DNA of 64,000 nt from Alphaproteobacteria bacterium (GTDB taxonomy: Bacteria; Pseudomonadota; Alphaproteobacteria; CAAGCB01; CAG-977). Below are positions 1-64,000 of the stretch, one piece after another. A program made the position numbers and the translations under genes. The notes beneath the pieces are model-generated. The model was not told where the DNA came from. It saw only the letters and a program-made list of their open reading frames with translations, and ran no database searches. The stretch spans positions 71,950 to 135,949 of the forward strand of contig CAAGEP010000006.1 in assembly GCA_900768875.1 (NCBI GenBank), given 5' to 3'. How positions within the stretch are numbered: position 1 is the stretch's first letter; each line of letters begins with the position of its first letter.

Positions 1-593
1 CGCGGCTGTGCGGATTTGTCTGCTTCGCTTTTATAACAACGGCGACCGTTTTAACGCTGTCTTTGTTGCATTTGACGGGGGAATTCGAGGTTGATGCTAC
101 GCTGGCGGTCAATCCGACGTATTCCGAAAATCTGGCGTACTTTCAACCGCTGCATCCCGATATGCCCGCGATGGATTTGCTGTCCGAAATGTTTGTTCGC
201 CAGTTTATTACGGTGTCAAACACACTCTACAAGGATACGCACGAAATGATGCGCATGTGGGGGAGCGGCGGCATGGTTCGCTATATGTCGTCCCCGAGAA
301 TTTATGGCGAATTTTGGGACAGAGTCAGCAAAACGATGTTTGATGGCGATGCGCCGCCTTTGGCAACGATGGAGCCGCATATCCGCCGCATTTTGAAAGA
401 AGGCTGGAACAGCTGGCAAATCTTCTTTGAAACGCGCACGATGAAAAACAATATCGAAGATCCCAAAATCGAACATTGGATTGCAACGATTCAGTTTAGG
501 TATTATAGTTATAATGCGGTTATGTTCCGGCGGTTGCGCAACCCGATGGGCTTTACGGTAACGCAGTACCATTTGGCGCGGCAGAAAAGATGA
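1..593 (+). CDS. virB8: T4SS VirB8 family protein, 5'-truncated by window edge (frame open to position 3; hydrophobic TM-like segment CGFVCFAFITTATVLTLSLL then periplasmic NTF2-like domain)
   Basis: The frame is open from the window start, with no stop from nt 3. The periplasmic domain shares the signature F[RW]WG..G..RWMSSP..Y with the downstream VirB8 paralog. The stop overlaps the next start (ATGA). Confidence 0.7.
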   Translation, partial: RLCGFVCFAFITTATVLTLSLLHLTGEFEVDATLAVNPTYSENLAYFQPLHPDMPAMDLLSEMFVRQFITVSNTLYKDTHEMMRMWGSGGMVRYMSSPRIYGEFWDRVSKTMFDGDAPPLATMEPHIRRILKEGWNSWQIFFETRTMKNNIEDPKIEHWIATIQFRYYSYNAVMFRRLRNPMGFTVTQYHLARQKR

Positions 594-802
594 GGAAAAC
601 GGTTATGAAAACGAATTCGGTTAAAAAAGCTTTGATTGTCGCCGTGCTGACGGCAGGCGTTGCCGCGTGCGGATCGATTTTTGAAAAAGAACCCGTCGGA
701 ATCGGCAAGGATATTTCCGAACTCAAACGGTCGCCGTGCGCTTGCATGATGCTGAAGCTGCCTGCGGGACTGCCCGACTGGATGTTGAGCGCGCAAGGAT
801 AA
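590..802 (+). CDS. virB7: small lipoprotein, VirB7-like (signal peptide + lipobox VAAC)
   Basis: 70-aa ORF with an N-terminal signal peptide and an LTAGVAAC|GS lipobox. It sits between two virB8 paralogs, as in Rickettsiales rvh clusters. Its ATG overlaps the upstream stop (ATGA). Confidence 0.5.
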   Translation: MRKTVMKTNSVKKALIVAVLTAGVAACGSIFEKEPVGIGKDISELKRSPCACMMLKLPAGLPDWMLSAQG

Positions 803-808
803 TGCCCC

Positions 809-1588
809 ATGCCCAGACCGATGAAAAAACAACAGCCTTTGGTGCCGAAAAAAGACGCGGACGCGCCTTCTTCCGTTAATGCGAAAGATGACGCTCAGCC
901 CGTCAAAGCGCGCCCGAAAGCACAGGCGGCGCCTTCAAACGACGAGCTGACGGTTGATTTGTTGCGTGAACGCCGCTATTTGTGGACGGCGCGCGCGTTT
1001 GCGATTGTGTCGGCGGTGGCGCTGTGTCTGAATCTGGTTCTGATGATTGCGATGGCCAACTTGATGCCTTTGAAACGCGCCGAACCGTTTTTGCTGACAT
1101 TCCAAAGCAAGGACGATCAGGTTGTCCGCATCCGGCCGTTGGAATCCGATTTGGGGGCGAACGATTTGCTGACGGAAGCGATGATTCGCCAATATGTCCT
1201 GTTGCGCAACACGATGACCGCAGATATCGAAGAAATGTCGTTCCGTTGGGGCAATGACGGGCCTTTGCGCTGGATGTCGTCGCCCAATGTTTACAAACAA
1301 TTCGCCAAAACAATCAAAGACTGGCTGGCGCGCGTCAAATTGGAAGGCTTGACCCGCGAAGTCCGCATTGAATCCGTTGTTCGACAACAGGATATTTGGG
1401 TGGTTTATATTGTAACGCGCGATATGCTGCCCGAAGCCGACCAGCCCGTAACACAGCGTTGGCGCGTGAAACTGAAAGTCCGTTATTTCGGAATGTCGTC
1501 CAAAAACGAAGTCAAGTACGTTGACAGACTGAAAAATCCGTTGGGTTTTGTCGTGTCGGCTTATGCAATCGAAAGTGCCGCAGATTAA
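809..1588 (+). CDS. virB8: T4SS VirB8 (bitopic inner membrane protein; second paralog)
   Basis: 259 aa with an N-terminal cytoplasmic region, one TM (FAIVSAVALCLNLVLMIAMANL) and a periplasmic NTF2-like domain paralogous to ORF 1..593. Confidence 0.75.
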   Translation: MPRPMKKQQPLVPKKDADAPSSVNAKDDAQPVKARPKAQAAPSNDELTVDLLRERRYLWTARAFAIVSAVALCLNLVLMIAMANLMPLKRAEPFLLTFQSKDDQVVRIRPLESDLGANDLLTEAMIRQYVLLRNTMTADIEEMSFRWGNDGPLRWMSSPNVYKQFAKTIKDWLARVKLEGLTREVRIESVVRQQDIWVVYIVTRDMLPEADQPVTQRWRVKLKVRYFGMSSKNEVKYVDRLKNPLGFVVSAYAIESAAD

Positions 1589-1600
1589 AGAAGGTGTGCC

Positions 1601-3124
1601 GTGAAAAACAGTATTTCAATTCGTCTTTTCGCATTTGTTTTAACGGCGGCGGTCGCCGTGTCGGGGCGGGTTTCGGCTCAGCAGTCTGCCGCGCGCGAAT
1701 CCATGGATGCCGCCATTGAGCAGTCGAACGGCCAATATTCCGAAATCGACATGCCGTATCTGTGGTCGTTGGGCATGCAGCAAAAAGCGTGGAACAAACC
1801 GTTGGAACATTTGGGTGAAGGACAATCCAAACCGGGATATTCCCGCTATTTCTGGTCGCCCGATTTGGTACTGCCTTTGCGTATTCGCGAAGGAATGCAC
1901 ACGTTGATTAACTTTCCGTCGTGGGAATACATTGACAATGTGTTTTTGGGCAACGCCAGCGCATTCGGATCGCAAAAAGTCGCCGCAAACGCTTTGATGG
2001 TTTTTGCAAACAATCCGGAACTGGTCGGCATGGATACGAATATGATTGTGTTCGGCCGGTCGGGCAACCGCTATGTTTTTTATTTGCGCAGCGAAACGTT
2101 CAATGCGGACAGAATTACAAACGCCGTCGTCGATATTATTGTCAACGACAGTAAATTCGTTCCAGACGATTCGGGAAAAACCCCTTTTTCGGCGGGTGAG
2201 ACGGGTGTCGGCGCAACACCCGCGGGGGCGGCTTCCGTCGGCGGAACGGCAGGCAAAGCCAAGAGCAAAAAGCTGAAATTTTTTGATCCGATGAACGACT
2301 GGTTGGAAGATTTGGACGTCGATCCCGAAAAACTGAAATTCGATATTGATGTTTTCGTTCCCAATCCGGAAGACATGGAAATCGCCCCCGAACGCGTATG
2401 GCGCGACGAGATTTTCACATATATTGACTTGGGGCCGAAAGCGTTATCAATGACGCAGCGTCCGATTGTCAATCTGCTGGTGCAGGGCAGTGAAGTCCCT
2501 GTCGGTTTCAGAACGCGCGGGCCGAACGGACGGCTGATTGTGGTCGAAGGAATCGGCGATTTGGTGCTGCGAAACGGCAAACGGCTGTTGTGCTTGAAAA
2601 TTCGCAAAGATCCGAGCTTTGGCACGGATTGGGTCGAATATGACCAATCCGTACAGCCCGCTTATTCACCCGCGGGAATGAGAACCCCCGGCGTTTCGCC
2701 CCGCGGCGCGAACGAAATCGCCAATGAACAGGCGTCGTCTCAAATGGCGCGGCAGACGATAATACAGCGGGCGCAACAGCAGCAGATGTCCGACAATCTG
2801 TCTTTGACGGGCAGGAACGCACAGATTTCGGCGTCGTTTGCGAATCGCTATCGCCGTGCGGCGACGGAAACGATTGCGATTGAATTGGGCGCGGATGCTG
2901 AAATTTCGGCTCTGGAACGGAAGTGGGACAATATTTACCGCAAAAACAAAGACTTGCTTGCAAACTACGAGCCGTATTATTCGGTTGACGCGGTTGCCGA
3001 AGGCGAAACAAAGGATTTATTCCGTTTGCGCATCGGGCCCGTCGGATCGATTAAGGACGGCGACAAGTTGTGCAATCAGCTGGGTCGGCGCGGTGTCACC
3101 TGTATTGTGGTGCGGACGCAATGA
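1601..3124 (+). CDS. virB9: T4SS VirB9/TrbG/CagX family protein with C-terminal SPOR-like domain (507 aa)
   Basis: Signal peptide (AVSGRVSA|QQ). A VirB9 C-terminal-domain-like region (ERVWRDEIFTYIDLGPKA ... PIVNLLVQGSEVPV). The C-terminal ~70 aa resemble a SPOR repeat (DLFRLRIGPVGSIKDGDKLCNQLGRRGVTCIVV). Its stop overlaps the virB10 ATG (ATGA). Confidence 0.6.
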   Translation: MKNSISIRLFAFVLTAAVAVSGRVSAQQSAARESMDAAIEQSNGQYSEIDMPYLWSLGMQQKAWNKPLEHLGEGQSKPGYSRYFWSPDLVLPLRIREGMHTLINFPSWEYIDNVFLGNASAFGSQKVAANALMVFANNPELVGMDTNMIVFGRSGNRYVFYLRSETFNADRITNAVVDIIVNDSKFVPDDSGKTPFSAGETGVGATPAGAASVGGTAGKAKSKKLKFFDPMNDWLEDLDVDPEKLKFDIDVFVPNPEDMEIAPERVWRDEIFTYIDLGPKALSMTQRPIVNLLVQGSEVPVGFRTRGPNGRLIVVEGIGDLVLRNGKRLLCLKIRKDPSFGTDWVEYDQSVQPAYSPAGMRTPGVSPRGANEIANEQASSQMARQTIIQRAQQQQMSDNLSLTGRNAQISASFANRYRRAATETIAIELGADAEISALERKWDNIYRKNKDLLANYEPYYSVDAVAEGETKDLFRLRIGPVGSIKDGDKLCNQLGRRGVTCIVVRTQ

Positions 3125-6100
3125 ACGAAGAATTACTCAGCTCATCGGATAAATACTTGAAGAAATCCAACCGGACGTTGCTTCTGGTTGGAATCTTCGC
3201 GTTTCTTGCTTTTTTCATAGGCTTGATTGTTTTGTTGAGCGGCGGGGAAGCGCAAAAGGAAGACGCAAAAGTAACCGTTGAGGGAGCCAGCGACGCTTTT
3301 ACCGACATTACGGGGGGCGATGCCGACAACTTTTCCAATTTCGACGAACCGTCAACGGGCGTCAAACTGAACGTTACGCCCGATGTCATGCGCTTTGATC
3401 AAGTCGTGCTCGGCACTTCCGCGGAAGGGGCGCTGACCATCACGCCGTCATCGGGGCGCGTCAGCATTATGGAAATCGCGTTTGAAAACAACCCCGACGA
3501 CGGATTCAAACTGGAAAGCAAGTGTAAGCCGAACGATATTCTGACAACGGATTTGTCCTGTACCGTCATTGTCAAATGGGAACCGAAAACCGCACGGACG
3601 ATTCAATCGAATCTGGCGATTAAATGGCGTGATGAAACGGCTGGCGCAATCGGAAAAACGGTATTGGTTTCCGTGTCCGCCATGGCTATCGACACCAGCC
3701 TTTGCGGCGTGTGCGACGAAGCTCCGGGCGGTGGCACGACCGCCGATCAACTGCGTCAGAAAGGACGTTTGATTTTAGGACCCGACGGCAAACCTATCGG
3801 TTATGCGGACGAAAACGGTGTCGTGTACGGGTTGGACGGCAAACGCATCGGCACGTTGCGTCCCGACGGAACGGTTGTTGACGATCAGGGGTACATTATC
3901 GGTGTGGCGGAAGGCGTGCGCGTCGCTTTGGGGCCCGACGGCAGCATTATCGGAACGATTTTGCCCGACGGACGCGTCATTGACAAAGACGGCAATCTTA
4001 TCGGCTATGCTTTGCCCGACGGCACGATTGTGGATTTGAACGGCAATGTCATCGGCGCGGCAATGCGCACGGGAACGGCCGTCGACAAAAACGGCAATCC
4101 TATCGGCCGCGTGATGCCCGACGGACGTGTACTGGACGAAAACGGCAACCTTATCGGCTACTTGAATCCCGACGGCACGATTGTGGATTTGAACGGAAAC
4201 ATCATCGGTTCGGTGATGCCTTCGGGGGCGGTCGTCGATGCTTTGGGGCGCGTTTTGGGCATTGTCATGCCCGACGGTTCGGTGGTTGACAAAGACGGCA
4301 ATGTTATCGGCCGCGTTTTACCCAACGGGTTCGTGGTTGACAAAGACGGCAACATCATCGGCCGCGTGATTAAAGAAGGGCTTGCCATCGGTCCGGGGTG
4401 CCGCCTTATCGGCCGTGTCAGCACGGACGGGTCGGTCATGTCTTCCAACAAGCAGGTCGGACGGCTGACCGCGGCGATGATTGTGGTTGACATGGGCAAC
4501 AATCCCGTCGGCGGCTATGTGCAAGAAGGCGCGGTTTTGGGATGGGATGGAAAGACAATCGGCAAAATCGATTCCGACGGCCAGCCCGTCAGCTTCAAAG
4601 GCGATTTGCTGGGGTGCTTGCTGCCCAACGCGGCGGTTGTCAATGACAGCGAGGAGATGATAGGCGCTTTGCGGCCTTACGGAACGGTTGTCGGAACGCG
4701 CTGCGGTTTTGAAGGCCGCGTGATGCCCGACGGTTCCGTCGTTAACAACGGCGAACTCAAAGGGCGCATCTTGCCGGATAAAACCTTTTTGCGCGAAGAC
4801 GGAACCATCGGCGGCGCGATTGCCCGCAGTAACGTCGGGCTTGCGCCGGGATGCGCCAATTTGGGCTTTGCCAACATCGACGGACAAATGATGACCACCA
4901 AAGGCGAATTTGTCGGGTGTTTGGCGGCAAACGGCGATGTGCTGGATGACAAGTATGTCGTTTTGGGGCGTGTGTTGGATACGGGAACCGCTATCGGCGT
5001 TGACGGCAGAATGATCGGCATTTTGGACAGCGCGGGCAAAATTGTCGATAAAAACGGAAAAGTTTTGGCGTGCATGGATCCCGATTACGTCGCGATTTCC
5101 GAAACCAAAAACGAACCTGTCGGCATGGCGACCCCGCAGGGCGGCGTTTTGGACCGTGACGGCCGGACGGTCGGATGGGTGATGCCCGACGCGTCGGTCA
5201 AAAACACGCAGGGAGGTTCTGTCGGCAAAACATTGGGGGACGCCTCTGTTGTCGATATGACAGGGCAAAAAGTCGCCCGCGTCGTTCCGTTCCAAGGATT
5301 GCCGTTAAAGGCGGCGTGCGAACCCGTCGGGCGGATTATTATGGACGGGCGTATTGTCGACAAAGACTTTAAACGGACGGCGTATTTAAGACTGGACGAT
5401 TCTTTGGCGGACGAACAGGACAATTTCATCGGACGTTTGGCAACGGCTCAGCACGGCATCGATTCCCGCAGCACTTATGTGGGGGCGATTGACGAAACGG
5501 GGGCTTTGATTAACCAGGCGGGTGAAAAAGTCGGCTGCTTGCGTCCGGACAATCTGTTCGTCGACTCGGACGGAAAATTCAAAGCCGCGCAAATGCTCAC
5601 GGGGCTGGCCGTCAATCCGCAAACCGATTTGTACGCCCGCGGCGATTCAATCGGCAAAGCGTTAAACCTCAAAGGAACGGATTTTGTCGGTAAAACGTTG
5701 GTCAGCACTTACATTCAAAATGACGATAAAACGGTAACGGGCGGCATCATTCCCGCCGGAGCGGCGGTTTTGGACATTAAAACCAGCAAGCCCATCGGCC
5801 GTTTGCTGCCGGACGGCAATGCGGTGAATTTGCAAAGCCGTTTTCTGGGGCGGTTGAAAATGCCGGGCGGCGACGTTGTGGATCGCGCCGGAACCGTTGT
5901 CGGCCGCGTTTTTGTGGGATTGAGGCAAGTGATTGGGCCGAACGGCGAAATTTTGGGCGTCGTTTTGTCCGACGGAACGGTGATTGACGCCAACGGGCAA
6001 GTCATCGGACAGGCGGATTTGCAAGGAAAAGTCGTCGATAAGGACGGCAATGTCATCGGCGAAGTTCTGCCTGTGGGCATGCCTGTTTTGGGGGCGGACG

Positions 6101-9100
6101 GCAAAATCATCGGCTATGTCGGATTAAACGGCGAAATCGTTGACGAAGACGGCAAACCCGTGTTGGGCGAAGACGGCAAGCCTTTGCGTTACCGTTCGGG
6201 CGGAATGGTGGTCAGTGCGGACGGAAAAGTGGTTGGCTTTACGCTGAATGACGGCTTGGCGATCGGCTTTGACAACAAAGTGCTGGGAACAATCAACGCT
6301 CAAGCCGTTGTTCGGAACGCCAACGGGACGGACTTGGGGACGATGCAGGTTGACGGCACCGTCGTTGACACAATGGCGACGCCTATCGGTCGCGGACTGA
6401 TTAACGCCGTTCCCGTCGGCAGGCAATGCCGCGGGTTAGGGGCTGTGAATTCAGAGGGCAAAGTTGTTTCCGCTTCGGGCGACGAACTGGGGTTTGTAAC
6501 GTTTGACCGAGCCGTTTTGGATGCGACAAATACACAAATCGGAATTGTACTCAGCCCCGATTCCGTGATTGACAGACCGTGCAATATTACGGGCGAAATC
6601 GGGCGCGACGGTAAATTCCGCAGCGCAAGCGGCAACGAAACCGGCTGTGTGGATTTCGACGGCATCGTAACGAACAAAAACACGAAACGCATCGGAACGG
6701 TGATTTTGAAAGGACCTGTCATCGGCTTTGACGGCAAAGTGTTCGGTAAAGTCGTTCCCAACGGCGAAGTGTTGGATGCAGACGGCAATGTTTTGGGATG
6801 CTTCGGCGCAGACGGCGCGATTTACAACAAAAGCAACACGCTGACGGGCGTGTCCGATTTAATGAAATACGCCGTTGACGCCAAAGGAAAAACCGTTGCC
6901 AGAATCGTCGGCGGAAAATACGGCGTTTCACGGGAAAACGACAAATTGGTCGGGATGCTTGAAGGCGGAAGATTGCTGGATGACAAAGGGACGGAAATCG
7001 GGTTGCCCGTTCCCGCGGGCAGACGCGTCATCGGTCGTGACGGGCGCATTGTCGGCACGGTTCTGCCCAAAGGCGGTGTTGCGGCCGATAACGGTGAAAA
7101 CAAAGGCTTTGTAACATCCCGCATGCGCGCTTTGACACCCGACAACAAATTCTTGGGGCGTGTCGTTCCCGTCGGAGAGGAGTGTAAGGACAAAGGCGGA
7201 CAAGTCGTCGGCAAAGTTCATTTTGACGGTACGATTGTCGATGAAAACGTCGAAGTGCTGGGGCGTATTATGGCGAACGGTACGGCATTAAGCAATGCGG
7301 GAACGTATTTGTGCTCCATTTCTCCGATGAGCGTTGTTGACGATGTGTGGACAGGCAAAGCCGTGTATGATGCCAACGGAAATCTTATCGGTTATGTCGA
7401 CGAAGATGGAAACGTTCGCGATGCCAGCGGAAAAATCATCGGCCGCGTCATGCCCGACGGAACGGTCGTCGATTTGAACGGCAACACAATCGGTTATGTG
7501 GCTTTGGGCGAACCCGTGTATGATGCCAACGGCAAGCTTATCGGTTTTGTCGGCGAGGACGGCATTGTCCGCGATGCGCAAGGCAACGTTATCGGCACTT
7601 TGCGTCCCGACGGGACGGTCGTTGACGAAAACGGCAACATTATCGGAAAAACGTTGGGAACGCCGCTGTACGACGCTGACGGAAATCTTATCGGTTTCGT
7701 CGGCAAAGACGGGGTGGCGCGCGATTTGAACGGCAATGTGCTGGGGGTTCCCGTGTTTGACGAAAACGGCAAGCTTATCGGTTTTGCGGATAAAGACGGA
7801 AAGGTTCGCGATTTGAAAGGTAATGTCATCGGCACTTTGCGTCCCGACGGGACGGTCGTTGACGAAAACGGCAACATTATCGGAAAAGCGTTGGGAACGC
7901 CGCTGTACGACGCTGACGGAAATCTTATCGGTTTTGTCGGCAAAGACGGGGTGGCGCGCGATTTGAAAGGCAATGTGCTGGGGGTTCCCGTGTACGACGC
8001 CAACGGCAAGCTTATCGGTTTTGCGGATAAAGACGGAACGGTTCGCGATTTGAAAGGCAATGTCATCGGCAAAGTTCTGCCTGACGGGACGGTCGTTGAT
8101 TTGAACGGCAATGTCATCGGCAAAATCGATTCCAGGGCGATGCAGGCCAAAAAGAATGTTCGGATTGCGGTCGGCCGCGACGGCAAATTTTTGGGCATTG
8201 TCGGTGAAGACGGCTTTGTCCGCGACGCGAACGGCAATATCATCGGCAAAGTTCTGCCCGACGGAACGGTCGTCGATTTGAACGGCAACGTTATCGGTTC
8301 CGTGATAGAAGGCGAGCCGCTTTACGATGAAAACGGAAACCTTATCGGCGTTGTCAAAGCCGACGGAACGGTTGTCGATTTGAACGGTAATGTGCTGGGG
8401 CATTTGAACGCTGACGGCGAAATCGTTGACAAGGACGGCAATGTTATCGGCATATGGAAAAACGGCAAGCTGACCATGCAGGGCGACAAGCTTAAACCGC
8501 GATTCGCTTTTGATAAAAACGGCAACAGAATCGGCATCGTCCTGCCCGACGGAACGGTTATTGACGCGAACGGCAACATCATCGGCCATGTGGACGAAAA
8601 CGGCAACGTCATCGGTCTGGACGGCGAAATTATCGGCTCTTTGACCGACGGCGGCGGAAAAGAAGGCAAGGACAAAGATAAAGTTTCCGTTTTCGGAAAA
8701 TTCGATCCGGATTCCTACCGATACCGCGGTAAAGGTTTGGGCGCGGGCGGCGGCACGGGCAAGGGCGAACGCTATGACCCGTCGCGGATTAAAGAGCTGC
8801 GCGCGAAACAAATGGCTTACCGCAAAATGATTCGTCCGGGATTGGGCGCGGGATTGGAGGAGGATTCCGAATCGGCGTTGCTGAAAAAACAGCACAGAGC
8901 CAACAACTGGAGCAGCATCAACATTAATAAAAACGTATCGTCCTATCGTGTAAAGATGGATAATATGATTTTAGCGGACAAAGCCATTCCCGCCGTATTG
9001 ACGCGGTCAATCGATTCTTTGTACAGCGATGTTCCCGTTTCCGCCGTTGTGGAACGCAACGTGTATTCGGAAAGCGGCCGGAAAGTGATTATTCCCGCGG

Positions 9101-9993
9101 GCAGCCGTTTAATCGGTGAACAGGGAAACGCAGGGGCGGCTGAAGAAAACAGTATTGCCGTAAAAATGCAGATTAAATGGACGCGTTTGATTCGTCCCGA
9201 CGGTGCGGCGTTCAAGTTTGAAGACGGTGCGTCGGGCGACGCGCAGGGGCGCGCCGGTGTTTCGTCGTACGTCGATTTGCAGCTGATTCGGAAATTCGGG
9301 ACGCCGTTGTTGCAAAGTACGGTTTCCTCCGCGCTGTTGTGGGCGATGTCTTCCAATTCAAAACCCGAAGTCGGCGACAACGGCGAAATCGCGCTCAGCG
9401 ACCGTCAGCAGGCGGCGCAGGACGCGCGTTCTCAGTTTTCGGACGATATGAGATCGATGTTTGATTCCATTTTTGCCATGACGTCCAAAATTCCGGCTCG
9501 TTCGTTTGTTCCGTCGGGAACGCGGATTACCGTTTTCGCCAAAGAGGATTTATGGCTTCGTTCCGAAGTGGAAGATAACGAAGTCAATCCTATGCTTGGA
9601 AAGGGATTGGTAAACGAAAAAATGGGTACCGAAGAAGACTTGCGCCTGCAAAAACAAAAGATGAAAGACAAAGGCGAGGATATGGGCGGCTTGACGCAGG
9701 AACAAGTAAATCAAAACACTATGATAGCGGGCGGGACTCCGAACAATCCGCAAATGCAGCAGCAGATTTACTACAACAGCTACGGTCAGCCCGTTATGCC
9801 GCAACAAGGCGGATTGGCGCCTCAGCAAGTGCCGGCCGGATATTATGCCGCACCGCCGGGATACTACGGTTATGCTCCGCCGCCGCAGTCGCAACTGCTG
9901 ACTCCGCCGGCGCCGCAACAGCCGAAGCCGCAGAGCGCGCCGGCGCTTCAAGAATCGGTCAAGGATGAAGATCCCGCCCCCGAATTGTTCTGA
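3121..9993 (+). CDS. virB10: giant T4SS VirB10/TrbI family protein (~2290 aa) with N-terminal TM anchor, ~1600-aa tandem-repeat insertion, VirB10 C-terminal domain and Q/P/Y-rich tail
   Basis: The ATG at 3121 overlaps the virB9 stop. A TM helix follows (LLLVGIFAFLAFFIGLIVLLSG). The C-terminal region (YRVKMDNMILADKAIPAVLTRSIDSLYSDVPVSAVVERNVY...IIPAGSRLIGEQ...) matches the VirB10/TrbI fold signature. The gene sits in canonical virB9-virB10-virB11 order. Confidence 0.75.
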   Translation: MNEELLSSSDKYLKKSNRTLLLVGIFAFLAFFIGLIVLLSGGEAQKEDAKVTVEGASDAFTDITGGDADNFSNFDEPSTGVKLNVTPDVMRFDQVVLGTSAEGALTITPSSGRVSIMEIAFENNPDDGFKLESKCKPNDILTTDLSCTVIVKWEPKTARTIQSNLAIKWRDETAGAIGKTVLVSVSAMAIDTSLCGVCDEAPGGGTTADQLRQKGRLILGPDGKPIGYADENGVVYGLDGKRIGTLRPDGTVVDDQGYIIGVAEGVRVALGPDGSIIGTILPDGRVIDKDGNLIGYALPDGTIVDLNGNVIGAAMRTGTAVDKNGNPIGRVMPDGRVLDENGNLIGYLNPDGTIVDLNGNIIGSVMPSGAVVDALGRVLGIVMPDGSVVDKDGNVIGRVLPNGFVVDKDGNIIGRVIKEGLAIGPGCRLIGRVSTDGSVMSSNKQVGRLTAAMIVVDMGNNPVGGYVQEGAVLGWDGKTIGKIDSDGQPVSFKGDLLGCLLPNAAVVNDSEEMIGALRPYGTVVGTRCGFEGRVMPDGSVVNNGELKGRILPDKTFLREDGTIGGAIARSNVGLAPGCANLGFANIDGQMMTTKGEFVGCLAANGDVLDDKYVVLGRVLDTGTAIGVDGRMIGILDSAGKIVDKNGKVLACMDPDYVAISETKNEPVGMATPQGGVLDRDGRTVGWVMPDASVKNTQGGSVGKTLGDASVVDMTGQKVARVVPFQGLPLKAACEPVGRIIMDGRIVDKDFKRTAYLRLDDSLADEQDNFIGRLATAQHGIDSRSTYVGAIDETGALINQAGEKVGCLRPDNLFVDSDGKFKAAQMLTGLAVNPQTDLYARGDSIGKALNLKGTDFVGKTLVSTYIQNDDKTVTGGIIPAGAAVLDIKTSKPIGRLLPDGNAVNLQSRFLGRLKMPGGDVVDRAGTVVGRVFVGLRQVIGPNGEILGVVLSDGTVIDANGQVIGQADLQGKVVDKDGNVIGEVLPVGMPVLGADGKIIGYVGLNGEIVDEDGKPVLGEDGKPLRYRSGGMVVSADGKVVGFTLNDGLAIGFDNKVLGTINAQAVVRNANGTDLGTMQVDGTVVDTMATPIGRGLINAVPVGRQCRGLGAVNSEGKVVSASGDELGFVTFDRAVLDATNTQIGIVLSPDSVIDRPCNITGEIGRDGKFRSASGNETGCVDFDGIVTNKNTKRIGTVILKGPVIGFDGKVFGKVVPNGEVLDADGNVLGCFGADGAIYNKSNTLTGVSDLMKYAVDAKGKTVARIVGGKYGVSRENDKLVGMLEGGRLLDDKGTEIGLPVPAGRRVIGRDGRIVGTVLPKGGVAADNGENKGFVTSRMRALTPDNKFLGRVVPVGEECKDKGGQVVGKVHFDGTIVDENVEVLGRIMANGTALSNAGTYLCSISPMSVVDDVWTGKAVYDANGNLIGYVDEDGNVRDASGKIIGRVMPDGTVVDLNGNTIGYVALGEPVYDANGKLIGFVGEDGIVRDAQGNVIGTLRPDGTVVDENGNIIGKTLGTPLYDADGNLIGFVGKDGVARDLNGNVLGVPVFDENGKLIGFADKDGKVRDLKGNVIGTLRPDGTVVDENGNIIGKALGTPLYDADGNLIGFVGKDGVARDLKGNVLGVPVYDANGKLIGFADKDGTVRDLKGNVIGKVLPDGTVVDLNGNVIGKIDSRAMQAKKNVRIAVGRDGKFLGIVGEDGFVRDANGNIIGKVLPDGTVVDLNGNVIGSVIEGEPLYDENGNLIGVVKADGTVVDLNGNVLGHLNADGEIVDKDGNVIGIWKNGKLTMQGDKLKPRFAFDKNGNRIGIVLPDGTVIDANGNIIGHVDENGNVIGLDGEIIGSLTDGGGKEGKDKDKVSVFGKFDPDSYRYRGKGLGAGGGTGKGERYDPSRIKELRAKQMAYRKMIRPGLGAGLEEDSESALLKKQHRANNWSSININKNVSSYRVKMDNMILADKAIPAVLTRSIDSLYSDVPVSAVVERNVYSESGRKVIIPAGSRLIGEQGNAGAAEENSIAVKMQIKWTRLIRPDGAAFKFEDGASGDAQGRAGVSSYVDLQLIRKFGTPLLQSTVSSALLWAMSSNSKPEVGDNGEIALSDRQQAAQDARSQFSDDMRSMFDSIFAMTSKIPARSFVPSGTRITVFAKEDLWLRSEVEDNEVNPMLGKGLVNEKMGTEEDLRLQKQKMKDKGEDMGGLTQEQVNQNTMIAGGTPNNPQMQQQIYYNSYGQPVMPQQGGLAPQQVPAGYYAAPPGYYGYAPPPQSQLLTPPAPQQPKPQSAPALQESVKDEDPAPELF
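3775..8650 (+). repeat. intragenic tandem array (~90 copies) of a degenerate 17-19-residue unit V-[LM]-P-D-G-x-V-V-D-x-x-G-N-[VI]-I-G-x within virB10; includes near-identical 237-bp direct repeats (about 7591..7827 vs 7828..8064)
   Basis: Read directly from the translation (e.g. VMPDGSVVDKDGNVIGR / VLPNGFVVDKDGNIIGR). At the DNA level a 79-codon block is duplicated with only a few mismatches. Confidence 0.85.
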
Positions 9994-10009
9994 GTGAAAG
10001 GAATAGAAA

Positions 10010-10987
10010 ATGGCAACAGACGCGTTTCAAGTGTTAAAGTCGGTTTTGCGCTATTTGTCCTATTGGTACGAACAGGACAATGTGGAAGAAGTCGCCATTA
10101 ACCGTCCCGATGAAATCTGGCTGCGTTTGCGTGGGCGCCGCGCGTATCCGTGGGCTTGTCAGCAGGATAAAAACCTGTCCAGAACGTACTTGATGGATTT
10201 GATGCACATTATCGCCAACACTTTTGAACTGCCGTTCGACCCCGAACAGGGATCCCCCGCCGTATACGCGACTTTGCCGGGCGATCACCGTTTTACGGGG
10301 ATTGCGGGCAAAAATGTGATGTACGATAACGACGATTTGACGGGCGGCATCGCCATGTGCGTCCGCGTTCATTCCGACGGCGTTAAATTCGGACTGGGCG
10401 ATTACGGGTTGAAAGCGGGTGAACGTCTGCAAAAACTGAACAAGCTGAAAGAGGTCGAAAACCCCGAAGACCCGTATGAACGTTTAATCCTGTCCATCAA
10501 ACGCGGCGATCACATTCTGGTTTCCGGTGCGACGGCGACAGGTAAAACGACATTTTTGAACAACCTCTTAACGATTCTGGATTCTCATAAACGCGTCATT
10601 ACGATTGAAGATACGCGCGAATTGATTGTTCCGCATCCGAATCACGTTCATTTGGTTTTGTCGCGTACCGAACAAACGAACACGATGACGTATCCGAAGC
10701 TGATTGACCTTGTCGTGCGTTTTACGCCCGACGCGATTATCGGCGGTGAAATTTCGACGGCGAACGCGGGAGCTTTGTGGGAATTGATGGGATCCGGTCA
10801 CGACAACTGCTTTGCGACCATTCACGCCGAAAATTCGGAAGCCGCGTACAAAGCGTTCACCGACCGCATTTTGCACTGTTATCCGACCATTGACCGCGAA
10901 AAAACGATTGCCGAAATGCACGACAAACTGCGTGTCGTGCAAATCAACCGTCAGGGCAACATCCGCGCGGTGACCGAAGTGACTTAA
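10010..10987 (+). CDS. virB11: T4SS ATPase VirB11
   Basis: 325 aa with Walker A GATATGKTT and the VirB11/CpaF family layout. It lies immediately downstream of virB10. Confidence 0.85.
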   Translation: MATDAFQVLKSVLRYLSYWYEQDNVEEVAINRPDEIWLRLRGRRAYPWACQQDKNLSRTYLMDLMHIIANTFELPFDPEQGSPAVYATLPGDHRFTGIAGKNVMYDNDDLTGGIAMCVRVHSDGVKFGLGDYGLKAGERLQKLNKLKEVENPEDPYERLILSIKRGDHILVSGATATGKTTFLNNLLTILDSHKRVITIEDTRELIVPHPNHVHLVLSRTEQTNTMTYPKLIDLVVRFTPDAIIGGEISTANAGALWELMGSGHDNCFATIHAENSEAAYKAFTDRILHCYPTIDREKTIAEMHDKLRVVQINRQGNIRAVTEVT

Positions 10988-11394
10988 CCGTTTGTTTCGG
11001 GGGCGGACTGTTGTTCGGCCGCTTGCGCCCGATGCGCGCTTTGTTCGTTCAGTCCGCGCGCGATGTTCATGTTGATGCTGATAAGAATATCCAGCGCCTT
11101 GGCTTCGGGATTGGCCATAACGGTAAAAGTGTGTTTGAAAATAAAGTGCGCCAGATTGAACACGTTTTGTTTGATTTCAAAGGGCAGCGGATTGGATTCC
11201 TCGGTCGCGTCGCTGACCAGAATCGTCCAAAGCTTGCGGTTCAAATCCAACGCTTCCTGCAGCTGTTCTTTGGAAACGGGCCAATTTTCCTTGCACGCGT
11301 TCAGACGCGACGCGGTGCGGACCAAAGCGCGGGCTTCCAGTTCATTTTGCGGCAACGCAGACGATTCTGCCGCGGCATAGGGATTCGTGTTCAT
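10984..11394 (-). CDS. FlaF-like flagellar biosynthesis regulator (tentative)
   Basis: 136 aa. It resembles alphaproteobacterial FlaF (ELEARALVRTASRLNAC...NRKLWTIL...NPLPFEIKQNVFNLAHFIFKHT). Assignment is from memory of the family, not a search. Confidence 0.45.
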   Translation of the reverse strand: MNTNPYAAAESSALPQNELEARALVRTASRLNACKENWPVSKEQLQEALDLNRKLWTILVSDATEESNPLPFEIKQNVFNLAHFIFKHTFTVMANPEAKALDILISINMNIARGLNEQSAHRAQAAEQQSAPETNG

Positions 11395-11493
11395 TTTTAA
11401 AAAGCTCCTGTTTAAAAAGAAACTGAATTATGCTACCGTAAACAGGTTAAGAAATCAAAAAAGAAAAGCTTTTTGATAAAAGGATTCTAAAAA

Positions 11494-12396
11494 ATGAAAA
11501 AAAATCTGCTTTTGGGATTGATTGTTGCTTTTTTTGCGGTTCAAGCCGAGGCCGCCTCTCTCAAACGGGATCCGGAGGAGTTCCCCAACCGTTCCTGCGG
11601 CGGGGAAAATTCGGACGCCTATTTTAAAATCGCGGGATTTTCCCATTATCCGCCGTTTTCGTGGAAAGCGGCCGATTTGGAAGAATATAAGCGAAGGAAT
11701 ATTCAGGCCTATAAATATGACGGTTTCGCGGTTGATTTGGTTAAAACGGCTTTGGAAGAAATCAAGGTCAAAAAAATCGAAAGCGTCTTCTTTGATTCCG
11801 AAGAAGATATGCGTCGCGCCGTGCTGGAAGGCAAGGTTGATCTGATCTTTACGACTTTTTATCAGGGCGGCAACAAAACGGGGCTGGACTTTATTTATCC
11901 CGCATACTTCGGCAACCCGCTGACGGTGATTTCCCGCGCGGATAAAAAGGTTGACGTCGCCGACATCGCCGAACTGAAAGGCATGCTGGGGGTTGTCCGG
12001 CGCGAGGAAGGGGTTTTGCCGTTGATTCAGGGAAAATTGCCGACGGATACAAAGGTTGTTGAAGTGGACGGTGTCGATGCTGCGTTTGAAAAACTGCTGA
12101 GCGGCGAAGCCGATTTTATGATTTCCAGCCCTTATTCCGTCATTGCGGAATCCAAATTGCGGAAAAACGAGGACAAGCTTTACATTCAGAGCAAACCGCT
12201 GCGTCCCGTCAAATTGTTTGCGGCGTTTTCCAAAATGTCCAAATGCAAACGTTACAAGGATAAATTTGAAAAAGCTTTTGCAAAACATTATGCCGACAAA
12301 GCCGATGCGGAACAGCGTATGAAAACATACATTAAATTATGGGCTGAAAAAGGGATGCAGGCGGATGAGTTCCCGCCTTGGGATTCATTGCGGTAA
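11494..12396 (+). CDS. periplasmic substrate-binding protein, family 3 (amino-acid ABC-type), orphan
   Basis: Signal peptide (AVQAEA|AS) and an SBP_bac_3-like domain. No permease or ATPase genes are adjacent. Confidence 0.55.
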   Translation: MKKNLLLGLIVAFFAVQAEAASLKRDPEEFPNRSCGGENSDAYFKIAGFSHYPPFSWKAADLEEYKRRNIQAYKYDGFAVDLVKTALEEIKVKKIESVFFDSEEDMRRAVLEGKVDLIFTTFYQGGNKTGLDFIYPAYFGNPLTVISRADKKVDVADIAELKGMLGVVRREEGVLPLIQGKLPTDTKVVEVDGVDAAFEKLLSGEADFMISSPYSVIAESKLRKNEDKLYIQSKPLRPVKLFAAFSKMSKCKRYKDKFEKAFAKHYADKADAEQRMKTYIKLWAEKGMQADEFPPWDSLR

Positions 12397-12428
12397 AAAA
12401 AAGGAAGGCATTCGCCTTCCTTTTTTGT
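12397..12428. terminator. bidirectional rho-independent terminator between convergent SBP gene and aas
   Basis: Hairpin AAGGAAGGCATTCGCCTTCCTT flanked by an A-run and a T-run. Confidence 0.6.
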
Positions 12429-12440
12429 TGCAGGAAAAAA

Positions 12441-15400
12441 TCATTCCGCGCCGAATTTTTCTTCCGCCATTTTTTGCGCGGACACATAGTCGAATTTACC
12501 TGTTCCCAAAATGGGCGGTTCTTTGACAATGATGATTTTCGACGGCGTGCCGAGGTCGTTCAGTCCCACTTGCTTGATATACGCGCGGATTTGCGCCGCA
12601 TCGGCGTTTTCCGCTGTGGTAATCAGCACCAGCTGTTCGCCTTTTTTCACGTCGGCAATGGCGACGACGCCCTGAACCGCGCCTTCGTACAATTTTGCCA
12701 GTTCTTGCTCGATTGCCGTCAGCGAAATCATTTCGCCGCCGATTTTCGCAAAGCGTTTGGCGCGCCCTTTAATCGCGACAAAGCCGTCTTTGTCAACCGC
12801 GACGATGTCGCCCGTGTCATGCCAGCCGTCGGCGGGCGGCTGCAAGACGCAGGGTTTGTCCGCTTTCATATAGCCTTGCATGATATTGTCGCCGCGCACG
12901 AACAGGCGTTTGCCTTCGGTAATGCCGGGGACGTCTTCCAATCGGGCTTCCAACCCCGGAACCAAACGTCCGACCGTGCCGGCTTTGATGTACATCGGAG
13001 TATTCACGGCAATCAAGGGGGCGGCTTCGGTCGCGCCGTAGCCTTCCAAAATGCGGATGCCGAATTTTCTGCTCCACAATTCCGCGGTGGTTTCTTTCAG
13101 TTTTTCAGCGCCGACAATCGCATAACGCAGGGCAAAGAAATCGTACGGGTGAGCCGACGCCCCGTATCCCGCAAAGAACGTGTCCGTGCCGCACAAAATC
13201 GTCGCGTTCGTGGCGTACACCAGTTCGGGAACGATGCGATAGTGCAAAGGCGACGGATAATAGAACGTTTTGATGCCCGAAAGCGTTGTCAACAGCGTCC
13301 CGATGCCCAGCCCGAACGCGTGGAACATCGGCAAAGCGTTAAAGAATACGTCGTTCGAGTTCAAATCCAAAATGCTCAAAGCCTGATATCTGTTCGCTTG
13401 GAAATTGATGTGCGACAGCAAAACGGCTTTGGGCATGCCTTCCGACCCCGACGTGAACAAAATCGCGGCGGTTTGGTCGGCGGCGTGTTTGGGTTTGCGG
13501 CTCAGCAGGTAATCGGTAATGCCGCGGAATTTGTCTTCGCCCGAAACCTGCTGGGCAAAGTCTTCCATGTAAACCAGATTGATGCCCGCGTCGCGAATGG
13601 CGGCTTCCAATTTTTCCAGTTTGCCGCCTTCGATGAACTTGTGCGACGTCACGACCGTTTTCAAGCCGACCGTTTTAATACAGGACAGAACTTGAGCGAT
13701 ACCGCTGGAAAAGTTCAGCATGGCGGGGACTTTGTCGCGGCTTTGCAGGGCAAAGAACACAACCAGATTCGCCAAAACGTTCGGCAGCAGAATCCCCAAT
13801 CGTTCTTCATTCGGCAACAGGCGATCAAACGTGCGCCCCAAGACATAGCTTTTCAAAATCAGTGTTTTGTAGCGCAAAGGTTTGCGGCTGATATCTTCGG
13901 CGATGATATGGTGCTTGCCGTGGATTTTCTGCGCGTTCAGCAATCCCGTGAACAGATGTTCGTTGATTTTGGATGACGCGTACATCATTTCCGACATCAT
14001 CGTGTACAGCTGCAGCGAAACTTCGTGATTGCGCAGACGTCCCGTCAAAGCGGGATCAATGTCGAACTTTTTGTGCGGCATGATGTTGATGGTGATTTTG
14101 GGGAAGTATTGCGTTTTAAACTTTGTTTTCAGCAAAGAAAACTTGGAATACTGCGCCCCGTTGATGCGCACGGGCAGAATGTTCGCGTTGGCTTTTTCCG
14201 CGACGATGCCCGCGCCTTCGTACACTTTCATCAAAGCGCCCGTAACGCTGATGCGCTGTTCGGGGAAAATCATGACTTTGTTGTTGCGCTTAATCAAGTC
14301 GATTAACGAACGCAAAGACAGCGGATTGTTCAAGTCCAAAGGATACAAGTCCACCATCAGCGAAAAGAATCGCGCAAACCAGCGGTTTTCCCATTCGGGC
14401 TTGATGACGAACGTGATTTTTTCGGGCATGAACGCCGCAATCAGCAGACCGTCCAGCAAAGACGTGTGGTTGGCGACAATCAAAACGCGCTTGCCCGATT
14501 CTTGAAAATTGGGAAGCCCTTTGACGGTCACGCGGAACAGCGTTTCCAAAATCGTTTGCGCGATGGAACGCACCAAAGCCGCGGGCAGAACAGAGCAGTT
14601 GTACACCGACACGACAAAGCTTGCCAAAGCGAACAACAGGAAAATGGCGGAAATGCCCAAGTCAAAATGACGCAGAACGGCAACAATCAACGCCACGACG
14701 GCAATGCCCGCCGCGTTGATGATGTTGTTGGCGGCAAAAACGGCGGCGCGGTTGGCGTCGGTCGCTTTTTTCTGAATCAAGTTGCTTAACGGCGTGATAT
14801 ACATGCCGCAGCAAAATGCCAGCAGGAAAAAGAACAAGCAGAACACGGCGGGACGGAATCGGGTGATGAATTCGACGAAATCAACGCGTTCCGCAGGCGT
14901 TCCGTATCCCAAAGTCAAAACGGACAAGGCCAGAAAACACACGGCGATGCCCAGCGTGCTGATAGGAACGTAAGTGGTGTGGACAACGCCGCGCAGCAAA
15001 CGCGTGCAGTATGCAATACCGACGCCGACGCCTGCCGCGTACAAGCTCAGCAAAAACGCGGCGGCAACGGCATCCGTGTTGAACACCTGCGTAATCAGCG
15101 GATAAATCAGCAAAACAACCAGCAAACCCAGCGACCAAAACCACGTCGCGCCCAAAATGCTGCGGTAAATCAGCGGATAGCGGCGCACGGTGCGCAGGGT
15201 GGAGCGAATGCCTTTTAAAATGTTGCGGTCGAATTTCTGCAAATCGGGTTCGGGAGCTTCTTCTGCAACGGCGCGGGTGGCCAGATAACTGGCGAGCGAC
15301 AGCAGAATCAAGCACAGCGCGGCAAGGCGGACAGGCAGTAAAACGCCGAATAAAATCGCGACAACGATGCTGACATACGTTGATTTCGACGTATAGGCGT

Positions 15401-15821
15401 CACTGCCGATGAAGTCTTTTTCATCCAATCGTTCGGGCTGTAAAGCGTAGCGGATGGGACCGAAAAACGCGGACAAAGTGCCGAACAAAACGGGCAGGAT
15501 AATCAACAGTCCCGCGTTGTTGGCAAAGAAAACCAACCCTGCGACAAGCATCAAAACCAGTTCGACCAGTTTGACGGAACGGGTCAGCTTGATGCGTCCG
15601 TATTTTTTCGCCAACAAAGTGGCGCGCGCCGAAAACAAAAAGAACGGCAACAGCAAAAGCCCCGCAATCAGGTTTGACGGATCGGGCGATTGTTGTGTGA
15701 TGCGCACGGCGATAATCGTCAGCAAAGCGATTTTGAACAGGCTGTTCGTCAGTCCGTCAAACAAAACGGCAAATAGGCTTTTTGCGGCTTTGACCAAGTT
15801 TTCTGTGGAATGGGAAGACAT
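12441..15821 (-). CDS. aas: LplT-Aas fusion: MFS lysophospholipid transporter + PlsC-type acyltransferase (HxxxxD) + acyl-ACP synthetase (AMP-binding)
   Basis: 1126 aa. N-terminal multi-TM MFS region. NHTSLLD acyltransferase motif. AMP-binding motif TSGSEGMPKAV. Confidence 0.75.
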   Translation of the reverse strand: MSSHSTENLVKAAKSLFAVLFDGLTNSLFKIALLTIIAVRITQQSPDPSNLIAGLLLLPFFLFSARATLLAKKYGRIKLTRSVKLVELVLMLVAGLVFFANNAGLLIILPVLFGTLSAFFGPIRYALQPERLDEKDFIGSDAYTSKSTYVSIVVAILFGVLLPVRLAALCLILLSLASYLATRAVAEEAPEPDLQKFDRNILKGIRSTLRTVRRYPLIYRSILGATWFWSLGLLVVLLIYPLITQVFNTDAVAAAFLLSLYAAGVGVGIAYCTRLLRGVVHTTYVPISTLGIAVCFLALSVLTLGYGTPAERVDFVEFITRFRPAVFCLFFFLLAFCCGMYITPLSNLIQKKATDANRAAVFAANNIINAAGIAVVALIVAVLRHFDLGISAIFLLFALASFVVSVYNCSVLPAALVRSIAQTILETLFRVTVKGLPNFQESGKRVLIVANHTSLLDGLLIAAFMPEKITFVIKPEWENRWFARFFSLMVDLYPLDLNNPLSLRSLIDLIKRNNKVMIFPEQRISVTGALMKVYEGAGIVAEKANANILPVRINGAQYSKFSLLKTKFKTQYFPKITINIMPHKKFDIDPALTGRLRNHEVSLQLYTMMSEMMYASSKINEHLFTGLLNAQKIHGKHHIIAEDISRKPLRYKTLILKSYVLGRTFDRLLPNEERLGILLPNVLANLVVFFALQSRDKVPAMLNFSSGIAQVLSCIKTVGLKTVVTSHKFIEGGKLEKLEAAIRDAGINLVYMEDFAQQVSGEDKFRGITDYLLSRKPKHAADQTAAILFTSGSEGMPKAVLLSHINFQANRYQALSILDLNSNDVFFNALPMFHAFGLGIGTLLTTLSGIKTFYYPSPLHYRIVPELVYATNATILCGTDTFFAGYGASAHPYDFFALRYAIVGAEKLKETTAELWSRKFGIRILEGYGATEAAPLIAVNTPMYIKAGTVGRLVPGLEARLEDVPGITEGKRLFVRGDNIMQGYMKADKPCVLQPPADGWHDTGDIVAVDKDGFVAIKGRAKRFAKIGGEMISLTAIEQELAKLYEGAVQGVVAIADVKKGEQLVLITTAENADAAQIRAYIKQVGLNDLGTPSKIIIVKEPPILGTGKFDYVSAQKMAEEKFGAE

Positions 15822-15889
15822 GCTTAAATCCTCGGGAGTATTAAAAAAGACAGACCCGCCCGTTTAAAGGAAAGGTCTGTTTGAAAGGG

Positions 15890-16576
15890 TCAGTTTTCTT
15901 TTTTGGGTTCGCGCAGAACGTACCCGCGTCCCCAGACGGTTTCGATATAATCGTCGCCGCCCGTGGCGTCTTTGATTTTTTTACGCAGTTTGCAGATGAA
16001 CACGTCGATGATTTTCAGTTCGGGTTCGTCCATGCCGTTGTACAGGTGATTCAAGAACTGCTCTTTGCTCAGCGTTGTTCCTTTGGACAGCGACAAGCGT
16101 TCCAAAATGCCGTATTCGCGCCCCGTCAGATGCAAAGGCTTGCCGTTGACGAACGCGGTGCGGGTGTCCAGATTGACTTCGATTGCGCCCGTGCGGATGA
16201 CGGATTCCGAATGTCCTTTCGAGCGGCGGACCAGCGCGCGGATACGGGCGATAAGCTCGGCCTTGTCAAACGGTTTGGTCAGATAGTCGTCCGCGCCCGT
16301 TGAAAAGCCTTTGACTTTTTTATCCGCGCCCGACAATCCCGACAAAATCAAAACGGGAGTGTTGATTTTGGACGCGCGCAGGCGTTTCAAAACTTCGTAT
16401 CCGTCAATATCGGGCAGCATCAAATCCAGAATGATGACATCGTAGTCGTACAGTTTGCCGATTTCCAATCCGTCTTCGCCCAAAACGGTGGTGTCGACGA
16501 CCATGCCTTCTTTGTGCAGGACGGCTTCGATTGTTTGAGCCATTGCCTGATCGTCTTCGACTAATAAAACGCGCAT
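15890..16576 (-). CDS. ctrA: cell-cycle response regulator CtrA (OmpR family)
   Basis: Start at MRVLLVEDD (ATG 16576). Receiver domain plus winged-helix domain, with a strong match to alphaproteobacterial CtrA. The listed ORF has 24 extra N-terminal codons that are probably not translated. Confidence 0.8.
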
Positions 16577-16605
16577 AGGAAATTCCTTTTTCGGACAAAA
16601 TGAAA

Positions 16606-16620
16606 TTAACAGCTTATTAA
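16606..16620. promoter_or_regulatory. CtrA box TTAA-N7-TTAA (TTAACAGCTTATTAA) in ctrA-fliI divergent intergenic region
   Basis: Exact match to the CtrA consensus half-site spacing, between divergently transcribed ctrA and fliI. Confidence 0.55.
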
Positions 16621-16722
16621 CTTTATGTTTAATAACGCCGATATGCAAGCCGAAAAAATCAAAAAGCGGGCTTTTTTTATGCGGGAAAACATTATATAAA
16701 AAGATAAAAGGATAAAAAGTTT

Positions 16723-18066
16723 ATGGATGAATGGCACAAAAGTTTGATTGACGACATCGGTGCTTTGCCCGAATACCGGTCGTACGGGTCGGTTTCGGCG
16801 GTCAAAGGCATGCTGGTCGAAATGACGGGCGCGCGTTCGGAACTGTCCGTCGGCGACCGCTGTACGATTTTGGCGCGCGCGGGCAAAAAAGTCCCCGCCG
16901 AAGTCGTCGGCTTCAACGGCGGCAAAGTGCTGTTGATGCCGTTCGTGAACCTTGACGGCGTAGGCCCCGGAAACGAGGTTGATTTAAGCAACGCGCATCC
17001 CGTCTTGTATCCCGATATTTCTTGGCTGGGGCGGGTGATTAACGCCATGGGCGAACCCGTCGACGGCAAAGGTCCGTTGAAAAAAGGCAAGGTGCCGTGC
17101 TTGATTCACGCGTCGCCGCCGCCCGCCAATTCGCGCGAACGTGTCGCGGGCAAAGCCGATTTGGGCGTGCGGGCGATTAACACTTTTCTGACGCTGTGCA
17201 AAGGACAACGTATGGGCATCTTTGCGGGATCGGGCGTGGGCAAATCGTCGTTGATGGCGATGATGGCGCGGCATACGCAGCTGGATGTGACGGTGTTGGG
17301 GCTTATCGGTGAACGCGGACGCGAAGCGCGCGAGTTCATCGAGGACGATTTGGGCGTCGAAGGCATGAAGCGCAGTGTCGTCGTGGTGGCGACATCGGAC
17401 GAAAGCCCTTTGATGCGGCGGCAGGCGGCGTATGTCGCGATGACGGTCGCCGAGTATTTTCGCGATTTGCACAACAACGTTTTGTGCATGATGGACAGTA
17501 TTACCCGTTTCGCGATGGCGCAAAGGGAAATCAGTTTGTCCGCGGGCGAACCTCCGGCGACCAAAGGCTACACGCCGACGGTGTTTGCGGAACTGCCCCG
17601 TTTGCTGGAACGCGCGGGACCGGGGCGCATCGGGTCGGGGTCGATTACGGGGCTGTTCACCGTTCTGGTGGACGGCGACGACCACAACGAACCGATTGCC
17701 GACGCGGTGCGCGGCATTTTGGACGGTCACATCGTTTTGGAACGCGCGATTGCCGAACGCAACCGCTATCCCGCGGTCAACCTGCTGCGCAGTATTTCGC
17801 GTACCATGCCGGGGTGCAACTCGGACGAGGAAAACGCTCTTGTCAACCGCGCGCGCGCTTTGATTGCGACATACGAAGACATGGCGGAGCTGATTCGGTT
17901 GGGCGCGTACAAGCACGGGTCGAACGCGCAAGTCGACGAAGCGATTTTCTATTATGACAAGCTGGAAGCCTTTTTGTCGCAAAAGAAAAAGGAAAAAGTC
18001 GATTTTGCAACGGGCTATCAGCAGCTGAAGGACATTTTGTCGCAAAAGCCCGCCGGTGCTGAATAA
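16723..18066 (+). CDS. fliI: flagellum-specific ATPase FliI
   Basis: 447 aa with Walker A GSGVGKSSL and the FliI/T3SS ATPase family layout. Followed by fliJ with a 1-nt overlap (TAATG). Confidence 0.85.
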   Translation: MDEWHKSLIDDIGALPEYRSYGSVSAVKGMLVEMTGARSELSVGDRCTILARAGKKVPAEVVGFNGGKVLLMPFVNLDGVGPGNEVDLSNAHPVLYPDISWLGRVINAMGEPVDGKGPLKKGKVPCLIHASPPPANSRERVAGKADLGVRAINTFLTLCKGQRMGIFAGSGVGKSSLMAMMARHTQLDVTVLGLIGERGREAREFIEDDLGVEGMKRSVVVVATSDESPLMRRQAAYVAMTVAEYFRDLHNNVLCMMDSITRFAMAQREISLSAGEPPATKGYTPTVFAELPRLLERAGPGRIGSGSITGLFTVLVDGDDHNEPIADAVRGILDGHIVLERAIAERNRYPAVNLLRSISRTMPGCNSDEENALVNRARALIATYEDMAELIRLGAYKHGSNAQVDEAIFYYDKLEAFLSQKKKEKVDFATGYQQLKDILSQKPAGAE

Positions 18067-18527
18067 TGGCGAAAAACGACCTGAAAACGCTGATACGCGT
18101 GCATCAATTCGAACTGGATGAAAAACGCCGGCAGTTGGGCAATCTGCTGCGGTTTGAACAATCGCTTGAAAACCGCAAAATCCTGCTTGCCAAACGGTTT
18201 AAAGAGGAAGAGGAAGCCGCCAAAAGCGACCAAACGGCGGCTTTGACATTCGGCGCGTATGTTGATTGGCACATTGATGAAACAAAACGGGTTGAACGGG
18301 CTTTGGTTGACGCGCGCCAAGAAATCGCTTTGATGCGCGACGAAATCCGCGAGGCGTATCAAGAACTGAAAACTTTTGAAATCACGCAGGAAAACCGCGA
18401 AAAACGCGAAGCGGCGGAACTGGAGCGCAAAAACAACGCCGTACTGGACGAAATCGGCTTGACGCTTTACAGGCGCAAACAGGAAGAAGACGCCACCGAA
18501 AACGAAGAAGACAAAAAAGAAGAATAA
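18066..18527 (+). CDS. fliJ: flagellar export protein FliJ (coiled coil)
   Basis: 153-aa coiled-coil protein translationally coupled to fliI. Confidence 0.6.
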   Translation: MAKNDLKTLIRVHQFELDEKRRQLGNLLRFEQSLENRKILLAKRFKEEEEAAKSDQTAALTFGAYVDWHIDETKRVERALVDARQEIALMRDEIREAYQELKTFEITQENREKREAAELERKNNAVLDEIGLTLYRRKQEEDATENEEDKKEE

Positions 18528-18553
18528 AAAACCCGCATTTTTGCGGGTTTTTC
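18527..18553. terminator. bidirectional rho-independent terminator (fliJ / rne convergent)
   Basis: AAACCCGCATTTTTGCGGGTTTTTC hairpin with T-run. Confidence 0.6.
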
Positions 18554-18569
18554 ATGAAAAACGGCGGAA

Positions 18570-20792
18570 TTATTCCGCGGCGTCGTTATTGCCGTCCGTT
18601 TGTTCCTGTCCGTCCTGTTTCGGATGACGGCGGCGGCGGTTCGGATAGCGGCGGCGGCGGGGTTTGTTCTGTTTTTCCCCTTCGGGCTGTTCTGCGGGCT
18701 GTTCGCCGTGTTCTTCGCGCGGTTCTTCCGCGGGCTGAGCCTGCTGTTCCGCGTCGCCGTGAGGCTGTTCGCGGTTTTCGTCGTTATTGAAGCGGTGCTT
18801 GCGTCCGAAACGGCGGTCGCGGCGCGGATAACGGCGGCGGCGGCGATTGTTGTTGTTTTCACCGTCGGCGGTTTCGTCCTTTTCTTCGCGCTTCAGCCCT
18901 TCCTCGAACATTTCATCGGCGTTGATGACGTCTTCGCCCGTATAGTCTTCCTCGGCAATGACGTCTTCCTTGATAATCGCGTCGTCCTGCGGGTCTTCGG
19001 GCTGTTCGGGCATTTCGACGACGGGACGGCGTTCGCGGCGACCGCGCCCGCGACGACCGCGGCGGTCTTTTTTATCCGCTTTTTCGGTTTGTTCTTCGGG
19101 CTGTTCGGCGGCTTCCTCCGCAACGGCGGCGGCGACGTCTTCCTCGCGCACGACGCGCTCCATGCGGTAATCCGTCGGGAAAACCAGCGAAGCGTCGGCT
19201 TCCAAAAAGATTTTGACGTTGTACATCGCTTCAATGGCGTTCAAGTCGCGACGCTTGTAGTTCAAAACATACAAAGCCGTTTCGGGCGGAACCGTCATGT
19301 GCAGTTCGCTGAAACGCAGTTTCATGCTTTCTTCTTCCAACACATGGAGCGTGTGAATCGAAGCCGACTGCGTCGAACGGATCATGCCTTTGCCGCGGCA
19401 ATGCGGGCAAACCGAATAGCTGGTTTCGATAAAGCTGGAATGCAGACGCTGACGCGACAGCTCCATCAGCCCGAATCCCGTGATGCGCCCCATTTGAACG
19501 CGCGCGCGGTCGCGTTTTAACGCTTCTTTCATACGGCGTTCGATGGCGTGGTTGTTGCGGGCTTCCTCCATATCGATAAAGTCGATGACGACCAGCCCCG
19601 CCATATCGCGCAAACGCAGCTGACGCGCGATTTCATCCGCGGCTTCAAGGTTGGTTTTCAGAGCGGTTTCCTCGATATTGCGTTCTTTGGTCGCGCGTCC
19701 CGAGTTCACGTCAATCGCCACCAAAGCTTCGGTCTGATCCATAACCAGATACGCGCCCGATTTCAGCTGAACGATGTTGCTGTGCAAAGCTTCCAGCTGG
19801 GCTTCGACCTGATAGCGGAAAAACAAGGGGATTGTTTCGTCCTTGTAAAGCTTTACTTTTTTGGCGTGGCTGGGGGTCAGCATTTTCATAAAGTCACGCG
19901 CCATTTTGTATTCGGATTCGCCTTCGATAAGGATTTCCTCGATATCGCGCGTGTACATGTCGCGCAAGGCGCGCTTTATCAGATTGCCTTCCTCGTGAAT
20001 CAAGGCGGGGGCGGACGATTCCATGGTCGTGTCGCGGATTTGCACCCACGTTTTAATCAAATAGTCGTAGTCGCGCTTGATTTCCAAGCTGGTGCGTTCC
20101 TTGCCCGCCGTGCGGACGATAACCGACATGCCCGTCGGCAAAGGCAGTTTCGACACGATGCCTTTCAGACGCTTTCTGTCCGCCGCGTTGGTGATTTTGC
20201 GCGAAACGCCGCCGCCACGTGCATTGTTCGGCATCAAAACGCAATACCGTCCCGCCAGCGACAAATACGTCGTCAAAGCCGCGCCTTTGTTGCCGCGTTC
20301 TTCCTTAATCACCTGCACCAGCAAAACTTGCCCGCGATGGATGACTTCCTGAATTTTGTATTTTTTGATTTGTTTGAAACGGCGCGCCGCCACTTCGTCC
20401 GCTTCGTTTTCGCTGACGGTTTCGACAATGCGTTCGTCGGATTCTTCGTCTTCCGCCGATTCGGTTTCGGCATCGGATTCCGTTTCGTGGTCGTCATCCT
20501 TGTCTTCCTCCAGCAGCGCTTCTTTCAAAGCTTCGCGGTCGGCGACGGGGATTTGGTAATAGTCGGGGTGGATTTCGTTGAACGCCAGAAATCCGTGGCG
20601 GTTGCCGCCGTAATCGACGAAAGCGGCTTGCAGCGACGGTTCGACGCGCGCGACTTTTGCCAGATAGATGTTGCCTTTCAGCTGTTTTTTGGTCGAAGTT
20701 TCAATATCCAGCTCGTCAAGCTTCGTACCGTCCACGATAACGACCCGCGTTTCTTCGACATGGGTCGCGTCTATTAACATTCTTTTTGTCAT
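18570..20792 (-). CDS. rne: ribonuclease E (S1 + catalytic domain, Arg-rich C-terminal scaffold)
   Basis: Start at MTKRMLIDATH (ATG 20792). S1 domain and RNase E/G catalytic core (VVIDFIDMEE...). Arg/Glu-rich C-terminus. Confidence 0.85.
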   Translation of the reverse strand: MTKRMLIDATHVEETRVVIVDGTKLDELDIETSTKKQLKGNIYLAKVARVEPSLQAAFVDYGGNRHGFLAFNEIHPDYYQIPVADREALKEALLEEDKDDDHETESDAETESAEDEESDERIVETVSENEADEVAARRFKQIKKYKIQEVIHRGQVLLVQVIKEERGNKGAALTTYLSLAGRYCVLMPNNARGGGVSRKITNAADRKRLKGIVSKLPLPTGMSVIVRTAGKERTSLEIKRDYDYLIKTWVQIRDTTMESSAPALIHEEGNLIKRALRDMYTRDIEEILIEGESEYKMARDFMKMLTPSHAKKVKLYKDETIPLFFRYQVEAQLEALHSNIVQLKSGAYLVMDQTEALVAIDVNSGRATKERNIEETALKTNLEAADEIARQLRLRDMAGLVVIDFIDMEEARNNHAIERRMKEALKRDRARVQMGRITGFGLMELSRQRLHSSFIETSYSVCPHCRGKGMIRSTQSASIHTLHVLEEESMKLRFSELHMTVPPETALYVLNYKRRDLNAIEAMYNVKIFLEADASLVFPTDYRMERVVREEDVAAAVAEEAAEQPEEQTEKADKKDRRGRRGRGRRERRPVVEMPEQPEDPQDDAIIKEDVIAEEDYTGEDVINADEMFEEGLKREEKDETADGENNNNRRRRRYPRRDRRFGRKHRFNNDENREQPHGDAEQQAQPAEEPREEHGEQPAEQPEGEKQNKPRRRRYPNRRRRHPKQDGQEQTDGNNDAAE

Positions 20793-21090
20793 TAAAGTTG
20801 ATTCTCCGAGCGTCGGCGTAAAGCATACCCGCCGACATGATGGGTGATAAACCGGTTGAACCGAGCGCAAAAAGCGGGGTAATCGTATTTTTCAAATTCG
20901 AATTTGAAAATCGACGCACTTTAAAAAATCCCTTCCGACACGCTTCGGTTTCCCGAAAAAACTGTTTAAAACGCTGCTTTTATCGTTTTTCGCCGTGCCA
21001 AACAGCCCTGTTGCCGCAGGAGGCGCAATAAAAAAATTGACTTTCAGCGTCGATAGAATAACCATCTCTTAACCAAAGAACAATCATATT

Positions 21091-22332
21091 TTGTTAGGGT
21101 ATGCTAAATTTTTTGAAAAAACACGAATCGGCATGACAGTTCGGATACAAAAATTGATGCGGATTTTCACCACGGGAGTCTTTGTTTTCCTGTGGTTTTG
21201 CGCGCCTTGCCAAGCGGGACGGACGACGGGCGTCCGATTCGGCAGCCAAGGCGATTCGTCGGCGCGCATCGTCATCGATTTGACCGAAAAAACAAATTTT
21301 AAAATCTTTCCCCTGCAAAATCCGTCCCGCGTCGTCATCGATTTGCCCGACACGACGAACGGCGTTTCGGAAAAAAGCATCGGCGATTTGCCCGCTTATT
21401 TGAAAGACGTGCGGTTCGGCAAAAACGGCAAAGCGGCGCGCATCGTTTTGGAAACGGCGCGGGAAACGGTCATCAAAAAATCGTTCGTCCTTGCCCCGCA
21501 AAGCGGTTTCAAGTGGCGGTTGGTCGTCGATTTGGAAATTCTGCGCGATCAGCCGTTAAAACAGGTTTCCGCCGAATGGTACGACAACTCCGTTTCGGAA
21601 CAAAAGCCCGCGCGAAAGTTCAACGAACAGCCAAAAGTCAAACCGCTTATCGTGCTTGACCCCGGACACGGCGGCAAAGACCCCGGCGCAATCGGCGTTT
21701 CGGGCGTGTATGAAAAGCATTTGACGCTAGCCATGGTCAAACAGCTGCGCGCTTTGCTGGAAAAAACGGGACGGTACCGCGTCAAGCTGACTCGTGAAAC
21801 GGATATTTTCATCGCTTTGTATGCCAGACGGCGGTTCGCGCGGTCGGTCAACGCGGATTTGTTCATCTCGATTCACGCGGACAGCATCAAAAAACCGCAA
21901 ACCCGCGGGCTGTCCGTTTACACCCTGTCCGAAAAAGCGTCCGACAAAGAAGCGGAAAAACTGGCGGAAAAGGAAAACAAGGTTGACTTGATAGCGGGAA
22001 TCGATTTATCAAACGAAACGCAGGAAGTGACAGACATTCTGATTGATCTGGCGCGGCGCGAAACCAACAACCGTTCATCGTTTTTCGCTGAAAAGCTGAT
22101 GAATGAAATCCGCAAGGAAATCAAGGTGCTGCCCAATTCCCACCGTTTCGCGGGATTTGCGGTGCTGAAATCGCCCGACGTGCCGTCCGTTTTAATCGAA
22201 ATGGGCTATCTTTCCAACGCCGAAGAAGAAAGACTGTTGCGTCAGGCGCCGTATCGTGAAAAACTGGCAAGAGCGGCAGTCCGCGCGATTGACGATTACT
22301 TTGCCGAAAAACACAAAGCGAACTTTAATTAA
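21091..22332 (+). CDS. amiC: N-acetylmuramoyl-L-alanine amidase AmiC-type (AMIN domain + Amidase_3)
   Basis: AMIN-like N-terminal domain (ARIVIDLTEKTNFKIFPLQNPSRVVIDLPDT) and an amidase_3 domain (LDPGHGGKDPGA...SIHADS). Confidence 0.8.
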   Translation: MLGYAKFFEKTRIGMTVRIQKLMRIFTTGVFVFLWFCAPCQAGRTTGVRFGSQGDSSARIVIDLTEKTNFKIFPLQNPSRVVIDLPDTTNGVSEKSIGDLPAYLKDVRFGKNGKAARIVLETARETVIKKSFVLAPQSGFKWRLVVDLEILRDQPLKQVSAEWYDNSVSEQKPARKFNEQPKVKPLIVLDPGHGGKDPGAIGVSGVYEKHLTLAMVKQLRALLEKTGRYRVKLTRETDIFIALYARRRFARSVNADLFISIHADSIKKPQTRGLSVYTLSEKASDKEAEKLAEKENKVDLIAGIDLSNETQEVTDILIDLARRETNNRSSFFAEKLMNEIRKEIKVLPNSHRFAGFAVLKSPDVPSVLIEMGYLSNAEEERLLRQAPYREKLARAAVRAIDDYFAEKHKANFN

Positions 22333-22345
22333 AGGGTAATACGAT

Positions 22346-24952
22346 ATGTCCAAGATTTTTTCAACTTTGCTCAGCTACGCCATGCTGATTGCGATTATGG
22401 GGCTTATCGCGCTGTTGCTGATTTTTTCCCATTACGGCAGAAGCGTTGACGATTATCGTCAGCTGGCGACGTACGAACCGCCGATTACCAGCCGCTTGTA
22501 CGCCGCGGACGGCAAACTGCTGGCGGAATACGCGTCCGAAAAACGTGTGTTCGTTCCTTACGAAGCTATTCCGCAAAAGCTGATTCAAGCCTTTATTTCC
22601 GCCGAAGATAAAAAGTTTTTCACGCACGGCGGCGTTGACTTTATGGGCATTACCCGCGCGGTGTTTCAAAACATCCGCAACATCGGCCGCGGCCGGCGCA
22701 TGATCGGCGCGTCAACCATTACTCAGCAGGTCGCCAAAAACTTTCTGCTGACCAACGAAGCATCCTTTGAACGCAAAATCAAGGAAGCCATCCTTGCCGT
22801 GCGCATCGAACGCGCGTTTACCAAAGAATACATTATGGAATTGTACTTGAACCAGATTTATCTGGGGCATTATTCCTACGGCGTTGCGGCGGCGGCGCTG
22901 AATTACTTTGACAAATCGCTGGACGAACTGACGATTGCCGAAGACGCTTTTCTGGCGGCTTTGCCCAAAGGGCCGAACAACTACGATCCCGATAAACGCT
23001 ATGACGAAGCGGTGGCGCGCCGCAACTGGGTGCTGTCCCGTATGGCGGAGGACGGCTATATCACTGACGAACAAGCCATTGAAGCATCCCGCGAACCGAT
23101 TACGCTCGCCAAACGCGCGCAAAGCGAAACGGCGGCGGACGGAGAATACTTTGCCGAAGAAATCCGCCGCACTCTGGTTTCCAAATACGGCGAGGATATT
23201 CTTTACAAGGGCGGATTGGCGGTCAGAACGACGCTTGATCCCGAAAAGCAGAAATATGCGGCCGACGCGTTGCGTCAGGGATTGCTGAACTACGACCGCC
23301 GCCACGGGTTCCGCGCGCCGATTGCCCACATCGATTTGGACGCGATTCCCGATGTCGAACCCGTCGAACAGCCCGAACAATCAGACCAAGCCGAAACCTC
23401 CGCCGAAGAAACGGAGGAAACCGAAGTCGCCGAAGAAGAAATCCCCGATCCGAAATGGCTGGAACCGCTGAAATCCGTTCCCGTTGCTTCTTATGTTCCC
23501 GAAACGTGGAAAACGGCGATTGTGACGAATGTCACGGCCGAAGCCGCCGAAATCGGACTGGCCGACAAAACGACGGGGACGATTCCTTTGGCGGAACTGA
23601 AATGGGCGCGCAAAAATTTGCCCGACCAGACATTGGGACCCGAAATCACCGCTGCGTCCGAAGTTTTGAAAACGGGTGACGTGATTTGGGTCGAACCCGT
23701 TAAATTCGGCGCGAAACGCGTGCCGTATCCCGAAAACACCTACACTTTGCGCCAAATCCCCGAAGTCGAAGGCGCGATGGTTGTTCTTGACCCGCATACG
23801 GGGCGCGTTCTGGCGATGGTCGGCGGCTTTTCGTTCAAGCGGTCGCAGTTCAACCGCGCGGTGCAAGCGAAACGTCAGCCGGGGTCAAGCTTCAAGCCGT
23901 TTGTGTATCTGGCGGCTTTGGACAAAGAATTTACGCCGTCGACGTTGGTTTTGGACGCGCCGTTTGTCATGGAGCAGGGCAACGGCATGGGAAAATGGAA
24001 GCCCAAAAATGTTTCCAAACGGTTTTACGGACCGACGACTTTGCGCATGGGCATCGAAAAGTCCCGCAACCTGATTACGATTCGTCTGGCGCGCGCAATC
24101 GGTATCGACACAGTGGTTGAATACGCCAAAAAATTCGGCATTTCGGACGATTTGCCGCCGCAGATGTCCGTCGCCATCGGATCGGGCGAAACAACGGTTT
24201 TGCGGCTGGCGACGGCATACGGCATGCTGGTCAACGGGGGCAAAAAAATCGAACCCGTCTTAATCGACCGTATTCAAGACAGAACGGGCGCGACGGTGTA
24301 TAATTCGGACACTCGTCCGTGCGAAAATTGCCGCGACGCAATGTGGGACGGACAGCCCGCTCCGAAAATCCCCGATATTCGCGAACAAATCGAAGACCCG
24401 CGCAGCGCATACCAAATCATCAATATTATGACGGGGGTTTTGGCTCCGGGGGGCAGCGCGTCGAATTTACGCCGCTTGGGACGAACGTTCGCGGCGAAAA
24501 CGGGAACGTCGAACAATTCTTTGGACGCTTGGTTTGTGGGTGTAACGCCCGATCTTGTCATGGCGGTATTTGTCGGCTTTGACGATCCGCGCACACTGGG
24601 CAAGCACGATTTGGGCGGTTCGGTCGCGTCGCCGATATTCAAACAGTTCGTTGATACGGCGTTAAAGGACGAACCCCGTATTCCGTTCCGTGTTCCCGCG
24701 GGTATCCGCTTTGTTCGCGTCAACCACAAAACGGGAAAACCCGCTTCGCCCAAAGACCGCGATGTCGTGTTGGAAGCTTTTAAAATCGGCGAAGACTGGC
24801 GCGGTAAAATCAAAGGCACTTTGGACGGTTCGGATGAAGAAAACGAACAAATCGACGACGACAAGGTCGATAAGACGGAGCAAATGCACAACCGCATGCG
24901 TCAGACCGAAGAAATCGACGACAATATGCCCGATATCGGCAGTGTATTTTAA
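22346..24952 (+). CDS. mrcA: penicillin-binding protein 1A (bifunctional glycosyltransferase/transpeptidase)
   Basis: GT51 motifs (EDKKFFTHGGVD, RGASTITQQ). Transpeptidase SxxK (SSFKP), SxN and KTGT motifs. Confidence 0.85.
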   Translation: MSKIFSTLLSYAMLIAIMGLIALLLIFSHYGRSVDDYRQLATYEPPITSRLYAADGKLLAEYASEKRVFVPYEAIPQKLIQAFISAEDKKFFTHGGVDFMGITRAVFQNIRNIGRGRRMIGASTITQQVAKNFLLTNEASFERKIKEAILAVRIERAFTKEYIMELYLNQIYLGHYSYGVAAAALNYFDKSLDELTIAEDAFLAALPKGPNNYDPDKRYDEAVARRNWVLSRMAEDGYITDEQAIEASREPITLAKRAQSETAADGEYFAEEIRRTLVSKYGEDILYKGGLAVRTTLDPEKQKYAADALRQGLLNYDRRHGFRAPIAHIDLDAIPDVEPVEQPEQSDQAETSAEETEETEVAEEEIPDPKWLEPLKSVPVASYVPETWKTAIVTNVTAEAAEIGLADKTTGTIPLAELKWARKNLPDQTLGPEITAASEVLKTGDVIWVEPVKFGAKRVPYPENTYTLRQIPEVEGAMVVLDPHTGRVLAMVGGFSFKRSQFNRAVQAKRQPGSSFKPFVYLAALDKEFTPSTLVLDAPFVMEQGNGMGKWKPKNVSKRFYGPTTLRMGIEKSRNLITIRLARAIGIDTVVEYAKKFGISDDLPPQMSVAIGSGETTVLRLATAYGMLVNGGKKIEPVLIDRIQDRTGATVYNSDTRPCENCRDAMWDGQPAPKIPDIREQIEDPRSAYQIINIMTGVLAPGGSASNLRRLGRTFAAKTGTSNNSLDAWFVGVTPDLVMAVFVGFDDPRTLGKHDLGGSVASPIFKQFVDTALKDEPRIPFRVPAGIRFVRVNHKTGKPASPKDRDVVLEAFKIGEDWRGKIKGTLDGSDEENEQIDDDKVDKTEQMHNRMRQTEEIDDNMPDIGSVF

Positions 24953-24970
24953 CGAAAGGAGTTCTCTTAA

Positions 24971-26087
24971 ATGAAAGCTGAAACGGCTACCCTTATCCAA
25001 GACATCAAGCAGTCGCTGGAACTGCTGAGGAGGCATCTTTGACTGGGACAATGCGTTGTACCGGTTGGAGGAAATCAATTCGTTAACGGCGGATGCCAAT
25101 TTGTGGAACAATCCCGAACAGGCGCAAAAGCTGATGGCAGAGCGCACTTATCTGGAGGATTCCGTCAAAGGCTGCCGCGATTTGGAACAAGGGGTCAAGG
25201 ACGCCGAAGACTTGATTGAACTGGGCGAAGCCGAGGGCGATAACGAAATCGTCGCCGAAGCCGAAGCGTCGCTTGCCGATTTGCAGAAACAGGCGCAAAA
25301 GCAAACATTGAACGCTCTTTTGTCGGGCGAAGCGGATTCCAACGACACTTACTTGGAAATTCACGCGGGCGCGGGTGGCACGGAAGCGCAGGACTGGTCG
25401 GAAATGCTGTTGCGCATGTATATGCGCTGGGCGGAAAAACACGACTTCAAGGTCGAATATCTGGAAGCCAGCGAAGGCGAAGAAGCCGGCATCAAGTCTT
25501 CGATTATCAAAATATCGGGACACAACGCTTACGGCTGGCTGAAAACGGAAAGCGGCGTTCACCGCTTGGTGCGCATATCGCCTTATGACGCGAACGCGCG
25601 CCGCCACACCAGCTTCAGCTCTGTGTGGGTGTACCCCGTGATTGACGACAGCATCAAAATCGACATCAACCCCGCAGATTGCAAAATCGACACTTACCGT
25701 TCTTCGGGCGCGGGCGGTCAGCACGTCAACAAAACGGAATCCGCCGTGCGCATCACGCACATTCCGACGGGCGTCGTCGTGTCGTGCCAGACTCAGCGTT
25801 CCCAGTTCCAGAACAAAGACGTGGCGTGGTCGATGCTGCGCGCGCGCCTGTACGAAATCGAGCTGAAGAAAAAAGAGGAAAAAATCCAAAGTCAGGAAGA
25901 CGCCAAAGCCGATATCGGCTGGGGACATCAGATTCGCTCTTATGTTCTGCAGCCTTATCAGATGGTCAAGGATTTGCGCACCGAAGTCGAAACGTCGGAC
26001 ACCAAAGGCGTTTTGGACGGCGACATCGATTTGTTTTTGGAAGCTTCTCTCGCCGCAAGGATTCAAGGCAATGAAGACGCTTCTTAA
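24971..26087 (+). CDS. prfB: peptide chain release factor 2 with programmed +1 frameshift (frame 0: [26 protein letters not shown] at 25040; continues in +1 frame from 25041)
   Basis: AGGAGG-CAT-CTT-TGA-C frameshift cassette at 25028..25043. GGQ motif ([13 protein letters not shown]) downstream. Confidence 0.85.
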
Positions 26088-26817
26088 TTTGTGTTTGACG
26101 GTTTTGCTGTTCGGGTGTGTTTCGCCGTTGTCCGAAACCGACCCCGAACTGTACCGTCAATACAAATACTGGGAAGCGGGCGTCAACGACTGGCACCCTG
26201 CGCGCGGGTTCGACGTGCGCGTCAACCGGTTCCTAAACGGCGGCTGGTACGGTTTGCGTTTGACTCCGCATCGGGAAAACGCGCCGTCTTTTGCGTCGGG
26301 CTATATCGAAGCGGCGGAACAGGTCGCGTTTGAAATGATGACCGCGCAGTGCGGCGCGCAGAATTTTGTCGCGCAAGCCGCTCCGCAGGACGCGGGGCTG
26401 CGCACGCTTGACAGGTACTTTTATCAAAACGCCGATTTGTCCATAGGCATCCGTTTCCGTTGCCGCAAAGAGGCCGAAAAACCGACATACGATTTCTTGC
26501 AGACCGAACAGCAAAAATGGAGCAAAGCGCACCGCGTATGGGACGAAATCGGCGGAATTCAAGCCGCTGTCGATATTTTGCCCCCCGATGTCGGCGGGTT
26601 GCATCAGATTAAAATCCGTTTGTTCGGCGGCGACGCGAACGACAACCGCCGATTGGCGCGCAAAGTCATGCTGAACATCTGCGAAGGTCCCTCATTCAGA
26701 ATGACGTACGAGAAATTCGCGCTTGATTTGGTTCCCGTCGGCCGTCCGCCGGAAATCGTATCCAACGAAAACATCATGGCATACGGTTTTAAATGTTATA
26801 CGCGGGGGAAAAAATGA
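26071..26817 (+). CDS. lipoprotein of unknown function (signal + lipobox LLFGC)
   Basis: ATG at 26071 lies inside the last codons of prfB. The protein begins [16 protein letters not shown]|VSPL. No recognisable domain. Confidence 0.5.
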
Positions 26818-27608
26818 AAATCGTTGCGGGGGCGGCCGTTTTATACGGACTTGCTTTGATTTGGGTCGCGGTCAACCAGCGCAAGCTGATGTACCACCCC
26901 GAAACTCGATTATACACGCCGCACCAAAACGAGGTCTTTGCCCATGAATCCGTCGTTCTGCATACGGCTGACGGCTTGACGCTGAAAGCCGCCTACAAAG
27001 CCCCCGAAAACGGCAAGCCCGTTGTGATTTACTTTCACGGCAACACGGGCATTGTCGCCGACGCACTGCACAAACTTGTCCCCCTCGTCAACGCGGGATA
27101 CGGCGTTTTAATGCCCGAATACCGCGGCTTTGACGGCAACGCGGGCGCACCGTCGGAACAGGGGTTAATCCAAGACGCCGAAGCCGCTTTGCGCTTTGTG
27201 CAAACAACGGCGCCCGATTCTCCCGTTGTTTACTACGGCATGTCCATGGGAACGGGCGTGGCGAACGCGCTGGCGGCAAAATTCCCGCCCGCCGCTTTGG
27301 TGCAGGAATGCGGCTTTACGTCCATGACGGCGGCGGCGCAAAACCGCTATTGGTTTTTGCCCGTCAAACTGTTGATTAAAGACACCTACGATTCCGAAAA
27401 AAGAATCGCGTCCTTGACCGCGCCTTTGCTGATTTTGCACGGCGAAAAAGACAAAACCGTCCCCGTATCGCACGCGTCCGAAATGCTGCAAGCGGCGAAA
27501 TCGAAAAATAAAACGATTAAAATCTATCCCGACGGACATCATATCGACTTGTACGATTTCGGGGCAAGCGAAGATGTACTGAACTGGCTGAACGGATTGT
27601 TCGGATAA
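26814..27608 (+). CDS. alpha/beta-fold hydrolase (GxSxG: GMSMG)
   Basis: N-terminal TM/signal, then HG...GMSMGTG...D...H catalytic triad spacing. Start overlaps the upstream stop (ATGA). Confidence 0.6.
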   Translation: MKIVAGAAVLYGLALIWVAVNQRKLMYHPETRLYTPHQNEVFAHESVVLHTADGLTLKAAYKAPENGKPVVIYFHGNTGIVADALHKLVPLVNAGYGVLMPEYRGFDGNAGAPSEQGLIQDAEAALRFVQTTAPDSPVVYYGMSMGTGVANALAAKFPPAALVQECGFTSMTAAAQNRYWFLPVKLLIKDTYDSEKRIASLTAPLLILHGEKDKTVPVSHASEMLQAAKSKNKTIKIYPDGHHIDLYDFGASEDVLNWLNGLFG

Positions 27609-27611
27609 TCC

Positions 27612-28244
27612 TTACATATCCCCGGGACGTTTGCGGTACGGGTCTTTGAATTTAAACGAAGCGTCGTCCACGGGCGAGTTGAATTCCGTATTGTTCAGCG
27701 TAACCAGCGTGGTAACGCCCTGCGCATCCGTTACGCGCCATTGTTTCAGCGTCAGCGGCTTGTCTTTGAAAACCAATGTGATTTTTCCCGCGTGCGGCTG
27801 GTCTTGGCGGAAGACCGTCAGACTGATCAATCCGTTTTCGTGTTCGACATTTTCAACCGTCAGATGTTCTTTGTCAAACGACAGGCTGTCTTTCATAATC
27901 AAAGACGCGGGATTGTCGTCCAAGTCCAAGTATGTTACCTGTTCCAGTTTTTTGTCGTGGAAAATCAGATAGTAGCCGTCCGCAACGATTTCAACGGGCT
28001 GAGTCGTGTATTTCAACCGCATTTTGTTGGGCTTTTTCATCAAAAAAGTCCCTTCCGCCGCCGCACCGTTTTGAGATACCTGATAGAAATCGCTTTTTAT
28101 CGACCGCACGCCGTTGAAGTATTTTTCCACCGCAGTGACGGTTTGTTTTTGGCTGTCCGTCAGCGGAGCGTATTTTATCTGCTGCGCCTGCGCCTGAACG
28201 GCAAACACGGTTAAAATCAACAGAAGGCATACTTTTTTGAACAT
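27612..28244 (-). CDS. lolA: outer-membrane lipoprotein carrier protein LolA
   Basis: Signal peptide MFKKVCLLLILTVFAVQAQA and the LolA family fold signature. Lies downstream of ftsK. Confidence 0.7.
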   Translation of the reverse strand: MFKKVCLLLILTVFAVQAQAQQIKYAPLTDSQKQTVTAVEKYFNGVRSIKSDFYQVSQNGAAAEGTFLMKKPNKMRLKYTTQPVEIVADGYYLIFHDKKLEQVTYLDLDDNPASLIMKDSLSFDKEHLTVENVEHENGLISLTVFRQDQPHAGKITLVFKDKPLTLKQWRVTDAQGVTTLVTLNNTEFNSPVDDASFKFKDPYRKRPGDM

Positions 28245-28254
28245 GGCTTTTCCT

Positions 28255-30552
28255 TTAAGTGTGTTCGGGAACCAAAATTTCGCGTTTGCCCGCAACGTTC
28301 GGAGCGGAAACGACGCCTTCGCGTTCCATTTGGTCGATTAAATCCGCCGCGCGGTTGTAGCCGATTCGCAGCTGGCGCTGAATATAGCTGGTCGTCGGCT
28401 TTCTGTCGCGCAAAACAATCGCTACGGCTTTGTCGTACAAGCTGTTGGCGTCGTCGTCCGCCGAAACGCCTGCGCCCGTGCCGTTCGCCGTTCCGACGGC
28501 TTCGGGCGGTTCTTCGGTTACCGCCTGTTCGTATTGCGGCGTTCCCTGCAGCCGCAAATGCGCCGTAATCGCTTCGACTTCCGCATCGCTGACAAACGGG
28601 CCGTGCAAACGCTTCGCCCGTTGTCCCTGCGCCAGATAAAGCATATCGCCGCGTCCCAACAGCTGTTCCGCGCCTTGCTCGCCCAAAATCGTGCGGCTGT
28701 CGATTTTCGTTGTAACACGGAAGCTGATTCGTTCGGGAAAGTTTGCTTTAATCGTGCCGGTGATGACATCCACGGACGGTCGTTGCGTCGCCATAATCAA
28801 GTGAATGCCCGCCGCGCGCGCTTTTTGCGCAATGCGCTGAATGGCGACTTCCACGTCTTTGCCCGCCGTCAGCATTAAATCCGCCATTTCATCGACAATC
28901 ACGACAATGTAAGGGAACGGACGCAAGTTCAGCGGCTGTTCTTCGTACACGGGAACGCCGTCGTCGTACCCCGTCAAAACGGTACGGGTCATCGGTTCTT
29001 TGGAAGCCAGCATTTCCTTGACTTTGGCGTTGTAGCCGTCAATGTTGCGCACGCCGATCTGACTCATCAGCTGGTAGCGGTCGTCCATTTCCCGCACTGC
29101 CCAGTTCAACGCCAAAACCGCTTTTTTCGGATCGGTTACGACAGGAGTCAACAGATGAGGAATGCCGTTGTACACGGACAGTTCCAACATTTTCGGGTCA
29201 ATCATGATAAAGCGCACCTGTTCGGGCGTCAAACGGTACAGCAGCGACAAAATCATCGTGTTAATCGCGACGGATTTACCCGATCCCGTCGTCCCCGCAA
29301 CCAGCAAGTGCGGCATTTTCGCCAAATCCGTAAAGGTCGGTTTCCCGCCGATATCCTTTCCCAAAGCCAGCGTCAACGGCTTTTCGGATTTTTTGAATTC
29401 GTCGGTTGCCAGCAATTCCTTCAAGTACACGTCGGCGCGTTTTTCGTTGGGCATTTCGATGCCGATGACGCTTTCGCCGGGAACGACCGCGATGCGCACG
29501 GAAAGCGCGCTCATCGATCGCGCGATGTCGTCGGCAAGGTTGATAACGCGCGTTGTTTTAATCCCCGGAGCAGGCTCCAGTTCAAACAAAGTAACGACAG
29601 GGCCGGGGCGGACGTTGACGATTCTGCCTTTGATGCCGTATTCCTCCAACACCGTTTCCAACTGACGGGCGCGAGCTTCCAAAGCGTCTTTGCTCATCAC
29701 GGGTTCTTTGTCGGCTTTGGGTTTTGCCAAAAAGTCCAGCTTCGGCAAATGAAAGTCCTGTTTTTGATAATCGCGCTGCTCCTTGATGGAACGCAAAGGC
29801 GACGGCTTCGGCGCGGTATGTTTTTCGGGTTGCGGCGTTTCGCCCAAATCCAAATCGCCTTGTTTTGTAAACAGGCTTTCGGGGATTTCATCGGGCGGGT
29901 TTTGTTCATCGGCGGTTTCCGTTTCCTTTTTGCGGCGTAAAATCAAACCGAACAATTTGCCGCAAGCCGTTTCCAATGCGGAAAACCACCGTTTCAACAG
30001 CCAGAACGGAATTCCCAAAGTCGCCGCCAGTCCGAACACCGCCGCCGCGAACGCAAGCGGCTGAATCACAAAAGCGGGATACGGAAAGTGCGCTTTTTCC
30101 AATAAAGCAATCACGGGCGTGTAAAACGCGGGCACCACCGCGCCGCCCGCGCCCGCGTAAACGGGCCATCCCGCCGCAAAGGGCAGGGCGGACAGCATAA
30201 TCAAAATCAACAGCAACGTGGGAACAAAGCACAAAATGCGCAAAGCTTGAAATTTATGCCATTTTAAACGGAGGACGATGATTCCCCAAGCAATCAAAGC
30301 AATCGGGAACAGCAAAGCGCCGAATCCGAAATACTGCCACAACGTATCCGACAGATACGACCCGAAATAGCCCAGCGCGTTGTGCGGCGTTTCACCCGTC
30401 GCGGTATTGAACGACGGATCGCTTATCCGGTAGGTCGCCAGCGCGGCCGCAACGGCAACGCCCGCCAAAACGACGGCGATTCCCGCACAACGAACGGCGG
30501 TTTGGTGGAAAAACGCCTTGACCACAGGCGGGAGCAGAGGTTTACTGTTCAT
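28255..30552 (-). CDS. ftsK: DNA translocase FtsK
   Basis: N-terminal 4-TM domain, linker, then a motor domain with Walker A GTTGSGKS and a C-terminal gamma domain. Confidence 0.85.
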   Translation of the reverse strand: MNSKPLLPPVVKAFFHQTAVRCAGIAVVLAGVAVAAALATYRISDPSFNTATGETPHNALGYFGSYLSDTLWQYFGFGALLFPIALIAWGIIVLRLKWHKFQALRILCFVPTLLLILIMLSALPFAAGWPVYAGAGGAVVPAFYTPVIALLEKAHFPYPAFVIQPLAFAAAVFGLAATLGIPFWLLKRWFSALETACGKLFGLILRRKKETETADEQNPPDEIPESLFTKQGDLDLGETPQPEKHTAPKPSPLRSIKEQRDYQKQDFHLPKLDFLAKPKADKEPVMSKDALEARARQLETVLEEYGIKGRIVNVRPGPVVTLFELEPAPGIKTTRVINLADDIARSMSALSVRIAVVPGESVIGIEMPNEKRADVYLKELLATDEFKKSEKPLTLALGKDIGGKPTFTDLAKMPHLLVAGTTGSGKSVAINTMILSLLYRLTPEQVRFIMIDPKMLELSVYNGIPHLLTPVVTDPKKAVLALNWAVREMDDRYQLMSQIGVRNIDGYNAKVKEMLASKEPMTRTVLTGYDDGVPVYEEQPLNLRPFPYIVVIVDEMADLMLTAGKDVEVAIQRIAQKARAAGIHLIMATQRPSVDVITGTIKANFPERISFRVTTKIDSRTILGEQGAEQLLGRGDMLYLAQGQRAKRLHGPFVSDAEVEAITAHLRLQGTPQYEQAVTEEPPEAVGTANGTGAGVSADDDANSLYDKAVAIVLRDRKPTTSYIQRQLRIGYNRAADLIDQMEREGVVSAPNVAGKREILVPEHT

Positions 30553-30564
30553 CGTTTCACCTGT

Positions 30565-31206
30565 TTAATTGTTCGTCGCCGAAGCATTCATTTCCAACAG
30601 CAACACCAATGTGTCAAAGAATTTTTCGGGCGAAACGGCTTCCAGCAGAGCTTCCTTTTCCGCCGCGGAAAACGGCAGCAGGCTTGCCAGCGTCATCAAA
30701 ACCTGTTCGTCGGGGATTTGCTTCAATCCCGTCGAATCAAAGTCCAGATTGTTGGAATACGCGTATCTGTCCAACGCCGCATACAGACGCCGTTTGTCAA
30801 ATTTGAATTTTTTAAGGGCGAAATCCGCCGAAAACGGCTTGAAGTCGACTTCAACATTGCGATACGTCAAGTTCGCGTGTTCGATTTCCCGCACGACGTT
30901 AAAGCGCGAAATCCCCGTCAGCGTAATCAGCAAAACATTGTCGGCTTCGGCGAAACCCGATATTCTGCCCGCGCATCCGACGTGATACAAATCCGGCGTT
31001 TTCAACGGACCGTCCTGCCCTTTGGGCTGAATGACGCCGACCATCCTTGACGACGCCAACGCGTTGAAAACCAAACGGATGTACCGCATTTCGTAAATCC
31101 GCAAATTCAGCTTTGTCCCCGGAAACAAAAAAGACCCCGAAAACGGCAAAGCCGGCAAAATCGTCGGCAATTCGACCATTGTTACATCAAACAGGTTGTC
31201 GCTCAT
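30565..31206 (-). CDS. Lon protease N-terminal (LON substrate-binding) domain protein
   Basis: 213 aa carrying the LON_N domain only (FPGTKLNLRIYEMRYIRL...). Confidence 0.6.
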   Translation of the reverse strand: MSDNLFDVTMVELPTILPALPFSGSFLFPGTKLNLRIYEMRYIRLVFNALASSRMVGVIQPKGQDGPLKTPDLYHVGCAGRISGFAEADNVLLITLTGISRFNVVREIEHANLTYRNVEVDFKPFSADFALKKFKFDKRRLYAALDRYAYSNNLDFDSTGLKQIPDEQVLMTLASLLPFSAAEKEALLEAVSPEKFFDTLVLLLEMNASATNN

Positions 31207-31218
31207 TTTTTTGCGCCT

Positions 31219-32160
31219 TTACGAAAACAACAAAGAAGACAGCTTGCGCCGTCCCGCGACCGTAATCGGATTTGAATTGCCCAAAGAGGTGAAGATTTTG
31301 AACAATTCCTGCCGCGCCGCATCGTTGTTCCAATCGCGATTCGTTTTGAAAATCGTTATCAGCTCGTCAATCGCGGCTTCGGGTTTGTCGGCGGCGAACA
31401 AAGCGACGGCGTAATCGAAACGCGCTTGCAAATCATCGGGATTTTGCTTCAGCTTTTCGGCGGCTTTATCGACTTCGGGCGCGTTTTGGTTTTCAATCGC
31501 GATTTTCAAAGCGGCTTTGGCGGCATCCAGTTCGGGGCTTTTGACCGACGCGTCCAGCCCGTCCGCCATGTCTTGCGCGGCGTCGAATTGCTTGAGCTTG
31601 ATAAAGCAGCGAATCATTCCCGCAAAAGCGGCGGGATTGGCTTCGTCTTTTTCCAAAACGGCGGCGTATTGCCCCAATGCCGCGTCCGCGTTGCCGCTCT
31701 GCAATGTTTCGGCGGCTTTTTTCAGCAGTTCGTCCAGCGAAAGAGCGTCTTTGCCGATTAACGCCTGCATGACTTGTTTCAACTGCTGTTCGGGAATTTC
31801 ACCCGCGAATCCGTCCACCAAAGCACCTTTGGCGAAAATCATGGTTGTCGGCACACTGCGAATCCCCAGCTGAGCCGCCAAAGGCTGACATTCCTCGACG
31901 ACAAAGCGCACCAACGCCGCTTTTCCGTTTGCCAGTTTGACATACTTTTCCAACAGCGGAAAGAATCGGTCTTTTTCAACGGCGGCAGAGGTGAAATACG
32001 CCAAAACGGTGCGTTTTTTGGATTCTTCGGCAACATCGGCCTTAAAAGTCTGCATCGAACCGTCTTTGACAGCGGCGGCGGCAGGCGCGGCGGGAAGCGC
32101 GTTTTCGTCAAGCAACAAAGGCATTGGTATTCCTTTCGATTCAAAAATTTTCTGTATCAT
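31219..32160 (-). CDS. thioredoxin-domain + TPR co-chaperone (YbbN/CnoX-like)
   Basis: N-terminal thioredoxin fold without a CxxC motif, then C-terminal TPR-like helical repeats. Confidence 0.55.
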   Translation of the reverse strand: MIQKIFESKGIPMPLLLDENALPAAPAAAAVKDGSMQTFKADVAEESKKRTVLAYFTSAAVEKDRFFPLLEKYVKLANGKAALVRFVVEECQPLAAQLGIRSVPTTMIFAKGALVDGFAGEIPEQQLKQVMQALIGKDALSLDELLKKAAETLQSGNADAALGQYAAVLEKDEANPAAFAGMIRCFIKLKQFDAAQDMADGLDASVKSPELDAAKAALKIAIENQNAPEVDKAAEKLKQNPDDLQARFDYAVALFAADKPEAAIDELITIFKTNRDWNNDAARQELFKIFTSLGNSNPITVAGRRKLSSLLFS

Positions 32161-32267
32161 ATCCGAAAACGGGGGAAATTTAAACGATGTTTTTCAACAA
32201 TCTGACAGTTGTAACCCTTTGAAAAACAGGAAAATAAAAAAAATCGGCAAAAATATGAAAAAAAATG

Positions 32268-32295
32268 TTGCAAAACAAAAACAATTCTATATACT
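32268..32295 (+). promoter_or_regulatory. candidate sigma70 promoter for tRNA-Gly (TTGCAA-N16-TATACT)
   Basis: Sequence match ~20 nt upstream of the tRNA 5' end. Confidence 0.35.
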
Positions 32296-32317
32296 GCCCC
32301 TTGTTCAAGATGAGAGC

Positions 32318-32392
32318 GCGGGTGTAGCTCAGGGGTAGAGCGCAACCTTGCCAAGGTTGATGTCGAGGGTTCAAATCCCTTCGCCCGCTCCA
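32318..32392 (+). tRNA. tRNA-Gly (anticodon GCC), CCA encoded
   Basis: Cloverleaf: acceptor GCGGGTG/CGCCCGC, D-arm AGCTCAGGGGTAGAGC, anticodon loop CTTGCCAAG, T-arm GGGTTCAAATCCC, 3' CCA. Followed by the terminator hairpin CCGTCCATTAGGACGG + T7. Confidence 0.85.
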
Positions 32393-32398
32393 ATAAAA

Positions 32399-32715
32399 AA
32401 GCCGTCCATTAGGACGGTTTTTTTATTGGAAGTAGGCAAGGGGCTTGAACCCGAGAAGAGGGTTCGGCCGAAGCGAGAGCGAAGGCAACGCCGTGGAACG
32501 GCGGCCCGCAGGGCGAGCGTCAGCGAGTAAATCCCTTCGCCCGCAAAATTTGCCAAACCCTTAAATTCCAAGCCGTCCATTAGGGCGGTTTTTTTATTGG
32601 AAGTAGGCAAGGGGATTGAACCCGAGAAGAGGGTTCGGCCGAAGCGAGAGCGAAGGCAACGCCGTGGAACGGCGGCCCGCAGGGCGAGCGTCAGCGAGTA
32701 AATCCCTTCGCCCGC
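32399..32715 (+). repeat. two tandem ~146-nt units (32399..32544 and 32570..32715, ~98% identical, 171-nt period), each starting with the tRNA terminator hairpin and ending with a copy of the tRNA-Gly 3' end (AAATCCCTTCGCCCGC)
   Basis: Direct sequence comparison. The units look like att-site or tRNA 3'-half duplications of the kind left by integrase-mediated insertion and excision at tRNA genes. Confidence 0.75.
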
Positions 32716-32888
32716 AAAAGAAAGGCGTTTTCGGACGGCGGCGGTTCGACCGGAACAATCTGAATTCCGTTATGATAATTCGGTTGCGGCAAAATACGGG
32801 GCGGGCTTTTTTCTTGTCGAAAGAAAGGGAAACGCTTATACTTAAGGTACGGAAAAAATTGTTATTCTTAAAATCGGGGAAATTTTTA

Positions 32889-33206
32889 ATGAAAAAGTTC
32901 GTTTTTGTTTTATTGTGCGGCGGTATCGGCCTTTATGCCGAATCCGCTTTTGCCAAAGCGCAATGTCCCATGGGAATGACGCAGGAACAGTGCTGTTCAT
33001 CCAACGGCACGCTGACGATTGACGCGGCTAGCGCTCTGTGCGGATCGCAGGCCACAATCAAAGGCGTGTATTATGCGGGATGCGCCAAATGTCCCGCCGG
33101 ATTTGAAGAAGGCGGATCATCATCGTCGTCGTCATCATCCGCCACGGCGTTGTCCTGTAAATATCCTTTGACGCTGTCTTCGGACGGCTGTTGCTGCGGC
33201 AAATAA
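32889..33206 (+). CDS. small secreted cysteine-rich protein (105 aa) ending ...DGCCCGK
   Basis: Signal peptide MKKFVFVLLCGGIGLYAESAFA|KA. 12 Cys. A Ser8 run. C-terminal CCC motif shared with the downstream paralog. Confidence 0.55.
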   Translation: MKKFVFVLLCGGIGLYAESAFAKAQCPMGMTQEQCCSSNGTLTIDAASALCGSQATIKGVYYAGCAKCPAGFEEGGSSSSSSSSATALSCKYPLTLSSDGCCCGK

Positions 33207-33219
33207 AAAGGGGGCGGCC

Positions 33220-33723
33220 ATGAAGAAACTTTTGCTGGTTTTGATGATGAGCTTTGCGGCCTGCAATGCGCAGGCGCGCGCCATTAAGCTGGGAGATGCG
33301 GCATCGGATGTCGGAACGGGGACATCCGTTGTCAAAAAACGGGTATGCACGTCGAATTCTCAATGCATTACGTCGCTGTGTTTAGAGGGAAAATGCGTGC
33401 GTTGCAACAATGAAGATAAAAAATGCCCCGACGGTCAAGTTTGTCAAGTCAGCGGCGTTTGCGTTCCCGGCTATTCCTGCCGTTCTTCCGACGAATGTGA
33501 TTACGGTTATAAATGTGTGTCGGGAAGCTGTTCGTTGTGTTCCGCGGGCGATCCGGAGTGCCACTGCCCGTCCGGAGCAAAAGCCGACGGTCGCGGCGGA
33601 TGCGTATGCCCCGATGATTCGTTTTCTTATGACGGACGGTGCATTAAATACTGTGCTTATACCGCGTGCAAATCGGGATATACACCGACATACGACGGCA
33701 TGACGGGATGCTGCTGCCGTTAA
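33220..33723 (+). CDS. secreted cysteine-rich protein (167 aa; ~24 Cys) ending ...GCCCR
   Basis: Signal peptide MKKLLLVLMMSFAACNAQARA. Repeated C-x(3-6)-C-x-x-G-x-C modules. C-terminal CCC motif. Confidence 0.55.
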   Translation: MKKLLLVLMMSFAACNAQARAIKLGDAASDVGTGTSVVKKRVCTSNSQCITSLCLEGKCVRCNNEDKKCPDGQVCQVSGVCVPGYSCRSSDECDYGYKCVSGSCSLCSAGDPECHCPSGAKADGRGGCVCPDDSFSYDGRCIKYCAYTACKSGYTPTYDGMTGCCCR

Positions 33724-33736
33724 AATCACGAATACG

Positions 33737-33772
33737 AAAAAGGCTCTTTGAAAATCAAAGAGCCTTTTTCTT
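33737..33772. terminator. bidirectional rho-independent terminator
   Basis: AAAAAGGCTCTTTGAAAATCAAAGAGCCTTTTT. Confidence 0.6.
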
Positions 33773-33777
33773 ATAAA

Positions 33778-34998
33778 TTACTTCTTATTCGCTTCAATCA
33801 GTTTCGCATACAGTTCTTTGGTCTGCAGGGCGATGCTTTGCCAGCTGAAGTGTTTTTCGACGCGCAGACGGCCGGCTTGTCCCATTTTTTTCGCCAAAGC
33901 GGGATCACGAATCAACACGTTGATTTTTTCCGCCAAGCGTGCGGCAAAGTCTTCGCCGTCTTTCGGATCGTGCGGGAAAACGTCGGACAAATCGGGATCG
34001 ACCAGATAGCCCGTTTCGCCGCTGACGACGACTTCTTTGATACCGCCGACTGCGCTGGCGACCACGGGCGTGCCGCATGCCATCGCTTCCAGATTGATGA
34101 TGCCGAACGGTTCGTAAATCGACGGACAGCAGAATACGGCGGCTTGCGAATACAGAGCAATCGCGTCTTCGCGCGAAACCATTTCGGGAATCCAGACAAC
34201 GCCCGAACGGACTTGCTTCAAGGAAGCGACCAGCCCTTCCAGTTCGGCTTTCATTTCAGGCGTGTCGGCGTCGCCCGCGCACAAAACCAGCTGCGCGTCG
34301 GGGTCAAGCTTCGACGCCGCTTTCAGCAGGTACAGCAACCCTTTCTGACGGGTCATGCGCCCGACGAACAGCACATAAGGCTTGTCCGTGCGGATGCCGT
34401 ATTTCTGCAAAACCGCGGTGTCGTCCGTTTCTTTGTACTGATCAACGTCAATGCCGTTGTAGATAATCGACACTTTGGCGGGGTCGATTTTCGGGAACAG
34501 GCGCAAAACGTCGTCTTTGGTGCTTTGCGACACGGCGATGACCGCGTCCGCCATTTCCAAAGCCGTCTTTTCAACCCAGCTGGACACGTCGTAGCCGCGC
34601 CCCAGCTGTTCGCGTTTCCACGGGCGCAGAGGTTCCAAGGAATGAACCGTGACAACCAAAGGAATCCCGTACAGCATTTTCGCCAAAATGCCCGCGAAAT
34701 GCGCGTACCATGTGTGACAATGCGCGATGTCCGCCGTCATATTTTCGCCCGCGAACGCCAATCCTTCGTAAAGGGCTTTCAGCGGCGAAGTCAGTTCTTT
34801 CGGACATTCTTTGAACAAAGACGCGTCGGGAACGCGCCCGTTGACCGTCAAAGATCCGTCCTGATAATGCTGGTCGTGAAAGCTGCGAACCTCGACATCC
34901 ATCAGTTTCGCCAGTTCTTTGGACAGATATTCGACGTGAACGCCCGCGCCGCCGTAAATGTACGGGGGGTATTCGTTGGTAACAAACATAACTTTCAT
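33778..34998 (-). CDS. GT4-family glycosyltransferase, glycogen-synthase/GlgM-like
   Basis: Start MKVMFVTNEYPPYIYGGAGVHVEYL (ATG 34998, RBS GGAGG). C-terminal EX7E-type motif region (IYEPFGIINLEAMACGTPVV). The listed 645-aa ORF includes a spurious N-terminal extension. Confidence 0.65.
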   Translation of the reverse strand: MKVMFVTNEYPPYIYGGAGVHVEYLSKELAKLMDVEVRSFHDQHYQDGSLTVNGRVPDASLFKECPKELTSPLKALYEGLAFAGENMTADIAHCHTWYAHFAGILAKMLYGIPLVVTVHSLEPLRPWKREQLGRGYDVSSWVEKTALEMADAVIAVSQSTKDDVLRLFPKIDPAKVSIIYNGIDVDQYKETDDTAVLQKYGIRTDKPYVLFVGRMTRQKGLLYLLKAASKLDPDAQLVLCAGDADTPEMKAELEGLVASLKQVRSGVVWIPEMVSREDAIALYSQAAVFCCPSIYEPFGIINLEAMACGTPVVASAVGGIKEVVVSGETGYLVDPDLSDVFPHDPKDGEDFAARLAEKINVLIRDPALAKKMGQAGRLRVEKHFSWQSIALQTKELYAKLIEANKK

Positions 34999-35133
34999 AG
35001 AAAAAACCTCCTTAAAAAAAATGATTGTTAACAGGATTACCTTTTCAAAAGCGTTCGTCAATCTTTTAACTGGATTTTTTGCGAAATTTTTTATACAAAA
35101 GGGGAAAACGAATCCTATCAGGGGGCTTGTGAT

Positions 35134-36519
35134 ATGCTGAACAATATGTACGAACAGAATTTTTTGCAAAAAATGCCCGACGGAACGGTCAAACAGGTCA
35201 ACCCGTTCACGGGAACGCAGGTCTGGACGGTTCCCGGCCGCGGAAAACGCCCTACGGTCAATAAAAAACCCGACGAAAACGCCGTTCACGAATCCAAAGA
35301 GATCGAGGATTTCTGCTTTTTCTGTCCGTCGAATTATCTCAAAACTCCGCCCGAAAAGGCGCGCTTGGTCAAAATGCCCGACGGCACGTTCAAAGTGCTG
35401 GAAAATCTGAAAGTGTCCCAGCTGTTCGATACAACCGCCGAATTCCGCCGGATTCCGAACTTGTTTGAAATCATTTCCTATGAATACTGGGAAAAGAACT
35501 ACGCTTACGTCATTTCCGACAAAGCCAACGCCCACCGCGAAGAATACATTTCCGAACCCGAAGGACGGCAGCACGTTTTGGAAATCGTTGAAAACAAATT
35601 GCGGATGAGCGGGCTGTCGCGCGAAGAAATCGACAGCATTTCGTCGGGACGCAAGCTGAAAATGGCAAACAGCTTTTTCGCGGGCGGACATGAATTGATT
35701 ATCGGCAAACGCCACTTTGTCGAAGGAACGGACGAAAAAGCGTCGTCGGGGACTTTAACCCCCGAAATGCACTATCAGTACATCAACTTTACGATTGCCG
35801 CGCTGAAAGACATCTATCTGTCCAACCGCTATGTGCGCTATGTGACCGTGTTCCAAAACTGGCTGAACCAAGCGGGGGCTTCTTTCGACCACCTGCACAA
35901 ACAGCTGGTCGCGATTGACGGCGTCAGCGCGTCCAATGCCGCCGAATTTGAAATGGCGCGCTTGAATCCGAACATGTATAACGACTATGCCGTCAACTAT
36001 GCGGGTTATCAGAATCTGGTGTTTGCGGAAAACGAATATGCGGTCGCGTTCGCCGATTTCGGACACCGCTATCCGACTTTGGCGATTTATTCCAAAGCCG
36101 AGAAAAACCAGCCGTGGAACCAGACGCCCGAACAGGTGCGCGGGATGAGCGATCTGGTGCACGCATGCCACGCCGCGATGGGCAGCGAAGTTCCCTGCAA
36201 CGAAGAATGGTACTATCGTCCGCCCGCAATCGACATCGCCGTTCCGTGGCATATTTTGATTAAATGGCGTATCAGCAATCCCGCGGGGTTTGAAGCTGTG
36301 ACAAAAATCTTTGTCAACACCATTGATCCGTGGACGTTGCGCGACAAGGTTGTCAACCGTCTGTTTGAATTGCGCAAGGAAGGCAAAATCGCAAACGGCA
36401 TTAAAATCGCCGCGGAATGCGACTGCACGCCGAACAGCCTGCTGTACAATCCGTCCCTGCGTGTCGGAGGGGCGCATCCGTATGCGATGCGCGGCCGCGG
36501 CACGACAATGGATATGTGA
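35134..36519 (+). CDS. GalT-like HIT-superfamily nucleotidyltransferase/phosphorylase (galactose-1-phosphate uridylyltransferase-like)
   Basis: CxxC zinc-knuckle-like motif (CFFCPSN) and an H-x-H-x-Q motif (HLHKQL), as in GalT-branch HIT enzymes. Confidence 0.5.
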   Translation: MLNNMYEQNFLQKMPDGTVKQVNPFTGTQVWTVPGRGKRPTVNKKPDENAVHESKEIEDFCFFCPSNYLKTPPEKARLVKMPDGTFKVLENLKVSQLFDTTAEFRRIPNLFEIISYEYWEKNYAYVISDKANAHREEYISEPEGRQHVLEIVENKLRMSGLSREEIDSISSGRKLKMANSFFAGGHELIIGKRHFVEGTDEKASSGTLTPEMHYQYINFTIAALKDIYLSNRYVRYVTVFQNWLNQAGASFDHLHKQLVAIDGVSASNAAEFEMARLNPNMYNDYAVNYAGYQNLVFAENEYAVAFADFGHRYPTLAIYSKAEKNQPWNQTPEQVRGMSDLVHACHAAMGSEVPCNEEWYYRPPAIDIAVPWHILIKWRISNPAGFEAVTKIFVNTIDPWTLRDKVVNRLFELRKEGKIANGIKIAAECDCTPNSLLYNPSLRVGGAHPYAMRGRGTTMDM

Positions 36520-36540
36520 TTTTTGCGGGAAACATCAAAA

Positions 36541-36574
36541 AAAACGCCGATGCTTTTGCAACGGCGTTTTTTGT
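36541..36574. terminator. bidirectional rho-independent terminator (GalT-like / rpoH convergent)
   Basis: AACGCCGATGCTTTTGCAACGGCGTTTTTTG. Confidence 0.55.
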
Positions 36575-36585
36575 AGCTTTGACGA

Positions 36586-37485
36586 TTAAACGGCGGCTTT
36601 CGCGCTGTCTTGAACAAAGCGGGTCATTTTTTCAATGGCGCGCGTTTCGATTTGACGAACGCGTTCCCGACTGATGCCCAGCTGTTCGCCCAACGAATCC
36701 AAAGTCGTCGGATCATCCTGCAAACGGCGGGCGCGGACGATAATACGTTCGCGGTCGTTCAGCTTGTCCATGGCTTGAGCCAGCAAACGCATGCGGATGT
36801 CGCTTTCCTGTTTGTCGGCAACGGCATCCTCGACGCTGGCGTCATCGGTTAAAAAATCCTGTTTTTCGGCATAACCGTCCGTGTAAACGGGCGTGTTCAG
36901 CGAAACATCGCCGCCCAAACGGTTGTCCATGGCGACCACTTCGTCTTCGGATACGTCCAGATCTTTGGAAATTTCCTTGACGCTGTCGGAATCCAAAGCC
37001 GAATCACCGTACAAGCCCAAGCGCGCTTTGATTTTGCGCAAATTGTAAAACAGTTTCTTTTGCGCCGCGACCGTGCCGATACGCACCAAAGACCACGATC
37101 TTAAAATGAATTCGTTGATTGCCGCTTTTATCCACCAAACGGCGTAAGTCGACAGGCGGTTTCCTTTTTCGGGTTCAAACTTTTTGACAGCCTGCATCAA
37201 ACCGATGTTGGCTTCGGAAATCAAATCTTCCAAAGGCAAACCGTAATAGCGGTAGCCGAACGCAACCTTTGCGGCCAGACGCAAATGCGCCGAAATCAGC
37301 CGCTTTGCCGCGTCCAAATCCCCGTGTTTGCGGAAACGGTTCGCCAGCATAAACTCTTCTTCCGCCGACAAGACGGGGATTTTGCGAATCGCCGCCAAAT
37401 AAGAGGTGATGCCGTTTTGAACCGCAGGCACCAACGAAGTGTTTGTCATTGTTGCATCCATTGTCAAAATCCTTTCATCAGGCAT
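36586..37485 (-). CDS. rpoH: RNA polymerase sigma-32 factor RpoH
   Basis: RpoH box QKKLFYNLR. Sigma70 regions 2 and 4. Confidence 0.85.
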   Translation of the reverse strand: MPDERILTMDATMTNTSLVPAVQNGITSYLAAIRKIPVLSAEEEFMLANRFRKHGDLDAAKRLISAHLRLAAKVAFGYRYYGLPLEDLISEANIGLMQAVKKFEPEKGNRLSTYAVWWIKAAINEFILRSWSLVRIGTVAAQKKLFYNLRKIKARLGLYGDSALDSDSVKEISKDLDVSEDEVVAMDNRLGGDVSLNTPVYTDGYAEKQDFLTDDASVEDAVADKQESDIRMRLLAQAMDKLNDRERIIVRARRLQDDPTTLDSLGEQLGISRERVRQIETRAIEKMTRFVQDSAKAAV

Positions 37486-37532
37486 GATGACCTGAATGTC
37501 CGAAAATCCGTAACAGATTCTCAGACATCACA

Positions 37533-37560
37533 ATTATATACAAACGCTCCTTGATTTCAA
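37533..37560 (-). promoter_or_regulatory. candidate sigma70-type promoter upstream of rpoH (TTGAAA-N16-TATAAT on minus strand)
   Basis: Near-consensus -35/-10 elements ~45 nt upstream of the rpoH start. Confidence 0.4.
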
Positions 37561-37594
37561 TATGTTTTTTTGTTGTTTTGTATCATTCTAAAAT

Positions 37595-40500
37595 CTAGGC
37601 CTGAGCGTTGAAAACGCGCGACAAGGTCATATACAGACGGCCTGCTTCAGAACCCAGCAAAACAGCGGTCAGCACGTCGGAACGTTCGTTTTCCTGCGCG
37701 CGGGACAGCACACCTTCAAAAATGCCCATATATTTTGAAACATAATTGCGGAATTCGGAATCTTCGGTGTATTTTTCGCCGATTTTGCGGATTTGATTTT
37801 TGTCAATCGCGCGGGACAGATAGCGGATAAATGCACTTTTATCGCCGGAATAGTAGCGTTTCCACAAATCGTCTTCAACATTCGGGGCGAACAGGCGCGT
37901 CATATCGACACCCAGCGATTGCAGCTGTTCAATAATCAGCGACGCGTCTTTCATAAAGCGGTCGGTGTCGGCGTCTTCTTTGCGTTTGTTCAGCGCGGCG
38001 ATGTATTCCTCCGCCGATCGGGATGCCGAAATCAGCGATTGCACCTGACGATTGAACGCGCCGCCCAGTTTAAGGGACTGTGCCGAAATCTGTTCGCCCG
38101 ATTCGTGGATTTCCTTGGCGTTTTCCTTTAGAACGCTCAACAAATCCTGCAGGCGTTTCAACGCTTCGTCTGCGGCGGTTGACAGCGTGTCCGACTGTTC
38201 GACGAACTGTTCGCCCGATTTGCGGACTTCGGCGGCGATGCGTTCGGAATTACCGGCGACTTCGCTGATCATGGCGCGCAAACGCTGGCCTGCGACATCG
38301 ATTTGAACGACGCCCTTGTTGGACATGTCCTCGAATTCTTTACCGATCTGATTGACGACATCGCCGATGCTGCGGACGCGTTCTTCGGCCGTTTCGGCGG
38401 TTTTGTTAAAGTCCTCGGCCCGTTCGCGCAGGACAACGCCGCAGTTTTTGACGGCTTTTTGGGCTTCTTCCGACAATCGAGAAACCTGATGCGCCTGTAC
38501 CAAAAACGTATCGCCGGATTTTTCCAATTCTTCAAGCGCGATTTGAGAAGCGGCGCGCAGCCGTTCTTTTTTTGCGTCAAGCAAATCGCCCGCATCCGTC
38601 AGATCGCCGATGACTTGTTGAACCAGTTGCGACAAAAGTTCGGTTTTGTCCTCCAGCATTTCAGATGTGGATTGGGACAGCGACACGGATTTTGCGGCGG
38701 CTTTGGATGCTTCTTCGTTGCGCTGACGCAGGTTTTCGCCCATGGCTTCCAGCTCGAAACCGATGCGCGACGACGCGGTCAGCAAATCGGTCGTGTTTTT
38801 CCGAACGGCTTCGTTCGTATCGCGCAAATGAATCATCACGTCTTCCGCCGCGCCTTTCAAAGCGTCGGTTTGGCGGCTCAAAGACGCTTCACCCAGTCGA
38901 GACTGCGTGGCAATCATGTTGGCAACATCGCCTAAATCAATAATGTGCCTCTGCATGGAATCGCGAACCATCAAGACCTGCTGAGCCGATTGAGCGGATT
39001 GTTTTTGCAAATCGTCCGTTTGAGCGGCGATTTCGGCTTTCAGTCCGTTCATGCGGTCGTTCAAGGCGTCCGCGGTTGCGGAAAAACCGGATTGCACGCG
39101 GGCCAGCGTGTCGATGCCTGTTGTTTGATTGTCCGAAAAATCCTTCATTAAAGCCGAAATTTCCGTTATTTTTTCACCGAACAGGGCGGCGGCTTCGGTC
39201 AAGCGGGCTTTCGCCTGCGCGCCGATGTCCGTCAAGCTGTCCGTCTGCGCCGATAAAGCCGCGCCGACAACTTCCAAATGGGACACCGTCGTTTCCGATG
39301 CGCGGGTCAGTTCTTTTGTTTGGACGCTCAGTCCTTCCTCAATCAAGCGGATGCGGGATACCAAGCGTTCCAAATCGCTGTCCGCCTGTTCGGACTGTTC
39401 CCGCAGCAAAGTCGCCGCTTTGCCCATTTGTTCCGCCAGTTTATCGGAAGCATCGGACATCGTTTTGCTCTGTTTGGAAAACAGGGAATCGATTCGATCC
39501 GTCTTTTCCGACAAATCGCCGGCAACGGTTGTCGCTCTGTCCAGCAGAATTCCCGCATCCCCGTCCAGTTTGCGGAACTGTTCGTCCAGTTGGGAAACGG
39601 CTTTTTCGGTGCGGCTTTTCAGCAAATCGGCGGACACGTCCATCTGCGTCATCCGTCGGGTGATTTCTGCGGAAACTTCTTCCGTATAGCCTGTCATGCG
39701 GCGAATCGAATCGTCCAGCATGTCCTTGTGGGCGTCCAGTGTTTCCGCCAGCTGCGTGTTTGCGGCGGCCGTTTGTTTCGACGCATTGTCGAACGATTGG
39801 ATTTTGTTGCCCAAAGCAATTTCCAGTTCAGTGAATTTGTCGGCGGCGGCGGACGATTTCGCCACTATGTCGCGCAGCCGGTCGGACAGGCTTTCGATTG
39901 TTGCGGCACTGCGGTTTTCAAGCAGTTCCGCGATGTGAGCCAAATCTTCCGACTGCTGTTTCAATTCGCCCTTGATTTCTTCCACTCTGGCCGATGCGGC
40001 GGAAATGTATTTCTGCTGTTGAGCCAACGACGTTTCGGACACCAGTGCCTGCGACACCAGTGCGCTGCTTAAATCGGACAGCTCGGCGGAATGTTTCAGC
40101 AGGCGGGCGCAAGAGGAATCGGCGCGTTCGTTTGTTTGATCGACCGCCGTTTTCAAAAGGCGCACGCTTGCTTCAAAGCAAGAGTTTATCGATTCCAACC
40201 TGTCGTTCGCCGTATCCAAAGCGGCGTTCAGCCGCGCCGTTTGCGTATCCAGCGATTCCATGGCGGCTTGAGATTGGGCGTTCGTGTTTTTCAAAGCAAC
40301 CGTCAGCAGTTGCGTTTTCATGTCGATTTGTTCGCCGACATCCGTCAGGCGGCTGCTCGCTTTTTCCGCCGCCGCTTCAATCGATTCGGCTTTGCCGTTC
40401 ATTTCGTCCGATACCGCGGAAATGCCGCCGACGGCCGTTTGCGCCGCCGTGTTGATTTCGGCGATGTAAGTGTCCAATGTGGTCTGCAAGGTCTTGAAGC

Positions 40501-41737
40501 GCGCGACGATTTTTTCGGCTTCGCTGTCCAGACTGTTGTTTTGTTCCTTGAACGTGGCGGACAACTGCGCCGCCGTGGCGTGCAAAGCGTCGTTTTTGGC
40601 CGAAATTTCGCTTTGCTGGGCGGACAGCAATTCCGTCAAGGTCTGTTCGCGCCGTTCCAAATTGTCCGCCATCTGTTCCGCATTGGCGCGTGCCGATTTC
40701 GTCAGTTCATCCAGAATTTGAGCTTTTTCATCCAGCAAAACCGTCAACGCCGCCACGGAATCCTGCGTGCGCGTTCCCGCCTGCTCAAGGGCGGTCAGCT
40801 GATTTCGGATTTCCGTGCTGATTTCCGTTGTCTGATTTGCCAGCTTTTCGCGAATGTTGTCGGCGGCGGCGGTTAAAGAGGCGGCGTTTTTGGCGATTTC
40901 AAGCGCGGTGATGCCCGTTTGTTCCGTTAAAATGTCGCGGGCGTTTTCGGATGCGGTTTTCAGCAATCCGCTTTGTTCCCGCACATCCAAAGTCAATCGG
41001 GTCAGATTGTCGGTCAAAATGTCGTTCGTTTGCAATAAAGCGTCGCGCTGCGCGGTCAGCCGTTCCCTTGCGGCGCAAACGGTTTCGTCGGTTTCGCGGG
41101 CGGCGTTTTGCAAAGCTTGCGTGTTTTCCTGCAGCAAGGACAGGCTTTTTTCCGTCTGTTCGCCGGCTAAAGTGCAAAGCTGTTCAAGTTCGCGCGTTTT
41201 TTCGGCGACTCCGTTCGTTCCCCGCGACAAGGCGGCTTCCATGGCTTCGGTGGCTTTGAAAATGCCGGAGGTTTGCTCTTCAAAAGATTTTCCGATCGAA
41301 TCGGTACAGTTTTTCAATCGGGCGTAAACGGTGTTCAAATCCGATGTTTGCGCTTTCAAGCTGTCCAGCACACCCGATACATACAGGCGGTTTTTGGCTT
41401 CGGGATGCGTAAATTCCGCCATATAGCGGCGCAAAATGTCGGCCTCGCGGACATAGCGCCGTTCGGACGCAAAGTATGCCGCCGCAATCCAAATGAAGGC
41501 AACGGGACTCAGCAATCCCGTCAAGCAGCTGAAGTATTCGGGGGGCGTCATTTCGTAGCGCGCGCTCCACCACCCCGAAACGCCCAAAAACGACCATGCC
41601 GAAACGCCCCACAAAACCGTTAGCGCGATTGCCGCAATCACGGCGATTTTGTCTTTTGCCGATTTCGGGGAAAGGGTTTCCTGCGACAGCAGCAGCGTTT
41701 CGTTTGTTTCGTTTTCCGAAGCCATGGTCTTTTCCAT
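37595..41737 (-). CDS. 1380-aa membrane-anchored coiled-coil protein (2 N-terminal TM helices, ~1100-aa Q/A/L/E/T/S-rich coiled coil, ~170-aa C-terminal globular domain); TipN-like architecture, function unknown
   Basis: TM segments IAVIAAIALTVLWGVSAWSFLGV and LTGLLSPVAFIWIAAAYFA. Long heptad-like low-complexity region. No recognised enzymatic motif. Confidence 0.5.
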   Translation of the reverse strand: MEKTMASENETNETLLLSQETLSPKSAKDKIAVIAAIALTVLWGVSAWSFLGVSGWWSARYEMTPPEYFSCLTGLLSPVAFIWIAAAYFASERRYVREADILRRYMAEFTHPEAKNRLYVSGVLDSLKAQTSDLNTVYARLKNCTDSIGKSFEEQTSGIFKATEAMEAALSRGTNGVAEKTRELEQLCTLAGEQTEKSLSLLQENTQALQNAARETDETVCAARERLTAQRDALLQTNDILTDNLTRLTLDVREQSGLLKTASENARDILTEQTGITALEIAKNAASLTAAADNIREKLANQTTEISTEIRNQLTALEQAGTRTQDSVAALTVLLDEKAQILDELTKSARANAEQMADNLERREQTLTELLSAQQSEISAKNDALHATAAQLSATFKEQNNSLDSEAEKIVARFKTLQTTLDTYIAEINTAAQTAVGGISAVSDEMNGKAESIEAAAEKASSRLTDVGEQIDMKTQLLTVALKNTNAQSQAAMESLDTQTARLNAALDTANDRLESINSCFEASVRLLKTAVDQTNERADSSCARLLKHSAELSDLSSALVSQALVSETSLAQQQKYISAASARVEEIKGELKQQSEDLAHIAELLENRSAATIESLSDRLRDIVAKSSAAADKFTELEIALGNKIQSFDNASKQTAAANTQLAETLDAHKDMLDDSIRRMTGYTEEVSAEITRRMTQMDVSADLLKSRTEKAVSQLDEQFRKLDGDAGILLDRATTVAGDLSEKTDRIDSLFSKQSKTMSDASDKLAEQMGKAATLLREQSEQADSDLERLVSRIRLIEEGLSVQTKELTRASETTVSHLEVVGAALSAQTDSLTDIGAQAKARLTEAAALFGEKITEISALMKDFSDNQTTGIDTLARVQSGFSATADALNDRMNGLKAEIAAQTDDLQKQSAQSAQQVLMVRDSMQRHIIDLGDVANMIATQSRLGEASLSRQTDALKGAAEDVMIHLRDTNEAVRKNTTDLLTASSRIGFELEAMGENLRQRNEEASKAAAKSVSLSQSTSEMLEDKTELLSQLVQQVIGDLTDAGDLLDAKKERLRAASQIALEELEKSGDTFLVQAHQVSRLSEEAQKAVKNCGVVLRERAEDFNKTAETAEERVRSIGDVVNQIGKEFEDMSNKGVVQIDVAGQRLRAMISEVAGNSERIAAEVRKSGEQFVEQSDTLSTAADEALKRLQDLLSVLKENAKEIHESGEQISAQSLKLGGAFNRQVQSLISASRSAEEYIAALNKRKEDADTDRFMKDASLIIEQLQSLGVDMTRLFAPNVEDDLWKRYYSGDKSAFIRYLSRAIDKNQIRKIGEKYTEDSEFRNYVSKYMGIFEGVLSRAQENERSDVLTAVLLGSEAGRLYMTLSRVFNAQA

Positions 41738-41871
41738 TCGTCAAGGGTGTTTTTTTATTCTTCAAAATCCCTCAAATTTGCCTTTTCGTCAAGGATTGTG
41801 TTGACGTTTAAGGGCGATATGATTAAAAAAGTATCCCAAGGATAACTCTATCGGTCGGAGATTTTTACGAT

Positions 41872-44800
41872 ATGACGGAAAAAACAAAGCATTATCCCGA
41901 CGTTTCGGCAAAAGCGGACTTTCCGCAGCTGGAACGCGATATTCTGGAGTATTGGCGCAAGGACGACACGTTCGCGAAATCCATCGCCAACCGCGACGCG
42001 GGCGCGAAAGGGTCGAACGAATACGTTTTCTACGACGGTCCTCCGTTCGCGAACGGCTTGCCCCACTACGGGCATTTGCTGACGGGCTACGTCAAGGACA
42101 TCGTTCCCCGCTATCAGACAATGCGCGGACACCGCGTCGAACGCCGTTTCGGCTGGGACTGCCACGGCTTGCCCGCGGAAATGGATACGGAAAAGTTCTT
42201 GGGCATTTCGGGACGCGCCGCGATTTCCAAATTCGGCATCGGCAAGTTCAACGAAACCTGCCGCGAACGCGTGCTGATGTACACCAACGAATGGAAGCAG
42301 ACCGTTACCCGTCAGGCGCGCTGGGTGTCGTTTGACAACGACTACAAAACGATGGATTTGAACTATATGGAATCCATCATTTGGGCGTTCAAGGAACTGT
42401 ATAAAAAAGGATTGATGTACGAAGGCGTCCGCATCCAGCCGTACAGCTGGGCGGCGGAAACCCCCGTGTCGAACTTTGAAACGCGTATGGATAACTGCTA
42501 TCGCGAACGCGAAGACCCGTCCGTGACCGTGATGTTCACGTTAAACCCCGTCGAGGGCGAAACAATGCCCGTCAAAGCGCTGGCGTGGACGACGACTCCG
42601 TGGACTTTGCCGTCAAACTTGGCGCTGTGCGTGAACAAGGAATTCGATTACGACTTTTACGAAGAAGACGGCGTTCAATATGTTCTGGCTTCCGCTTTGG
42701 TCGGACGCTACAAACGCGAACTCGCCAAAGCCGTCAAAGTCAAAACGGTCAAGGGCGCGGAGCTGGTCGGACGCACGTATCAGCCGTTGTTCCCGTACTT
42801 TGAAGGGACGAAAAACGCTTTCCGAATCATTCAGGCTGACTATGTTTCGACCGAAGACGGCACGGGAATCGTTCACATCGCCCCCGGATTCGGCGAAGAC
42901 GACATGATTGCTTGTCAGCCTTACGATATTCCCGTGGTCTGCCCCGTGGACGGCAAGGGCTGCTTTACCAAAGAAGTCCCCGATTACGAAGGCATGCAGG
43001 TTTTTGAAACCAACGAACCGATTATCAAACGCCTGAAAGCCGAAGGCAAGCTGGTGCGCAAGGAAATGTACAAGCACAACTATCCGCACTGCTGGCGCAC
43101 GGACACCCCGCTGATTTACAAGGCGATTAACAGCTGGTTCGTCAAAGTCACGGCTTTCCGCGATAAAATGGTCGCGAACAACCAAACCATCAACTGGATT
43201 CCCGAACACATCAAAAACGGGGCGATGGGCATGTGGCTGGAAGGCGCGCGCGACTGGTCGATTTCCCGCAACCGTTTCTGGGGCGCGCCCATTCCCGTGT
43301 GGAAATCCGACGATCCGAAGTATCCGCGCGTCGACGTGTACGGTTCGATTGCCGAACTGGAAAAAGACTTCGGCGTCAAAGTCACCGACCTGCACCGTCC
43401 GTTCATCGACACGCTGGTGCGTCCGAACCCCGACGATCCGACGGGCAAATCCATGATGCGCCGCGTCGAGGACGTTTTGGACTGCTGGTTCGAATCGGGA
43501 TCGATGCCGTTCGCGCAGGTGCATTACCCGTTTGAAAACAAGGACTGGTTCGAAAACCATTCGCCCGCGGATTTCATCGTCGAATACTTGGCGCAGACCC
43601 GCGGCTGGTTCTATACCCTGATGGTGATGAGCACCGCTTTGTTCGACCGCGCGCCGTTCAAGACATGCTTGTGCCACGGTGTCGTGCTGGACGAAAACCA
43701 GCAAAAGCTGTCGAAGCGTTTGCGCAACTATCCCGATCCGACGGACGTGTTCAACACGCTGGGGTCGGACGCGCTGCGGTGGTTTTTGGTGTCTTCGCCG
43801 ATTTTGCGCGGGGGCAACCTGTCCATCGACCGCGAAGGCAAGGAAATCGCGAAATCGTCGCGCAAAGCCTTGATTCCGCTGTGGAACGCGTTTTACTTCT
43901 TCACGCTGTACGCGAACGCCGAAGGGCTGAAAGCCAAAGAACTGTATGCGCCGAAAGACATTCTTGACCGCTATATTCTGGCAAAAACCCGCGATTTGGT
44001 CAAAACGCTGACCGAAGAACTGGACGCGTGCGACATTGTCAGCGCTTGCGCCGCGGTGGCGGATTTCCTTGAAATCATGAACAACTGGTACATTCGCCGT
44101 TCCCGCGCGCGGTTCTGGGACGTTTCGCAGGGGACGGAAGCGTTCGATACCCTGTACACGGTTCTGGTCACGCTGTCCAAAGCGTTGGCGCCTTTGCTGC
44201 CGTTGACGTGCGAATACATCTACCGCGCTTTGACGGGCGGGGAAAGCGTCCATTTGACGGATTATCCCGATTACAACGCTTTCGCGGCTGACGACAAGCT
44301 GGTGGCTGACATGGACTTTGTGCGCGCCGTGTGTTCGACCGCCAAAGCGATTCGCGAAGATCACAAGCTCCGCAACCGCCTGCCGTTGGCGTCGATGACG
44401 GTCGCGGGCGCGAAAACGGGGGCTTTGAACGCTTACGCCGAATTGATTGAGGACGAAGTCAACGTCAAAAATCTGATTTTGGCGCAAAATGTCGAAGAAC
44501 TGGCGGATCAAACGCTGTACATCATCACGCCGCTGGTCGGCAAGCGTTTAGGGCGGTTTATGAAAGACATTCTTGCCGCGTCCAAAACAACCGAATGGCG
44601 CAAAAACGACGACGGCACGCTGTCAATCGCGGGACAGACTTTGAATCCCGACGAATTCGAATTGCGCTTGGTTTTGAAAGACGGCAAAGCGGGACAGGCT
44701 TTGCCCGACAACACGGCGGTCGTCGTTCTGGATACGGAAATCCGTCCCGAACTGGAACGCGAAGGCATCGCCCGCGACTTTGTCCGCGCGATTCAGCAGA

Positions 44801-45009
44801 AACGCAAAGACAGCGGATTCGACGTGTCCGACAGAATCGAAGTCAGGTACGATTCCGATTCTTCCATTATTCCGGAAGCGTTGAAAGAACACGCGGATTA
44901 CATTTCCGAACAGGTTTTGGCTGTCAAATTTGCCGAACAAAAAGGATTGACGGGCGATACGGAGGAAGTCGGCGACGGCAGAATCACGTTTGCCATCAAG
45001 AAAGCGTGA
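41872..45009 (+). CDS. ileS: isoleucine--tRNA ligase, type 2 (eukaryote/archaea-like; HYGH and KLSKR motifs)
   Basis: PFANGLPHYGHLLTGYVKD (type-2 HYGH signature). KMSKS-equivalent QQKLSKRL. 1045 aa without C-terminal zinc-finger repeats. Confidence 0.85.
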   Translation: MTEKTKHYPDVSAKADFPQLERDILEYWRKDDTFAKSIANRDAGAKGSNEYVFYDGPPFANGLPHYGHLLTGYVKDIVPRYQTMRGHRVERRFGWDCHGLPAEMDTEKFLGISGRAAISKFGIGKFNETCRERVLMYTNEWKQTVTRQARWVSFDNDYKTMDLNYMESIIWAFKELYKKGLMYEGVRIQPYSWAAETPVSNFETRMDNCYREREDPSVTVMFTLNPVEGETMPVKALAWTTTPWTLPSNLALCVNKEFDYDFYEEDGVQYVLASALVGRYKRELAKAVKVKTVKGAELVGRTYQPLFPYFEGTKNAFRIIQADYVSTEDGTGIVHIAPGFGEDDMIACQPYDIPVVCPVDGKGCFTKEVPDYEGMQVFETNEPIIKRLKAEGKLVRKEMYKHNYPHCWRTDTPLIYKAINSWFVKVTAFRDKMVANNQTINWIPEHIKNGAMGMWLEGARDWSISRNRFWGAPIPVWKSDDPKYPRVDVYGSIAELEKDFGVKVTDLHRPFIDTLVRPNPDDPTGKSMMRRVEDVLDCWFESGSMPFAQVHYPFENKDWFENHSPADFIVEYLAQTRGWFYTLMVMSTALFDRAPFKTCLCHGVVLDENQQKLSKRLRNYPDPTDVFNTLGSDALRWFLVSSPILRGGNLSIDREGKEIAKSSRKALIPLWNAFYFFTLYANAEGLKAKELYAPKDILDRYILAKTRDLVKTLTEELDACDIVSACAAVADFLEIMNNWYIRRSRARFWDVSQGTEAFDTLYTVLVTLSKALAPLLPLTCEYIYRALTGGESVHLTDYPDYNAFAADDKLVADMDFVRAVCSTAKAIREDHKLRNRLPLASMTVAGAKTGALNAYAELIEDEVNVKNLILAQNVEELADQTLYIITPLVGKRLGRFMKDILAASKTTEWRKNDDGTLSIAGQTLNPDEFELRLVLKDGKAGQALPDNTAVVVLDTEIRPELEREGIARDFVRAIQQKRKDSGFDVSDRIEVRYDSDSSIIPEALKEHADYISEQVLAVKFAEQKGLTGDTEEVGDGRITFAIKKA

Positions 45010-45021
45010 ATTCCGCATAAA

Positions 45022-45058
45022 AAAAAGCCCGCTTGACGCAAGCGGGCTTTTTCTGTTT
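45022..45058 (+). terminator. rho-independent terminator after ileS
   Basis: AAAGCCCGCTTGACGCAAGCGGGCTTTTTCTGTTT. Confidence 0.6.
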
Positions 45059-45114
45059 CATCCTCTTGAAACGCCGACGGGGAATGTTATTTATATTTCA
45101 GCAGGAGTGTTGTC

Positions 45115-45867
45115 ATGATTATCAAACAGCCCTTTTATTTTGCCCCCGCGAACGAAGACCGCACGCTTCACATTTATTTGCCCGACGATTACGATAAAAC
45201 GGACGAACGCTATCCCGTGATGTACATGTTCGACGGACACAATTTGTTTTACGATTCCGATGCGACTTACGGAAAAAGCTGGGGGATGAAGGATTTTCTG
45301 GATTCTTGGGGCAAGAAAATCATCATCGTCGGTTTGGAATGTTCGCACGTCGGCAACAACCGCTTAATCGAATTTTGTCCGTATCATTGGGATTCGTTCG
45401 TCGGTCCGATTGACGGCACGGGCGACGAAACCATGCGCTGGATGGTTGACGAACTGAAGCCTTACATTGATGCGAATTTCAGGACTTGGGCGCACAGGGA
45501 AGCGACGGGCATCGGCGGCAGCAGTATGGGCGGGCTGATGTCTTTGTACGCGGTTATCCGCTATAACGGCACTTATTCCAAAGCGGCGTGTCTGTCATCC
45601 GCCATCAGCTTTTGCGGCAAGGAATTGCGGCAGGCAATCAACGACTGTCCGATAAATCCCGATACCAAAGTTTATTTGAGCTGGGGAACGATGGAAAGCC
45701 GTAGCGCGCGCGGCAAAGCGATTATGGCGGCGTGCAACAAATCAATGAACGACCGTTTGTACGCCAAAGGCGCGCAGCTTTACATGTATCGGCAGGTGCG
45801 CGGCAGACATTGCGAAGCCGATTGGGAAAAACAAGTCCCTTTGTTTATGAATTTTCTGTGGTGTTGA
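45115..45867 (+). CDS. putative esterase (alpha/beta hydrolase, esterase D/enterochelin-esterase-like)
   Basis: Putative-esterase family layout with GGSSMGG nucleophile elbow. Confidence 0.55.
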   Translation: MIIKQPFYFAPANEDRTLHIYLPDDYDKTDERYPVMYMFDGHNLFYDSDATYGKSWGMKDFLDSWGKKIIIVGLECSHVGNNRLIEFCPYHWDSFVGPIDGTGDETMRWMVDELKPYIDANFRTWAHREATGIGGSSMGGLMSLYAVIRYNGTYSKAACLSSAISFCGKELRQAINDCPINPDTKVYLSWGTMESRSARGKAIMAACNKSMNDRLYAKGAQLYMYRQVRGRHCEADWEKQVPLFMNFLWC

Positions 45868-46588
45868 GCCGTTCAAACGCGTTCAGGGCGGTTAGAATCT
45901 CGTTTCTTTCGCCTTGTTGAGTCAGCGATTCCCCGTCAACGTAACCGCCGATGGAATCCGCCGTGTTGCCGCCGTATTCGACGACGTTGTTTAAAATCGA
46001 CGCCGTTTTGACGCCGCGCAGACGTCCGACGGTGAACAAAGCCGCCGTTTCCATGTCCGCGCCCAGTACGCCTTTTTTCGACCAGAACGCCTGTTGTTCC
46101 GCGTTGTCGTCGATGTAAAAGCTTTCGTGGCTGTGGACGATGCCGATATGGTGCGCAAAGCCGTTTTCCGCGGCGGTTTTAACGCACGCGTTCAGCAAAG
46201 TTGTGTCGGGAACGGCGGGAAAGCGCAAATCGACATAGGCTTGGGATGCGCCGTCGTCGCGCACCGCGCCGCACGCGATAATCAAATCGCCGATACGGAT
46301 GCCCGTCTGCATGGCGCCGCACGAACCGATGCGAATCATCGCTTCAACGCCGATTTTGTGCAGTTCTTCGACGGCAATGGATGCCGAGCTTCCCCCGATT
46401 CCCGTCGAAACCGCCAGAATGTCCGTGCCGTGATAGCGACCGCGCAAACTGCGGTATTCGCGGTTGAACGCCAGCTGTTCGACATCGGTCAAAAACGCCG
46501 CGATTTTATCCAAACGCGCGGGATCTCCCGGCAGCAAAGCGTATTTGATGTTTAAAGAATCGTCCAAACGGATATGAGGTTGAAGCAT
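45845..46588 (-). CDS. purine/uridine nucleoside phosphorylase (PNP/UDP-1 family)
   Basis: PNP_UDP_1 signature regions (ILAVSTGIGGSSASIAVEEL...GSCGA...GADMETAAL). Confidence 0.7.
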   Translation of the reverse strand: MLQPHIRLDDSLNIKYALLPGDPARLDKIAAFLTDVEQLAFNREYRSLRGRYHGTDILAVSTGIGGSSASIAVEELHKIGVEAMIRIGSCGAMQTGIRIGDLIIACGAVRDDGASQAYVDLRFPAVPDTTLLNACVKTAAENGFAHHIGIVHSHESFYIDDNAEQQAFWSKKGVLGADMETAALFTVGRLRGVKTASILNNVVEYGGNTADSIGGYVDGESLTQQGERNEILTALNAFERLNTTENS

Positions 46589-46613
46589 TTTTAAAATCCT
46601 TTCAAATCAAAAA

Positions 46614-48293
46614 TCAGCGTCCGCCGCCGCCCCCGCCGCCATGACCGCCGCCGGAAAAACCGCCGCCGCCACTGCCGCTTGAACGGGCGGGCGCGGTCGT
46701 CGATCTGCCGACAGCGGCGACAAATCCGTCATATCCGCAACAAGGAATGTGCCGGCAATACGCCGCCGTTGTTTCGGACGACATGGCTTTGATTTTGTCG
46801 CTCCATTCGCTTTCCATATCCAGCAAAACGGCGTACGGCATCAGCTTTTCCGTTTTTTCGGCGGAAACCTGTGCGGAAGATTTCAGAAACAGTTTGATTC
46901 CTTGAATATGGTCGGCAATATCGCGTCCTTTTTCCGTCAGGCGCTTTATCAACGCGCCGTAAATCGGAACAGTCGCCGCCGCCGCCGCGTAAAAGGCGGC
47001 AATCGCCGGAAAGCCGTTCGTTTTGGCGAACATCATCGTCGCGAAATGAAAGGAGATAAACACTGCCATAAACACAGTTGCAAAGCTGAATTTCCGGTTT
47101 TTGAATCCTTGCAGCACCATGGTTGAAGCCACAATGAAAAACGGCAGGTAAAATGCAAAATAAATCAGCAAATCCGTCATTTGTTCGTCATATGCGCCTT
47201 TAATCAGCAAAAAAGCGGCAAGCAGCGCACCGCCGACGGTGAAGATTTTGTTGGTTTTAAAGCAATCGCGCGTTTTTTCGCGCAAAAGCTTGTTCAGCGC
47301 GTTTTGGGCTTGTGTCGCGCGGGGATTGTAAAAACGGCCGACGTGTAAAGGGAACGTGAGAAACTTGTCCAAAATCCGTTCTTCGTCGTTTTTGGGGGCG
47401 CGGTTTTTCAGCAGCGTGTTCGGACTTTGCGGATCGAACGAACAGTATCCCGACACGGTTGCCTGCAGCAAAGCCAGAGCCAAGGTTTTATCTTTTTTCG
47501 CGCCCAAAGAAGCCGCGAAGTTCGCTTCGGCGGGGGTCATGCCCGTGATGCCGTCAAAGCGCGGCATAATCGAATCGGACGGCGGATTGCGCTTGACGGC
47601 AAGTCCCGTCAGCAAAAAATACAGTCCCAAAACGCCGATTGCCGCCCAAACGTTAAACGGATGCGGCGACGCGGAAACGCTGACCGCGCCTTTGTCAAAA
47701 CCGACGGCAACGGTCAATCCTTCGCCCGCTTGCAAAGGGCGGGGGGCGAAAAAGCGCAAATCGGAATAACGCGCCGATTCCGTCGAACCGTATCCGCCGA
47801 TATAGCCCGCTTGGCGAACGACGCGCGCGCCGCGGGGCAAAGTGACGGACGCGGACGCTTCGTCAATCGGAAACGCCCAGTTGTTGCCCGTGACGTTCCA
47901 ATAAACTTCGTCGTATTTGTCAAAAAAGCGAACTGCGTTTCGCACGCGGTAAACCAGAGTGAACGTTGTTGTTTCACGCGGAATGAAATCATCGTTTCCC
48001 GTATTGACGCGCAAATTGCCGCTGCTGTTTTCGATGAAAAAAGGTTCGGGATTGCCGTTGCGGAAAACGGATTCGATGTGATAGCGTTCCCCTTTGTTTC
48101 GGGGTAAATCGCGGTAAATGCCGCGGCGGATGTTGACGCCTTCAACGGTGACGGTAATGTTTTCCGTAACGAACAGGGACGCGTCGGGCTGAACGGTTAT
48201 ATCGGCGCGGTAGGACAAAATCCGTTCCGCAGCATGCGCCGAAAACGAAAATACAATCAGAAAAAGGGTTAAAAGCTTTTTCAACGGTGTCAA
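46614..48293 (-). CDS. DUF2207 (YciQ-like) membrane protein with C-terminal Gly-rich tail
   Basis: Signal peptide, ~230-aa extracytoplasmic N-domain, 3-4 TM helices, C-terminal [18 protein letters not shown]. Start overlaps the upstream stop (ATGA). Confidence 0.55.
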
Positions 48294-49075
48294 GTCACCA
48301 AATTCAAAATGCGCGCGGCGGTGCCGGCGGACGATGCGCGGTTGATTGTCGCCATGTTCGTATACCCCGCCGCCAACAAATCGGAAGCCCCTTGCGCGGA
48401 CAGAATACCGCTGTTCGTCGTGGCGTTCGTCAGCGACGAATTCATTTGCTCCTCGTTTTTTTTCTGCTGAATTTGCCCTTCGGACAGCCCTTTGTGATTG
48501 ACGGCGGTTTCCTTGGTGACATAGTCGTGCTTGTAAGTATCGCCCATTTGCACTTGCAGAGCGTACAGCGTGTCCTTTTTAACGGGCTTGCCGTCCTGCG
48601 TGGTGACGTGAATGTAATAAGTGCCTTTGCCCGCGTCGAATTCGCCTTTCATCATTTTTTCGAAAGCGGCGTATTCCTTGGATTTGGAATCGTCGTTTGT
48701 GGCAATCATTTTATCGCGGTAGCCCTGTTTGGTGTAGATTTCGACGCGCAGTCCCTTGGCTTTGAAATCCGCGGTGGCTTTTTCATAGTCGGACGCGGCG
48801 CTGTCAATGTCGTCCTGCGACACGTCTTTGTTTTTATCCTGCAAAGCGGATACGTTGATGGCGGACAGGCGCAGTTTTCCTTTGGACAGGGATTTGAAGC
48901 TGAACCAATCCTCGGTTTCGTTTTCGGACAACGTGGTAATCATATTCAGCCGCGAATAATTCAGGCGCAAATTGCCCATGTCGCGCGCGGTTTTAATCGT
49001 GTCGTTGTAAACGTCGGACGACGATTTCGACCATGACTTTGCCAAAGTCGCGGTTAATTCTACACCGTTAGCCAT
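48290..49075 (-). CDS. hypothetical 261-aa soluble protein, translationally coupled to DUF2207 gene
   Basis: No signal peptide, TM segment or recognisable motif. Lys/Asp-rich. It is not LemA-like, although LemA is the usual DUF2207 partner. Confidence 0.4.
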
Positions 49076-49124
49076 AACGCACTCCTTTCTTTGAGTGAAT
49101 CCTTAATAACAGGATATCCGATTT

Positions 49125-51053
49125 TTACAATTCGGGCAAGACTTCGTCGAAATTCTTTTCAACGGGTGGCAGGGGTTCCGGCTTTTGTTTTTTTTCGGGC
49201 TTGTTTCGGGGGGATTGCCATTCGACTTCGTACAAACGCTGGCGTTCGTCAATGCCTTTCAAGTCAAACAGCCCCAAGTCTTTGAAAACATAGCTTTTTC
49301 CCGCTGCCAATTCTTTGACGACGCTGGAAACGAAAATCTGGTTTTTATCGGCTTTGGCGCAAATTCTGGCGGCGATTTGAACCGTCAGTCCGAACAAATC
49401 GTTGTTTTCGACAATCGGTTCGCCCGAATTCAGTCCGATTCGGATTTCCAAAGGAACGGTCGGCGATTCGTGGTTGTATTCATTGACGGCGCGTTGAATC
49501 GCGATTGCCGCGTCCAGCGCGTTCGACGCCCATACGAACGATGCCATGATACCGTCGCCCGTTTGTTTTATTTCTTCACCGTTGCAGGCGGTCAAAGCCT
49601 GCCGCACGATGGTGTTGTGCCGGTGAACCAGTTCCTGCGCCAACGTGTCGCCGTAGGTCTGCGTCATTTGCGTTGATCCGACGATGTCCGTAAACATTAC
49701 CGATATCGTTCCCGATTGAGTCAATTCTTTTTTATCGGGGTTCAGCCATTTTTGCAAAGCTCCCTGCAACAGAGAGGGCAATTCGGGCGAAGACGGCGTT
49801 TCGGTGTAAAGCTCCATTGCTTTTGATCCGTTTTCAATCATCGGCAAATAGGACGGTTCCAACATATATTCGTCCAAACGATCAAAAAACAAATCGGCCA
49901 AAGACTTCGTCCGTCCCATTAGCTCCAACTGAGAAGACAGCAACAAACGTTCTTCGTTTTTTTGCAAAGCGTTTTTGGTGCACAAAAATTCACACGCTCC
50001 CGCCAAAAAAAGTTCAACCCCGAAACGGGCGTAAGTATTCAGCAGGACATTTTGTTTCTGCAGCGTTTTCAGAATCAGCGACAAAAACGCCGTCAGCTGC
50101 AGGTTGTAGCGTTCCAGTTCCGGCGGAATGGAGGAATCGTTTTCGGTGTCAGCTTTCGCTTCTTCCGCTGCCATCGGGTCGTCGGGGACTAAAAGGGCAT
50201 CCGGCTCTTTTTGTTCGTCTTCCGTCTGTTCGTTGTCTTCCGTGTTTTCCGTCGAATCGCTCTGAATCGATGCCAAAGCTTCTTCGGCGGCTTTTTCGTC
50301 TTCCTCTTTTTTCAAAGCGGCCGCTTTCTCGCGTTCGGCGATGCGTTCGGCCAATGTTTTGCGGCCGGTGATGCGGTCGAAAATATCGAACAGAAAACGG
50401 GCGACGCCGGTGGACAGTTCGTCTGCGCCTTCAAAAGATTCGGTGAATGTTTCAACGGGTTTTGCGTTTTTTTCACCGGCGACGGGGTCGTTTTTCGGCA
50501 GCTGCGGCCAGAACGGGTCTTTTTCGTCGTCCACGCCCATCAAAATGTTCCAGTCCACCCAGCGAACCGCCAGCGGAATGGATAAAAACAGGAAGAAAAA
50601 GATAAACAGTCCCAAAGCAAAATGCTGCGACATTTCCGTCGGAGCGAAATTCCCCATGACCATGGCGCGCAGGATGCCCGCCGACAAAGCCCCCGCTCCC
50701 AACAGGGAAATAATCAAAGCGAACCCCAAACGCAGGAAAGCTTCGGTAAACGTCTGTTCCGTTTTGCGTTTTTTTTCGTTTTTGTATTTCGGCAACGGAG
50801 GCGCGGGTTTTCCGATCATCTTGTCGCGCGGGGGCGGTTTCGGCAAATCGCTGAGGTAAACCATGGCTTCGGTGAACGTTTGGGCGTTCATGTCATAGGT
50901 TTCTTTGACAACTTTTGTAGGAGTTTGCTGAGAAAATTCAATGGATTTGGCGTGCTCCATCGCGGCGGAGCGGCGTTCGGACGGATAGCGGCCGATTAAA
51001 TCCCAGCTGCCGTTTTGATAGGCGTACACTTCATAATTGACTATACCTGGCAA
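49125..51053 (-). CDS. membrane-anchored class III adenylate/guanylate cyclase
   Basis: Two TM helices, acidic linker, C-terminal CHD domain (VMFTDIVGSTQ...GDGIMASF...). Confidence 0.75.
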   Translation of the reverse strand: MPGIVNYEVYAYQNGSWDLIGRYPSERRSAAMEHAKSIEFSQQTPTKVVKETYDMNAQTFTEAMVYLSDLPKPPPRDKMIGKPAPPLPKYKNEKKRKTEQTFTEAFLRLGFALIISLLGAGALSAGILRAMVMGNFAPTEMSQHFALGLFIFFFLFLSIPLAVRWVDWNILMGVDDEKDPFWPQLPKNDPVAGEKNAKPVETFTESFEGADELSTGVARFLFDIFDRITGRKTLAERIAEREKAAALKKEEDEKAAEEALASIQSDSTENTEDNEQTEDEQKEPDALLVPDDPMAAEEAKADTENDSSIPPELERYNLQLTAFLSLILKTLQKQNVLLNTYARFGVELFLAGACEFLCTKNALQKNEERLLLSSQLELMGRTKSLADLFFDRLDEYMLEPSYLPMIENGSKAMELYTETPSSPELPSLLQGALQKWLNPDKKELTQSGTISVMFTDIVGSTQMTQTYGDTLAQELVHRHNTIVRQALTACNGEEIKQTGDGIMASFVWASNALDAAIAIQRAVNEYNHESPTVPLEIRIGLNSGEPIVENNDLFGLTVQIAARICAKADKNQIFVSSVVKELAAGKSYVFKDLGLFDLKGIDERQRLYEVEWQSPRNKPEKKQKPEPLPPVEKNFDEVLPEL

Positions 51054-51100
51054 AATGATTCTCGCTTAAAAAATTTTTTCTTTCAGTATAGTCAATTGGC

Positions 51101-51146
51101 AGAAAAAAAGGCAATAAAAAAACAACGGCTTGAAAGCAAACCGTTG
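51101..51146 (-). terminator. rho-independent terminator downstream of rpmE
   Basis: Hairpin CAACGGTTTGCTTTCAAGCCGTTG followed by a T-rich run on the minus strand. Confidence 0.5.
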
Positions 51147-51163
51147 TTTCAAAAGAAAATCTT

Positions 51164-51388
51164 TTATTTCTTGGCTGTAAAGCCGGCGAAACGTTTGTTG
51201 AATTTCGCCAACTGACCGCCCGTGTCGATCATGCGGTAAACGCCCGTCCACGCGGGATGCGACAGCGGATCGATATCCAAGCGGACGGTATCGCCTTCTT
51301 TGCCCATTGTGGAACGGGTTTTGAATTCGGTTCCGTCGGTCATAACCACGGTAATTTCGTGGTAATTCGGATGAATGTCTTTTTTCAT
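51164..51388 (-). CDS. rpmE: 50S ribosomal protein L31
   Basis: Starts [22 protein letters not shown]. The listed ORF carries a spurious 28-codon N-terminal extension. Confidence 0.8.
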
Positions 51389-51478
51389 AATTCTGCTCCA
51401 GTCCGTAAGATAAGTGAACTCTCTATACTCTAAACGCGCGGGGATTTCAAGCCATTTCGTCAAAAAAGTCAAAAAAGG

Positions 51479-52501
51479 CTATCTTTCCGTTAATTTAAAC
51501 TCGATACGGCGGTTTTTTCTGCGCGCGGCGGGGGTATCGCCTTTTGCAATCGGTTGGTGCGATCCGAATCCGGCGGCGACCAAGCGGTTGGCGGAAACGC
51601 CTTTTTTTATCAGATAGCGCACAACGGCAATCGCTCTGTCCGACGACAAATGCCAGTTCGACGCGTACAGTTCGTTTGAAATCGGAACGTTGTCCGTATG
51701 TCCGTCAACCCGCAACACCCAAGGCACCTTTGCGGGGATTTTTTTTGACAGTTCCTTGATGGAAGCCGCTATCAAATCCAGCTGTTTTTTGCCGCGTTCC
51801 TCCAAATGGGCGGAACCGCTTTTGAAAAACAGCTCGGATTGCAAAACAAAGCGGTCGCCGACGATTCGGATGTCGTCGCGGTTTTCCAACACTTTGCGCA
51901 AAGTGCCGAAAAAATCGGAGCGGTAATAAGACAGTTCGGACGCTTTTTGCGCCAAAGCTTTGTTCAAGCGTTTGCCCAAATCGGCGATTTGAGCGTTTTG
52001 GGTTTTGGCTTTTTCCTCTGCCGCGCCCAATGCCGCGTTCAGTTTCGCGATTTCGTCCGTCAGATTTTGCGTTTTCGTGTTGAGCAGCGCAATGTGCGCT
52101 TTTGCTTCGTCGGAAATTTTGCGTTCGTTTTCAAAGTCCTGTTTGCGGGCGGCGGTTTCTTTTTCCAATTCTTTTTTGCGCAGTTCCAACGCTTCGACGT
52201 CTTGCGTCAAAAGGGCTATTTTGGCTAAGGAATCTTTGTAATCCGACTGCGCCGCCGACAGTTGCCGTCCCAAATCGGCCGAGTTTTTGCGTTCGTTCGA
52301 CAATTCATCGGACAACACATCCAACTGATTGTTCAGCAATTCGATTTCGGAATTTTTCGTATCCAGATTGCGTCCCAAAAAATAATGCGACACTACAAAC
52401 AGCAACAGAAAAAACAAAACGACAATCAGCAGATTCGACATCACATCGACAAAGCTGGGCCAGAAGTTGTAAACGGCGTGCTTGCGAATTCGTCCCGCCA
52501 T
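51479..52501 (-). CDS. MotB/OmpA-family protein with N-terminal TM (conserved Asp), ~200-aa coiled-coil linker and C-terminal OmpA peptidoglycan-binding domain
   Basis: TM FVDVMSNLLIVVLFFLLLFVV. Long heptad region. OmpA_C-like domain (VDGHTDNVPI...SNWHLSSDRAIAVVRYL...RRIEF). 1-nt overlap (TAATG) with the upstream MotA-like gene. Confidence 0.65.
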   Translation of the reverse strand: MAGRIRKHAVYNFWPSFVDVMSNLLIVVLFFLLLFVVSHYFLGRNLDTKNSEIELLNNQLDVLSDELSNERKNSADLGRQLSAAQSDYKDSLAKIALLTQDVEALELRKKELEKETAARKQDFENERKISDEAKAHIALLNTKTQNLTDEIAKLNAALGAAEEKAKTQNAQIADLGKRLNKALAQKASELSYYRSDFFGTLRKVLENRDDIRIVGDRFVLQSELFFKSGSAHLEERGKKQLDLIAASIKELSKKIPAKVPWVLRVDGHTDNVPISNELYASNWHLSSDRAIAVVRYLIKKGVSANRLVAAGFGSHQPIAKGDTPAARRKNRRIEFKLTER

Positions 52502-53499
52502 TACTTGCCGTCCGTTCCCGAAATGGTGCGAATCAACAGACGAAACGAATCCCGCACTTCACGCAACAGGATTTCCTGGCGGGCTTCCGAATTTTTGTCA
52601 ATCTGACTTATGCTGCGATCGATTCGGCTGATGTAACGCAACAAATCCGTATCGTTCTGGGCGCGTTCCTGCGCTTTTGCGTCGTCGATTTGCAACTGGC
52701 GGCGGATGTCCGCCATGCTTTCCACCATTTGTTCCAGCAAAGCGTTGGTATAAGCCGCATTGGAAGTTACAGAATCGTCCGTTGACCCGACCCCCGACGC
52801 ATAGCGTGTCAGCGCCGCCAGATGTTCGTCCAATCCGTTGTAAAAATGGTTTTGCGCGCCGTTCGCCTGCAAGTCCAAAAATCCCATGACCAAAGCCCCC
52901 GCCAATCCCAACAGGGACGACGAGAACGCCGTTCCCATACCCGACAGCGGTGCTTCCAGACTGGTTTTAATCGTATTGAATGCGTCCGAAGCCGATTCGC
53001 CCGATACGTTCAGCGCCCGAATTACGTCGCCGACAGCGCCGACGGTACTCATCAATCCCCAAAACGTTCCAAGCAATCCCAAAAAAGTGGACAGCCCGAT
53101 TAAATAACGGGAAATGTCGCGGACTTCCTCCAACCGCATGCCGACGGAATCCAATACGGATCGCGCAATCGTCGGAGAAATGACGGCGTTTCCTTTGGCG
53201 CGGTTGTTTTTCAAAATCAACGCCAAAGGCGACAACAGCCGCAGCGGAGCCAACGCCGCGTCGTCCAAAGGCAAAGGCTGTTTGTTTATCCAGCGCACTT
53301 CTTTGCGCAAAACAAAAACGGAGCGGAAGTTCAAAATGATGCCCGCCGCCAAAACAAAAGCAATCAATCCGTTTAAAACGGGATTGGTGAAAAACGCCGA
53401 TTTTAAGAACGGAAACAGCAAAACGCCCGCAATGCAGACCAAAGCCAGAAACAATACCATTCGCGCAATGTAGCGTCCGGGAAATTCCATGGGAAACAC
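52501..53499 (-). CDS. MotA/TolQ/ExbB-family proton-channel protein with ~100-aa C-terminal cytoplasmic coiled-coil tail
   Basis: Four predicted TM helices. TolQ/ExbB-like signature LGLLGTFWGLMSTVGAV. AGGAG RBS. Confidence 0.65.
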   Translation of the reverse strand: MFPMEFPGRYIARMVLFLALVCIAGVLLFPFLKSAFFTNPVLNGLIAFVLAAGIILNFRSVFVLRKEVRWINKQPLPLDDAALAPLRLLSPLALILKNNRAKGNAVISPTIARSVLDSVGMRLEEVRDISRYLIGLSTFLGLLGTFWGLMSTVGAVGDVIRALNVSGESASDAFNTIKTSLEAPLSGMGTAFSSSLLGLAGALVMGFLDLQANGAQNHFYNGLDEHLAALTRYASGVGSTDDSVTSNAAYTNALLEQMVESMADIRRQLQIDDAKAQERAQNDTDLLRYISRIDRSISQIDKNSEARQEILLREVRDSFRLLIRTISGTDGK

Positions 53500-53516
53500 T
53501 CCTCTTGTGAGCTGTT

Positions 53517-54572
53517 TTATCCGTCAATTAAAATATCGGTGCGATCGGGCAGTTTGCTCCCTGCACCTTTGGTGGCGTGCGACCTGATTTCAATGCGCAA
53601 ACTGCTGACGCCCGCGCGCGCCAACGCCGAACGAACCGCCAAAGCGCGGCGCAGGGATGTTTGGCGCTCTCTGCCGATGTTGGGCGATGACGGGCGGCTG
53701 TACGACAATATCAAAATACGGCGAGATCTTTCTTTTTTGAAAAGTTTTGCCAGTTTTTCGGCTTCGGATTGCATTTCTTCCGTCAGCTCTGCGGAGTTTT
53801 CGGGAAATACAAAGATTGCCGTCAAATCTTTGTTGCGCAAAACCGCTTTTGCCGTCGCCGAATCGGCGGGAACTTCTTTGACCAAAAACGCAGAGCGTTC
53901 TTTCGGGGTCAGTTTCCGAATGACGGGAACAACCGACCATTTTGCGGCTTCGTCCGTTTTTAAAGCCTTTGCCGTCTTGCGGGTCAGCAGCATTTCGGGA
54001 ACGGTGTTCGGTTCCGCCGTTTGCGCCCGCTTCATCAAATCCAGTTCTTTGGCGGCGTGTTCCGCGTTTTCCTGTTGTTCCAGAAAATGTTTGGACAGCA
54101 TCGGTTCTGCGGGGGCTGTTTCGGCTTCGGCCTGCAGGACGGGCGGTTGCTCTGTGACGGGCAAAGGCGCGACGGGCAAAACTTTGACTGTCGGAACGGG
54201 ATCCGCGCGGGGCTTCAGCCTGTCGTGTGCATCCCCTGTTCCGTTTTCCTTGACCTCGTATTTCTTTACGGGTTTGACAGGGGGCTTGACAACGGGTTTG
54301 ACGGGTTTTTTAGGCTTTTTTGCTTTGACCGTCTTTTTGCTTTTGGCGTTTTTTTTGCGAACGGTCTTTGCCTTTTCTTTTTTCGGAGCCGACGCGCTTT
54401 GTTCCGCAGGCGGGTTCAGCGCGACGTTCGACTGGGCTTTCCGTTCCTTTGCCGAAGCCGTCAAATCGTCCGTCAGCACGTCCAAATCCAATGTGATTTG
54501 AGCAAAAGCCGCCGTCGCCGTTACATAAGCAACGGCAAAAGCGGCGGCGAATTTTGCAAATCGGACGGAAAT
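53517..54572 (-). CDS. secreted Lys/Pro-rich (TonB/TolA-like linker) protein with degenerate C-terminal OmpA-like domain; probable non-canonical ATT start at 54572 (conservative TTG-initiated ORF 53517..54491)
   Basis: Extending the frame upstream gives MSVRFAKFAAAFAVAYVTATAAFA|QITLDLD, a clean signal peptide. A perfect AAGGAG SD lies 7 nt before an ATT codon, and no ATG/GTG/TTG is available. The C-terminus reads SLRRALAVRSALARAGVSSLRIEIRS...DRTDILI, an OmpA_C-like region lacking the HTD motif. Confidence 0.45.
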   Translation of the reverse strand: MSVRFAKFAAAFAVAYVTATAAFAQITLDLDVLTDDLTASAKERKAQSNVALNPPAEQSASAPKKEKAKTVRKKNAKSKKTVKAKKPKKPVKPVVKPPVKPVKKYEVKENGTGDAHDRLKPRADPVPTVKVLPVAPLPVTEQPPVLQAEAETAPAEPMLSKHFLEQQENAEHAAKELDLMKRAQTAEPNTVPEMLLTRKTAKALKTDEAAKWSVVPVIRKLTPKERSAFLVKEVPADSATAKAVLRNKDLTAIFVFPENSAELTEEMQSEAEKLAKLFKKERSRRILILSYSRPSSPNIGRERQTSLRRALAVRSALARAGVSSLRIEIRSHATKGAGSKLPDRTDILIDG

Positions 54573-54583
54573 GACGGTTCTCC

Positions 54584-55675
54584 TTACTTGACGATAAGGT
54601 TTTTAAAGACTTCGTACTGCAACGAGTTTGACGCCAGAATCGTTCCGTCGGTCAAAACCGTTTTCGGTGTTTCGACGCCCGAAGTCGTGCAGACGCGTCC
54701 GCCCGCTTCGCGCACCATCAGCATGCCGGCGGCGATGTCCCACGGTTTGATGTCTTCTTCCCAGTAACATTCAAAGCGTCCTGCGGCGACATAAGCCAAA
54801 TCCAACGACGCGGCGCCCATGCGGCGAACACCGCCCGTTTTGGTCATCATCGGCATCAGCTGCGCCGTAAAGCGTTCCGCGTTGCCGTGCCCCAAATGGG
54901 GAATGCCCGTTACAACGACGGATTCGTTTAAAGCGGAGCGCGTGGAAACGTGCAGGCGGCTGGAACCCGAAGCGGTCAGCATCCATGCGCCGTTGCCCTT
55001 TTCGGCGTAGAACAAGTCGGACGTTGCGGGATTGTAAATCACGCCCGCGATGATTTCCTGATCTTCCTGCAAAGCCAAAGAAATCGCAAAATGCGGAACG
55101 GCATGCAAAAAGTTCATCGTGCCGTCCAACGGATCGATAATCCAACGGTGGGATGTGTCGTCGCCTTTGATTTCGCCGCCTTCTTCCTGTAAAAATCCGT
55201 AGCGGGGGCGGACTTTCAGCAGATATTCGCGCAACGTCTTTTCAGAGTTGGTGTCGGCGGTGGAAACAAAATCAGCTGCGCCTTTTTGCGACAGGCGCAG
55301 GTTTTCCAATTCACCGAAATCGCGCATCAAGCCGCGTCCGGCGCGCTTGACCGCCTGAATCATGACGTTCAGGTTCGCCGACAGCGACGAAATGAATTTG
55401 TCCTGACGGGATTCGCGAAAGTCAACCACGGGATCGCGCTTCATAAAAGTCGTTCTTTCATGACGATCGTCAAATCCTTCGTGTCCGGCGCGCGCTTCAC
55501 GCATCTCTTCCTGTTTTTGCTGCAGGGCGGCAATGGCGCGGTTTTTGATGTTTTCTTTGACCAACCGTTCCTGTTCCTGCGCTTTGCGTTCGGAAACGCG
55601 TTCGGCGGCAATGGCTTTGCGTGCGCTTGAGCGGCGCATCATCGGACTGGACGGTCTGATTGTAGTTTTAGGCAT
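54584..55675 (-). CDS. suhB: inositol monophosphatase family protein (SuhB-like) with ~95-aa basic N-terminal extension
   Basis: IMPase motifs (WIIDPLDGT, DxxxG...WD). The long ORF has a good SD (AAGGAAAGAGG). An alternative start at 55444 would give a canonical-length SuhB. Confidence 0.7.
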   Translation of the reverse strand: MPKTTIRPSSPMMRRSSARKAIAAERVSERKAQEQERLVKENIKNRAIAALQQKQEEMREARAGHEGFDDRHERTTFMKRDPVVDFRESRQDKFISSLSANLNVMIQAVKRAGRGLMRDFGELENLRLSQKGAADFVSTADTNSEKTLREYLLKVRPRYGFLQEEGGEIKGDDTSHRWIIDPLDGTMNFLHAVPHFAISLALQEDQEIIAGVIYNPATSDLFYAEKGNGAWMLTASGSSRLHVSTRSALNESVVVTGIPHLGHGNAERFTAQLMPMMTKTGGVRRMGAASLDLAYVAAGRFECYWEEDIKPWDIAAGMLMVREAGGRVCTTSGVETPKTVLTDGTILASNSLQYEVFKNLIVK

Positions 55676-55696
55676 CGAAAAAGCCTCTTTCCTTAA

Positions 55697-56260
55697 TTAT
55701 TTCGCGCGTTCGACATAGGTGTTGTCAATGGTGGAAACGACGATTTTGTCGCCCGTCGCAACAAACGGGGGAACGCCGATACGCAAACCGTTGTCCAAAA
55801 CCGCGGGTTTGTAGGACGACGAAACGGTCTGCCCTTTAATCACGGGTTCGGTTTCAACGACGGTTTGGATGACTTTCGCCGGAATTTCGACGCTGACGGG
55901 GTGGCCTTCAATGAACTGGACGACACATTCCATATTGTCCTGCAGATAAGCGGCGCGGTCGCCCAGCAATTCCTTGGGCACGGTGAACTGGTCGTAAGTG
56001 TCGACCATCATGAACGTCAAGTCCTTGCCGTCCGAATACAGATAAGTGCAGTCGTGGTCTTCGCTCATCAGCTTTTCGACGGTGTCGGCGGTGCGCCAGC
56101 GCTGCTGGGTTTTGACGCCCGTGGCGACGTCGCGCATTTCGACCTGAATCGTGGCGTTGCCTTTGCCCGGAATGACCAAGTCGATTCCGATGACCAGACA
56201 CTGTTTGCCGTTGTATTCGATGACCCAACCCGGACGGATTTGGTTAGCTTGCATTTTCAT
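55697..56260 (-). CDS. efp: elongation factor P
   Basis: 187 aa. KOW-like N-domain with a modification-loop lysine (VIPGKGNA). Confidence 0.85.
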   Translation of the reverse strand: MKMQANQIRPGWVIEYNGKQCLVIGIDLVIPGKGNATIQVEMRDVATGVKTQQRWRTADTVEKLMSEDHDCTYLYSDGKDLTFMMVDTYDQFTVPKELLGDRAAYLQDNMECVVQFIEGHPVSVEIPAKVIQTVVETEPVIKGQTVSSSYKPAVLDNGLRIGVPPFVATGDKIVVSTIDNTYVERAK

Positions 56261-56367
56261 GACTTTTTTCCTTGTATACAGAAGTAAAGAAGATAGAATT
56301 TAGCAAAAAATAACAGATTGGCTTTTGTAAAGCAAGAGCTCAGCCGTCAAAAAGGAGTAATTTTTTT

Positions 56368-57420
56368 ATGGTCAATCAAATTCCGTTCTGGCATCCCGCC
56401 GAATACGTCCGCCGTTTGCCGCTGCTGAAAAAGCGCGCGCAAATCATTGAAGCCGTGCGTCAATTTTTTATTTCGCGGGATTTTTTGGAAGTCGAAACCC
56501 CGATTTTGCAAATTTCTCCGGGGCTTGAACCGCACTTGAAAGCGTTTCAAACGGCGCTGGTCGAGCCGTTCGGGCAGGACGACCGCACGATGTATCTGCA
56601 CACGTCGCCCGAATTCACGATGAAAAAGCTGCTGGCGGCGGGATTGCCCCGAATCTTTCAAATGGCGCGCGTGTTCCGCAACGAAGAACGTTCCAAACAC
56701 CACCACCCCGAATTCATCATGTTGGAATGGTATCGGGCGAATTGCGACTATACGACGCTGATGGACGATACCGTCGAACTGGTGCGTGCGTGCGCCGATT
56801 CGTGCGGGGTCAAAAAGCTTAAAGGCGACGGCGTCGAATGTGATCCGTTTGTCGAATGGGAAAAAATCTCGGTCGCCGAAGCCGTGCGGAAATACGCGGG
56901 GTTCGATTTGATGGCGACTTTGCCCGAAAAGCCGAGCCTTGAACCCGATCCCGCGCCTTTGGCGGAGCAGGCGAAAAAAATCGGCATCGAAACGTCGCCC
57001 GACGATCGCTGGGACGACATTTATTTCCGTATCGCTTACGAAAAAATCGAACCGCACTTGGGGTTGGACGGGCGTCCGACGATTTTGTACGACTATCCCG
57101 TGTGCATGGCGGCTTTGTCGCGGCGCAAGCCGTCCGACGAACGGTTGGCGGAACGTTTCGAGGTGTACGCTTCGGGCATCGAGCTTGCCAACGCGTTTTC
57201 CGAACTGACCGACGCGAAGGAACAGCGCGAACGCTTTGAACACGACATGGATTTAAAGGAAAAGCTGTACGGCGAACGCTATCCGATTGACGAAGACTTC
57301 ATTGCCGCCGTTGCCGCCATGCCGCCCGCCGCGGGGATTGCCGTCGGCATCGACCGTCTGGTCATGCTGATTACGGGGGCGAGCCGAATCGAAGACGTTT
57401 TGTGGGCGCCCGTCGCATGA
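56368..57420 (+). CDS. epmA: EF-P lysyl ligase EpmA (PoxA/GenX, class II LysRS paralog)
   Basis: Class II aaRS core motifs (FRNEE, GIDRLVM) without an anticodon-binding domain. Divergent from efp. Confidence 0.75.
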   Translation: MVNQIPFWHPAEYVRRLPLLKKRAQIIEAVRQFFISRDFLEVETPILQISPGLEPHLKAFQTALVEPFGQDDRTMYLHTSPEFTMKKLLAAGLPRIFQMARVFRNEERSKHHHPEFIMLEWYRANCDYTTLMDDTVELVRACADSCGVKKLKGDGVECDPFVEWEKISVAEAVRKYAGFDLMATLPEKPSLEPDPAPLAEQAKKIGIETSPDDRWDDIYFRIAYEKIEPHLGLDGRPTILYDYPVCMAALSRRKPSDERLAERFEVYASGIELANAFSELTDAKEQRERFEHDMDLKEKLYGERYPIDEDFIAAVAAMPPAAGIAVGIDRLVMLITGASRIEDVLWAPVA

Positions 57421-57827
57421 AAAAAATCATGCGGTCGGTTTGCCGCTTGACGGGAATGAGCGAACGCTTCGTTCTGTTCTTAATCGCGGGCGGGGTGAAC
57501 ACGGTTTTCTATTACGGCACATACGCCGCGCTGATTTGGGCGAGGGTGCCGTATCCCGCCGCCGTTGTTCTGGCGACGGCGTGCGGAGTCGTGTTCAATT
57601 TCAACTCGTTCGGGCGGTTTGTGTTCAAACAGTTTGAAAAGCGGCTGTTTGTCCGCTTTATAGGCGTTTATGTTGTCTTGGCGCTGACCAATATCGCGGG
57701 CATTCGGCTGTTTGAGTTGTGCGGCGTGCCGAATCGCTATATCGCGGGGGCGGCTTTGACTTTGCCCGTCGCTCTGCTGGGGTATTTTTTAAACAAGACG
57801 TTCGTGTTTACAAACGCGCAACCTTGA
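57417..57827 (+). CDS. GtrA-family small membrane protein (translationally coupled to epmA via ATGA)
   Basis: 137 aa with 4 predicted TM helices and GtrA-like sequence (FVLFLIAGGVNTVFYYGTYAALIW). Confidence 0.55.
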   Translation: MKKIMRSVCRLTGMSERFVLFLIAGGVNTVFYYGTYAALIWARVPYPAAVVLATACGVVFNFNSFGRFVFKQFEKRLFVRFIGVYVVLALTNIAGIRLFELCGVPNRYIAGAALTLPVALLGYFLNKTFVFTNAQP

Positions 57828-58257
57828 AATCCGCTTGTTCGCAAGGCGCGGCCAAGGACAAGCACGGCACGGTGAACAGTTCAATCCACCACAGGGCGAG
57901 CTCCGCGGCTTTTTCGCCGTCGAAAGCGATATAGTCAGCCCCCGCTTCGCCCGCGCGCATCGCTTCGTCGCGCGTGGAGCACACAACGCCCAAAGCCAAA
58001 TCTCCCAAAGCCGCTTTGATATTTTTCAGCCCTTTCGCATACGGAACCTGCACGCCGTCCGCGCCCAGTTTCAAAGCCAGCTCCGCATCGTTTTCAACGA
58101 TGAAAGCGATGTTTTTGGCTTGCACGGCGTTTTTGATTTCGGGCAGGGCGTTTGTGCCTTCATACAAAAAAGCGTCGGCGGAATCGATACGGGCGATTTT
58201 GTTCAAAACGTCCGCTTTCGATCCTGTCGGGCAAATCAGAAAAAGTCCTTGTTTCAT
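57808..58257 (-). CDS. short ThiE/TenI-like (thiamine-phosphate synthase superfamily) protein
   Basis: 149 aa. Partial similarity to the ThiE core (IVENDAELALKLGADGVQV...GADYIAFDG). Shorter than canonical ThiE. Confidence 0.35.
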   Translation of the reverse strand: MKQGLFLICPTGSKADVLNKIARIDSADAFLYEGTNALPEIKNAVQAKNIAFIVENDAELALKLGADGVQVPYAKGLKNIKAALGDLALGVVCSTRDEAMRAGEAGADYIAFDGEKAAELALWWIELFTVPCLSLAAPCEQADFKVARL

Positions 58258-58372
58258 AACAACCTCCGTTGGCTTGGGGGCGATTGTCGCATCAAATCGT
58301 CAATAAATCGTTGCACAACGGGCGGCAAAATCCTAATCTAAGGGCAAATTTCAACAACGGGGATGAAGTACG

Positions 58373-59008
58373 GTGAGCTTGAACGAACGGCTGCAAACGG
58401 CTTTGGAAAATTTGGCGCAAGCGGCGCGGAAACTGGAAGCGGCGGGGGAAAAACTGGCGCGGGAACGTGCCGAATCCGCCGCCATGCGGGCTAAAAACGG
58501 CGAATTGTTCGCACAGGTCGAAATGCTGACCGCACAGCTGGAGCAGGCGCGGGAAAACGAATCGGAAAACGGCGAGCTGAAAGAGCAAATCGGCGAACTG
58601 ACGGCGACCCGCAACCGCTTGATTGCCGAAAAGAATCAGCTGTTGGGCGAACGTGAGCAGTTCAAAAAATTCCGCGAAGGTTGGGCGGCGGAACGTCCCG
58701 CTTTGATTAAAGCCAAAGACGACGCCGAAAACGAATTGCGCCGTTTGGAACAAAGCGCGGGCGAATCGACGGACAACGGCGAACTGACCGCCGCCAAAGC
58801 TCAAATCGAATCGCTGAAAAAACTGGTTGCCGAGCTGGAAAACGACAAAAACGCGCTGGCGGCGGAAAAAGAGCGAATCGCCGTCGAACGCGACGGTATT
58901 CAGACGGCTTTCGCCGAAATCAAGGAAACGACGCGGCAGGCCGCCGAACGGCTGGATTCGACGCTGGAGGAACTGCGTATTTTAAAGGGGGATTCATCCG
59001 ATGGCTGA
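58373..59008 (+). CDS. coiled-coil protein upstream of zapA (ZauP/ZapB-like)
   Basis: 211 aa, entirely heptad-rich. Overlaps the zapA start, in the same position as the Caulobacter ZapA partner ZauP. Confidence 0.45.
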   Translation: MSLNERLQTALENLAQAARKLEAAGEKLARERAESAAMRAKNGELFAQVEMLTAQLEQARENESENGELKEQIGELTATRNRLIAEKNQLLGEREQFKKFREGWAAERPALIKAKDDAENELRRLEQSAGESTDNGELTAAKAQIESLKKLVAELENDKNALAAEKERIAVERDGIQTAFAEIKETTRQAAERLDSTLEELRILKGDSSDG

Positions 59009-59324
59009 AGTAACGCTGACAATCGGCGGGCGTAAATACACGATGATGTGCGCCGACGGACAGGAAGCTCAACTGCTGACTCTCGCAAAGGCTTTGGATA
59101 CCAAGGTAGCGATGCTCAACAGCCGCCGCCCGATGCCTGAAAACATGGGGCTGGTGATGGGCGCGCTGATGCTGGCAAGCGATTTGTCCGAACGCGGCGA
59201 CGCCGCCGCGCGGCTGGAACGCGAAAGCGCGATTACATCCGAAGTTGTGGATTATGCCGCCCAAACGGTGGAAAAAGCGGCTGAACGGATTTCAGCCCTT
59301 GCCGAAACGATTGAAAATGCGTAA
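59001..59324 (+). CDS. zapA: cell division protein ZapA
   Basis: 107 aa (MAEVTLTIGGRKYTMMCADGQEAQLLTLAKALDTKV). Confidence 0.75.
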   Translation: MAEVTLTIGGRKYTMMCADGQEAQLLTLAKALDTKVAMLNSRRPMPENMGLVMGALMLASDLSERGDAAARLERESAITSEVVDYAAQTVEKAAERISALAETIENA

Positions 59325-59335
59325 ACTGTTGCGCG

Positions 59336-59518
59336 GAAGACTTCTTGATGCGTGAGGATCCCGCAGGTACTCGGGGCCAACGTTTAAAATCAAGGGAGCT
59401 GTCTCTGCCGTCAGCCAATGAGCTTTCGTTAGTTCAGCGGGGGCGGTACATGGTTCCCACCTATTCCAAGCGGCCCACGCGACGCGTGAGTTGATTCCAC
59501 GGTCAAAGCAGTCTTCTT
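59336..59518 (+). ncRNA. ssrS: probable 6S RNA (SsrS) in conserved zapA-ssrS-ygfA context
   Basis: ~183-nt non-coding gap between zapA and a 5-formyl-THF cyclo-ligase gene. The extended terminal stem pairs GAAGACTTCTTGATGCGTGAG with CTCACGCG...CAGTCTTC. A T-run terminator follows at 59517..59528. Confidence 0.55.
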
Positions 59519-59540
59519 TTCTTTTTTCAAAGGTTCGGGT

Positions 59541-60116
59541 ATGGACTATTCTTTTTTAAAGCATCGTTTGCGCGACGCCGCCGTTCACAAACGGACGGAA
59601 CTGGGGGCGGATTTCGCCCGATACGCCGCGCGGGATTTGCCGCAAATCGCCGATTCGCTGCCTTTACCCGAAAATCCCGTGATTTCCGCTTACTGGCCGA
59701 TGAAAACCGAACTGGATCTGCGCCCTTTGATGACCGCGTTTTATGACAAGGGAACGCCCGTCTGTCTGCCCGTTGTGACGGGCAAGCGCGAATCGCTGCT
59801 GTTCCGCCTGTGGTCGCCTCAAGCCGAGCTGGTCAAAGGGCTTTACGGCACGGAACAGCCCGATGAAAAATATGAAACCGTCGAACCGAATGTTCTGTTT
59901 CTGCCTTTGTTGGCGTTTGACAGACAGGGGGGACGGCTGGGATACGGCGGCGGTTTTTATGACAGAACCGTGCATGAACTGCGGGTGAAAAATCCCGAAG
60001 TCATCGTTGTCGGAACGGGCTTTTCGGCGCAGGAAATCGACGAAGTCCCCGTCGAGGACACCGACGAAAAAATGGACTGGATTTTAACGGAATCCGAATT
60101 GATAAAGGTTAAGTGA
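59541..60116 (+). CDS. ygfA: 5-formyltetrahydrofolate cyclo-ligase
   Basis: 5-FTHF cyclo-ligase family (GYGGGFYDRT motif). Confidence 0.75.
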   Translation: MDYSFLKHRLRDAAVHKRTELGADFARYAARDLPQIADSLPLPENPVISAYWPMKTELDLRPLMTAFYDKGTPVCLPVVTGKRESLLFRLWSPQAELVKGLYGTEQPDEKYETVEPNVLFLPLLAFDRQGGRLGYGGGFYDRTVHELRVKNPEVIVVGTGFSAQEIDEVPVEDTDEKMDWILTESELIKVK

Positions 60117-60120
60117 ACTT

Positions 60121-60936
60121 ATGCGTATTTTGTTTTTGGGCGATGTCGTCGGTCAAAGCGGCAGAAAGCTGGTTGTTGACACTTTACCCGATTTCAGGCG
60201 GAAATACCGCGTTGATTTCGTTATCGTCAACGGCGACAACGCCGCTCACGGCTTCGGACTGACTCCGGGGATTTGCCGCGACTTGTTTTCGGCGGGGGCG
60301 GACGTCATCACGACGGGCAATCACGGTTGGGAGCATCCCGACATCTGTCCTTTGCTGAACGAAGAACCGCGCTTGGTGCGTCCCGCCAATTTCCCGAATG
60401 GCGCGCCGGGGGCGGGGTGCGGCTTTTACACTTTGCCCGACGGGCGCAAAGTCGGCGTCATGCATGTTCAGGGGCGCGTTTACATGGAAGCGACGGACAA
60501 TCCGTTCAAAGCCGTCGGCGACTGGACGGAACGGCTGAAGCTGGGACGCGACGCGCAGGCGATGGTTGTCGATATTCACGGCGAAGCGACCAGTGAAAAG
60601 ATGGCTTTGGGGCAGTTTTGCGACGGCAAAGTCAGCTTGGTCGTCGGGTCGCACACGCATATTCCGACGGCGGACGCGCAGATTTTGCCGAACGGCACGG
60701 CGTATCTGACCGACGCGGGGATGTGCGGCTGTTTCGATTCCGTCATCGGCATGGATAAAAAAGAACCCGTCAGCCGCTTTGTAACAGGCTTGCGCAACGA
60801 AAAATTCCAGCCCGTCAAAGGCGACGCGACCGTTTGCGGCGTTTTAATCGATACGAACGACAAAACGGGCTTGGCTGAAAGAATTTATATGATTCGGTAC
60901 GGCGGACGCCTACAGGAATCTTTACCGCCGCTTTAA
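60121..60936 (+). CDS. YmdB-like metallophosphoesterase (TIGR00282 family)
   Basis: MRILFLGDVVG...VNGDNAAHG...GNHGWEH metal-binding motifs. Confidence 0.7.
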   Translation: MRILFLGDVVGQSGRKLVVDTLPDFRRKYRVDFVIVNGDNAAHGFGLTPGICRDLFSAGADVITTGNHGWEHPDICPLLNEEPRLVRPANFPNGAPGAGCGFYTLPDGRKVGVMHVQGRVYMEATDNPFKAVGDWTERLKLGRDAQAMVVDIHGEATSEKMALGQFCDGKVSLVVGSHTHIPTADAQILPNGTAYLTDAGMCGCFDSVIGMDKKEPVSRFVTGLRNEKFQPVKGDATVCGVLIDTNDKTGLAERIYMIRYGGRLQESLPPL

Positions 60937-60991
60937 AAAGTGGTAAAAGGGTGTCGAAATTTGTTTTAACCTCAATGATCCGAGGAGTGTT

Positions 60992-61741
60992 ATGTCTGGT
61001 CATTCACAATTTAAAAATATCATGCACCGCAAAGGCGCGCAGGACAAAATCCGCGCCCGCACGTTTTCCAAACTGGGCCGTGAAATCACGGTAGCCGCGA
61101 AATCGGGACTGCCCGATCCCGCGTACAACCCGCGTTTGCGCGCCGCCATTGCCGCCGCGCGCGCCGAAAATATGCCCAAGGACAACATCAAACGCGCGAT
61201 TGAAAAAGCCGCCGCGGGCGATGCCGCAAACTACGAAGAAATCCGCTACGAAGGATTCGGTCCGGGCAATGTCGCCGTCATCGTCGAAGCGTTGACCGAC
61301 AATCCCAAGCGCACCGCTCCCATCGTCCGTTCGATTTTCGGCAAAGCGGGCTGTGTCATGGGTGAAACGGGTTCCGTCGCGTTCAATTTCCAGCGTGTCG
61401 GCTTGATTGAATATCCCGCTTCTGTCGCCGAAGCCGACGCGATGTTTGAAGCCGCTTTGGAAGCCGGCGCGGACGACGTTGAATCCGACGAAGAAACGCA
61501 CCGCATTTTGTGCGCTCCCGACGATTTGGGCGCGGTTCGAGAAGCGTTGGAAGCCAAGTTCGACACCCCGACCGTTTGCCGTTTCGATTGGAAACCGCTG
61601 GTCGAAGCCGAACTGACCGATGTCGATGTCGCCAAGAAGTTCTTTGATTTCGTAGAAACCTTGAATGACGAGGAAGACGTTCAGCGCGTTGCCTCAAACG
61701 TTTCCGTTTCCGACGAAATCATGGCGAAACTGGAAGACTGA
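60992..61741 (+). CDS. yebC: YebC/PmpR family transcriptional regulator
   Basis: [21 protein letters not shown]... family-diagnostic N-terminus. Confidence 0.8.
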
Positions 61742-61743
61742 TT

Positions 61744-62262
61744 TTGGGAAAAACCGTGCGGATTTTGGGGCTTGACCCCGGCTTGCGCCATACGGGTTGG
61801 GCTGTTCTGGACAGCTGTGATTCGCGGCTGACGTTTGTCGGGGCGGGCGTTGCCGATTCGACAGACGGCTTGTCGCTGGCGGAACGGTTGGCGGAGCTTC
61901 ATGCCAAAATTCGCGCGGTTGTTTCCGAATTCGCCCCGAACGAAGCGGCAATCGAAGAAACGTTCGTCAACAAAAATCCGACTTCGACGCTGAAATTGGG
62001 GCAGGCGCGCGGCGTTGTGCTGCTCGCCCCCGCGGAATCGGGCATTCCCGTTTCCGAATACACGCCCAACCAAATCAAAAAAGCCGTCGTCGGCGCGGGA
62101 CATGCCGAAAAGCACCAGGTCGATATGATGGTGCATACGCTTGTTCCCGCGGCGGGCAAACTGCGTCCCGACGCGGCGGACGCTTTGGCGGCGGCGATTT
62201 GTCATTCTTATATGCGCGTCGCGGCGGCGCGCCTGAACGCACTGGCGGAGCTGATGAAATGA
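61744..62262 (+). CDS. ruvC: Holliday junction resolvase RuvC
   Basis: RILGLDPGLRHTGWAVLD catalytic-Asp motif. ruvCAB operon. Confidence 0.85.
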   Translation: MGKTVRILGLDPGLRHTGWAVLDSCDSRLTFVGAGVADSTDGLSLAERLAELHAKIRAVVSEFAPNEAAIEETFVNKNPTSTLKLGQARGVVLLAPAESGIPVSEYTPNQIKKAVVGAGHAEKHQVDMMVHTLVPAAGKLRPDAADALAAAICHSYMRVAAARLNALAELMK

Positions 62263-62870
62263 TAGCCAAACTGCGGGGAATCCTTGATTCGACGGGGGAC
62301 GGTTTTTTGATTTTGGACGTGAACGGCGTGGGATACCGCGTGTTCTGTTCCAACAAAACGCTGGCGAAGATGCCCGCGGCGGGACAATCCGCGTCTTTGC
62401 TGATTGAAACCCAAGTGCGCGAAGACGCGATACGGCTTATCGGCTTTGCGGACGCGGTGGAAAAAAGCTGGTATCTGCTGTTAAGCGGCGTGCAGGGTGT
62501 CGGGACAAAAGTCGCTTTGGCGATTTTGTCCGTGCTGAGTCCGACGGAGCTGTCCATGGCGATTGCGTCGGGCGATTCCAAAACGATAACGCGCGCCCCC
62601 GGCGTGGGACCAAAGCTTGCCGTCCGCATTGCGACGGAATTAAAGGGCAAAACGGGCGGCATGGTGTCGGCGGCGGGGACGGACACGCCGTCGGGCGAAG
62701 TCATCCAAGGCGGCAATAATGCCGTGTCGGACGCCGTGTCGGCTTTGGTGAATTTGGGCTATGCCCGCATGGACGCCGCGATGGCGGTCGCCAAATCGTT
62801 TAAACAACGCGGAGAATCGGCGCAGGTCGGCGATTTGATTCGCGACGCTTTGAAAGAATTTGCGCCATGA
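62259..62870 (+). CDS. ruvA: Holliday junction branch migration protein RuvA
   Basis: MIAKLRGIL... The start overlaps the ruvC stop (ATGA). The listed ORF begins 20 codons earlier. Confidence 0.8.
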
Positions 62871-63895
62871 CCGAAGAAAGAATCATTTCCCCCGTCAAAC
62901 GCGACGGCGACGACGATCTTGTCAAACTGCGCCCGCAGACATTGGCGGACTTTACGGGGCAACGGAACGTTTGCGACAATCTGAAAGTGTTTGTCACGGC
63001 GGCGTTGACGCGCGGCGAAGCGCTTGACCATATTTTGTTTTTCGGACCTCCGGGGTTGGGCAAGACGACTTTGGCGCAGATTGTCGCGCACGAGTTGGGC
63101 GTCGGTTTTCGCGCCACGTCCGCGCCGATGATTTCCAAAGCGGGCGATTTGGCGGCGATTTTGACAAATCTGGAAAAGAACGACGTCCTTTTTATTGATG
63201 AAATTCATCGCTTGAACCCCGCGATAGAGGAAGTCCTTTATTCCGCGATGGAGGATTTTCAGCTGGATTTGATTATCGGCGAAGGACCCGCGGCGCGGTC
63301 GGTGCGCATTGATTTGCAGCCGTTTACGCTGATTGGCGCGACGACGCGGTCGGGATTGCTGACGCAGCCTTTGCGCGACCGTTTCGGGATTCCTTTGCGG
63401 CTGGATTTTTACGAACCCGCCGATTTGGAAAAGATTGTGACGCGCGGCGCGGGCGTGCTGAATATCGCGATTACCGCGGACGGCGCGCACGAAATCGCCA
63501 AGCGGGCGCGCGGAACGCCGCGTGTCGCGGGGCGGCTGTTGAAGCGGGTGCGCGACTTTGCCGCGTTTGAAGGCAAAAAGGAAATCGACGCGGCGCTGGC
63601 GGACAAAGCGCTGAAACGCTTGGATGTCGATTTATCGGGATTGGATATGATGGACAGGCGGTATTTGGGCTGTATCGCGCACAAATACGCGGGCGGTCCC
63701 GTCGGGGCGGACACGCTTGCCGCCGCTTTGTCCGAAGAACGCGATACAATCGAGGAAGTCATCGAACCGTATCTGCTGCAGCAGGGCTTTATCCAAAGAA
63801 CCGCGCGGGGACGCATGCTGACCGCACTGGGGTTCAAGCATCTGGGACTTCAGCCGCCCGTTTCGGACGGTGCGGATTTGTTTGCAAAACCGTAG
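62867..63895 (+). CDS. ruvB: Holliday junction DNA helicase RuvB
   Basis: AAA+ Walker [12 protein letters not shown]. Overlaps the ruvA stop. Confidence 0.85.
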
Positions 63896-64000
63896 GTTTT
63901 TGTCTAATATAGTCCTTAACAACTTTAAAAAGGACTGTATCATGGCTTCGTTTTTGCAACGCGCGTTTATGGGATTGACGGGGGACGTCAAAGGGGCTTT

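What the first reader, a model, noticed from the sequence alone, without database searches (positions are those of the whole stretch)
3121..9993. Giant VirB10 (about 2290 aa) with a ~1600-aa tandem-repeat insertion in the periplasm-spanning linker
Canonical VirB10/TrbI proteins are ~380-480 aa: short cytoplasmic N-terminus, one TM helix, a Pro-rich linker and a C-terminal beta-barrel domain. This ORF keeps the TM helix (nt ~3190-3255) and an intact C-terminal VirB10 domain (nt ~8940-9560). Between them it carries about 90 copies of a 17-19-residue beta-strand-like unit ([VL][LM]PDGxVVDxxGN[VI]IG). The insertion sits where VirB10 bridges the inner and outer membranes. It would either lengthen that bridge enormously or form a large periplasmic or surface repeat domain. 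I know of no described VirB10 of this size or with this repeat.
Basis: partly seen in the sequence, partly recalled or inferred. Interest (0 to 1): 0.85.

Follow-up and report, generated by a model that had tools for sequence, protein, structure and literature searches.

The report
Giant VirB10 with beta-hairpin repeat array
This is a real 2,290-residue version of VirB10, the protein that links the inner and outer membranes in a bacterial type IV secretion machine; its usual short linker is replaced by about 95 small beta-hairpin repeats, and it belongs to a conserved, apparently undescribed family in uncultured Alphaproteobacteria, comparable to the known giant relatives CagY and DotG.

Summary
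Window 3121-9993 (+) is one intact 2,290-aa ORF lying between virB9 and virB11.

It is not an artefact. The identical protein is on 5 independently assembled contigs. Orthologues in two MAGs are collinear apart from one 79-aa unit. dN/dS in the repeats (0.06-0.16) matches the TrbI domain.

At least 16 clusters at 50% identity have the full architecture at 1,930-2,406 aa. In 15 of 17 full-length relatives the insert is 1,566-1,830 aa.

The repeat is not new as a sequence family: it matches Pfam Bflower, Bflower_2 and DUF3659 and is YD-like. Shorter arrays occur in DotG/IcmE homologues and in CpaB. Giant repeat-bearing VirB10 homologues (CagY, DotG) are well known.

In an abundant sister lineage the gene is split in two, and the second half starts with a Sec signal peptide. 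That places the array in the periplasm.

Best reading: a rigid periplasmic scaffold of an expanded rvh-like T4SS. This is a new variant of a known kind; I found no description of it.

The parts
3121..9993 (+). Giant virB10 gene, 2,290 codons plus stop
   Evidence: Open frame. ATG at 3121 overlaps the virB9 stop. The identical product is called on 5 contigs of independent assemblies.
3121..3237 (+). Short cytoplasmic N-terminus (aa 1-18) and a single TM helix (aa ~19-39)
   Evidence: Hydropathy maximum of 3.09 at aa 20-21. The same helix sits at aa ~18-25 in all full-length relatives.
3367..3735 (+). ASH/PapD-like (MSP-type) Ig-like beta-sandwich, followed by a conserved CxxC motif (Cys 135, 147, 195, 198)
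3796..4365 (+). Repeat block A: about 11 well-conserved 17-aa hairpin units (aa 226-415)
   Evidence: lag 17, z 16.7. Pfam DUF3659 and Bflower hits.
4366..7320 (+). Degenerate hairpin array (aa 416-1400, about 58 periods) carrying 14 cysteines with recurring spacings
   Evidence: Lag-17 autocorrelation z about 10. AF2 predicts hairpins with pLDDT above 90 out to aa 640. Cys positions.
7321..8625 (+). Repeat block B: about 26 well-conserved hairpins arranged as a 79-aa (five-hairpin) super-repeat (aa 1401-1835)
   Evidence: Best Pfam Bflower_2 and Bflower stretches fall here.
7513..8099 (+). Recent 237-bp tandem duplication (2.5 copies). One extra 79-aa unit relative to the two MAG orthologues.
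   Evidence: TRF. It is the only long (>=5-aa) gap in the three-way alignment within the repeat array.
8626..8967 (+). Basic Gly/Lys-rich linker (aa 1836-1949, pI 9.8)
8968..9558 (+). TrbI/VirB10 C-terminal domain
   Evidence: Pfam PF03743, E 7.8e-30, full profile. NCBIfam hits. PDB ComB10, CagY, TrwE and VirB10 matches.
9559..9990 (+). Pro/Gln-rich C-terminal tail ending in ...PELF
   Evidence: Composition. In relatives the terminus usually ends in an aromatic residue.
1..593 (+). virB8 copy 1, cut off by the window start
   Evidence: Pfam VirB8. Called as 225 aa in L007.
590..802 (+). Small lipoprotein ORF, VirB7-like by position
   Evidence: Translation shows a signal sequence ending in the lipobox ...LTAGVAAC. 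A small ORF occupies the same position in L003, L004 and L009.
809..1588 (+). virB8 copy 2
   Evidence: Pfam VirB8, E 4.7e-22.
1601..3124 (+). virB9 (CagX domain) with a C-terminal SPOR domain
   Evidence: Pfam CagX E 1.7e-12 and SPOR E 6.8e-5. The same combination occurs in L009.
10010..10987 (+). virB11 ATPase
   Evidence: Pfam T2SSE. NCBIfam VirB11, E 2.3e-42, below its curated cut-off.

Best explanation
The gene encodes the VirB10 subunit of a chromosomal, Rickettsiales-vir-homologue-like type IV secretion system (gene order virB8, lipoprotein, virB8, virB9-SPOR, virB10, virB11) in an uncultured alphaproteobacterium.

Shown: the protein is anchored in the inner membrane by one N-terminal helix and ends in the canonical TrbI domain. 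In other systems that domain lines the outer-membrane core complex.

Shown by sequence, with the fold predicted: in place of the usual Pro-rich linker it carries an Ig-like ASH domain and about 95 short beta-hairpins of the beta-flower/YD-like class, about 166 kDa.

Inferred: the array lies in the periplasm and folds into a rigid, disulfide-stapled body. Assuming the usual 14 or so VirB10 copies, these bodies would together form a multi-megadalton periplasmic scaffold (cage, ring or skirt) around the secretion channel. This would be an expanded core complex, analogous to what CagY and DotG contribute in the Cag and Dot/Icm machines, and would work with the peptidoglycan-binding SPOR domain on VirB9.

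Inferred from conservation: it is a fixed structural element whose size and unit order matter. It is not a floppy spacer or an antigenically variable surface.
For: Identity as VirB10: TrbI match and synteny. The gene order matches Rickettsia islet C, and a lipoprotein ORF sits between the two virB8 genes.

Real and expressed under constraint: the identical protein is in 5 assemblies. The P0241 cluster has 141 members, and all listed members are 2,201-2,202 aa. dN/dS in the repeats is 0.06 and 0.155, against 0.06 and 0.126 in TrbI, at dS 0.55-0.89. The three-way alignment is collinear apart from one 79-aa unit.

Size constraint: at least 16 clusters at 50% identity (28-37% identical to the window, except P0241 at 70%) keep TM + N-domain + array + TrbI at 1,930-2,406 aa. 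The insert is 1,566-1,830 aa in 15 of 17 full-length relatives, always with period 17.

Fold: AF2 gives hairpins at pLDDT 86-87. pTM is 0.69 over 590 residues and 0.51 over 431, which suggests a defined rather than bead-like arrangement.

Periplasmic location: the array lies between the IM helix and the OM-complex domain. Cysteines are conserved. In sister lineages (L010-L012, L005) the gene is split, and the second half (repeats + TrbI) begins with a Sec signal peptide ...SASFARA|QE.

Generic envelope-machine module: the same repeat sits between the TM helix and TrbI in a DotG/IcmE homologue within an icmL-icmK-icmE locus. It is also found on CpaB of Tad pili.
Against: There are no experimental data. 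The organisms are uncultured, and no structure or proteomics exists.

I could not read model coordinates. Whether the hairpins close into 4- or 5-fold beta-flowers, stack, or form an open superhelix is therefore unresolved, as are the array's dimensions.

An array of 95 hairpins is probably far longer than the periplasm is wide if it is extended. The geometry of any scaffold is guesswork.

Stoichiometry (14 copies) is assumed from other T4SSs.

The function of beta-flower repeats is unknown.

The split-gene variants show that a covalent IM-OM link is dispensable. This sits awkwardly with VirB10's classical energy-transducing bridge role and could mean the array does something else entirely.
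Confidence: 0.55

Rival explanations
1. The hairpin array is displayed outside the cell, through or alongside the channel. There it would act as an adhesin, sheath or host/prey-contact domain, as has been proposed for the CagY repeat region.
For: There is a CagY precedent for surface exposure and host-receptor binding, and a proposal that DotG is exposed. The closest local structural matches are extracellular or cell-wall hairpin repeats: Rhs/YD shells, teneurins, choline-binding repeats and TcdA CROPs. Pfam RHS_repeat and TIGR01643 hits also point that way.
Against: Topology places the array N-terminal to the OM domain, on the periplasmic side. There is no sign of diversifying selection or rampant copy-number change: dN/dS is 0.06-0.16 and only one 79-aa indel separates three genomes. 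This contrasts with recombining CagY and DotG. The split variants use a Sec signal, which delivers only to the periplasm. The Foldseek matches have TM about 0.1, so they are local only.
Confidence: 0.15
2. The array is a length-setting tether or peptidoglycan/lipid-binding spacer. On this reading it is a molecular ruler that adapts the T4SS to an unusual envelope, or anchors it to the cell wall, and does not build a discrete ring structure.
For: Insert length is conserved. The same module occurs on other trans-envelope connectors, DotG and CpaB. VirB9 carries a SPOR domain. There is weak similarity to cell-wall-binding repeats and to LytB_SH3. The beta-flower families belong to the lipid-binding Tubby clan.
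Against: Unit-by-unit sequence conservation and conserved cysteines suggest specific packing, not a generic spacer. Relatives with 1,006- and 1,408-aa inserts exist. The split variants break any covalent ruler. No ligand-binding motif was identified.
Confidence: 0.2
3. The giant ORF is an assembly or annotation artefact (repeat expansion or collapse, or two fused genes), or it is a decaying pseudogene.
For: Repeats can mis-assemble in short-read MAGs. Some relatives show frame breaks (L003, L004, L005, L006). Gene callers often mis-call the region.
Against: The identical 2,290-aa product occurs in 5 independent assemblies. The listed members of the 141-member P0241 cluster are all 2,201-2,202 aa. 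Most of the array is diverged at the DNA level. Purifying selection is strong. The L003 and L006 breaks coincide with runs of N. The L010-L012 split is a clean two-gene arrangement with its own signal peptide and is reproduced on a 1.85-Mb contig.
Confidence: 0.02

Closest known systems
Helicobacter pylori CagY (Cag7, HP0527)
   Same: It is a giant VirB10 homologue (1,927 aa) with a huge repeat region N-terminal to a conserved VirB10 domain, and it forms part of an expanded core complex. Its C-terminal domain matches the window protein by sequence.
   Different: CagY repeats are alpha-helical, Cys-containing modules unrelated in sequence (reference to Delahay 2008). They change copy number by recombination to tune function. 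Here the repeats are 17-aa beta-hairpins under purifying selection with a nearly fixed order. The window protein is also longer and has an ASH domain.
Legionella DotG/IcmE and DotG-like proteins of other type IVB systems
   Same: The architecture is TM helix, repeat region, then a TrbI domain. Uncultured gammaproteobacterial DotG homologues (P0125, P0127, P0137; 735-753 aa) carry the same beta-flower/YD-like hairpin repeat, and P0125 lies in an icmL-icmK-icmE locus.
   Different: In Legionella DotG the repeats are pentapeptide repeats, variable in number and recombining. The Bflower-type DotG homologues have only about 20 hairpins, against about 95 here. The window system is VirB/rvh-like (type IVA), not Dot/Icm.
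Rickettsiales vir homologue (rvh) T4SS and RvhB10
   Same: The virB8 gene is duplicated, with a small lipoprotein gene between the copies, followed by virB9-virB10-virB11 on the chromosome.
   Different: R. typhi VirB10 is 481 aa. The reported rvh peculiarity is a long antenna projection, not a giant linker. No virD4 follows virB11 here, and only one virB9 is seen in the window.
Beta-flower proteins (Pfam PF21784, PF21785, PF21786; clan with Tubby C-terminal domain)
   Same: Scores are far above the gathering thresholds (385.6 and 196 bits). The [DNEQ]xxG motif at the hairpin tip is present. Neither has a match in the PDB.
   Different: The described beta-flowers are small single domains of about 96 residues, some of them lipoproteins. 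This is a tandem array of about 95 hairpins inside a secretion-system subunit. Closure into 4- or 5-fold flowers could not be verified here.
Rhs/YD-repeat proteins
   Same: The local hairpin geometry and the YDxxGN motif are shared. Foldseek E reaches 7e-17, and TIGR01643 and PF05593 both hit.
   Different: There is no Rhs core, plug, protease or toxin domain. The period is 17. The global TM-score is about 0.1.

Membership tests
VirB10/TrbI family (T4SS core subunit) | C-terminal TrbI beta-barrel domain (PF03743) | tested here: met
   E 7.8e-30, 104.6 bits against a cut-off of 35, profile positions 2-188 of 188. PDB ComB10 4.6e-14; CagY, TrwE and Xanthomonas VirB10 also match.
VirB10/TrbI family (T4SS core subunit) | Bitopic inner-membrane topology: short N-terminal tail and a single TM helix | tested here: met
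   One strongly hydrophobic segment at aa ~19-39, conserved in all full-length relatives. This rests on hydropathy only; no dedicated topology predictor was run.
VirB10/TrbI family (T4SS core subunit) | Encoded between virB9 and virB11 in a T4SS locus | tested here: met
   The same order is seen in L001-L005 and L009-L012; partial contig L006 shows only repeat ORF, TrbI ORF, virB11.
VirB10/TrbI family (T4SS core subunit) | Proline-rich extended periplasmic linker between the TM helix and the C-terminal domain | tested here: not met
   The linker is replaced by an ASH domain and a hairpin array containing 3.8% Pro. The Pro/Gln-rich stretch lies instead after the TrbI domain.
VirB10/TrbI family (T4SS core subunit) | Helix-loop-helix antenna projection that spans the outer membrane | tested here: inconclusive
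   The alignment to ComB10 runs through the corresponding segment, but the C-terminal domain was not modelled.
VirB10/TrbI family (T4SS core subunit) | NCBIfam equivalog-level match (T4SS_VirB10, ComB10) | tested here: not met
   95.7 and 101 bits against cut-offs of 220 and 300. This is a divergent member, not an equivalog.
Beta-flower (PF21784/PF21785) | Profile match above the gathering score | tested here: met
   Bflower_2 385.6 bits (cut-off 38, 12 stretches). Bflower 196 bits (cut-off 25). DUF3659 112.9 bits.
Beta-flower (PF21784/PF21785) | [DNEQ]xxG motif at the hairpin tip | tested here: met
   D at position 8 in 46 of 57 units and G at position 11 in 53 of 57. The motif is defined.
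Beta-flower (PF21784/PF21785) | Hairpins close into a shallow 8-, 10- or 12-stranded barrel with 4-, 5- or 6-fold symmetry | tested here: inconclusive
Rhs/YD-repeat toxins | YD-repeat shell plus Rhs core, autoprotease and C-terminal toxin | tested here: not met
   Only the repeat models hit. No core or toxin domain is present. Global TM is about 0.1.
CagY-type repeat region | Alpha-helical Cys-containing repeat modules, variable by recombination | tested here: not met
   The array is predicted all-beta, is stable between genomes, and the sequence match to CagY is confined to the VirB10 domain.
rvh-type T4SS | Duplicated virB8 flanking a virB7-like gene, then virB9-virB10-virB11(-virD4) | tested here: inconclusive
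   The order matches except that virD4 is absent and only one virB9 is seen. Phylogeny of the components was not done.

The most novel reading that the evidence does not exclude
A widespread, possibly gut-associated clade of uncultured Alphaproteobacteria builds a previously unseen class of expanded T4SS. In it, VirB10 contributes a megadalton periplasmic lattice of beta-flower hairpins. The lattice can be supplied as one chain or as two separately exported chains, so the covalent inner-to-outer-membrane coupling thought central to VirB10 function would be dispensable.
Probability: 0.3. Interest if true: 0.75.

Novelty: new variant of a known kind. Interest (0 to 1): 0.6.

Why it matters
VirB10 is the only T4SS subunit that spans both membranes, and it is thought to transmit energy from inner-membrane ATPases to the outer-membrane gate.

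The two known expanded machines, Cag and Dot/Icm, owe part of their size to repeat-bearing VirB10 homologues. The repeat regions themselves remain mostly unresolved.

This family provides a third, independent and larger expansion, and it differs in three useful ways:
- it uses a different repeat fold;
- it is under strict purifying selection with a near-constant size;
- it has natural split variants that separate the membrane anchor from the outer-membrane domain.

That makes two questions directly testable: what such arrays do, and whether covalent coupling matters.

It also gives the orphan beta-flower fold its first clear cellular context, namely the periplasmic parts of trans-envelope machines (VirB10, DotG, CpaB).

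Finally, it flags a systematic annotation problem. Gene callers often truncate these genes or replace them with antisense ORFs.

Tried and rejected
1. A homologue search with the C-terminal 300 aa returned only proteins of 525 aa or less. At first this looked like normal-size close relatives. Inspection showed that many of them (e.g. P0002-P0004, P0008, P0009, P0026) begin inside hairpin repeats and are fragments or truncated calls. In L003 the caller had placed a 1,489-aa antisense ORF over the repeat region.

2. Frame breaks between the repeat part and the TrbI part in L003 and L006 coincide with runs of N, so I discarded them as evidence of splitting. The breaks in L004 (a -1 shift) and at the L005 TrbI junction (next to an A8 run) remain unresolved.

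3. The AFDB Foldseek library was unavailable. I therefore could not compare the model with known beta-flower models. Model coordinates are not exposed to scripts, so no dimensions could be measured.

5. None of the 10 giant clusters I queried carries a name. Literature searches for UBA6411/UBA2903, DUF3659, 'VirB10 + YD repeat' and 'RF32 + type IV secretion' found nothing relevant.

6. Taxonomy is no more precise than 'Alphaproteobacteria bacterium'. A human-gut origin is only my inference from the accession series CCZ30385.1 and from sample labels such as BRIT16-1 and MCDO18-1.

Full report
OBSERVATION

The window has one uninterrupted frame at 3070..9993 on the + strand. The ATG at 3121 overlaps the stop codon of the upstream gene in an ATGA. 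From that start the product is 2,290 aa and 239.7 kDa.

A single strongly hydrophobic segment lies at aa ~19-39.

Pfam finds a complete TrbI/VirB10 domain at aa 1950-2146 (E 7.8e-30, 104.6 bits against a cut-off of 35, profile positions 2-188 of 188). NCBIfam ComB10 and VirB10 models also hit, though below their equivalog cut-offs. So do the PDB chains of ComB10, CagY, TrwE and Xanthomonas VirB10.

The neighbours are virB8 (cut off by the window start), a small ORF, virB8, a virB9 with a C-terminal SPOR domain, and virB11 downstream. The small ORF encodes a signal sequence ending in the lipobox ...LTAGVAAC and is VirB7-like by position. This order matches Rickettsia islet C (virB9a, virB8a, virB7, virB8b, virB9b, virB10, virB11, virD4), where VirB10 is 481 aa.

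The rest of the window is ordinary chromosome: FliI, RNase E, an AmiC-like amidase, PBP1A, FtsK, IleRS, RuvB and others.

THE REPEAT

A 17-residue period is the strongest autocorrelation lag in every part of aa 226-1835 (z 10-17 against shuffled sequence). It is absent from the N-domain, and in the C-terminal region it is only weak (z 3.8, not the top lag). That region holds 94.7 periods.

A strict profile recovers 49 units, concentrated in two well-conserved blocks (aa 226-415 and 1401-1835). The middle is degenerate. The consensus is [LM]-P-D-G-T-V-V-D-x-[ND]-G-N-[VI]-I-G.

At the DNA level only nt 7513-8099 is a recent duplication (237 bp, equal to 79 aa or five hairpins; 2.5 copies).

The units match curated Pfam families far above threshold: Bflower_2 at 385.6 bits, Bflower at 196 bits and DUF3659 at 112.9 bits. 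They also hit the RHS/YD-repeat models. The beta-flower fold was described from AlphaFold models in 2023. Its function is unknown, its hairpin tips carry a [DNEQ]xxG motif, and it has no PDB counterpart.

STRUCTURE PREDICTION

AlphaFold2 on aa 1405-1835 with a 100-sequence alignment gave pLDDT 86.7 and pTM 0.51. The prediction is all-beta, with each unit a hairpin of one 5-residue and one 3-residue strand.

Four cysteines and two tryptophans there are invariant across 29 relatives. The array contains 14 more cysteines, with recurring spacings of 22 and 51 residues.

I could not read the coordinates, and the AFDB library was unavailable. Closure into 4- or 5-fold flowers and the overall dimensions therefore remain open.

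NOT AN ARTEFACT

The identical 2,290-aa product is encoded on 5 contigs from independent assemblies.

Two MAGs (Alphaproteobacteria bacterium UBA6411 and UBA2903) carry orthologues of 2,205 and 2,203 aa in the same gene order. Within the repeat array the three-way alignment is collinear, with one long gap: the window has one extra 79-aa super-repeat.

Identity in the repeats is 90-99% to UBA6411 and 75-92% to UBA2903, as high as in the TrbI domain (96% and 81%). dN/dS is 0.06 and 0.155 in the repeats against 0.06 and 0.126 in TrbI, at dS 0.55-0.89. The array is therefore coding and conserved unit by unit. This is the opposite of the recombining repeats of CagY and DotG.

A FAMILY, NOT A ONE-OFF

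An exhaustive HMMER search with aa 1-1200 found 585 representatives. Among them are at least 16 clusters at 50% identity, of 1,930-2,406 aa, that have the TM helix at aa ~20, the N-domain, 34-58 strict repeat motifs and a C-terminal TrbI match. Apart from P0241 (70%), they are only 28-37% identical to the window protein.

The insert is 1,566-1,830 aa in 15 of 17 full-length relatives; the other two are 1,408 and 1,006 aa. The period is 17 in all of them.

One cluster has 141 members, and all listed members are 2,201-2,202 aa. None of the ten clusters I looked up carries a name.

Gene callers often fail on these genes. The repeat region contains long antisense ORFs. In L003 a 1,489-aa antisense ORF was called instead of the real gene. 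Many database 'VirB10' entries of 400-700 aa are truncated calls that begin inside the array.

SPLIT VARIANTS

In the lineage carrying VirB11 P0530, the virB9-virB11 interval holds two genes. P0530 is 76% identical to the window's VirB11 and is indexed in 4,062 blocks of the collection.

The first gene encodes 1,138 aa (TM, ASH, hairpins) and ends ...GYVLQEVAKNRRN. The second encodes about 1,520 aa. It starts with a typical Sec signal peptide (MQTVIKSLV[T/M]ACLFLFLSASFARA|QE) and continues with hairpins and TrbI.

The arrangement is identical in three assemblies, one of them a 1.85-Mb contig. The AT-rich L005 shows the homologous split, ending ...GYVLEEVAQNRRN and followed by the signal ...KAHA|SD.

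This puts the array in the periplasm. It also shows that covalent continuity from the membrane anchor to the TrbI domain is dispensable.

The breaks in L003 and L006 are scaffold gaps. Those in L004 and at the L005 TrbI junction are unresolved.

THE SAME MODULE ELSEWHERE

A search with block B returned many 600-755-aa proteins with Bflower + TrbI. P0125, P0127 and P0137 have an N-terminal TM helix, about 20 hairpins and a TrbI domain. P0125 lies directly after icmL/dotI and icmK/dotH, which makes it a DotG/IcmE homologue of a type IVB system.

Many CpaB proteins of Tad pili, for example in Pseudomonas, carry a C-terminal array of the same repeat.

The hairpin array thus recurs on periplasmic subunits of trans-envelope machines.

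MECHANISM

Shown:
- The protein is a VirB10 homologue.
- The array replaces the Pro-rich linker.
- The array is predicted with confidence to be made of hairpins.
- It is conserved in sequence and in size.

Inferred: it is periplasmic.

Further inferred: many VirB10 copies per machine (14 in the minimal systems) would place more than 2 MDa of rigid beta structure between the membranes. This would form an expanded core or periplasmic scaffold analogous to the contributions of CagY and DotG, possibly tied to peptidoglycan through the SPOR domain of VirB9.

I give this reading about 0.55. A surface-exposed adhesin-like role gets about 0.15. It is disfavoured by the topology, the purifying selection and the Sec-only export of the split form. 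A ruler or wall-binding spacer gets about 0.2. An artefact or pseudogene gets about 0.02.

COMPARISON AND NOVELTY

Giant VirB10 homologues with repeat inserts are well known. CagY is 1,927 aa with alpha-helical repeats. DotG is 1,048 aa with pentapeptide repeats. The known rvh peculiarity is a long antenna projection.

The present protein is longer than either. It uses a different repeat fold, adds an ASH domain, is evolutionarily stable, and has natural two-chain variants.

I found no paper describing it, although the held library is incomplete. I therefore rate it a new variant of a known kind, with interest about 0.6.

Noticed in passing
window 1601-3124 (+), aa 461-505 of VirB9: VirB9 (CagX domain) is unusually long at 507 aa and ends in a SPOR (peptidoglycan-binding) domain. 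The same combination appears in the distant relative L009.
   Followed up: partly
window 590-802 (+): A small ORF between the two virB8 genes encodes a lipoprotein signal (…LTAGVAAC). It is probably a VirB7 equivalent. A small ORF sits at the same position in L003, L004 and L009.
   Followed up: partly
window 4318-5295 (-), 7288-8895 (-); L003 4321-8790 (-): The repeat region carries long antisense ORFs (up to 535 aa here and 1,489 aa in L003). These mislead gene callers. Many database entries for this family are truncated, or are replaced by the antisense ORF.
   Followed up: partly
L010, L011, L012 1973-9986; L005 807-11494: In an abundant sister lineage the giant VirB10 is encoded as two genes. 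The second begins with a Sec signal peptide. The split point and its flanking motifs are conserved between GC-49% and AT-rich genomes.
   Followed up: yes
L004 9990-10010; L005 ~10000-10023: The repeat ORF and the TrbI ORF are in different frames with no assembly gap: a -1 shift at ...GCAATTTGATTGG in L004, and a junction next to an A8 run in L005. This could be sequencing error, a real split or programmed frameshifting; I did not resolve it.
   Followed up: partly
window 9559-9990 (+): There is a Pro/Gln/Tyr-rich C-terminal tail of about 144 aa after the TrbI domain, ending in ...PELF. Most relatives end in an aromatic residue ([LIM]F or Y), which recalls an outer-membrane beta-signal. Its function is unknown.
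   Followed up: no
proteins P0188, P0220, P0237 and others: Many CpaB/RcpC proteins of Tad (Flp) pili in Pseudomonas, Gilvimarinus and others carry a C-terminal array of the same beta-flower hairpins.
   Followed up: partly
window 37595-41737 (-): A 1,380-aa ORF has no Pfam domain and only a weak, partial SMC-like (coiled-coil) NCBIfam hit.
   Followed up: no
window 10984-11394 (-) and 16723-18066 (+): FlaF (Pfam label on the called gene in L007/L008) and a FliI-type ATPase sit next to the T4SS genes, so the organism is probably flagellated. An LplT-Aas-type fusion (MFS + acyltransferase + AMP-binding, 1,126 aa) lies at 12441-15821 (-).
   Followed up: no
window 4366-7320 (+): The 14 cysteines of the degenerate array recur at spacings of 22 and 51 (3 x 17) residues. 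This suggests a regular pattern of disulfides that staple neighbouring hairpins.
   Followed up: no

Follow-up and report, generated by a model that had tools for sequence, protein, structure and literature searches.

A VirB9 subunit with a C-terminal SPOR-fold domain as a candidate cell-wall tether of a type IV secretion system in uncultured gut Alphaproteobacteria

Wall attachment in described systems

We understand only in part how type IV secretion systems (T4SSs) pass through the cell wall and hold it. In characterised systems, VirB9, a protein of ~290 aa in its canonical form, builds the multimeric outer-membrane core complex with ~14 copies, and a VirB1-type lytic transglycosylase is one known solution to the wall. 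The rvh T4SS of Rickettsiales is chromosomal and has scattered genes, among them two copies of virB8 that flank a small lipoprotein gene; no rvh VirB9 protein is known to have a SPOR domain. Another known solution is the separate OmpA-like subunit DotK of the Legionella Dot/Icm system, which binds peptidoglycan and is required for polar placement (PMC10266036). In type IV pili, PilQ carries AMIN domains through which the machine is recruited to septal peptidoglycan and which have also been proposed to brace it (PMC5285504). A literature search for a SPOR-bearing VirB9 or any other SPOR-bearing T4SS component found no paper, nor did it find anything joining “RF32” and type IV secretion.

Here, we analysed a 64,000-nucleotide stretch of DNA (the window) from an uncultured gut alphaproteobacterium. 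One of its genes encodes a 507-aa protein that is best explained as the VirB9 of a P-type (VirB/D4-like) T4SS encoded on the chromosome. Taken together with the reading of its C-terminal SPOR domain as a wall tether, we give this explanation a probability of roughly 0.55.

Gene neighborhood and layout of VirB9

The T4SS genes of the window are arranged in the order virB8-virB7-like-virB8-virB9-virB10-virB11. Together with an amidase gene, they are positioned as follows:

1–593, + strand: virB8 paralogue (Pfam VirB8 PF04335, 40 bits), 5′ end beyond the window edge
590–802, + strand: small lipoprotein of 70 aa, candidate VirB7 (lipobox ...GVAAC by inspection)
809–1588, + strand: virB8, 259 aa (Pfam VirB8, 79 bits)
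1601–3124, + strand: virB9-SPOR gene, GTG start at 1601, TGA at 3122–3124, 507 aa plus stop
3121–9993, + strand: giant virB10, ~2,290 aa, with a beta-flower repeat region ahead of the C-terminal TrbI/VirB10 domain
10010–10987, + strand: virB11 ATPase (TIGR02788 VirB11, 145 bits; Pfam T2SSE)
21091–22332: AmiC-type amidase with AMIN domain

The orthologue of the first virB8 in a related locus (L001) encodes 229 aa, and its start lies ~100 nt ahead of the window start. In the same locus, virD4 is located 7.6 kb from the T4SS cluster, with housekeeping genes between. In 21 related loci, too, the two virB8 genes flank the lipoprotein ORF of 590–802 (tblastn), always at the same position and with an invariant ELKRSPCAC; its product has no Pfam match, and the label VirB7 is therefore inferred from position and type. 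Since this ORF is conserved in all 21 loci, we reject the reading of the SPOR domain as a substitute for VirB7, and the side remark of the original prediction on the lipoprotein needs correcting.

Translation of virB9 is preceded by an AGAAGG ribosome-binding site 6 nt 5′ of the GTG start, directly after the virB8 stop, and the virB9 stop overlaps the virB10 ATG as ATGA. In related loci, virB10 likewise follows virB9 directly; among the 20 loci reaching past virB9, the stop-free virB10 frame extends ~2,040–2,530 aa from the virB9 end in 19, and 1,658 aa in the remaining one (L012). In Pfam, the giant VirB10 of the window matches Bflower_2 (385 bits), Bflower (196 bits), DUF3659, and, at residues 1967–2163, TrbI (105 bits). 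The order virB8-virB9-virB10-virB11 also occurs in L024 and, up to the contig end, in L023. The VirB9-SPOR and rvh systems share the chromosomal location, the lipoprotein gene between two virB8 copies, and the scattering of genes; in contrast to rvh, the hosts of the VirB9-SPOR systems are flagellated gut bacteria with a GC content of ~53%.

Like canonical VirB9, TraO, TrwF, and CagX, the 507-aa protein combines a signal peptide with a CagX match over two conserved regions, which we read as N- and C-terminal domains, and, as in canonical VirB9 systems, its gene lies between virB8 and virB10 with a VirB7-like lipoprotein gene nearby. Unlike canonical VirB9, it has a conserved extension at the N-terminus, a loop between its two domains, and a SPOR domain on a linker. 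The gene is thus divided as follows:

1601–1678, + strand: Sec-type signal peptide, residues 1–26, cleavage between ...VSA and QQ (by inspection)
1679–1840, + strand: conserved N-terminal extension, residues 27–80, upstream of the CagX-matched residues
1841–2146, + strand: VirB9 N-terminal domain, residues 81–182, first half of the Pfam CagX match
2147–2308, + strand: G/A/K-rich variable inter-domain loop, residues 183–236
2309–2620, + strand: VirB9 C-terminal domain, residues 237–340, second half of the Pfam CagX match
2621–2866, + strand: low-complexity A/Q/S/R-rich linker, residues 341–422
2867–3121, + strand: SPOR-fold domain, residues 423–507, with E428, L473-x-R475-x-R477, and invariant C491 and C501

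CagX/VirB9 (PF03524) is matched at 48.0 bits over residues 82–332, above the cut-off of 34.2, and by 35/35 aligned homologues. The NCBIfam equivalog TIGR02781 gives a partial match, covering residues 85–166 at 41.1 bits and not reaching its cut-off of 217.7. By these profile scores, the protein is a divergent member of the VirB9 family, in agreement with the earlier assignment as a VirB9 of nearly double canonical length. Searches of solved structures by sequence, with the single protein or the family profile, brought up nothing but noise and low-complexity alpha-synuclein, and neither a VirB9 nor a SPOR structure. The full-length AlphaFold2 model (35 aligned sequences) has a pLDDT of 48 and contains beta-strands in both VirB9 regions at pLDDT <55; poor outside the SPOR domain, it was left out of the fold search and of inter-domain geometry.

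Conservation is unevenly distributed along the protein. In the homologue alignment, A26 and Q27 at the signal-peptide cleavage point are invariant, and the following extension (mean pairwise identity 0.63) is predicted to be helical with low confidence. Both VirB9 domains are highly conserved, the N-terminal one with a mean pairwise identity of 0.75, the C-terminal one with 0.76 and a length of 104 aa in all homologues, and the loop between them varies from 47 to 67 aa (identity 0.33). The linker, which matches the Q-rich segment first described in being rich in A, Q, S, and R, spans 68–176 aa among homologues at an identity of 0.15 and a pLDDT <50. In contrast, the SPOR domain is always 85 aa long with a mean pairwise identity of 0.62, indicating purifying selection, and C491 and C501 probably form a disulfide within it.

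The layout of VirB9 core, hypervariable linker, and 85-aa SPOR domain is constant and common to >1,900 database clusters, which derive from uncultured Alphaproteobacteria of gut, rumen, or faeces wherever a source is named. Among the best 120 matches, all 119 full-length homologues have a SPOR-type C-terminus. The description of the fusion as uncommon therefore holds for characterised systems only, as a large lineage of uncultured Alphaproteobacteria has it as a fixed trait.

The SPOR domain and its ligand face

By sequence, the SPOR match is marginal: PF05036 scores 23.6 bits against a cut-off of 21 over residues 461–505, covering only profile positions 34–76 of 76. Both profiles named in the original prediction thus exceed their curated cut-offs, and the SPOR match is corroborated by three further lines of evidence. 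First, SPOR is matched in 34/35 aligned VirB9 members (E ≤ 0.01). Second, the AlphaFold2 model of residues 416–507 is confident (pLDDT 87) and shows a beta-alpha-beta-beta-alpha-beta topology, for which the best Foldseek matches in the PDB are the SPOR domains of CwlC (1x60, E 3.7e-4, TM 0.75), RlpA (6i09/6i05, TM 0.72–0.73), and DedD (6ztg). Third, a profile of the domain retrieves multi-repeat proteins from 1.84 billion representatives at E 1e-19 to 1e-10, and the five that were scanned score 71–88 bits on Pfam SPOR; against solved structures, the same profile finds one weak match by sequence, CwlC (E 0.12). This confirms that the C-terminal 85 aa of VirB9 form a domain of SPOR fold that sits on a low-complexity tether. 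The fold, the reciprocal profile matches, and the family-wide conservation contradict both a chance Pfam match and a VirB9 extension of the ordinary kind. The peptide on which the domain was first proposed, ...DLFRLRIGPVGSIKDGDKLCNQLGRRGVTCIVVRTQ, is found letter for letter in the protein, and the structure prediction for residues 423–507 bears out the SPOR-like fold; only the size of ~70 aa has to be corrected to ~85 aa.

The domain shares with the SPOR domains of FtsN, DamX, DedD, RlpA, and CwlC the fold, the placement at the C-terminus behind a disordered linker, and the basic-patch strand x-R-x-R-x-G-P, and with FtsN also the Cys pair. It differs from them in a Glu for Gln exchange, the lack of a Phe/Tyr, and a far higher sequence conservation. 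Moreover, its partner is a secretion-system subunit, in contrast to the divisome proteins or lytic enzymes that carry SPOR domains elsewhere.

In described SPOR domains, a glutamine in beta1 contacts the glycan (Q270 in RlpA, Q251 in FtsN, Q351 in DamX), and the sheet carries a basic patch (R309 and R311 in RlpA, R285 in FtsN); in RlpA, L307, R309, and R311 bind the lactyl carboxylate of MurNAc, while most glycan contacts come from the backbone (PMC6895207). The counterpart of L307/R309/R311 in VirB9 is L473-x-R475-x-R477 within the motif L-x-R-x-R-x-G-P, with R475 present in 127/136 and R477 in 136/136 VirB9-linked domains. According to strand register, the open sheet face displays E428, Y459, S461, D463, R475, and R477, all invariant or nearly so. 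The beta1 hallmark position is Glu in 134/136 VirB9-linked domains (E428 in the window) and Gln in 149/194 aligned non-VirB9 SPOR repeats; P0157 has Gln at the position of E428. Further, HMM position 12, corresponding to F274 of RlpA, is F or Y in 134/205 aligned non-VirB9 repeats, and D, N, G, H, or S in the VirB9-linked domains, so that the aromatic residue is lost. With the hallmark Gln replaced by Glu and the aromatic lost, while the Arg pair and the hydrophobic residue are kept, a weaker or altered specificity than that of the FtsN and RlpA SPOR domains is expected from sequence.

Glu at this position is compatible with SPOR identity, since 24 domains that belong to bona fide SPOR-repeat proteins also have it; among these proteins, P0182 scores 71.5 bits on Pfam SPOR across its Glu-type repeat. 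In other alphaproteobacterial proteins with two SPOR repeats, the first one is recurrently of the Glu type and reads [FY]Y[IV]E[LIV]G, which suggests a functional subclass rather than decay. Tentatively, Glu-type SPOR domains may thus form a distinct functional class whose target would be not acetylated denuded glycan, but, for example, modified peptidoglycan or the VirB10 beta-flower. If so, the domain and the giant VirB10 would together constitute an undescribed periplasmic architecture of a gut-abundant T4SS lineage.

A wall tether and its alternatives

We favor a model in which the SPOR domain of VirB9 is a multivalent peptidoglycan tether of the outer-membrane core complex with a non-canonical specificity. 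Given the ~14 VirB9 copies of characterised systems, from which the count is borrowed, each machine would carry a ring of ~14 SPOR domains that hang in the periplasm at sacculus level. This ring would grip peptidoglycan multivalently and thereby position and brace the core complex, with effective binding arising through avidity rather than through high-affinity targeting of septal denuded glycans by single molecules. Denuded glycans should be made in this organism, as the genome encodes the AmiC-type amidase. The tether model, somewhat better than an even bet, is supported by the VirB9 identity, the SPOR homology, purifying selection, the conserved face with its basic patch, the amidase, and the precedents of DotK and PilQ. 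Against it speak the Glu in place of Gln, whose side chain is otherwise the sole highly conserved one to contact glycan in SPOR domains, the reported denuded-glycan binding defect of FtsN Q251E, the absent aromatic, and the finding that peptidoglycan-binding-like folds in a T4SS, namely DotK and Lpg0657, can serve as structural subunits (PMC7511231).

Both precedents are partial. DotK likewise is a peptidoglycan-binding-type module within a T4SS outer-membrane complex; it differs in being a separate OmpA-like lipoprotein of a type IVB system that targets the peptide stem, whereas the SPOR domain is borne in cis on VirB9 of a type IVA-like system. PilQ shares the wall-binding domain in cis on a multimeric outer-membrane channel subunit, and differs in its AMIN fold, the N-terminal position of these domains, and the machine it belongs to. 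Moreover, the function of PilQ has been shown by experiment, whereas that of VirB9-SPOR is predicted.

In a canonical role, the SPOR domain would bind amidase-made septal denuded glycans and send assembly of the machine to midcell and the new poles. The established fold and homology, the retained Arg pair, the AmiC-like amidase in the window, the PilQ AMIN and DotK precedents, and the Glu-type domains of P0182 and other bona fide SPOR-repeat proteins are consistent with this role, yet the ligand face makes it unlikely. The Glu is fixed, and the equivalent substitution in FtsN, Q251E, is reported to lower both localisation to the septum and binding of denuded glycan (bioRxiv 10.1101/2024.05.13.594014). 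The amide of this Gln in the complex of RlpA acts as hydrogen-bond donor towards a carboxylate and a carbonyl (PMC6895207), whereas a Glu carboxylate cannot donate such bonds and would repel the lactyl carboxylate; additionally, the aromatic is lost. Thus, the architecture of the original prediction stands, while the septal or polar denuded-glycan function that it proposes is unlikely in view of the two substitutions.

Conservation of the domain could also reflect protein–protein contacts, with the SPOR fold reused as a module whose conserved mixed-charge sheet face would dock on the co-inherited VirB10 beta-flower, VirB7, VirB8, or an adjacent VirB9, and which would not bind peptidoglycan. 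As the backbone supplies the contacts to glycan, SPOR domains usually share <20% identity (PMC6895207), and an identity of 0.62 among proteins that are ~50% identical overall is unusually high. The loss of glycan-binding side chains, the co-occurrence of the fusion with a beta-flower VirB10, seen even in a relative only 46% identical, and the structural role of DotK and Lpg0657 point in the same direction. However, a hypervariable tether of 68–176 aa better fits a diffuse target such as the sacculus than a fixed site, no part of the full-length model docks confidently on another, and the nearest relatives of the domain are free periplasmic multi-SPOR proteins, so that we regard docking as distinctly unlikely.

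Finally, a Glu-type SPOR domain that sees another peptidoglycan feature, e.g., N-deacetylated glucosamine with its ammonium pairing with E428, would tie machine placement to the wall-modification pattern and agrees with the invariant Glu beside two Arg on the ligand face, the recurrence of the Glu-type repeat in other alphaproteobacterial two-SPOR proteins, RlpA simulations indicating that deacetylated glycan is kept out through the Gln contact (PMC6895207), and the dependence of Legionella DotK binding and Dot/Icm localisation on peptidoglycan acetylation state (PMC10266036), but is speculative and very improbable.

Under the favored wall-tether reading, a wall-binding-type domain in cis on the VirB9 ring subunit would be a different, testable solution to holding the cell wall, fixed in an abundant gut lineage. 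Furthermore, the natural Gln to Glu exchange at the key SPOR contact offers a ready-made test of SPOR diversification beyond denuded glycans.

SPOR identity of the VirB9 C-terminus

The virB9-SPOR gene lies within a type IV secretion system (T4SS) cluster. An AGAAGG ribosome-binding site is located 6 nt 5′ of its start, immediately past the stop of the preceding virB8, and its own stop shares bases with the ATG of the next gene (ATGA).

1-593 (+), virB8 paralogue, its 5′ part beyond the window edge
590-802 (+), 70-aa lipoprotein ORF, candidate VirB7, kept in 21 related loci
809-1588 (+), virB8
1601-3124 (+), virB9-SPOR, GTG start at 1601, TGA at 3122-3124, 507 aa
3121-9993 (+), giant virB10 with beta-flower repeats and a C-terminal TrbI domain
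10010-10987 (+), virB11

The C-terminal peptide cited in the original prediction is matched exactly in the 507-aa ORF, and both families expected there score above their Pfam cut-offs: CagX/VirB9 (PF03524) on residues 82-332 (48 bits versus 34.2) and SPOR (PF05036) on residues 461-505 (23.6 bits versus 21). The SPOR match is marginal and leaves the first half of the model uncovered, and the VirB9 match in NCBIfam is weak and partial (41 bits versus a cut-off of 217.7). The layout of the protein was derived from an alignment of 35 homologues.

Regions of the VirB9-SPOR protein (residues; mean pairwise identity; length among the homologues)
Signal peptide: 1-26; 0.21; 9-33 aa
Conserved N-terminal extension: 27-80; 0.63; 53-58 aa
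VirB9 N-terminal domain: 81-182; 0.75; 101-103 aa
G/A/K-rich loop: 183-236; 0.33; 47-67 aa
VirB9 C-terminal domain: 237-340; 0.76; 104 aa
A/Q/S/R-rich linker: 341-422; 0.15; 68-176 aa
SPOR domain: 423-507; 0.62; constant at 85 aa

SPOR domains usually sit in this way, tightly constrained at the end of the protein behind a hypervariable tether, and the arrangement indicates a function under selection. C491 (helix 2) and C501 (strand 4) are invariant in 390/390 domains aligned to the domain profile for position-by-position comparison, and they likely form a disulfide in the periplasm.

Three lines of evidence, all independent of the marginal Pfam score, support the SPOR assignment. The same terminal domain is present in all 119 full-length proteins among the best 120 homologues, and SPOR is matched in 34 and CagX in 35 of the aligned members (n = 35). 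Residues 416-507, modelled with AlphaFold2 from an input alignment of 28 sequences, reach a pLDDT of 87 and adopt a beta-alpha-beta-beta-alpha-beta topology, for which the leading Foldseek matches in the PDB are CwlC (1x60; E 3.7e-4, TM 0.75), the RlpA SPOR domain both bound to denuded glycan and unbound (6i09, 6i05; TM 0.72-0.73), and DedD (6ztg), with generic ferredoxin-like folds ranking below the SPOR structures. Finally, searching the domain profile against 1.84 billion representatives gave 848 matches, of which the first ~27 are VirB9-attached copies or fragments of them, followed by periplasmic proteins with 2-4 repeats; the five of these that were scanned score 71-88 bits with Pfam SPOR, and two of the five carry ankyrin repeats. 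Family conservation, fold, and reciprocal profile search thus make the homology to SPOR solid. The SPOR-like tail initially read from the sequence is borne out by the profile matches as well as by the predicted structure, and it is not an ordinary VirB9 extension. In the full-length AlphaFold2 model, which is poor outside the SPOR domain (pLDDT 48), this domain is not docked on the core.

The large proteins P0161, P0166, P0173, and P0177 (900-1,100 aa) share an N-terminal PLVDAAD motif; in P0161 and P0166, the two that were scanned, ankyrin repeats at the N-terminal end are joined to two or three Cys-pair-type SPOR domains.

Chromosomal setting and distribution of the fusion

Two virB8 copies flank the small conserved lipoprotein ORF, both in the window (1-1588) and in the 94% identical locus L001 (71-10000). 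In L001, virD4 lies on the opposite strand, 7.6 kb upstream of the cluster, and hydrolase, isochorismatase, and DEAD-box helicase genes are found in between, together with two proteins without Pfam match (2530-3606 and 3626-4741, minus strand). The remaining window is ordinary chromosome, encoding FliI, RNase E, an AmiC-type amidase with AMIN domain, PBP1A, RF2, and FtsK. Given these housekeeping surroundings and the distant virD4, the T4SS is chromosomal and scattered, a layout that presumably resembles the rvh system of Rickettsiales. No relaxase was seen among the genes scanned.

A small ORF adjoining virB11 downstream on the opposite strand (10984-11394, −) looks by eye like the flagellar regulator FlaF, and a FliI-type flagellar ATPase is located nearby (16723-18066, +); the host is therefore probably flagellated rather than a reduced endosymbiont. 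Behind the AmiC-type N-acetylmuramoyl-L-alanine amidase comes a class A PBP with transglycosylase and transpeptidase (21091-24952, +); the gene of a denuded-glycan-generating enzyme thus lies 18 kb away from the T4SS cluster. MFS transporter, acyltransferase, and AMP-binding domain are united in a single 1,126-aa ORF (12441-15821, −), resembling a lysophospholipid transporter joined to acyl-ACP synthetase and acyltransferase, and a 1,380-aa ORF (37595-41737, −) matches no Pfam family at E ≤ 1e-5.

VirB10 of the window comprises ~2,290 aa, with the TrbI domain at residues 1967-2163 and ~1,900 aa of beta-flower repeats (PF21785, 385 bits; PF21784; DUF3659) between the N-terminus and TrbI. A large virB10 frame lies directly 3′ of virB9 in most related loci (~2,040-2,530 aa in 19 loci), and the tail motif ...D(P/A)xPELF is conserved at the VirB10 C-terminus. 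At L024, a locus with only 46% identity, housekeeping genes surround the small ORF, virB8, virB9-SPOR, a shorter virB10 (1,507 aa, beta-flower and TrbI), and virB11. As the same layout recurs in related loci and in L024, an enlarged VirB10 accompanies the SPOR fusion throughout the lineage.

The query matches >1,900 clusters at 90% identity, and a search started from the most divergent member >1,000. Organism labels, where given, read ‘Alphaproteobacteria bacterium’ or similar, and for one ‘Pseudomonadota bacterium’ alone; the 22 species-level genome loci are MAGs of human gut, rumen, horse faeces, and similar. One of the related loci (L002, CAVCSV010000010.1), whose VirB9 is 87% identical to that of the window, is deposited in a ‘Limosilactobacillus gorillae’ bin, probably because the public entry was binned or labelled wrongly.

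A Glu-type variant of the SPOR binding site

The RlpA SPOR domain grips denuded glycan mainly via backbone atoms of β1, complemented by side-chain contacts of Q270, R302, R309, and R311 and by the hydrophobic L307 and F274. Q270, equivalent to FtsN Q251 and DamX Q351, is the sole highly conserved residue, and its amide hydrogen-bonds the MurNAc lactyl carboxylate and the GlcNAc N-acetyl carbonyl (Alcorlo et al., PMC6895207). In VirB9-linked domains, this position is Glu in 134/136 (E428 in the window protein); in sharp contrast, non-VirB9 SPOR repeats carry Gln in 149 and Glu in 24 of 194 aligned. Likewise, 134 of 205 aligned non-VirB9 repeats have Phe or Tyr as the aromatic residue at HMM position 12, where VirB9-linked domains have D, N, G, H, or S. 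The segment L473-F-R475-L-R477-I-G-P retains the L307/R309/R311 pattern of RlpA with R477 invariant, and by strand register the open sheet face presents E428, Y459, S461, D463, R475, and R477, all of them invariant or nearly so. The binding site is not canonical.

Canonical Gln (IAVQLGSA) was found in a single VirB9-SPOR, P0157, possibly the ancestral form of the fusion; its closest relative is only 46% identical, and it is encoded in the compact L023 operon of TrbC-type (virB2-like), virB4, virB8, virB9, and virB10 genes. Two-SPOR proteins of ~370-500 aa also carry the Glu variant, in their N-terminal repeat (motif [FY]Y[IV]E[LIV]G), and the Glu-type repeat of P0182 gets 71.5 bits from Pfam SPOR, which makes Glu-type SPOR look like a natural subclass rather than decay. 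P0158, P0172, P0182, P0187, P0195, P0211, P0214, P0243, and others constitute an alphaproteobacterial periplasmic two-SPOR class, in which the first repeat has Glu for the hallmark Gln and lacks the aromatic residue, the same variant as in VirB9.

Proposed role and relation to known envelope machines

VirB9 thus carries a conserved SPOR-fold domain on a flexible tether, and a VirB7-like lipoprotein is kept in the cluster. VirB9 of characterised systems assembles as ~14 copies in the outer-membrane core complex; by analogy, each machine would display a ring of SPOR domains. The 80-aa disordered linker would be long enough to bridge the outer-membrane layer and the sacculus, attachment would rely on the Arg patch, which is retained, and on backbone contacts, and Glu would alter the affinity or specificity of each SPOR domain. 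We consider such multivalent peptidoglycan attachment the most likely role (probability roughly 0.55).

Canonical septal targeting via denuded glycans, close to the septal or polar anchor originally proposed, appears unlikely: in the isolated FtsN domain, the same substitution, Q251E, is reported to reduce septal localisation and denuded-glycan binding (bioRxiv 10.1101/2024.05.13.594014). Re-use of the SPOR fold for protein docking, a role suspected at first for DotK and Lpg0657 (PMC7511231), seems rather improbable. A switch to a modified glycan, e.g. deacetylated GlcN, is highly doubtful.

[quoted passage not shown] Our literature search found no paper on a SPOR domain in VirB9 or another T4SS component, and CagX and SPOR Pfam domains are already precomputed on some database entries. 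The VirB9-SPOR fusion is hence real, widespread, and undescribed, the underlying idea being incremental; of greatest interest is that the Gln-to-Glu exchange at the key SPOR contact has become fixed.

Follow-up and report, generated by a model that had tools for sequence, protein, structure and literature searches.

A near-identical in-frame 237-nt duplication in the beta-hairpin array of a giant VirB10 from gut Alphaproteobacteria

Does a near-identical direct duplication inside a virB10 repeat array mean that the gene still gains and loses length, and by what route? VirB10 is the energy-sensing subunit of type IV secretion systems (T4SS) and spans both membranes. The question is raised by a 64,000-nt stretch of DNA (the window) from an Alphaproteobacteria bacterium (GTDB lineage Bacteria; Pseudomonadota; Alphaproteobacteria; CAAGCB01; CAG-977; assembly GCA_900768875.1, contig CAAGEP010000006.1, forward positions 71,950-135,949). 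A preliminary description of the window had noted two adjacent 237-bp blocks within virB10 and read them as recent, possibly ongoing expansion or contraction by replication slippage or recombination.

Pfam matches place the gene within a T4SS cluster in the order VirB8, VirB7-like, VirB8, CagX/VirB9, giant virB10 and T2SSE/VirB11 (Table 1). The first virB8 paralogue is 225 aa at full length, as seen in the contigs L004 and L011. The small lipoprotein agrees in place and motif with the published description of Rickettsia RvhB7 and ComB7, in which '[KI]KSP' stands beside a second cysteine and the gene lies directly 5' of virB8b (PMC2653234). The exact virB11 protein sequence is present on 162 contigs, and the flanks of related contigs put virD4 about 6 kb upstream of the cluster on the opposite strand. 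Chromosomal housekeeping genes within the window rule out a mobile element or plasmid context. Long antisense open reading frames (for example 7288-8895 on the minus strand) were rejected as genes, being by-products of the repeat composition.

Table 1. Features of the T4SS cluster and of the giant virB10 gene (positions in the window)
Feature	Position	Strand	Basis or remark
virB8 paralogue a	1..593	+	Pfam VirB8 E=4.6e-10; 5' end outside window
VirB7-like lipoprotein, 65 aa	605..802	+	between the two virB8 genes; lipobox LTAGVAAC, KRSPC motif
virB8 paralogue b	809..1588	+	Pfam VirB8 E=4.7e-22
virB9 (CagX domain) with C-terminal SPOR domain	1601..3124	+	Pfam CagX E=1.7e-12, SPOR E=6.8e-5
giant virB10, 2,290 aa	3121..9993	+	Pfam Bflower_2 385 bits, TrbI 105 bits; ORF common to related contigs
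N-terminal membrane helix	3175..3246, aa 19-42	+	hydrophobic stretch TLLLVGIFAFLAFFIGLIVLLSGG, read from the translation
beta-hairpin (beta-flower type) repeat array	3766..8670, ~aa 216-1850	+	Pfam PF21785, PF21784, PF12396
237-nt periodic tandem array	7513..8099	+	partial copy 7513-7590, two full copies, 35-nt stub
copy 1 of the 79-codon module	7591..7827, aa 1491-1569	+	diagnostic sites A-C-C-TT-AA-A-T
copy 2 of the 79-codon module	7828..8064, aa 1570-1648	+	diagnostic sites G-T-A-AC-CC-C-C
TrbI/VirB10 C-terminal domain	8968..9558	+	PF03743, 104.6 bits vs cutoff 35, profile 2-188 of 188
P/Q/Y-rich C-terminal tail	9688..9990	+	ends ...DEDPAPELF (translation)
virB11 ATPase	10010..10987	+	Pfam T2SSE E=6e-21

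The earlier naming of the gene as virB10 holds: its TrbI domain is recognized by Pfam with E=8e-30, and it lies between virB9 and virB11. Translation from the ATG at 3121, a start common to all related contigs, gives 2,290 aa. In phmmer searches the C-terminal domain matches the PDB chains of ComB10, CagY, TrwE and Xanthomonas VirB10, with ComB10 as the best match and CagY at E=2e-8. Judging from the translation, the VirB10-family trait of a short stretch in the cytoplasm at the N-terminus with a single inner-membrane helix behind it also appears to be present. A hairpin array of about 1,640 aa stands where VirB10 usually has a proline-rich linker; it is G/V/D/N-rich with 3.9% Pro, and Pro-rich sequence is confined to the C-terminal tail, whose PELF ending is kept in L021, L022 and alignment A1. 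Purifying selection constrains the array as strongly as it does the TrbI domain (dN/dS 0.02-0.12 against the sister species, with a similar 0.066 for TrbI).

An HMM parse divides the array into units of about 17 aa each. It scores 385.3 bits with Bflower_2 (cutoff 38) in 12 stretches and 195.9 bits with Bflower (cutoff 25), and the Pfam families matched in the array are Bflower, DUF3659 and RHS-like. The 79-aa block consists of five 'xxxD-xxG-x-[ILV]IG' beta-hairpins of 17+16+17+12+17 residues, and not of the 'four-unit super-repeat' that had been proposed. An AlphaFold2 model of aa 1414-1730 (317 aa) contains only beta-hairpins (pLDDT 85, pTM 0.48), and the model of one 79-aa unit reaches pLDDT 91 and pTM 0.67. 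Foldseek found no global counterpart in the PDB, only local similarity to RHS and choline-binding hairpins (TM-score <=0.33). Lone 79-aa units score 32-37 bits, slightly under the Pfam cutoff; rotating the unit through five circular registers left every Pfam scan slightly sub-threshold and favoured no register. In a beta-flower the hairpins close into a shallow barrel of 4-, 5- or 6-fold symmetry, and one 79-aa unit might form one closed five-fold flower. Duplication units in other species range from 147 to 588 nt and differ in size and position, which argues against a strict domain unit; the 79-aa block may thus be no structural domain in itself. Beta-flower repeats are also found in CpaB-like Tad pilus proteins. 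Literature searches brought up no publication that links VirB10 to beta-flower or DUF3659, or type IV secretion to RF32 gut Alphaproteobacteria.

At the DNA level, the two blocks are identical at 228 of 237 nt (96.2%), and both lie in the frame of the gene with 79 codons each. The near-identity noted in the preliminary description is thus confirmed, well above the 90% below which it would have called the blocks substantially diverged. The nine differing sites are 7651, 7698, 7731, 7757, 7758, 7763, 7764, 7802 and 7821. Five residues differ between the copies (T/A, N/K, F/Y, E/A and K/T); the T/A and N/K differences quoted earlier are both real, but the list was incomplete. The junction of copy 1 with copy 2 is marked by AAAGGTAATGTCATCGGCACTTTGCGTCCC and by …GATTTGAAAGGTAATGTCATCGGCACTTTGCGTCCCGAC…. 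The longest exact run common to the canonical copies is 60 nt, and they have no 118-nt run in common.

Tandem Repeats Finder reports a single array at 7513-8099 (period 237, 2.5 copies, 90% matches, 0 indels, score 955). We scanned the whole gene by sliding 150-nt identity at in-frame offsets (multiples of 3) of 30-3000 nt, since self-BLAST at >=90% skips the duplication, the HSP running into diverged flanks. The best self-match is 0.98 at offset 237 and the runner-up 0.75, which rules out chance similarity of the blocks; the remaining direct repeats in virB10 are all <=76% identical. The flanking blocks had been described as diverged copies of the same repeat, but of the flanks the array takes in only the 78 nt just before copy 1 (7513-7590) and the 35 nt just after copy 2 (8065-8099), and a full 237-nt shift to either side gives an identity of only 43-45%.

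Copy number was compared in 19 independent assemblies of one species, 0.2-1.1% diverged and all of them short-read metagenome assemblies. Twelve carry two copies, four carry exactly one (-237 nt), and three (scaffolds L002, L005 and L010) have 100-N gaps exactly inside the block. The single-copy contigs are L004 (ERZ15609826), L017 (ERZ27229799), L018 (ERZ27280972) and L019 (ERZ27287859), in which the DNA alignment shows a clean absence of 237 nt. The 90%-identity protein cluster holds the lengths 2290/2291 and 2211/2212 only, with a gap of exactly 79 aa. Copy number therefore varies between strains, and the invariance that would have spoken against the earlier reading is not what the strain data show. 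No three-copy allele was seen among the 19 assemblies, although the N-gap scaffolds and the strains with indistinguishable copies (L007, L008 and L108) may have three or more. A scan of JGI metagenomes with a conserved 30-mer yielded one additional contig only (L113).

Several alleles are mosaic. Each single-copy unit is a chimera of the two canonical copies: the switch falls at offsets 107-140 in L004 and L019 and at 60-107 in L018, and L017 is a double mosaic. Mosaic copies are also found in L020 and L113, and the two copies differ by 0, 1 and 2 mismatches in L007, L008 and L108, respectively. Of the 13 offsets that vary in the unit, 11 fall on differences between the paralogous blocks and only two are private SNPs. 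The density of segregating sites is 6.5% in 7513-8099 vs 2.1% elsewhere in virB10, and no 474-nt window has a higher value. In a tree of 11.2 kb of flanking sequence, the single-copy strains are scattered over both strain clades beside two-copy strains, and canonical two-copy alleles are likewise found in both clades. MEGAHIT k119 and k141, SPAdes and SPIRE assemblies of different samples independently gave two copies with these diagnostic sites. The different crossover points and the homogenised or mosaic copies, all from short-read assemblies, support recent expansion or contraction by slippage or recombination as first proposed; the strain data fit slippage and homologous recombination equally well.

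Outside the species, a single copy is present in the sister species (11% diverged) and in the next relatives. Giant VirB10s of 1,341-2,666 aa occur in at least 72 related gut species with the operon conserved; these full-length proteins were recovered from contigs, as a word-index homologue search gave proteins of <=760 aa only. L076 and L091 carry three copies with a period of 237 nt and 99-100% identity at the same relative position. Further in-frame duplications are found in L066 (92%), L044 (period 168 nt, 96%) and L094 (period 588 nt, 100%). These duplications in other species are independent of the one described here. Those with a 237-nt period recur at the relative position 0.65-0.73 in genera that share only 46-51% identity in the C-terminal domain, and this recurrence suggests a preferred or tolerated site.

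The two blocks are a young in-frame duplication of a five-hairpin module of this giant VirB10, and we consider it quite probable that copy loss and conversion between the near-identical copies followed. The duplication would have arisen after the split from the sister species and before the present-day strains diverged; because canonical two-copy alleles occur in both clades, it should predate the clade split. The near-identical copies would be substrates for non-allelic homologous exchange. An unequal crossover or a slipped misalignment would remove one copy, and may add one, giving a VirB10 of 2,211 or 2,290 aa, while gene conversion would homogenise the copies or render them mosaic. As the unit is 79 codons long, each such event would preserve the frame and gain or lose whole hairpins. 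Exchange between the copies may still be ongoing.

Tandem repeats are a classic cause of assembly collapse, and one may ask whether the duplication is fixed at two copies, with the single-copy, mosaic and homogenised alleles arising from collapse, bubble merging or strain mixing. The three scaffolds broken by N-gaps do indicate that assemblers struggle at the block, and copy state is independent of the strain tree, as random artefacts would also give. The 60-nt common run exceeds the maximum k of 55 in SPAdes, the assembler of L004, so that a copy could be skipped there, and in L007, L008 and L108 the copies are identical or nearly so and an assembler has no means of counting them. In principle, co-resident strains mixed during assembly might also produce mosaic alleles. 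However, three of the four contigs with one copy come from MEGAHIT at k119/k141, are 103-180 kb long and pass through the site unbroken, and collapse at these k-mer lengths is not expected for canonical copies without a common 118-nt run. Moreover, an assembly-graph loop normally breaks a contig rather than collapsing. Mosaic combinations such as G-C-C in L017 fit within a single k-mer and must therefore exist in the reads, identical single-copy proteins recur on 2-3 contigs, and the sister species is single-copy in all its assemblies. We regard a purely artefactual origin as improbable and the single-copy contigs as probably real rather than collapsed. Still less probable is that the single-copy alleles are a retained ancestral state instead of secondary deletions. 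The single-copy sister species would fit this, as would the L018 unit, which agrees with that species at 7 of 9 diagnostic sites. Yet in the single-copy alleles derived states of copy 2, such as A at offset 140, are joined to states of copy 1, a pattern that crossovers between copies already present would leave, and these alleles sit in both clades beside two-copy strains, in a species whose duplication is older than the clade split.

Copy loss and conversion after a young duplication may be real and still be without consequence, and we give about even chances to a polymorphism that is functionally neutral, in which birth-and-death and concerted evolution act on a tolerant array with no role in secretion tuning or host evasion. 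The operon is conserved across species whose arrays differ widely in length, a sign that the machine is tolerant of length; unit size and position also differ between species, and each event alters about 3% of the protein length. On the other hand, the purifying selection on the array equals that on the TrbI domain and indicates that the array sequence matters, and the 237-nt duplications return at one relative position in distant genera. In CagY, comparable in-frame changes alter function (PMC3585145, PMC5954226), and by this analogy a change in length may alter the secretion machine here as well rather than being neutral. A bolder idea, which we think doubtful, is that the beta-flower array is a host- or target-facing module tuned by recombination, in which in-frame gain, loss and conversion of five-hairpin modules at a preferred site would adjust secretion or antigenicity across a clade of uncultured commensal gut Alphaproteobacteria. 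It would be a third, structurally unrelated way of varying the length of the T4SS core protein, after the helical repeats of CagY and the pentapeptide repeats of DotG.

To our knowledge, long recombining repeats that replace the VirB10 linker were previously known in two lineages only, those of CagY and DotG. The locus described here combines CagY-like genetic behaviour with a different fold, the beta-flower hairpin, in uncultured but widespread gut and rumen Alphaproteobacteria. We know of no description of the beta-flower fold before 2023, when it was presented without an assigned function; the locus gives beta-flower repeats a biological context, that of extracytoplasmic spacers in envelope machines. 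Repeat plasticity in CagY tunes secretion and immune evasion, and a testable question is whether commensals, like pathogens, use repeat recombination to adjust their secretion machines. PCR or long reads across the duplication would give an easy marker of variation between strains. As a practical warning, this virB10 gene breaks or collapses in short-read assemblies and is often mis-called as fragments and antisense ORFs.

Among known systems, the gene set resembles in layout the rvh system of Rickettsiales. It shares the duplicated virB8, a lipoprotein gene with a K(R/K)SP-Cys motif directly 5' of the second virB8, the order virB9, virB10, virB11 thereafter, and a separate virD4, that is, the scattered layout; the best solved match of the C-terminal domain is ComB10. 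Further hallmarks of rvh are proliferated VirB6 and duplicated VirB4 and VirB9; genes for these lie outside the window and the flanks that the analysis covered. The host, however, is a flagellated gut bacterium and not an obligate intracellular one. The array resembles the beta-flower families (PF21784/PF21785, clan CL0395) in its scores of 385 and 196 bits and its [DNEQ]xxG tips, without a solved-structure counterpart. Beta-flowers are built of hairpin 'petals' with a semi-conserved [DNEQ]xxG motif at the tip (Durairaj et al. 2023, PMC10584680). Those described are small single domains of about 96 aa with 8-12 strands, some of them lipoproteins, whereas here some 60-90 hairpins form a string of 1,640 aa that is fused to a VirB10 domain.

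Legionella DotG/IcmE likewise combines a TrbI C-terminal domain with a length-variable middle repeat region. The length of this region varies between species and strains (1,011 vs 1,161 aa in L. oakridgensis), and high intragenic recombination is limited to the repeat part (PMC6761968). DotG, however, has pentapeptide repeats, and no pentapeptide family is among the Pfam matches here; it is part of a type IVB (Dot/Icm) system, while here the neighbours are VirB8, VirB9 and VirB11; and the giant VirB10 is about twice as long. Helicobacter pylori CagY is, with DotG, the closest parallel. This VirB10 orthologue is about 2,000 aa long, has a conserved TrbI-type C-terminal domain and contains a very large block of internal repeats. 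Direct DNA repeats in cagY recombine always in frame and give length variants among strains (PMC2194252, PMC3585145, PMC5954226), which is matched here, in short-read assemblies, by the in-frame 237-nt unit, the 2290- and 2211-aa alleles and the mosaic copies among strains. In CagY the repeats consist of alpha-helical A/B modules that contain cysteines (PMC2581425), whereas those here are predicted to be all-beta hairpins of the beta-flower type, and the two repeat regions are unrelated in sequence. CagY has many near-identical repeats, in contrast to one recent duplication in an old, diverged array, and recombination of the CagY repeats has functional and immune-driven consequences. The present locus belongs to an uncultured commensal alphaproteobacterium of the gut, whose gene set is rvh/ComB-like and not that of the cag island.

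The giant virB10 gene of the window carries two head-to-tail copies of a 237-nt block that are 96.2% identical, with nine differing positions. The preliminary description had called these adjacent blocks near-identical, with 90% identity as its lower limit, and this holds. Both blocks are in frame with the virB10 ORF, with 79 codons apiece, and their products differ at five residues (T/A, N/K, F/Y, E/A and K/T). Tandem Repeats Finder reports a single array at 7513-8099 with a period of 237, 2.5 copies, a score of 955 and no indels. Over all in-frame offsets, the best 150-nt self-match in virB10 (0.98) lies at the tandem block and the runner-up reaches 0.75, while the remaining direct repeats in the gene are at most 76% identical. 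Two details of the same description have to be revised: each block comprises five hairpin motifs (17+16+17+12+17 residues) rather than four units, and the flanks, thought to be diverged copies, show 43-45% identity on full 237-nt shifts.

Coordinates of the virB10 gene, its repeats, neighbouring genes and duplications in related loci (window positions unless stated)
Feature	Position	Strand	Details
virB8 (first)	1-593		upstream of virB10
Lipoprotein	605-802	+	65 aa; lipobox LTAGVAAC and KRSPC motif; between both virB8 genes
virB8 (second)	809-1588		upstream of virB10
virB9 with SPOR domain	1601-3124	+	directly before virB10
virB10 ORF	3121-9993	+	ATG start; 2,290 aa
Short N-terminal tail, then one hydrophobic helix	aa 19-42
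VirB10 non-repeat region	to about aa 215
VirB10 hairpin array			~1,640 aa; ~17-residue units LPDGTVVDxNGNVIGxV
TrbI domain			full-length; 104.6 bits, profile 2-188 of 188
P/Q/Y-rich tail	9688-9990	+	~100 aa after TrbI domain, ending DEDPAPELF
Partial copy of 237-nt unit	7513-7590		offset-237 match string
Copy 1	7591-7827		offset-237 match string
Copy 2	7828-8064		offset-237 match string
35-nt stub after copy 2	to 8099		offset-237 match string
Antisense ORF	7288-8895	-	through array
Antisense ORF	4318-5295	-	through array
Antisense ORF, L002	4250-5227		through array
Antisense ORF, L021	6040-8607		through array
virB11	10010-10987		downstream of virB10
1,380-aa ORF	37595-41737	-	no Pfam match at E<=1e-5
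virD4, L011	63-2405	-	T4SS-DNA_transf/TraG, 780 aa; ~6 kb upstream of window start
Duplication, L076	gene nt 5485-6130		period 237 nt; best 150-nt identity 99%; three copies; relative position about 0.7
Duplication, L091	gene nt 5143-5830		period 237 nt; best 150-nt identity 100%; three copies; relative position about 0.7
Duplication, L066	gene nt 5152-5550		period 237 nt; best 150-nt identity 92%; relative position about 0.7
Duplication, L044	gene nt 5572-5960		period 168 nt; best 150-nt identity 96%
Duplication, L094	gene nt 2800-4020		period 588 nt; best 150-nt identity 100%, over about 610 nt

VirB11, VirB9 and VirB8 proteins identical to those of the window are present on many metagenome contigs, and these contigs were gathered for comparison. 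The same-species set consists of 19 independent assemblies, including the window, that are 0.2-1.1% apart across 11.2 kb of flanking DNA, and a single sister species is 11% diverged. The contig L012/L105 (ena:ERZ28570791, BRIT16-1_SAMN02333919 scaffold_63) is identical to the window in these flanks and in the repeat region, and probably represents the same strain or sample. Two copies are found in 12 of the 19 assemblies, the window among them, and exactly one copy (minus 237 nt) in four (L004, L017, L018 and L019). The other three (L002, L005 and L010) have a 100-N scaffold gap within the block, and each still has at least two copies. Full-length VirB10 members of the 90%-identity protein cluster have either 2290/2291 or 2211/2212 aa, a gap of exactly 79 aa, and both length classes occur in both strain clades. 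Copy number is thus not invariant among the assemblies. On the strain tree, the four single-copy strains occupy four separate positions, each beside two-copy strains.

The single-copy alleles are chimeras that combine the two copies differently, switching at unit offsets 107-140 in L004 and L019 and at 60-107 in L018, while that of L017 is a double mosaic. The two copies have no mismatches in L007, one in L008 and two in L108; the second copy is mosaic in L020 and L113, and unit-type sequence overwrites the partial upstream copy in L008. Eleven of the 13 variable unit offsets correspond to paralogous-block differences, and only two are private SNPs. The segregating-site density is 6.5% in 7513-8099 versus 2.1% elsewhere in the gene, the top value among 474-nt windows. 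One copy is present in the sister species as well as in the next two relatives, and its mixed states at the diagnostic sites (the nine positions separating copy 1 from copy 2) are consistent with an ancestral single unit. A second length variant is seen in the sister species, where the 2,154-aa protein P0064 has a 51-aa (153-nt) in-frame deletion relative to P0063. The deletion falls between two PDGRV[IL]D hairpins, in the array's N-terminal portion and at a site corresponding to about 3970-4125 of the window; it is known from one 12-kb contig.

All compared sequences are short-read metagenome assemblies, which tend to fail at tandem repeats, and the single-copy contigs could be products of assembly collapse. 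The N-gaps within the block mark a site that is hard to assemble, and L004 is a SPAdes contig in which a copy could have been skipped. However, the longest exact run common to the canonical copies is 60 nt, and, of the four single-copy contigs, three come from MEGAHIT (k119/k141), measure 103-180 kb and run uninterrupted across the site. Furthermore, the diagnostic sites are at most 67 nt apart; therefore, each mosaic combination falls within one k-mer and hence must have been present in the reads. In identical-copy strains, short reads cannot count copies, and more than two may exist. We consider the copy-number polymorphism to be probably real, and some form of exchange between the paralogous copies to be highly likely.

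The alleles are most likely explained by a young in-frame tandem duplication whose copies now undergo non-allelic exchange. In the simplest history, a single duplication would have occurred after the species split and before strain divergence. The copies are 3.8% apart, compared with at most 1.1% between strains and 11% relative to the sister species. Unequal crossovers would then have repeatedly taken out a copy, and gene conversion would have homogenised or shuffled copies, resulting in VirB10 proteins five hairpins apart in length and in homogenised or mosaic copies. The duplication noticed in the preliminary description is confirmed, and its proposal of recent expansion or contraction by replication slippage or recombination is supported overall by the one-copy, two-copy, homogenised and mosaic alleles.

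The C-terminal domain of the protein matches PDB chains of ComB10, CagY, TrwE and Xanthomonas VirB10, and the array repeats hit the Pfam profiles Bflower_2 (385 bits), Bflower (196 bits) and DUF3659. Given these matches, the TrbI domain and the gene neighbours, the protein is a genuine VirB10 in which a huge β-hairpin array replaces the usual proline-rich linker. With dN/dS against the sister species at 0.02-0.12 in the array versus 0.066 in the TrbI domain, the array is under constraint and is not filler. We know of no canonical VirB10 with such a P/Q/Y-rich tail, and the D/E-x-P-x-PELF ending of this tail is conserved in distant relatives (L021 and L022, alignment A1). The array is also traversed by long antisense ORFs, which gene callers annotate in gapped scaffolds instead of the broken virB10; the latter then shows up as a 676-755-aa C-terminal fragment. 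The β-flower fold was described in 2023, with β-hairpin 'petals' bearing a [DNEQ]xxG tip and no solved counterpart (PMC10584680). An AlphaFold2 model of residues 1414-1730, locally confident (pLDDT 85) but globally not (pTM 0.48), predicts β-hairpins throughout except for one short helix, and its strands map to the 79-aa block as ten strands forming five hairpins. The lone block gave pLDDT 91 and pTM 0.67. Foldseek searches of the PDB with the array-segment and single-block models found no global match (TM-score at most 0.33); RHS and choline-binding hairpin repeats were similar only locally.

At its C-terminus, the adjacent VirB9 matches the peptidoglycan-binding SPOR domain (residues 461-505; E=6.8e-5; 23.6 bits, cutoff 21), a feature that is to our knowledge unusual for VirB9. 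On related contigs, virD4 lies on the opposite strand, ~6 kb upstream; in L011, hydrolase and helicase genes stand between it and the virB8-B11 block. No virB2-B6 genes turned up within 10 kb. The rest of the window carries chromosomal housekeeping genes (PBP1A, FtsK, IleRS, RF-2 and amidase). Gillespie et al. described a similar layout and a '[KI]KSP'+Cys motif for Rickettsia RvhB7 (rvh) and ComB7 (PMC2653234), and the virB8-lipoprotein-virB8-virB9-virB10-virB11 order and K(R/K)SP-Cys motif of the window agree with them. The motif and position of the 65-aa lipoprotein, resembling RvhB7/ComB7, suggest that this gut alphaproteobacterium has a T4SS of the rvh/ComB-like type.

When one genome per species was scanned, 311 loci proved to encode relatives of the C-terminal domain. 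The best 80 of the 311 all derive from MAGs of uncultured Alphaproteobacteria from gut, rumen or faeces, including UBA6411, HGM16787, Acetobacter sp. CAG:977 and Proteobacteria bacterium CAG:495. In the 72 of these 80 whose ORF is uncut by a contig end, VirB10 has 1,341-2,666 aa, mostly 2,100-2,600, and two further relatives have VirB10s of ~2,680 and ~2,540 aa with N-gaps within the array. Giant β-hairpin-array VirB10s are the norm in at least 72 species (L023-L102) of uncultured gut/rumen Alphaproteobacteria. Found throughout the surveyed relatives, the giant form is old and spans the clade. Near-identical, in-frame tandem duplications also exist in L076, L091, L066, L044 and L094, and are independent of that in the window. 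The period of 237 nt is thereby found again in distant genera, its position along the gene being the same in relative terms. The species with this period have C-terminal domains just 46-51% identical to the window's, and their 79-aa unit differs in sequence and contains two cysteines. As several species have such duplications of their own, recent module duplication recurs in this gene family, apparently at a favoured site but with a variable unit size. CpaB-like Tad pilus assembly proteins of ~485 aa (P0228, P0231, P0232, P0235 and P0239-P0253) also contain β-flower/DUF3659 hairpin repeats, inserted between their SAF and RcpC domains. These proteins belong to a second envelope machine with β-flower repeats as an extracytoplasmic segment.

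Our literature search found no paper tying VirB10 to β-flower or DUF3659 repeats. In the VirB10 orthologue CagY, direct DNA repeats of a large repeat region recombine with the frame always preserved, giving strain variants, and this recombination tunes secretion under immune pressure in H. pylori (PMC2194252, PMC3585145, PMC5954226). The window virB10 shows CagY-type genetic behaviour in short-read assemblies, with in-frame repeat exchange and strain length variants. A CagY-like tuning or antigenic role is unlikely in our estimate, and the variation may be neutral turnover. The array also parallels the pentapeptide-repeat middle region of Legionella DotG, whose length varies by species and strain and which has high intragenic recombination (PMC6761968). 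However, because CagY repeats are α-helical (PMC2581425) and those of DotG are pentapeptides, whereas the window repeats are β-flower hairpins, the latter belong to neither repeat family.
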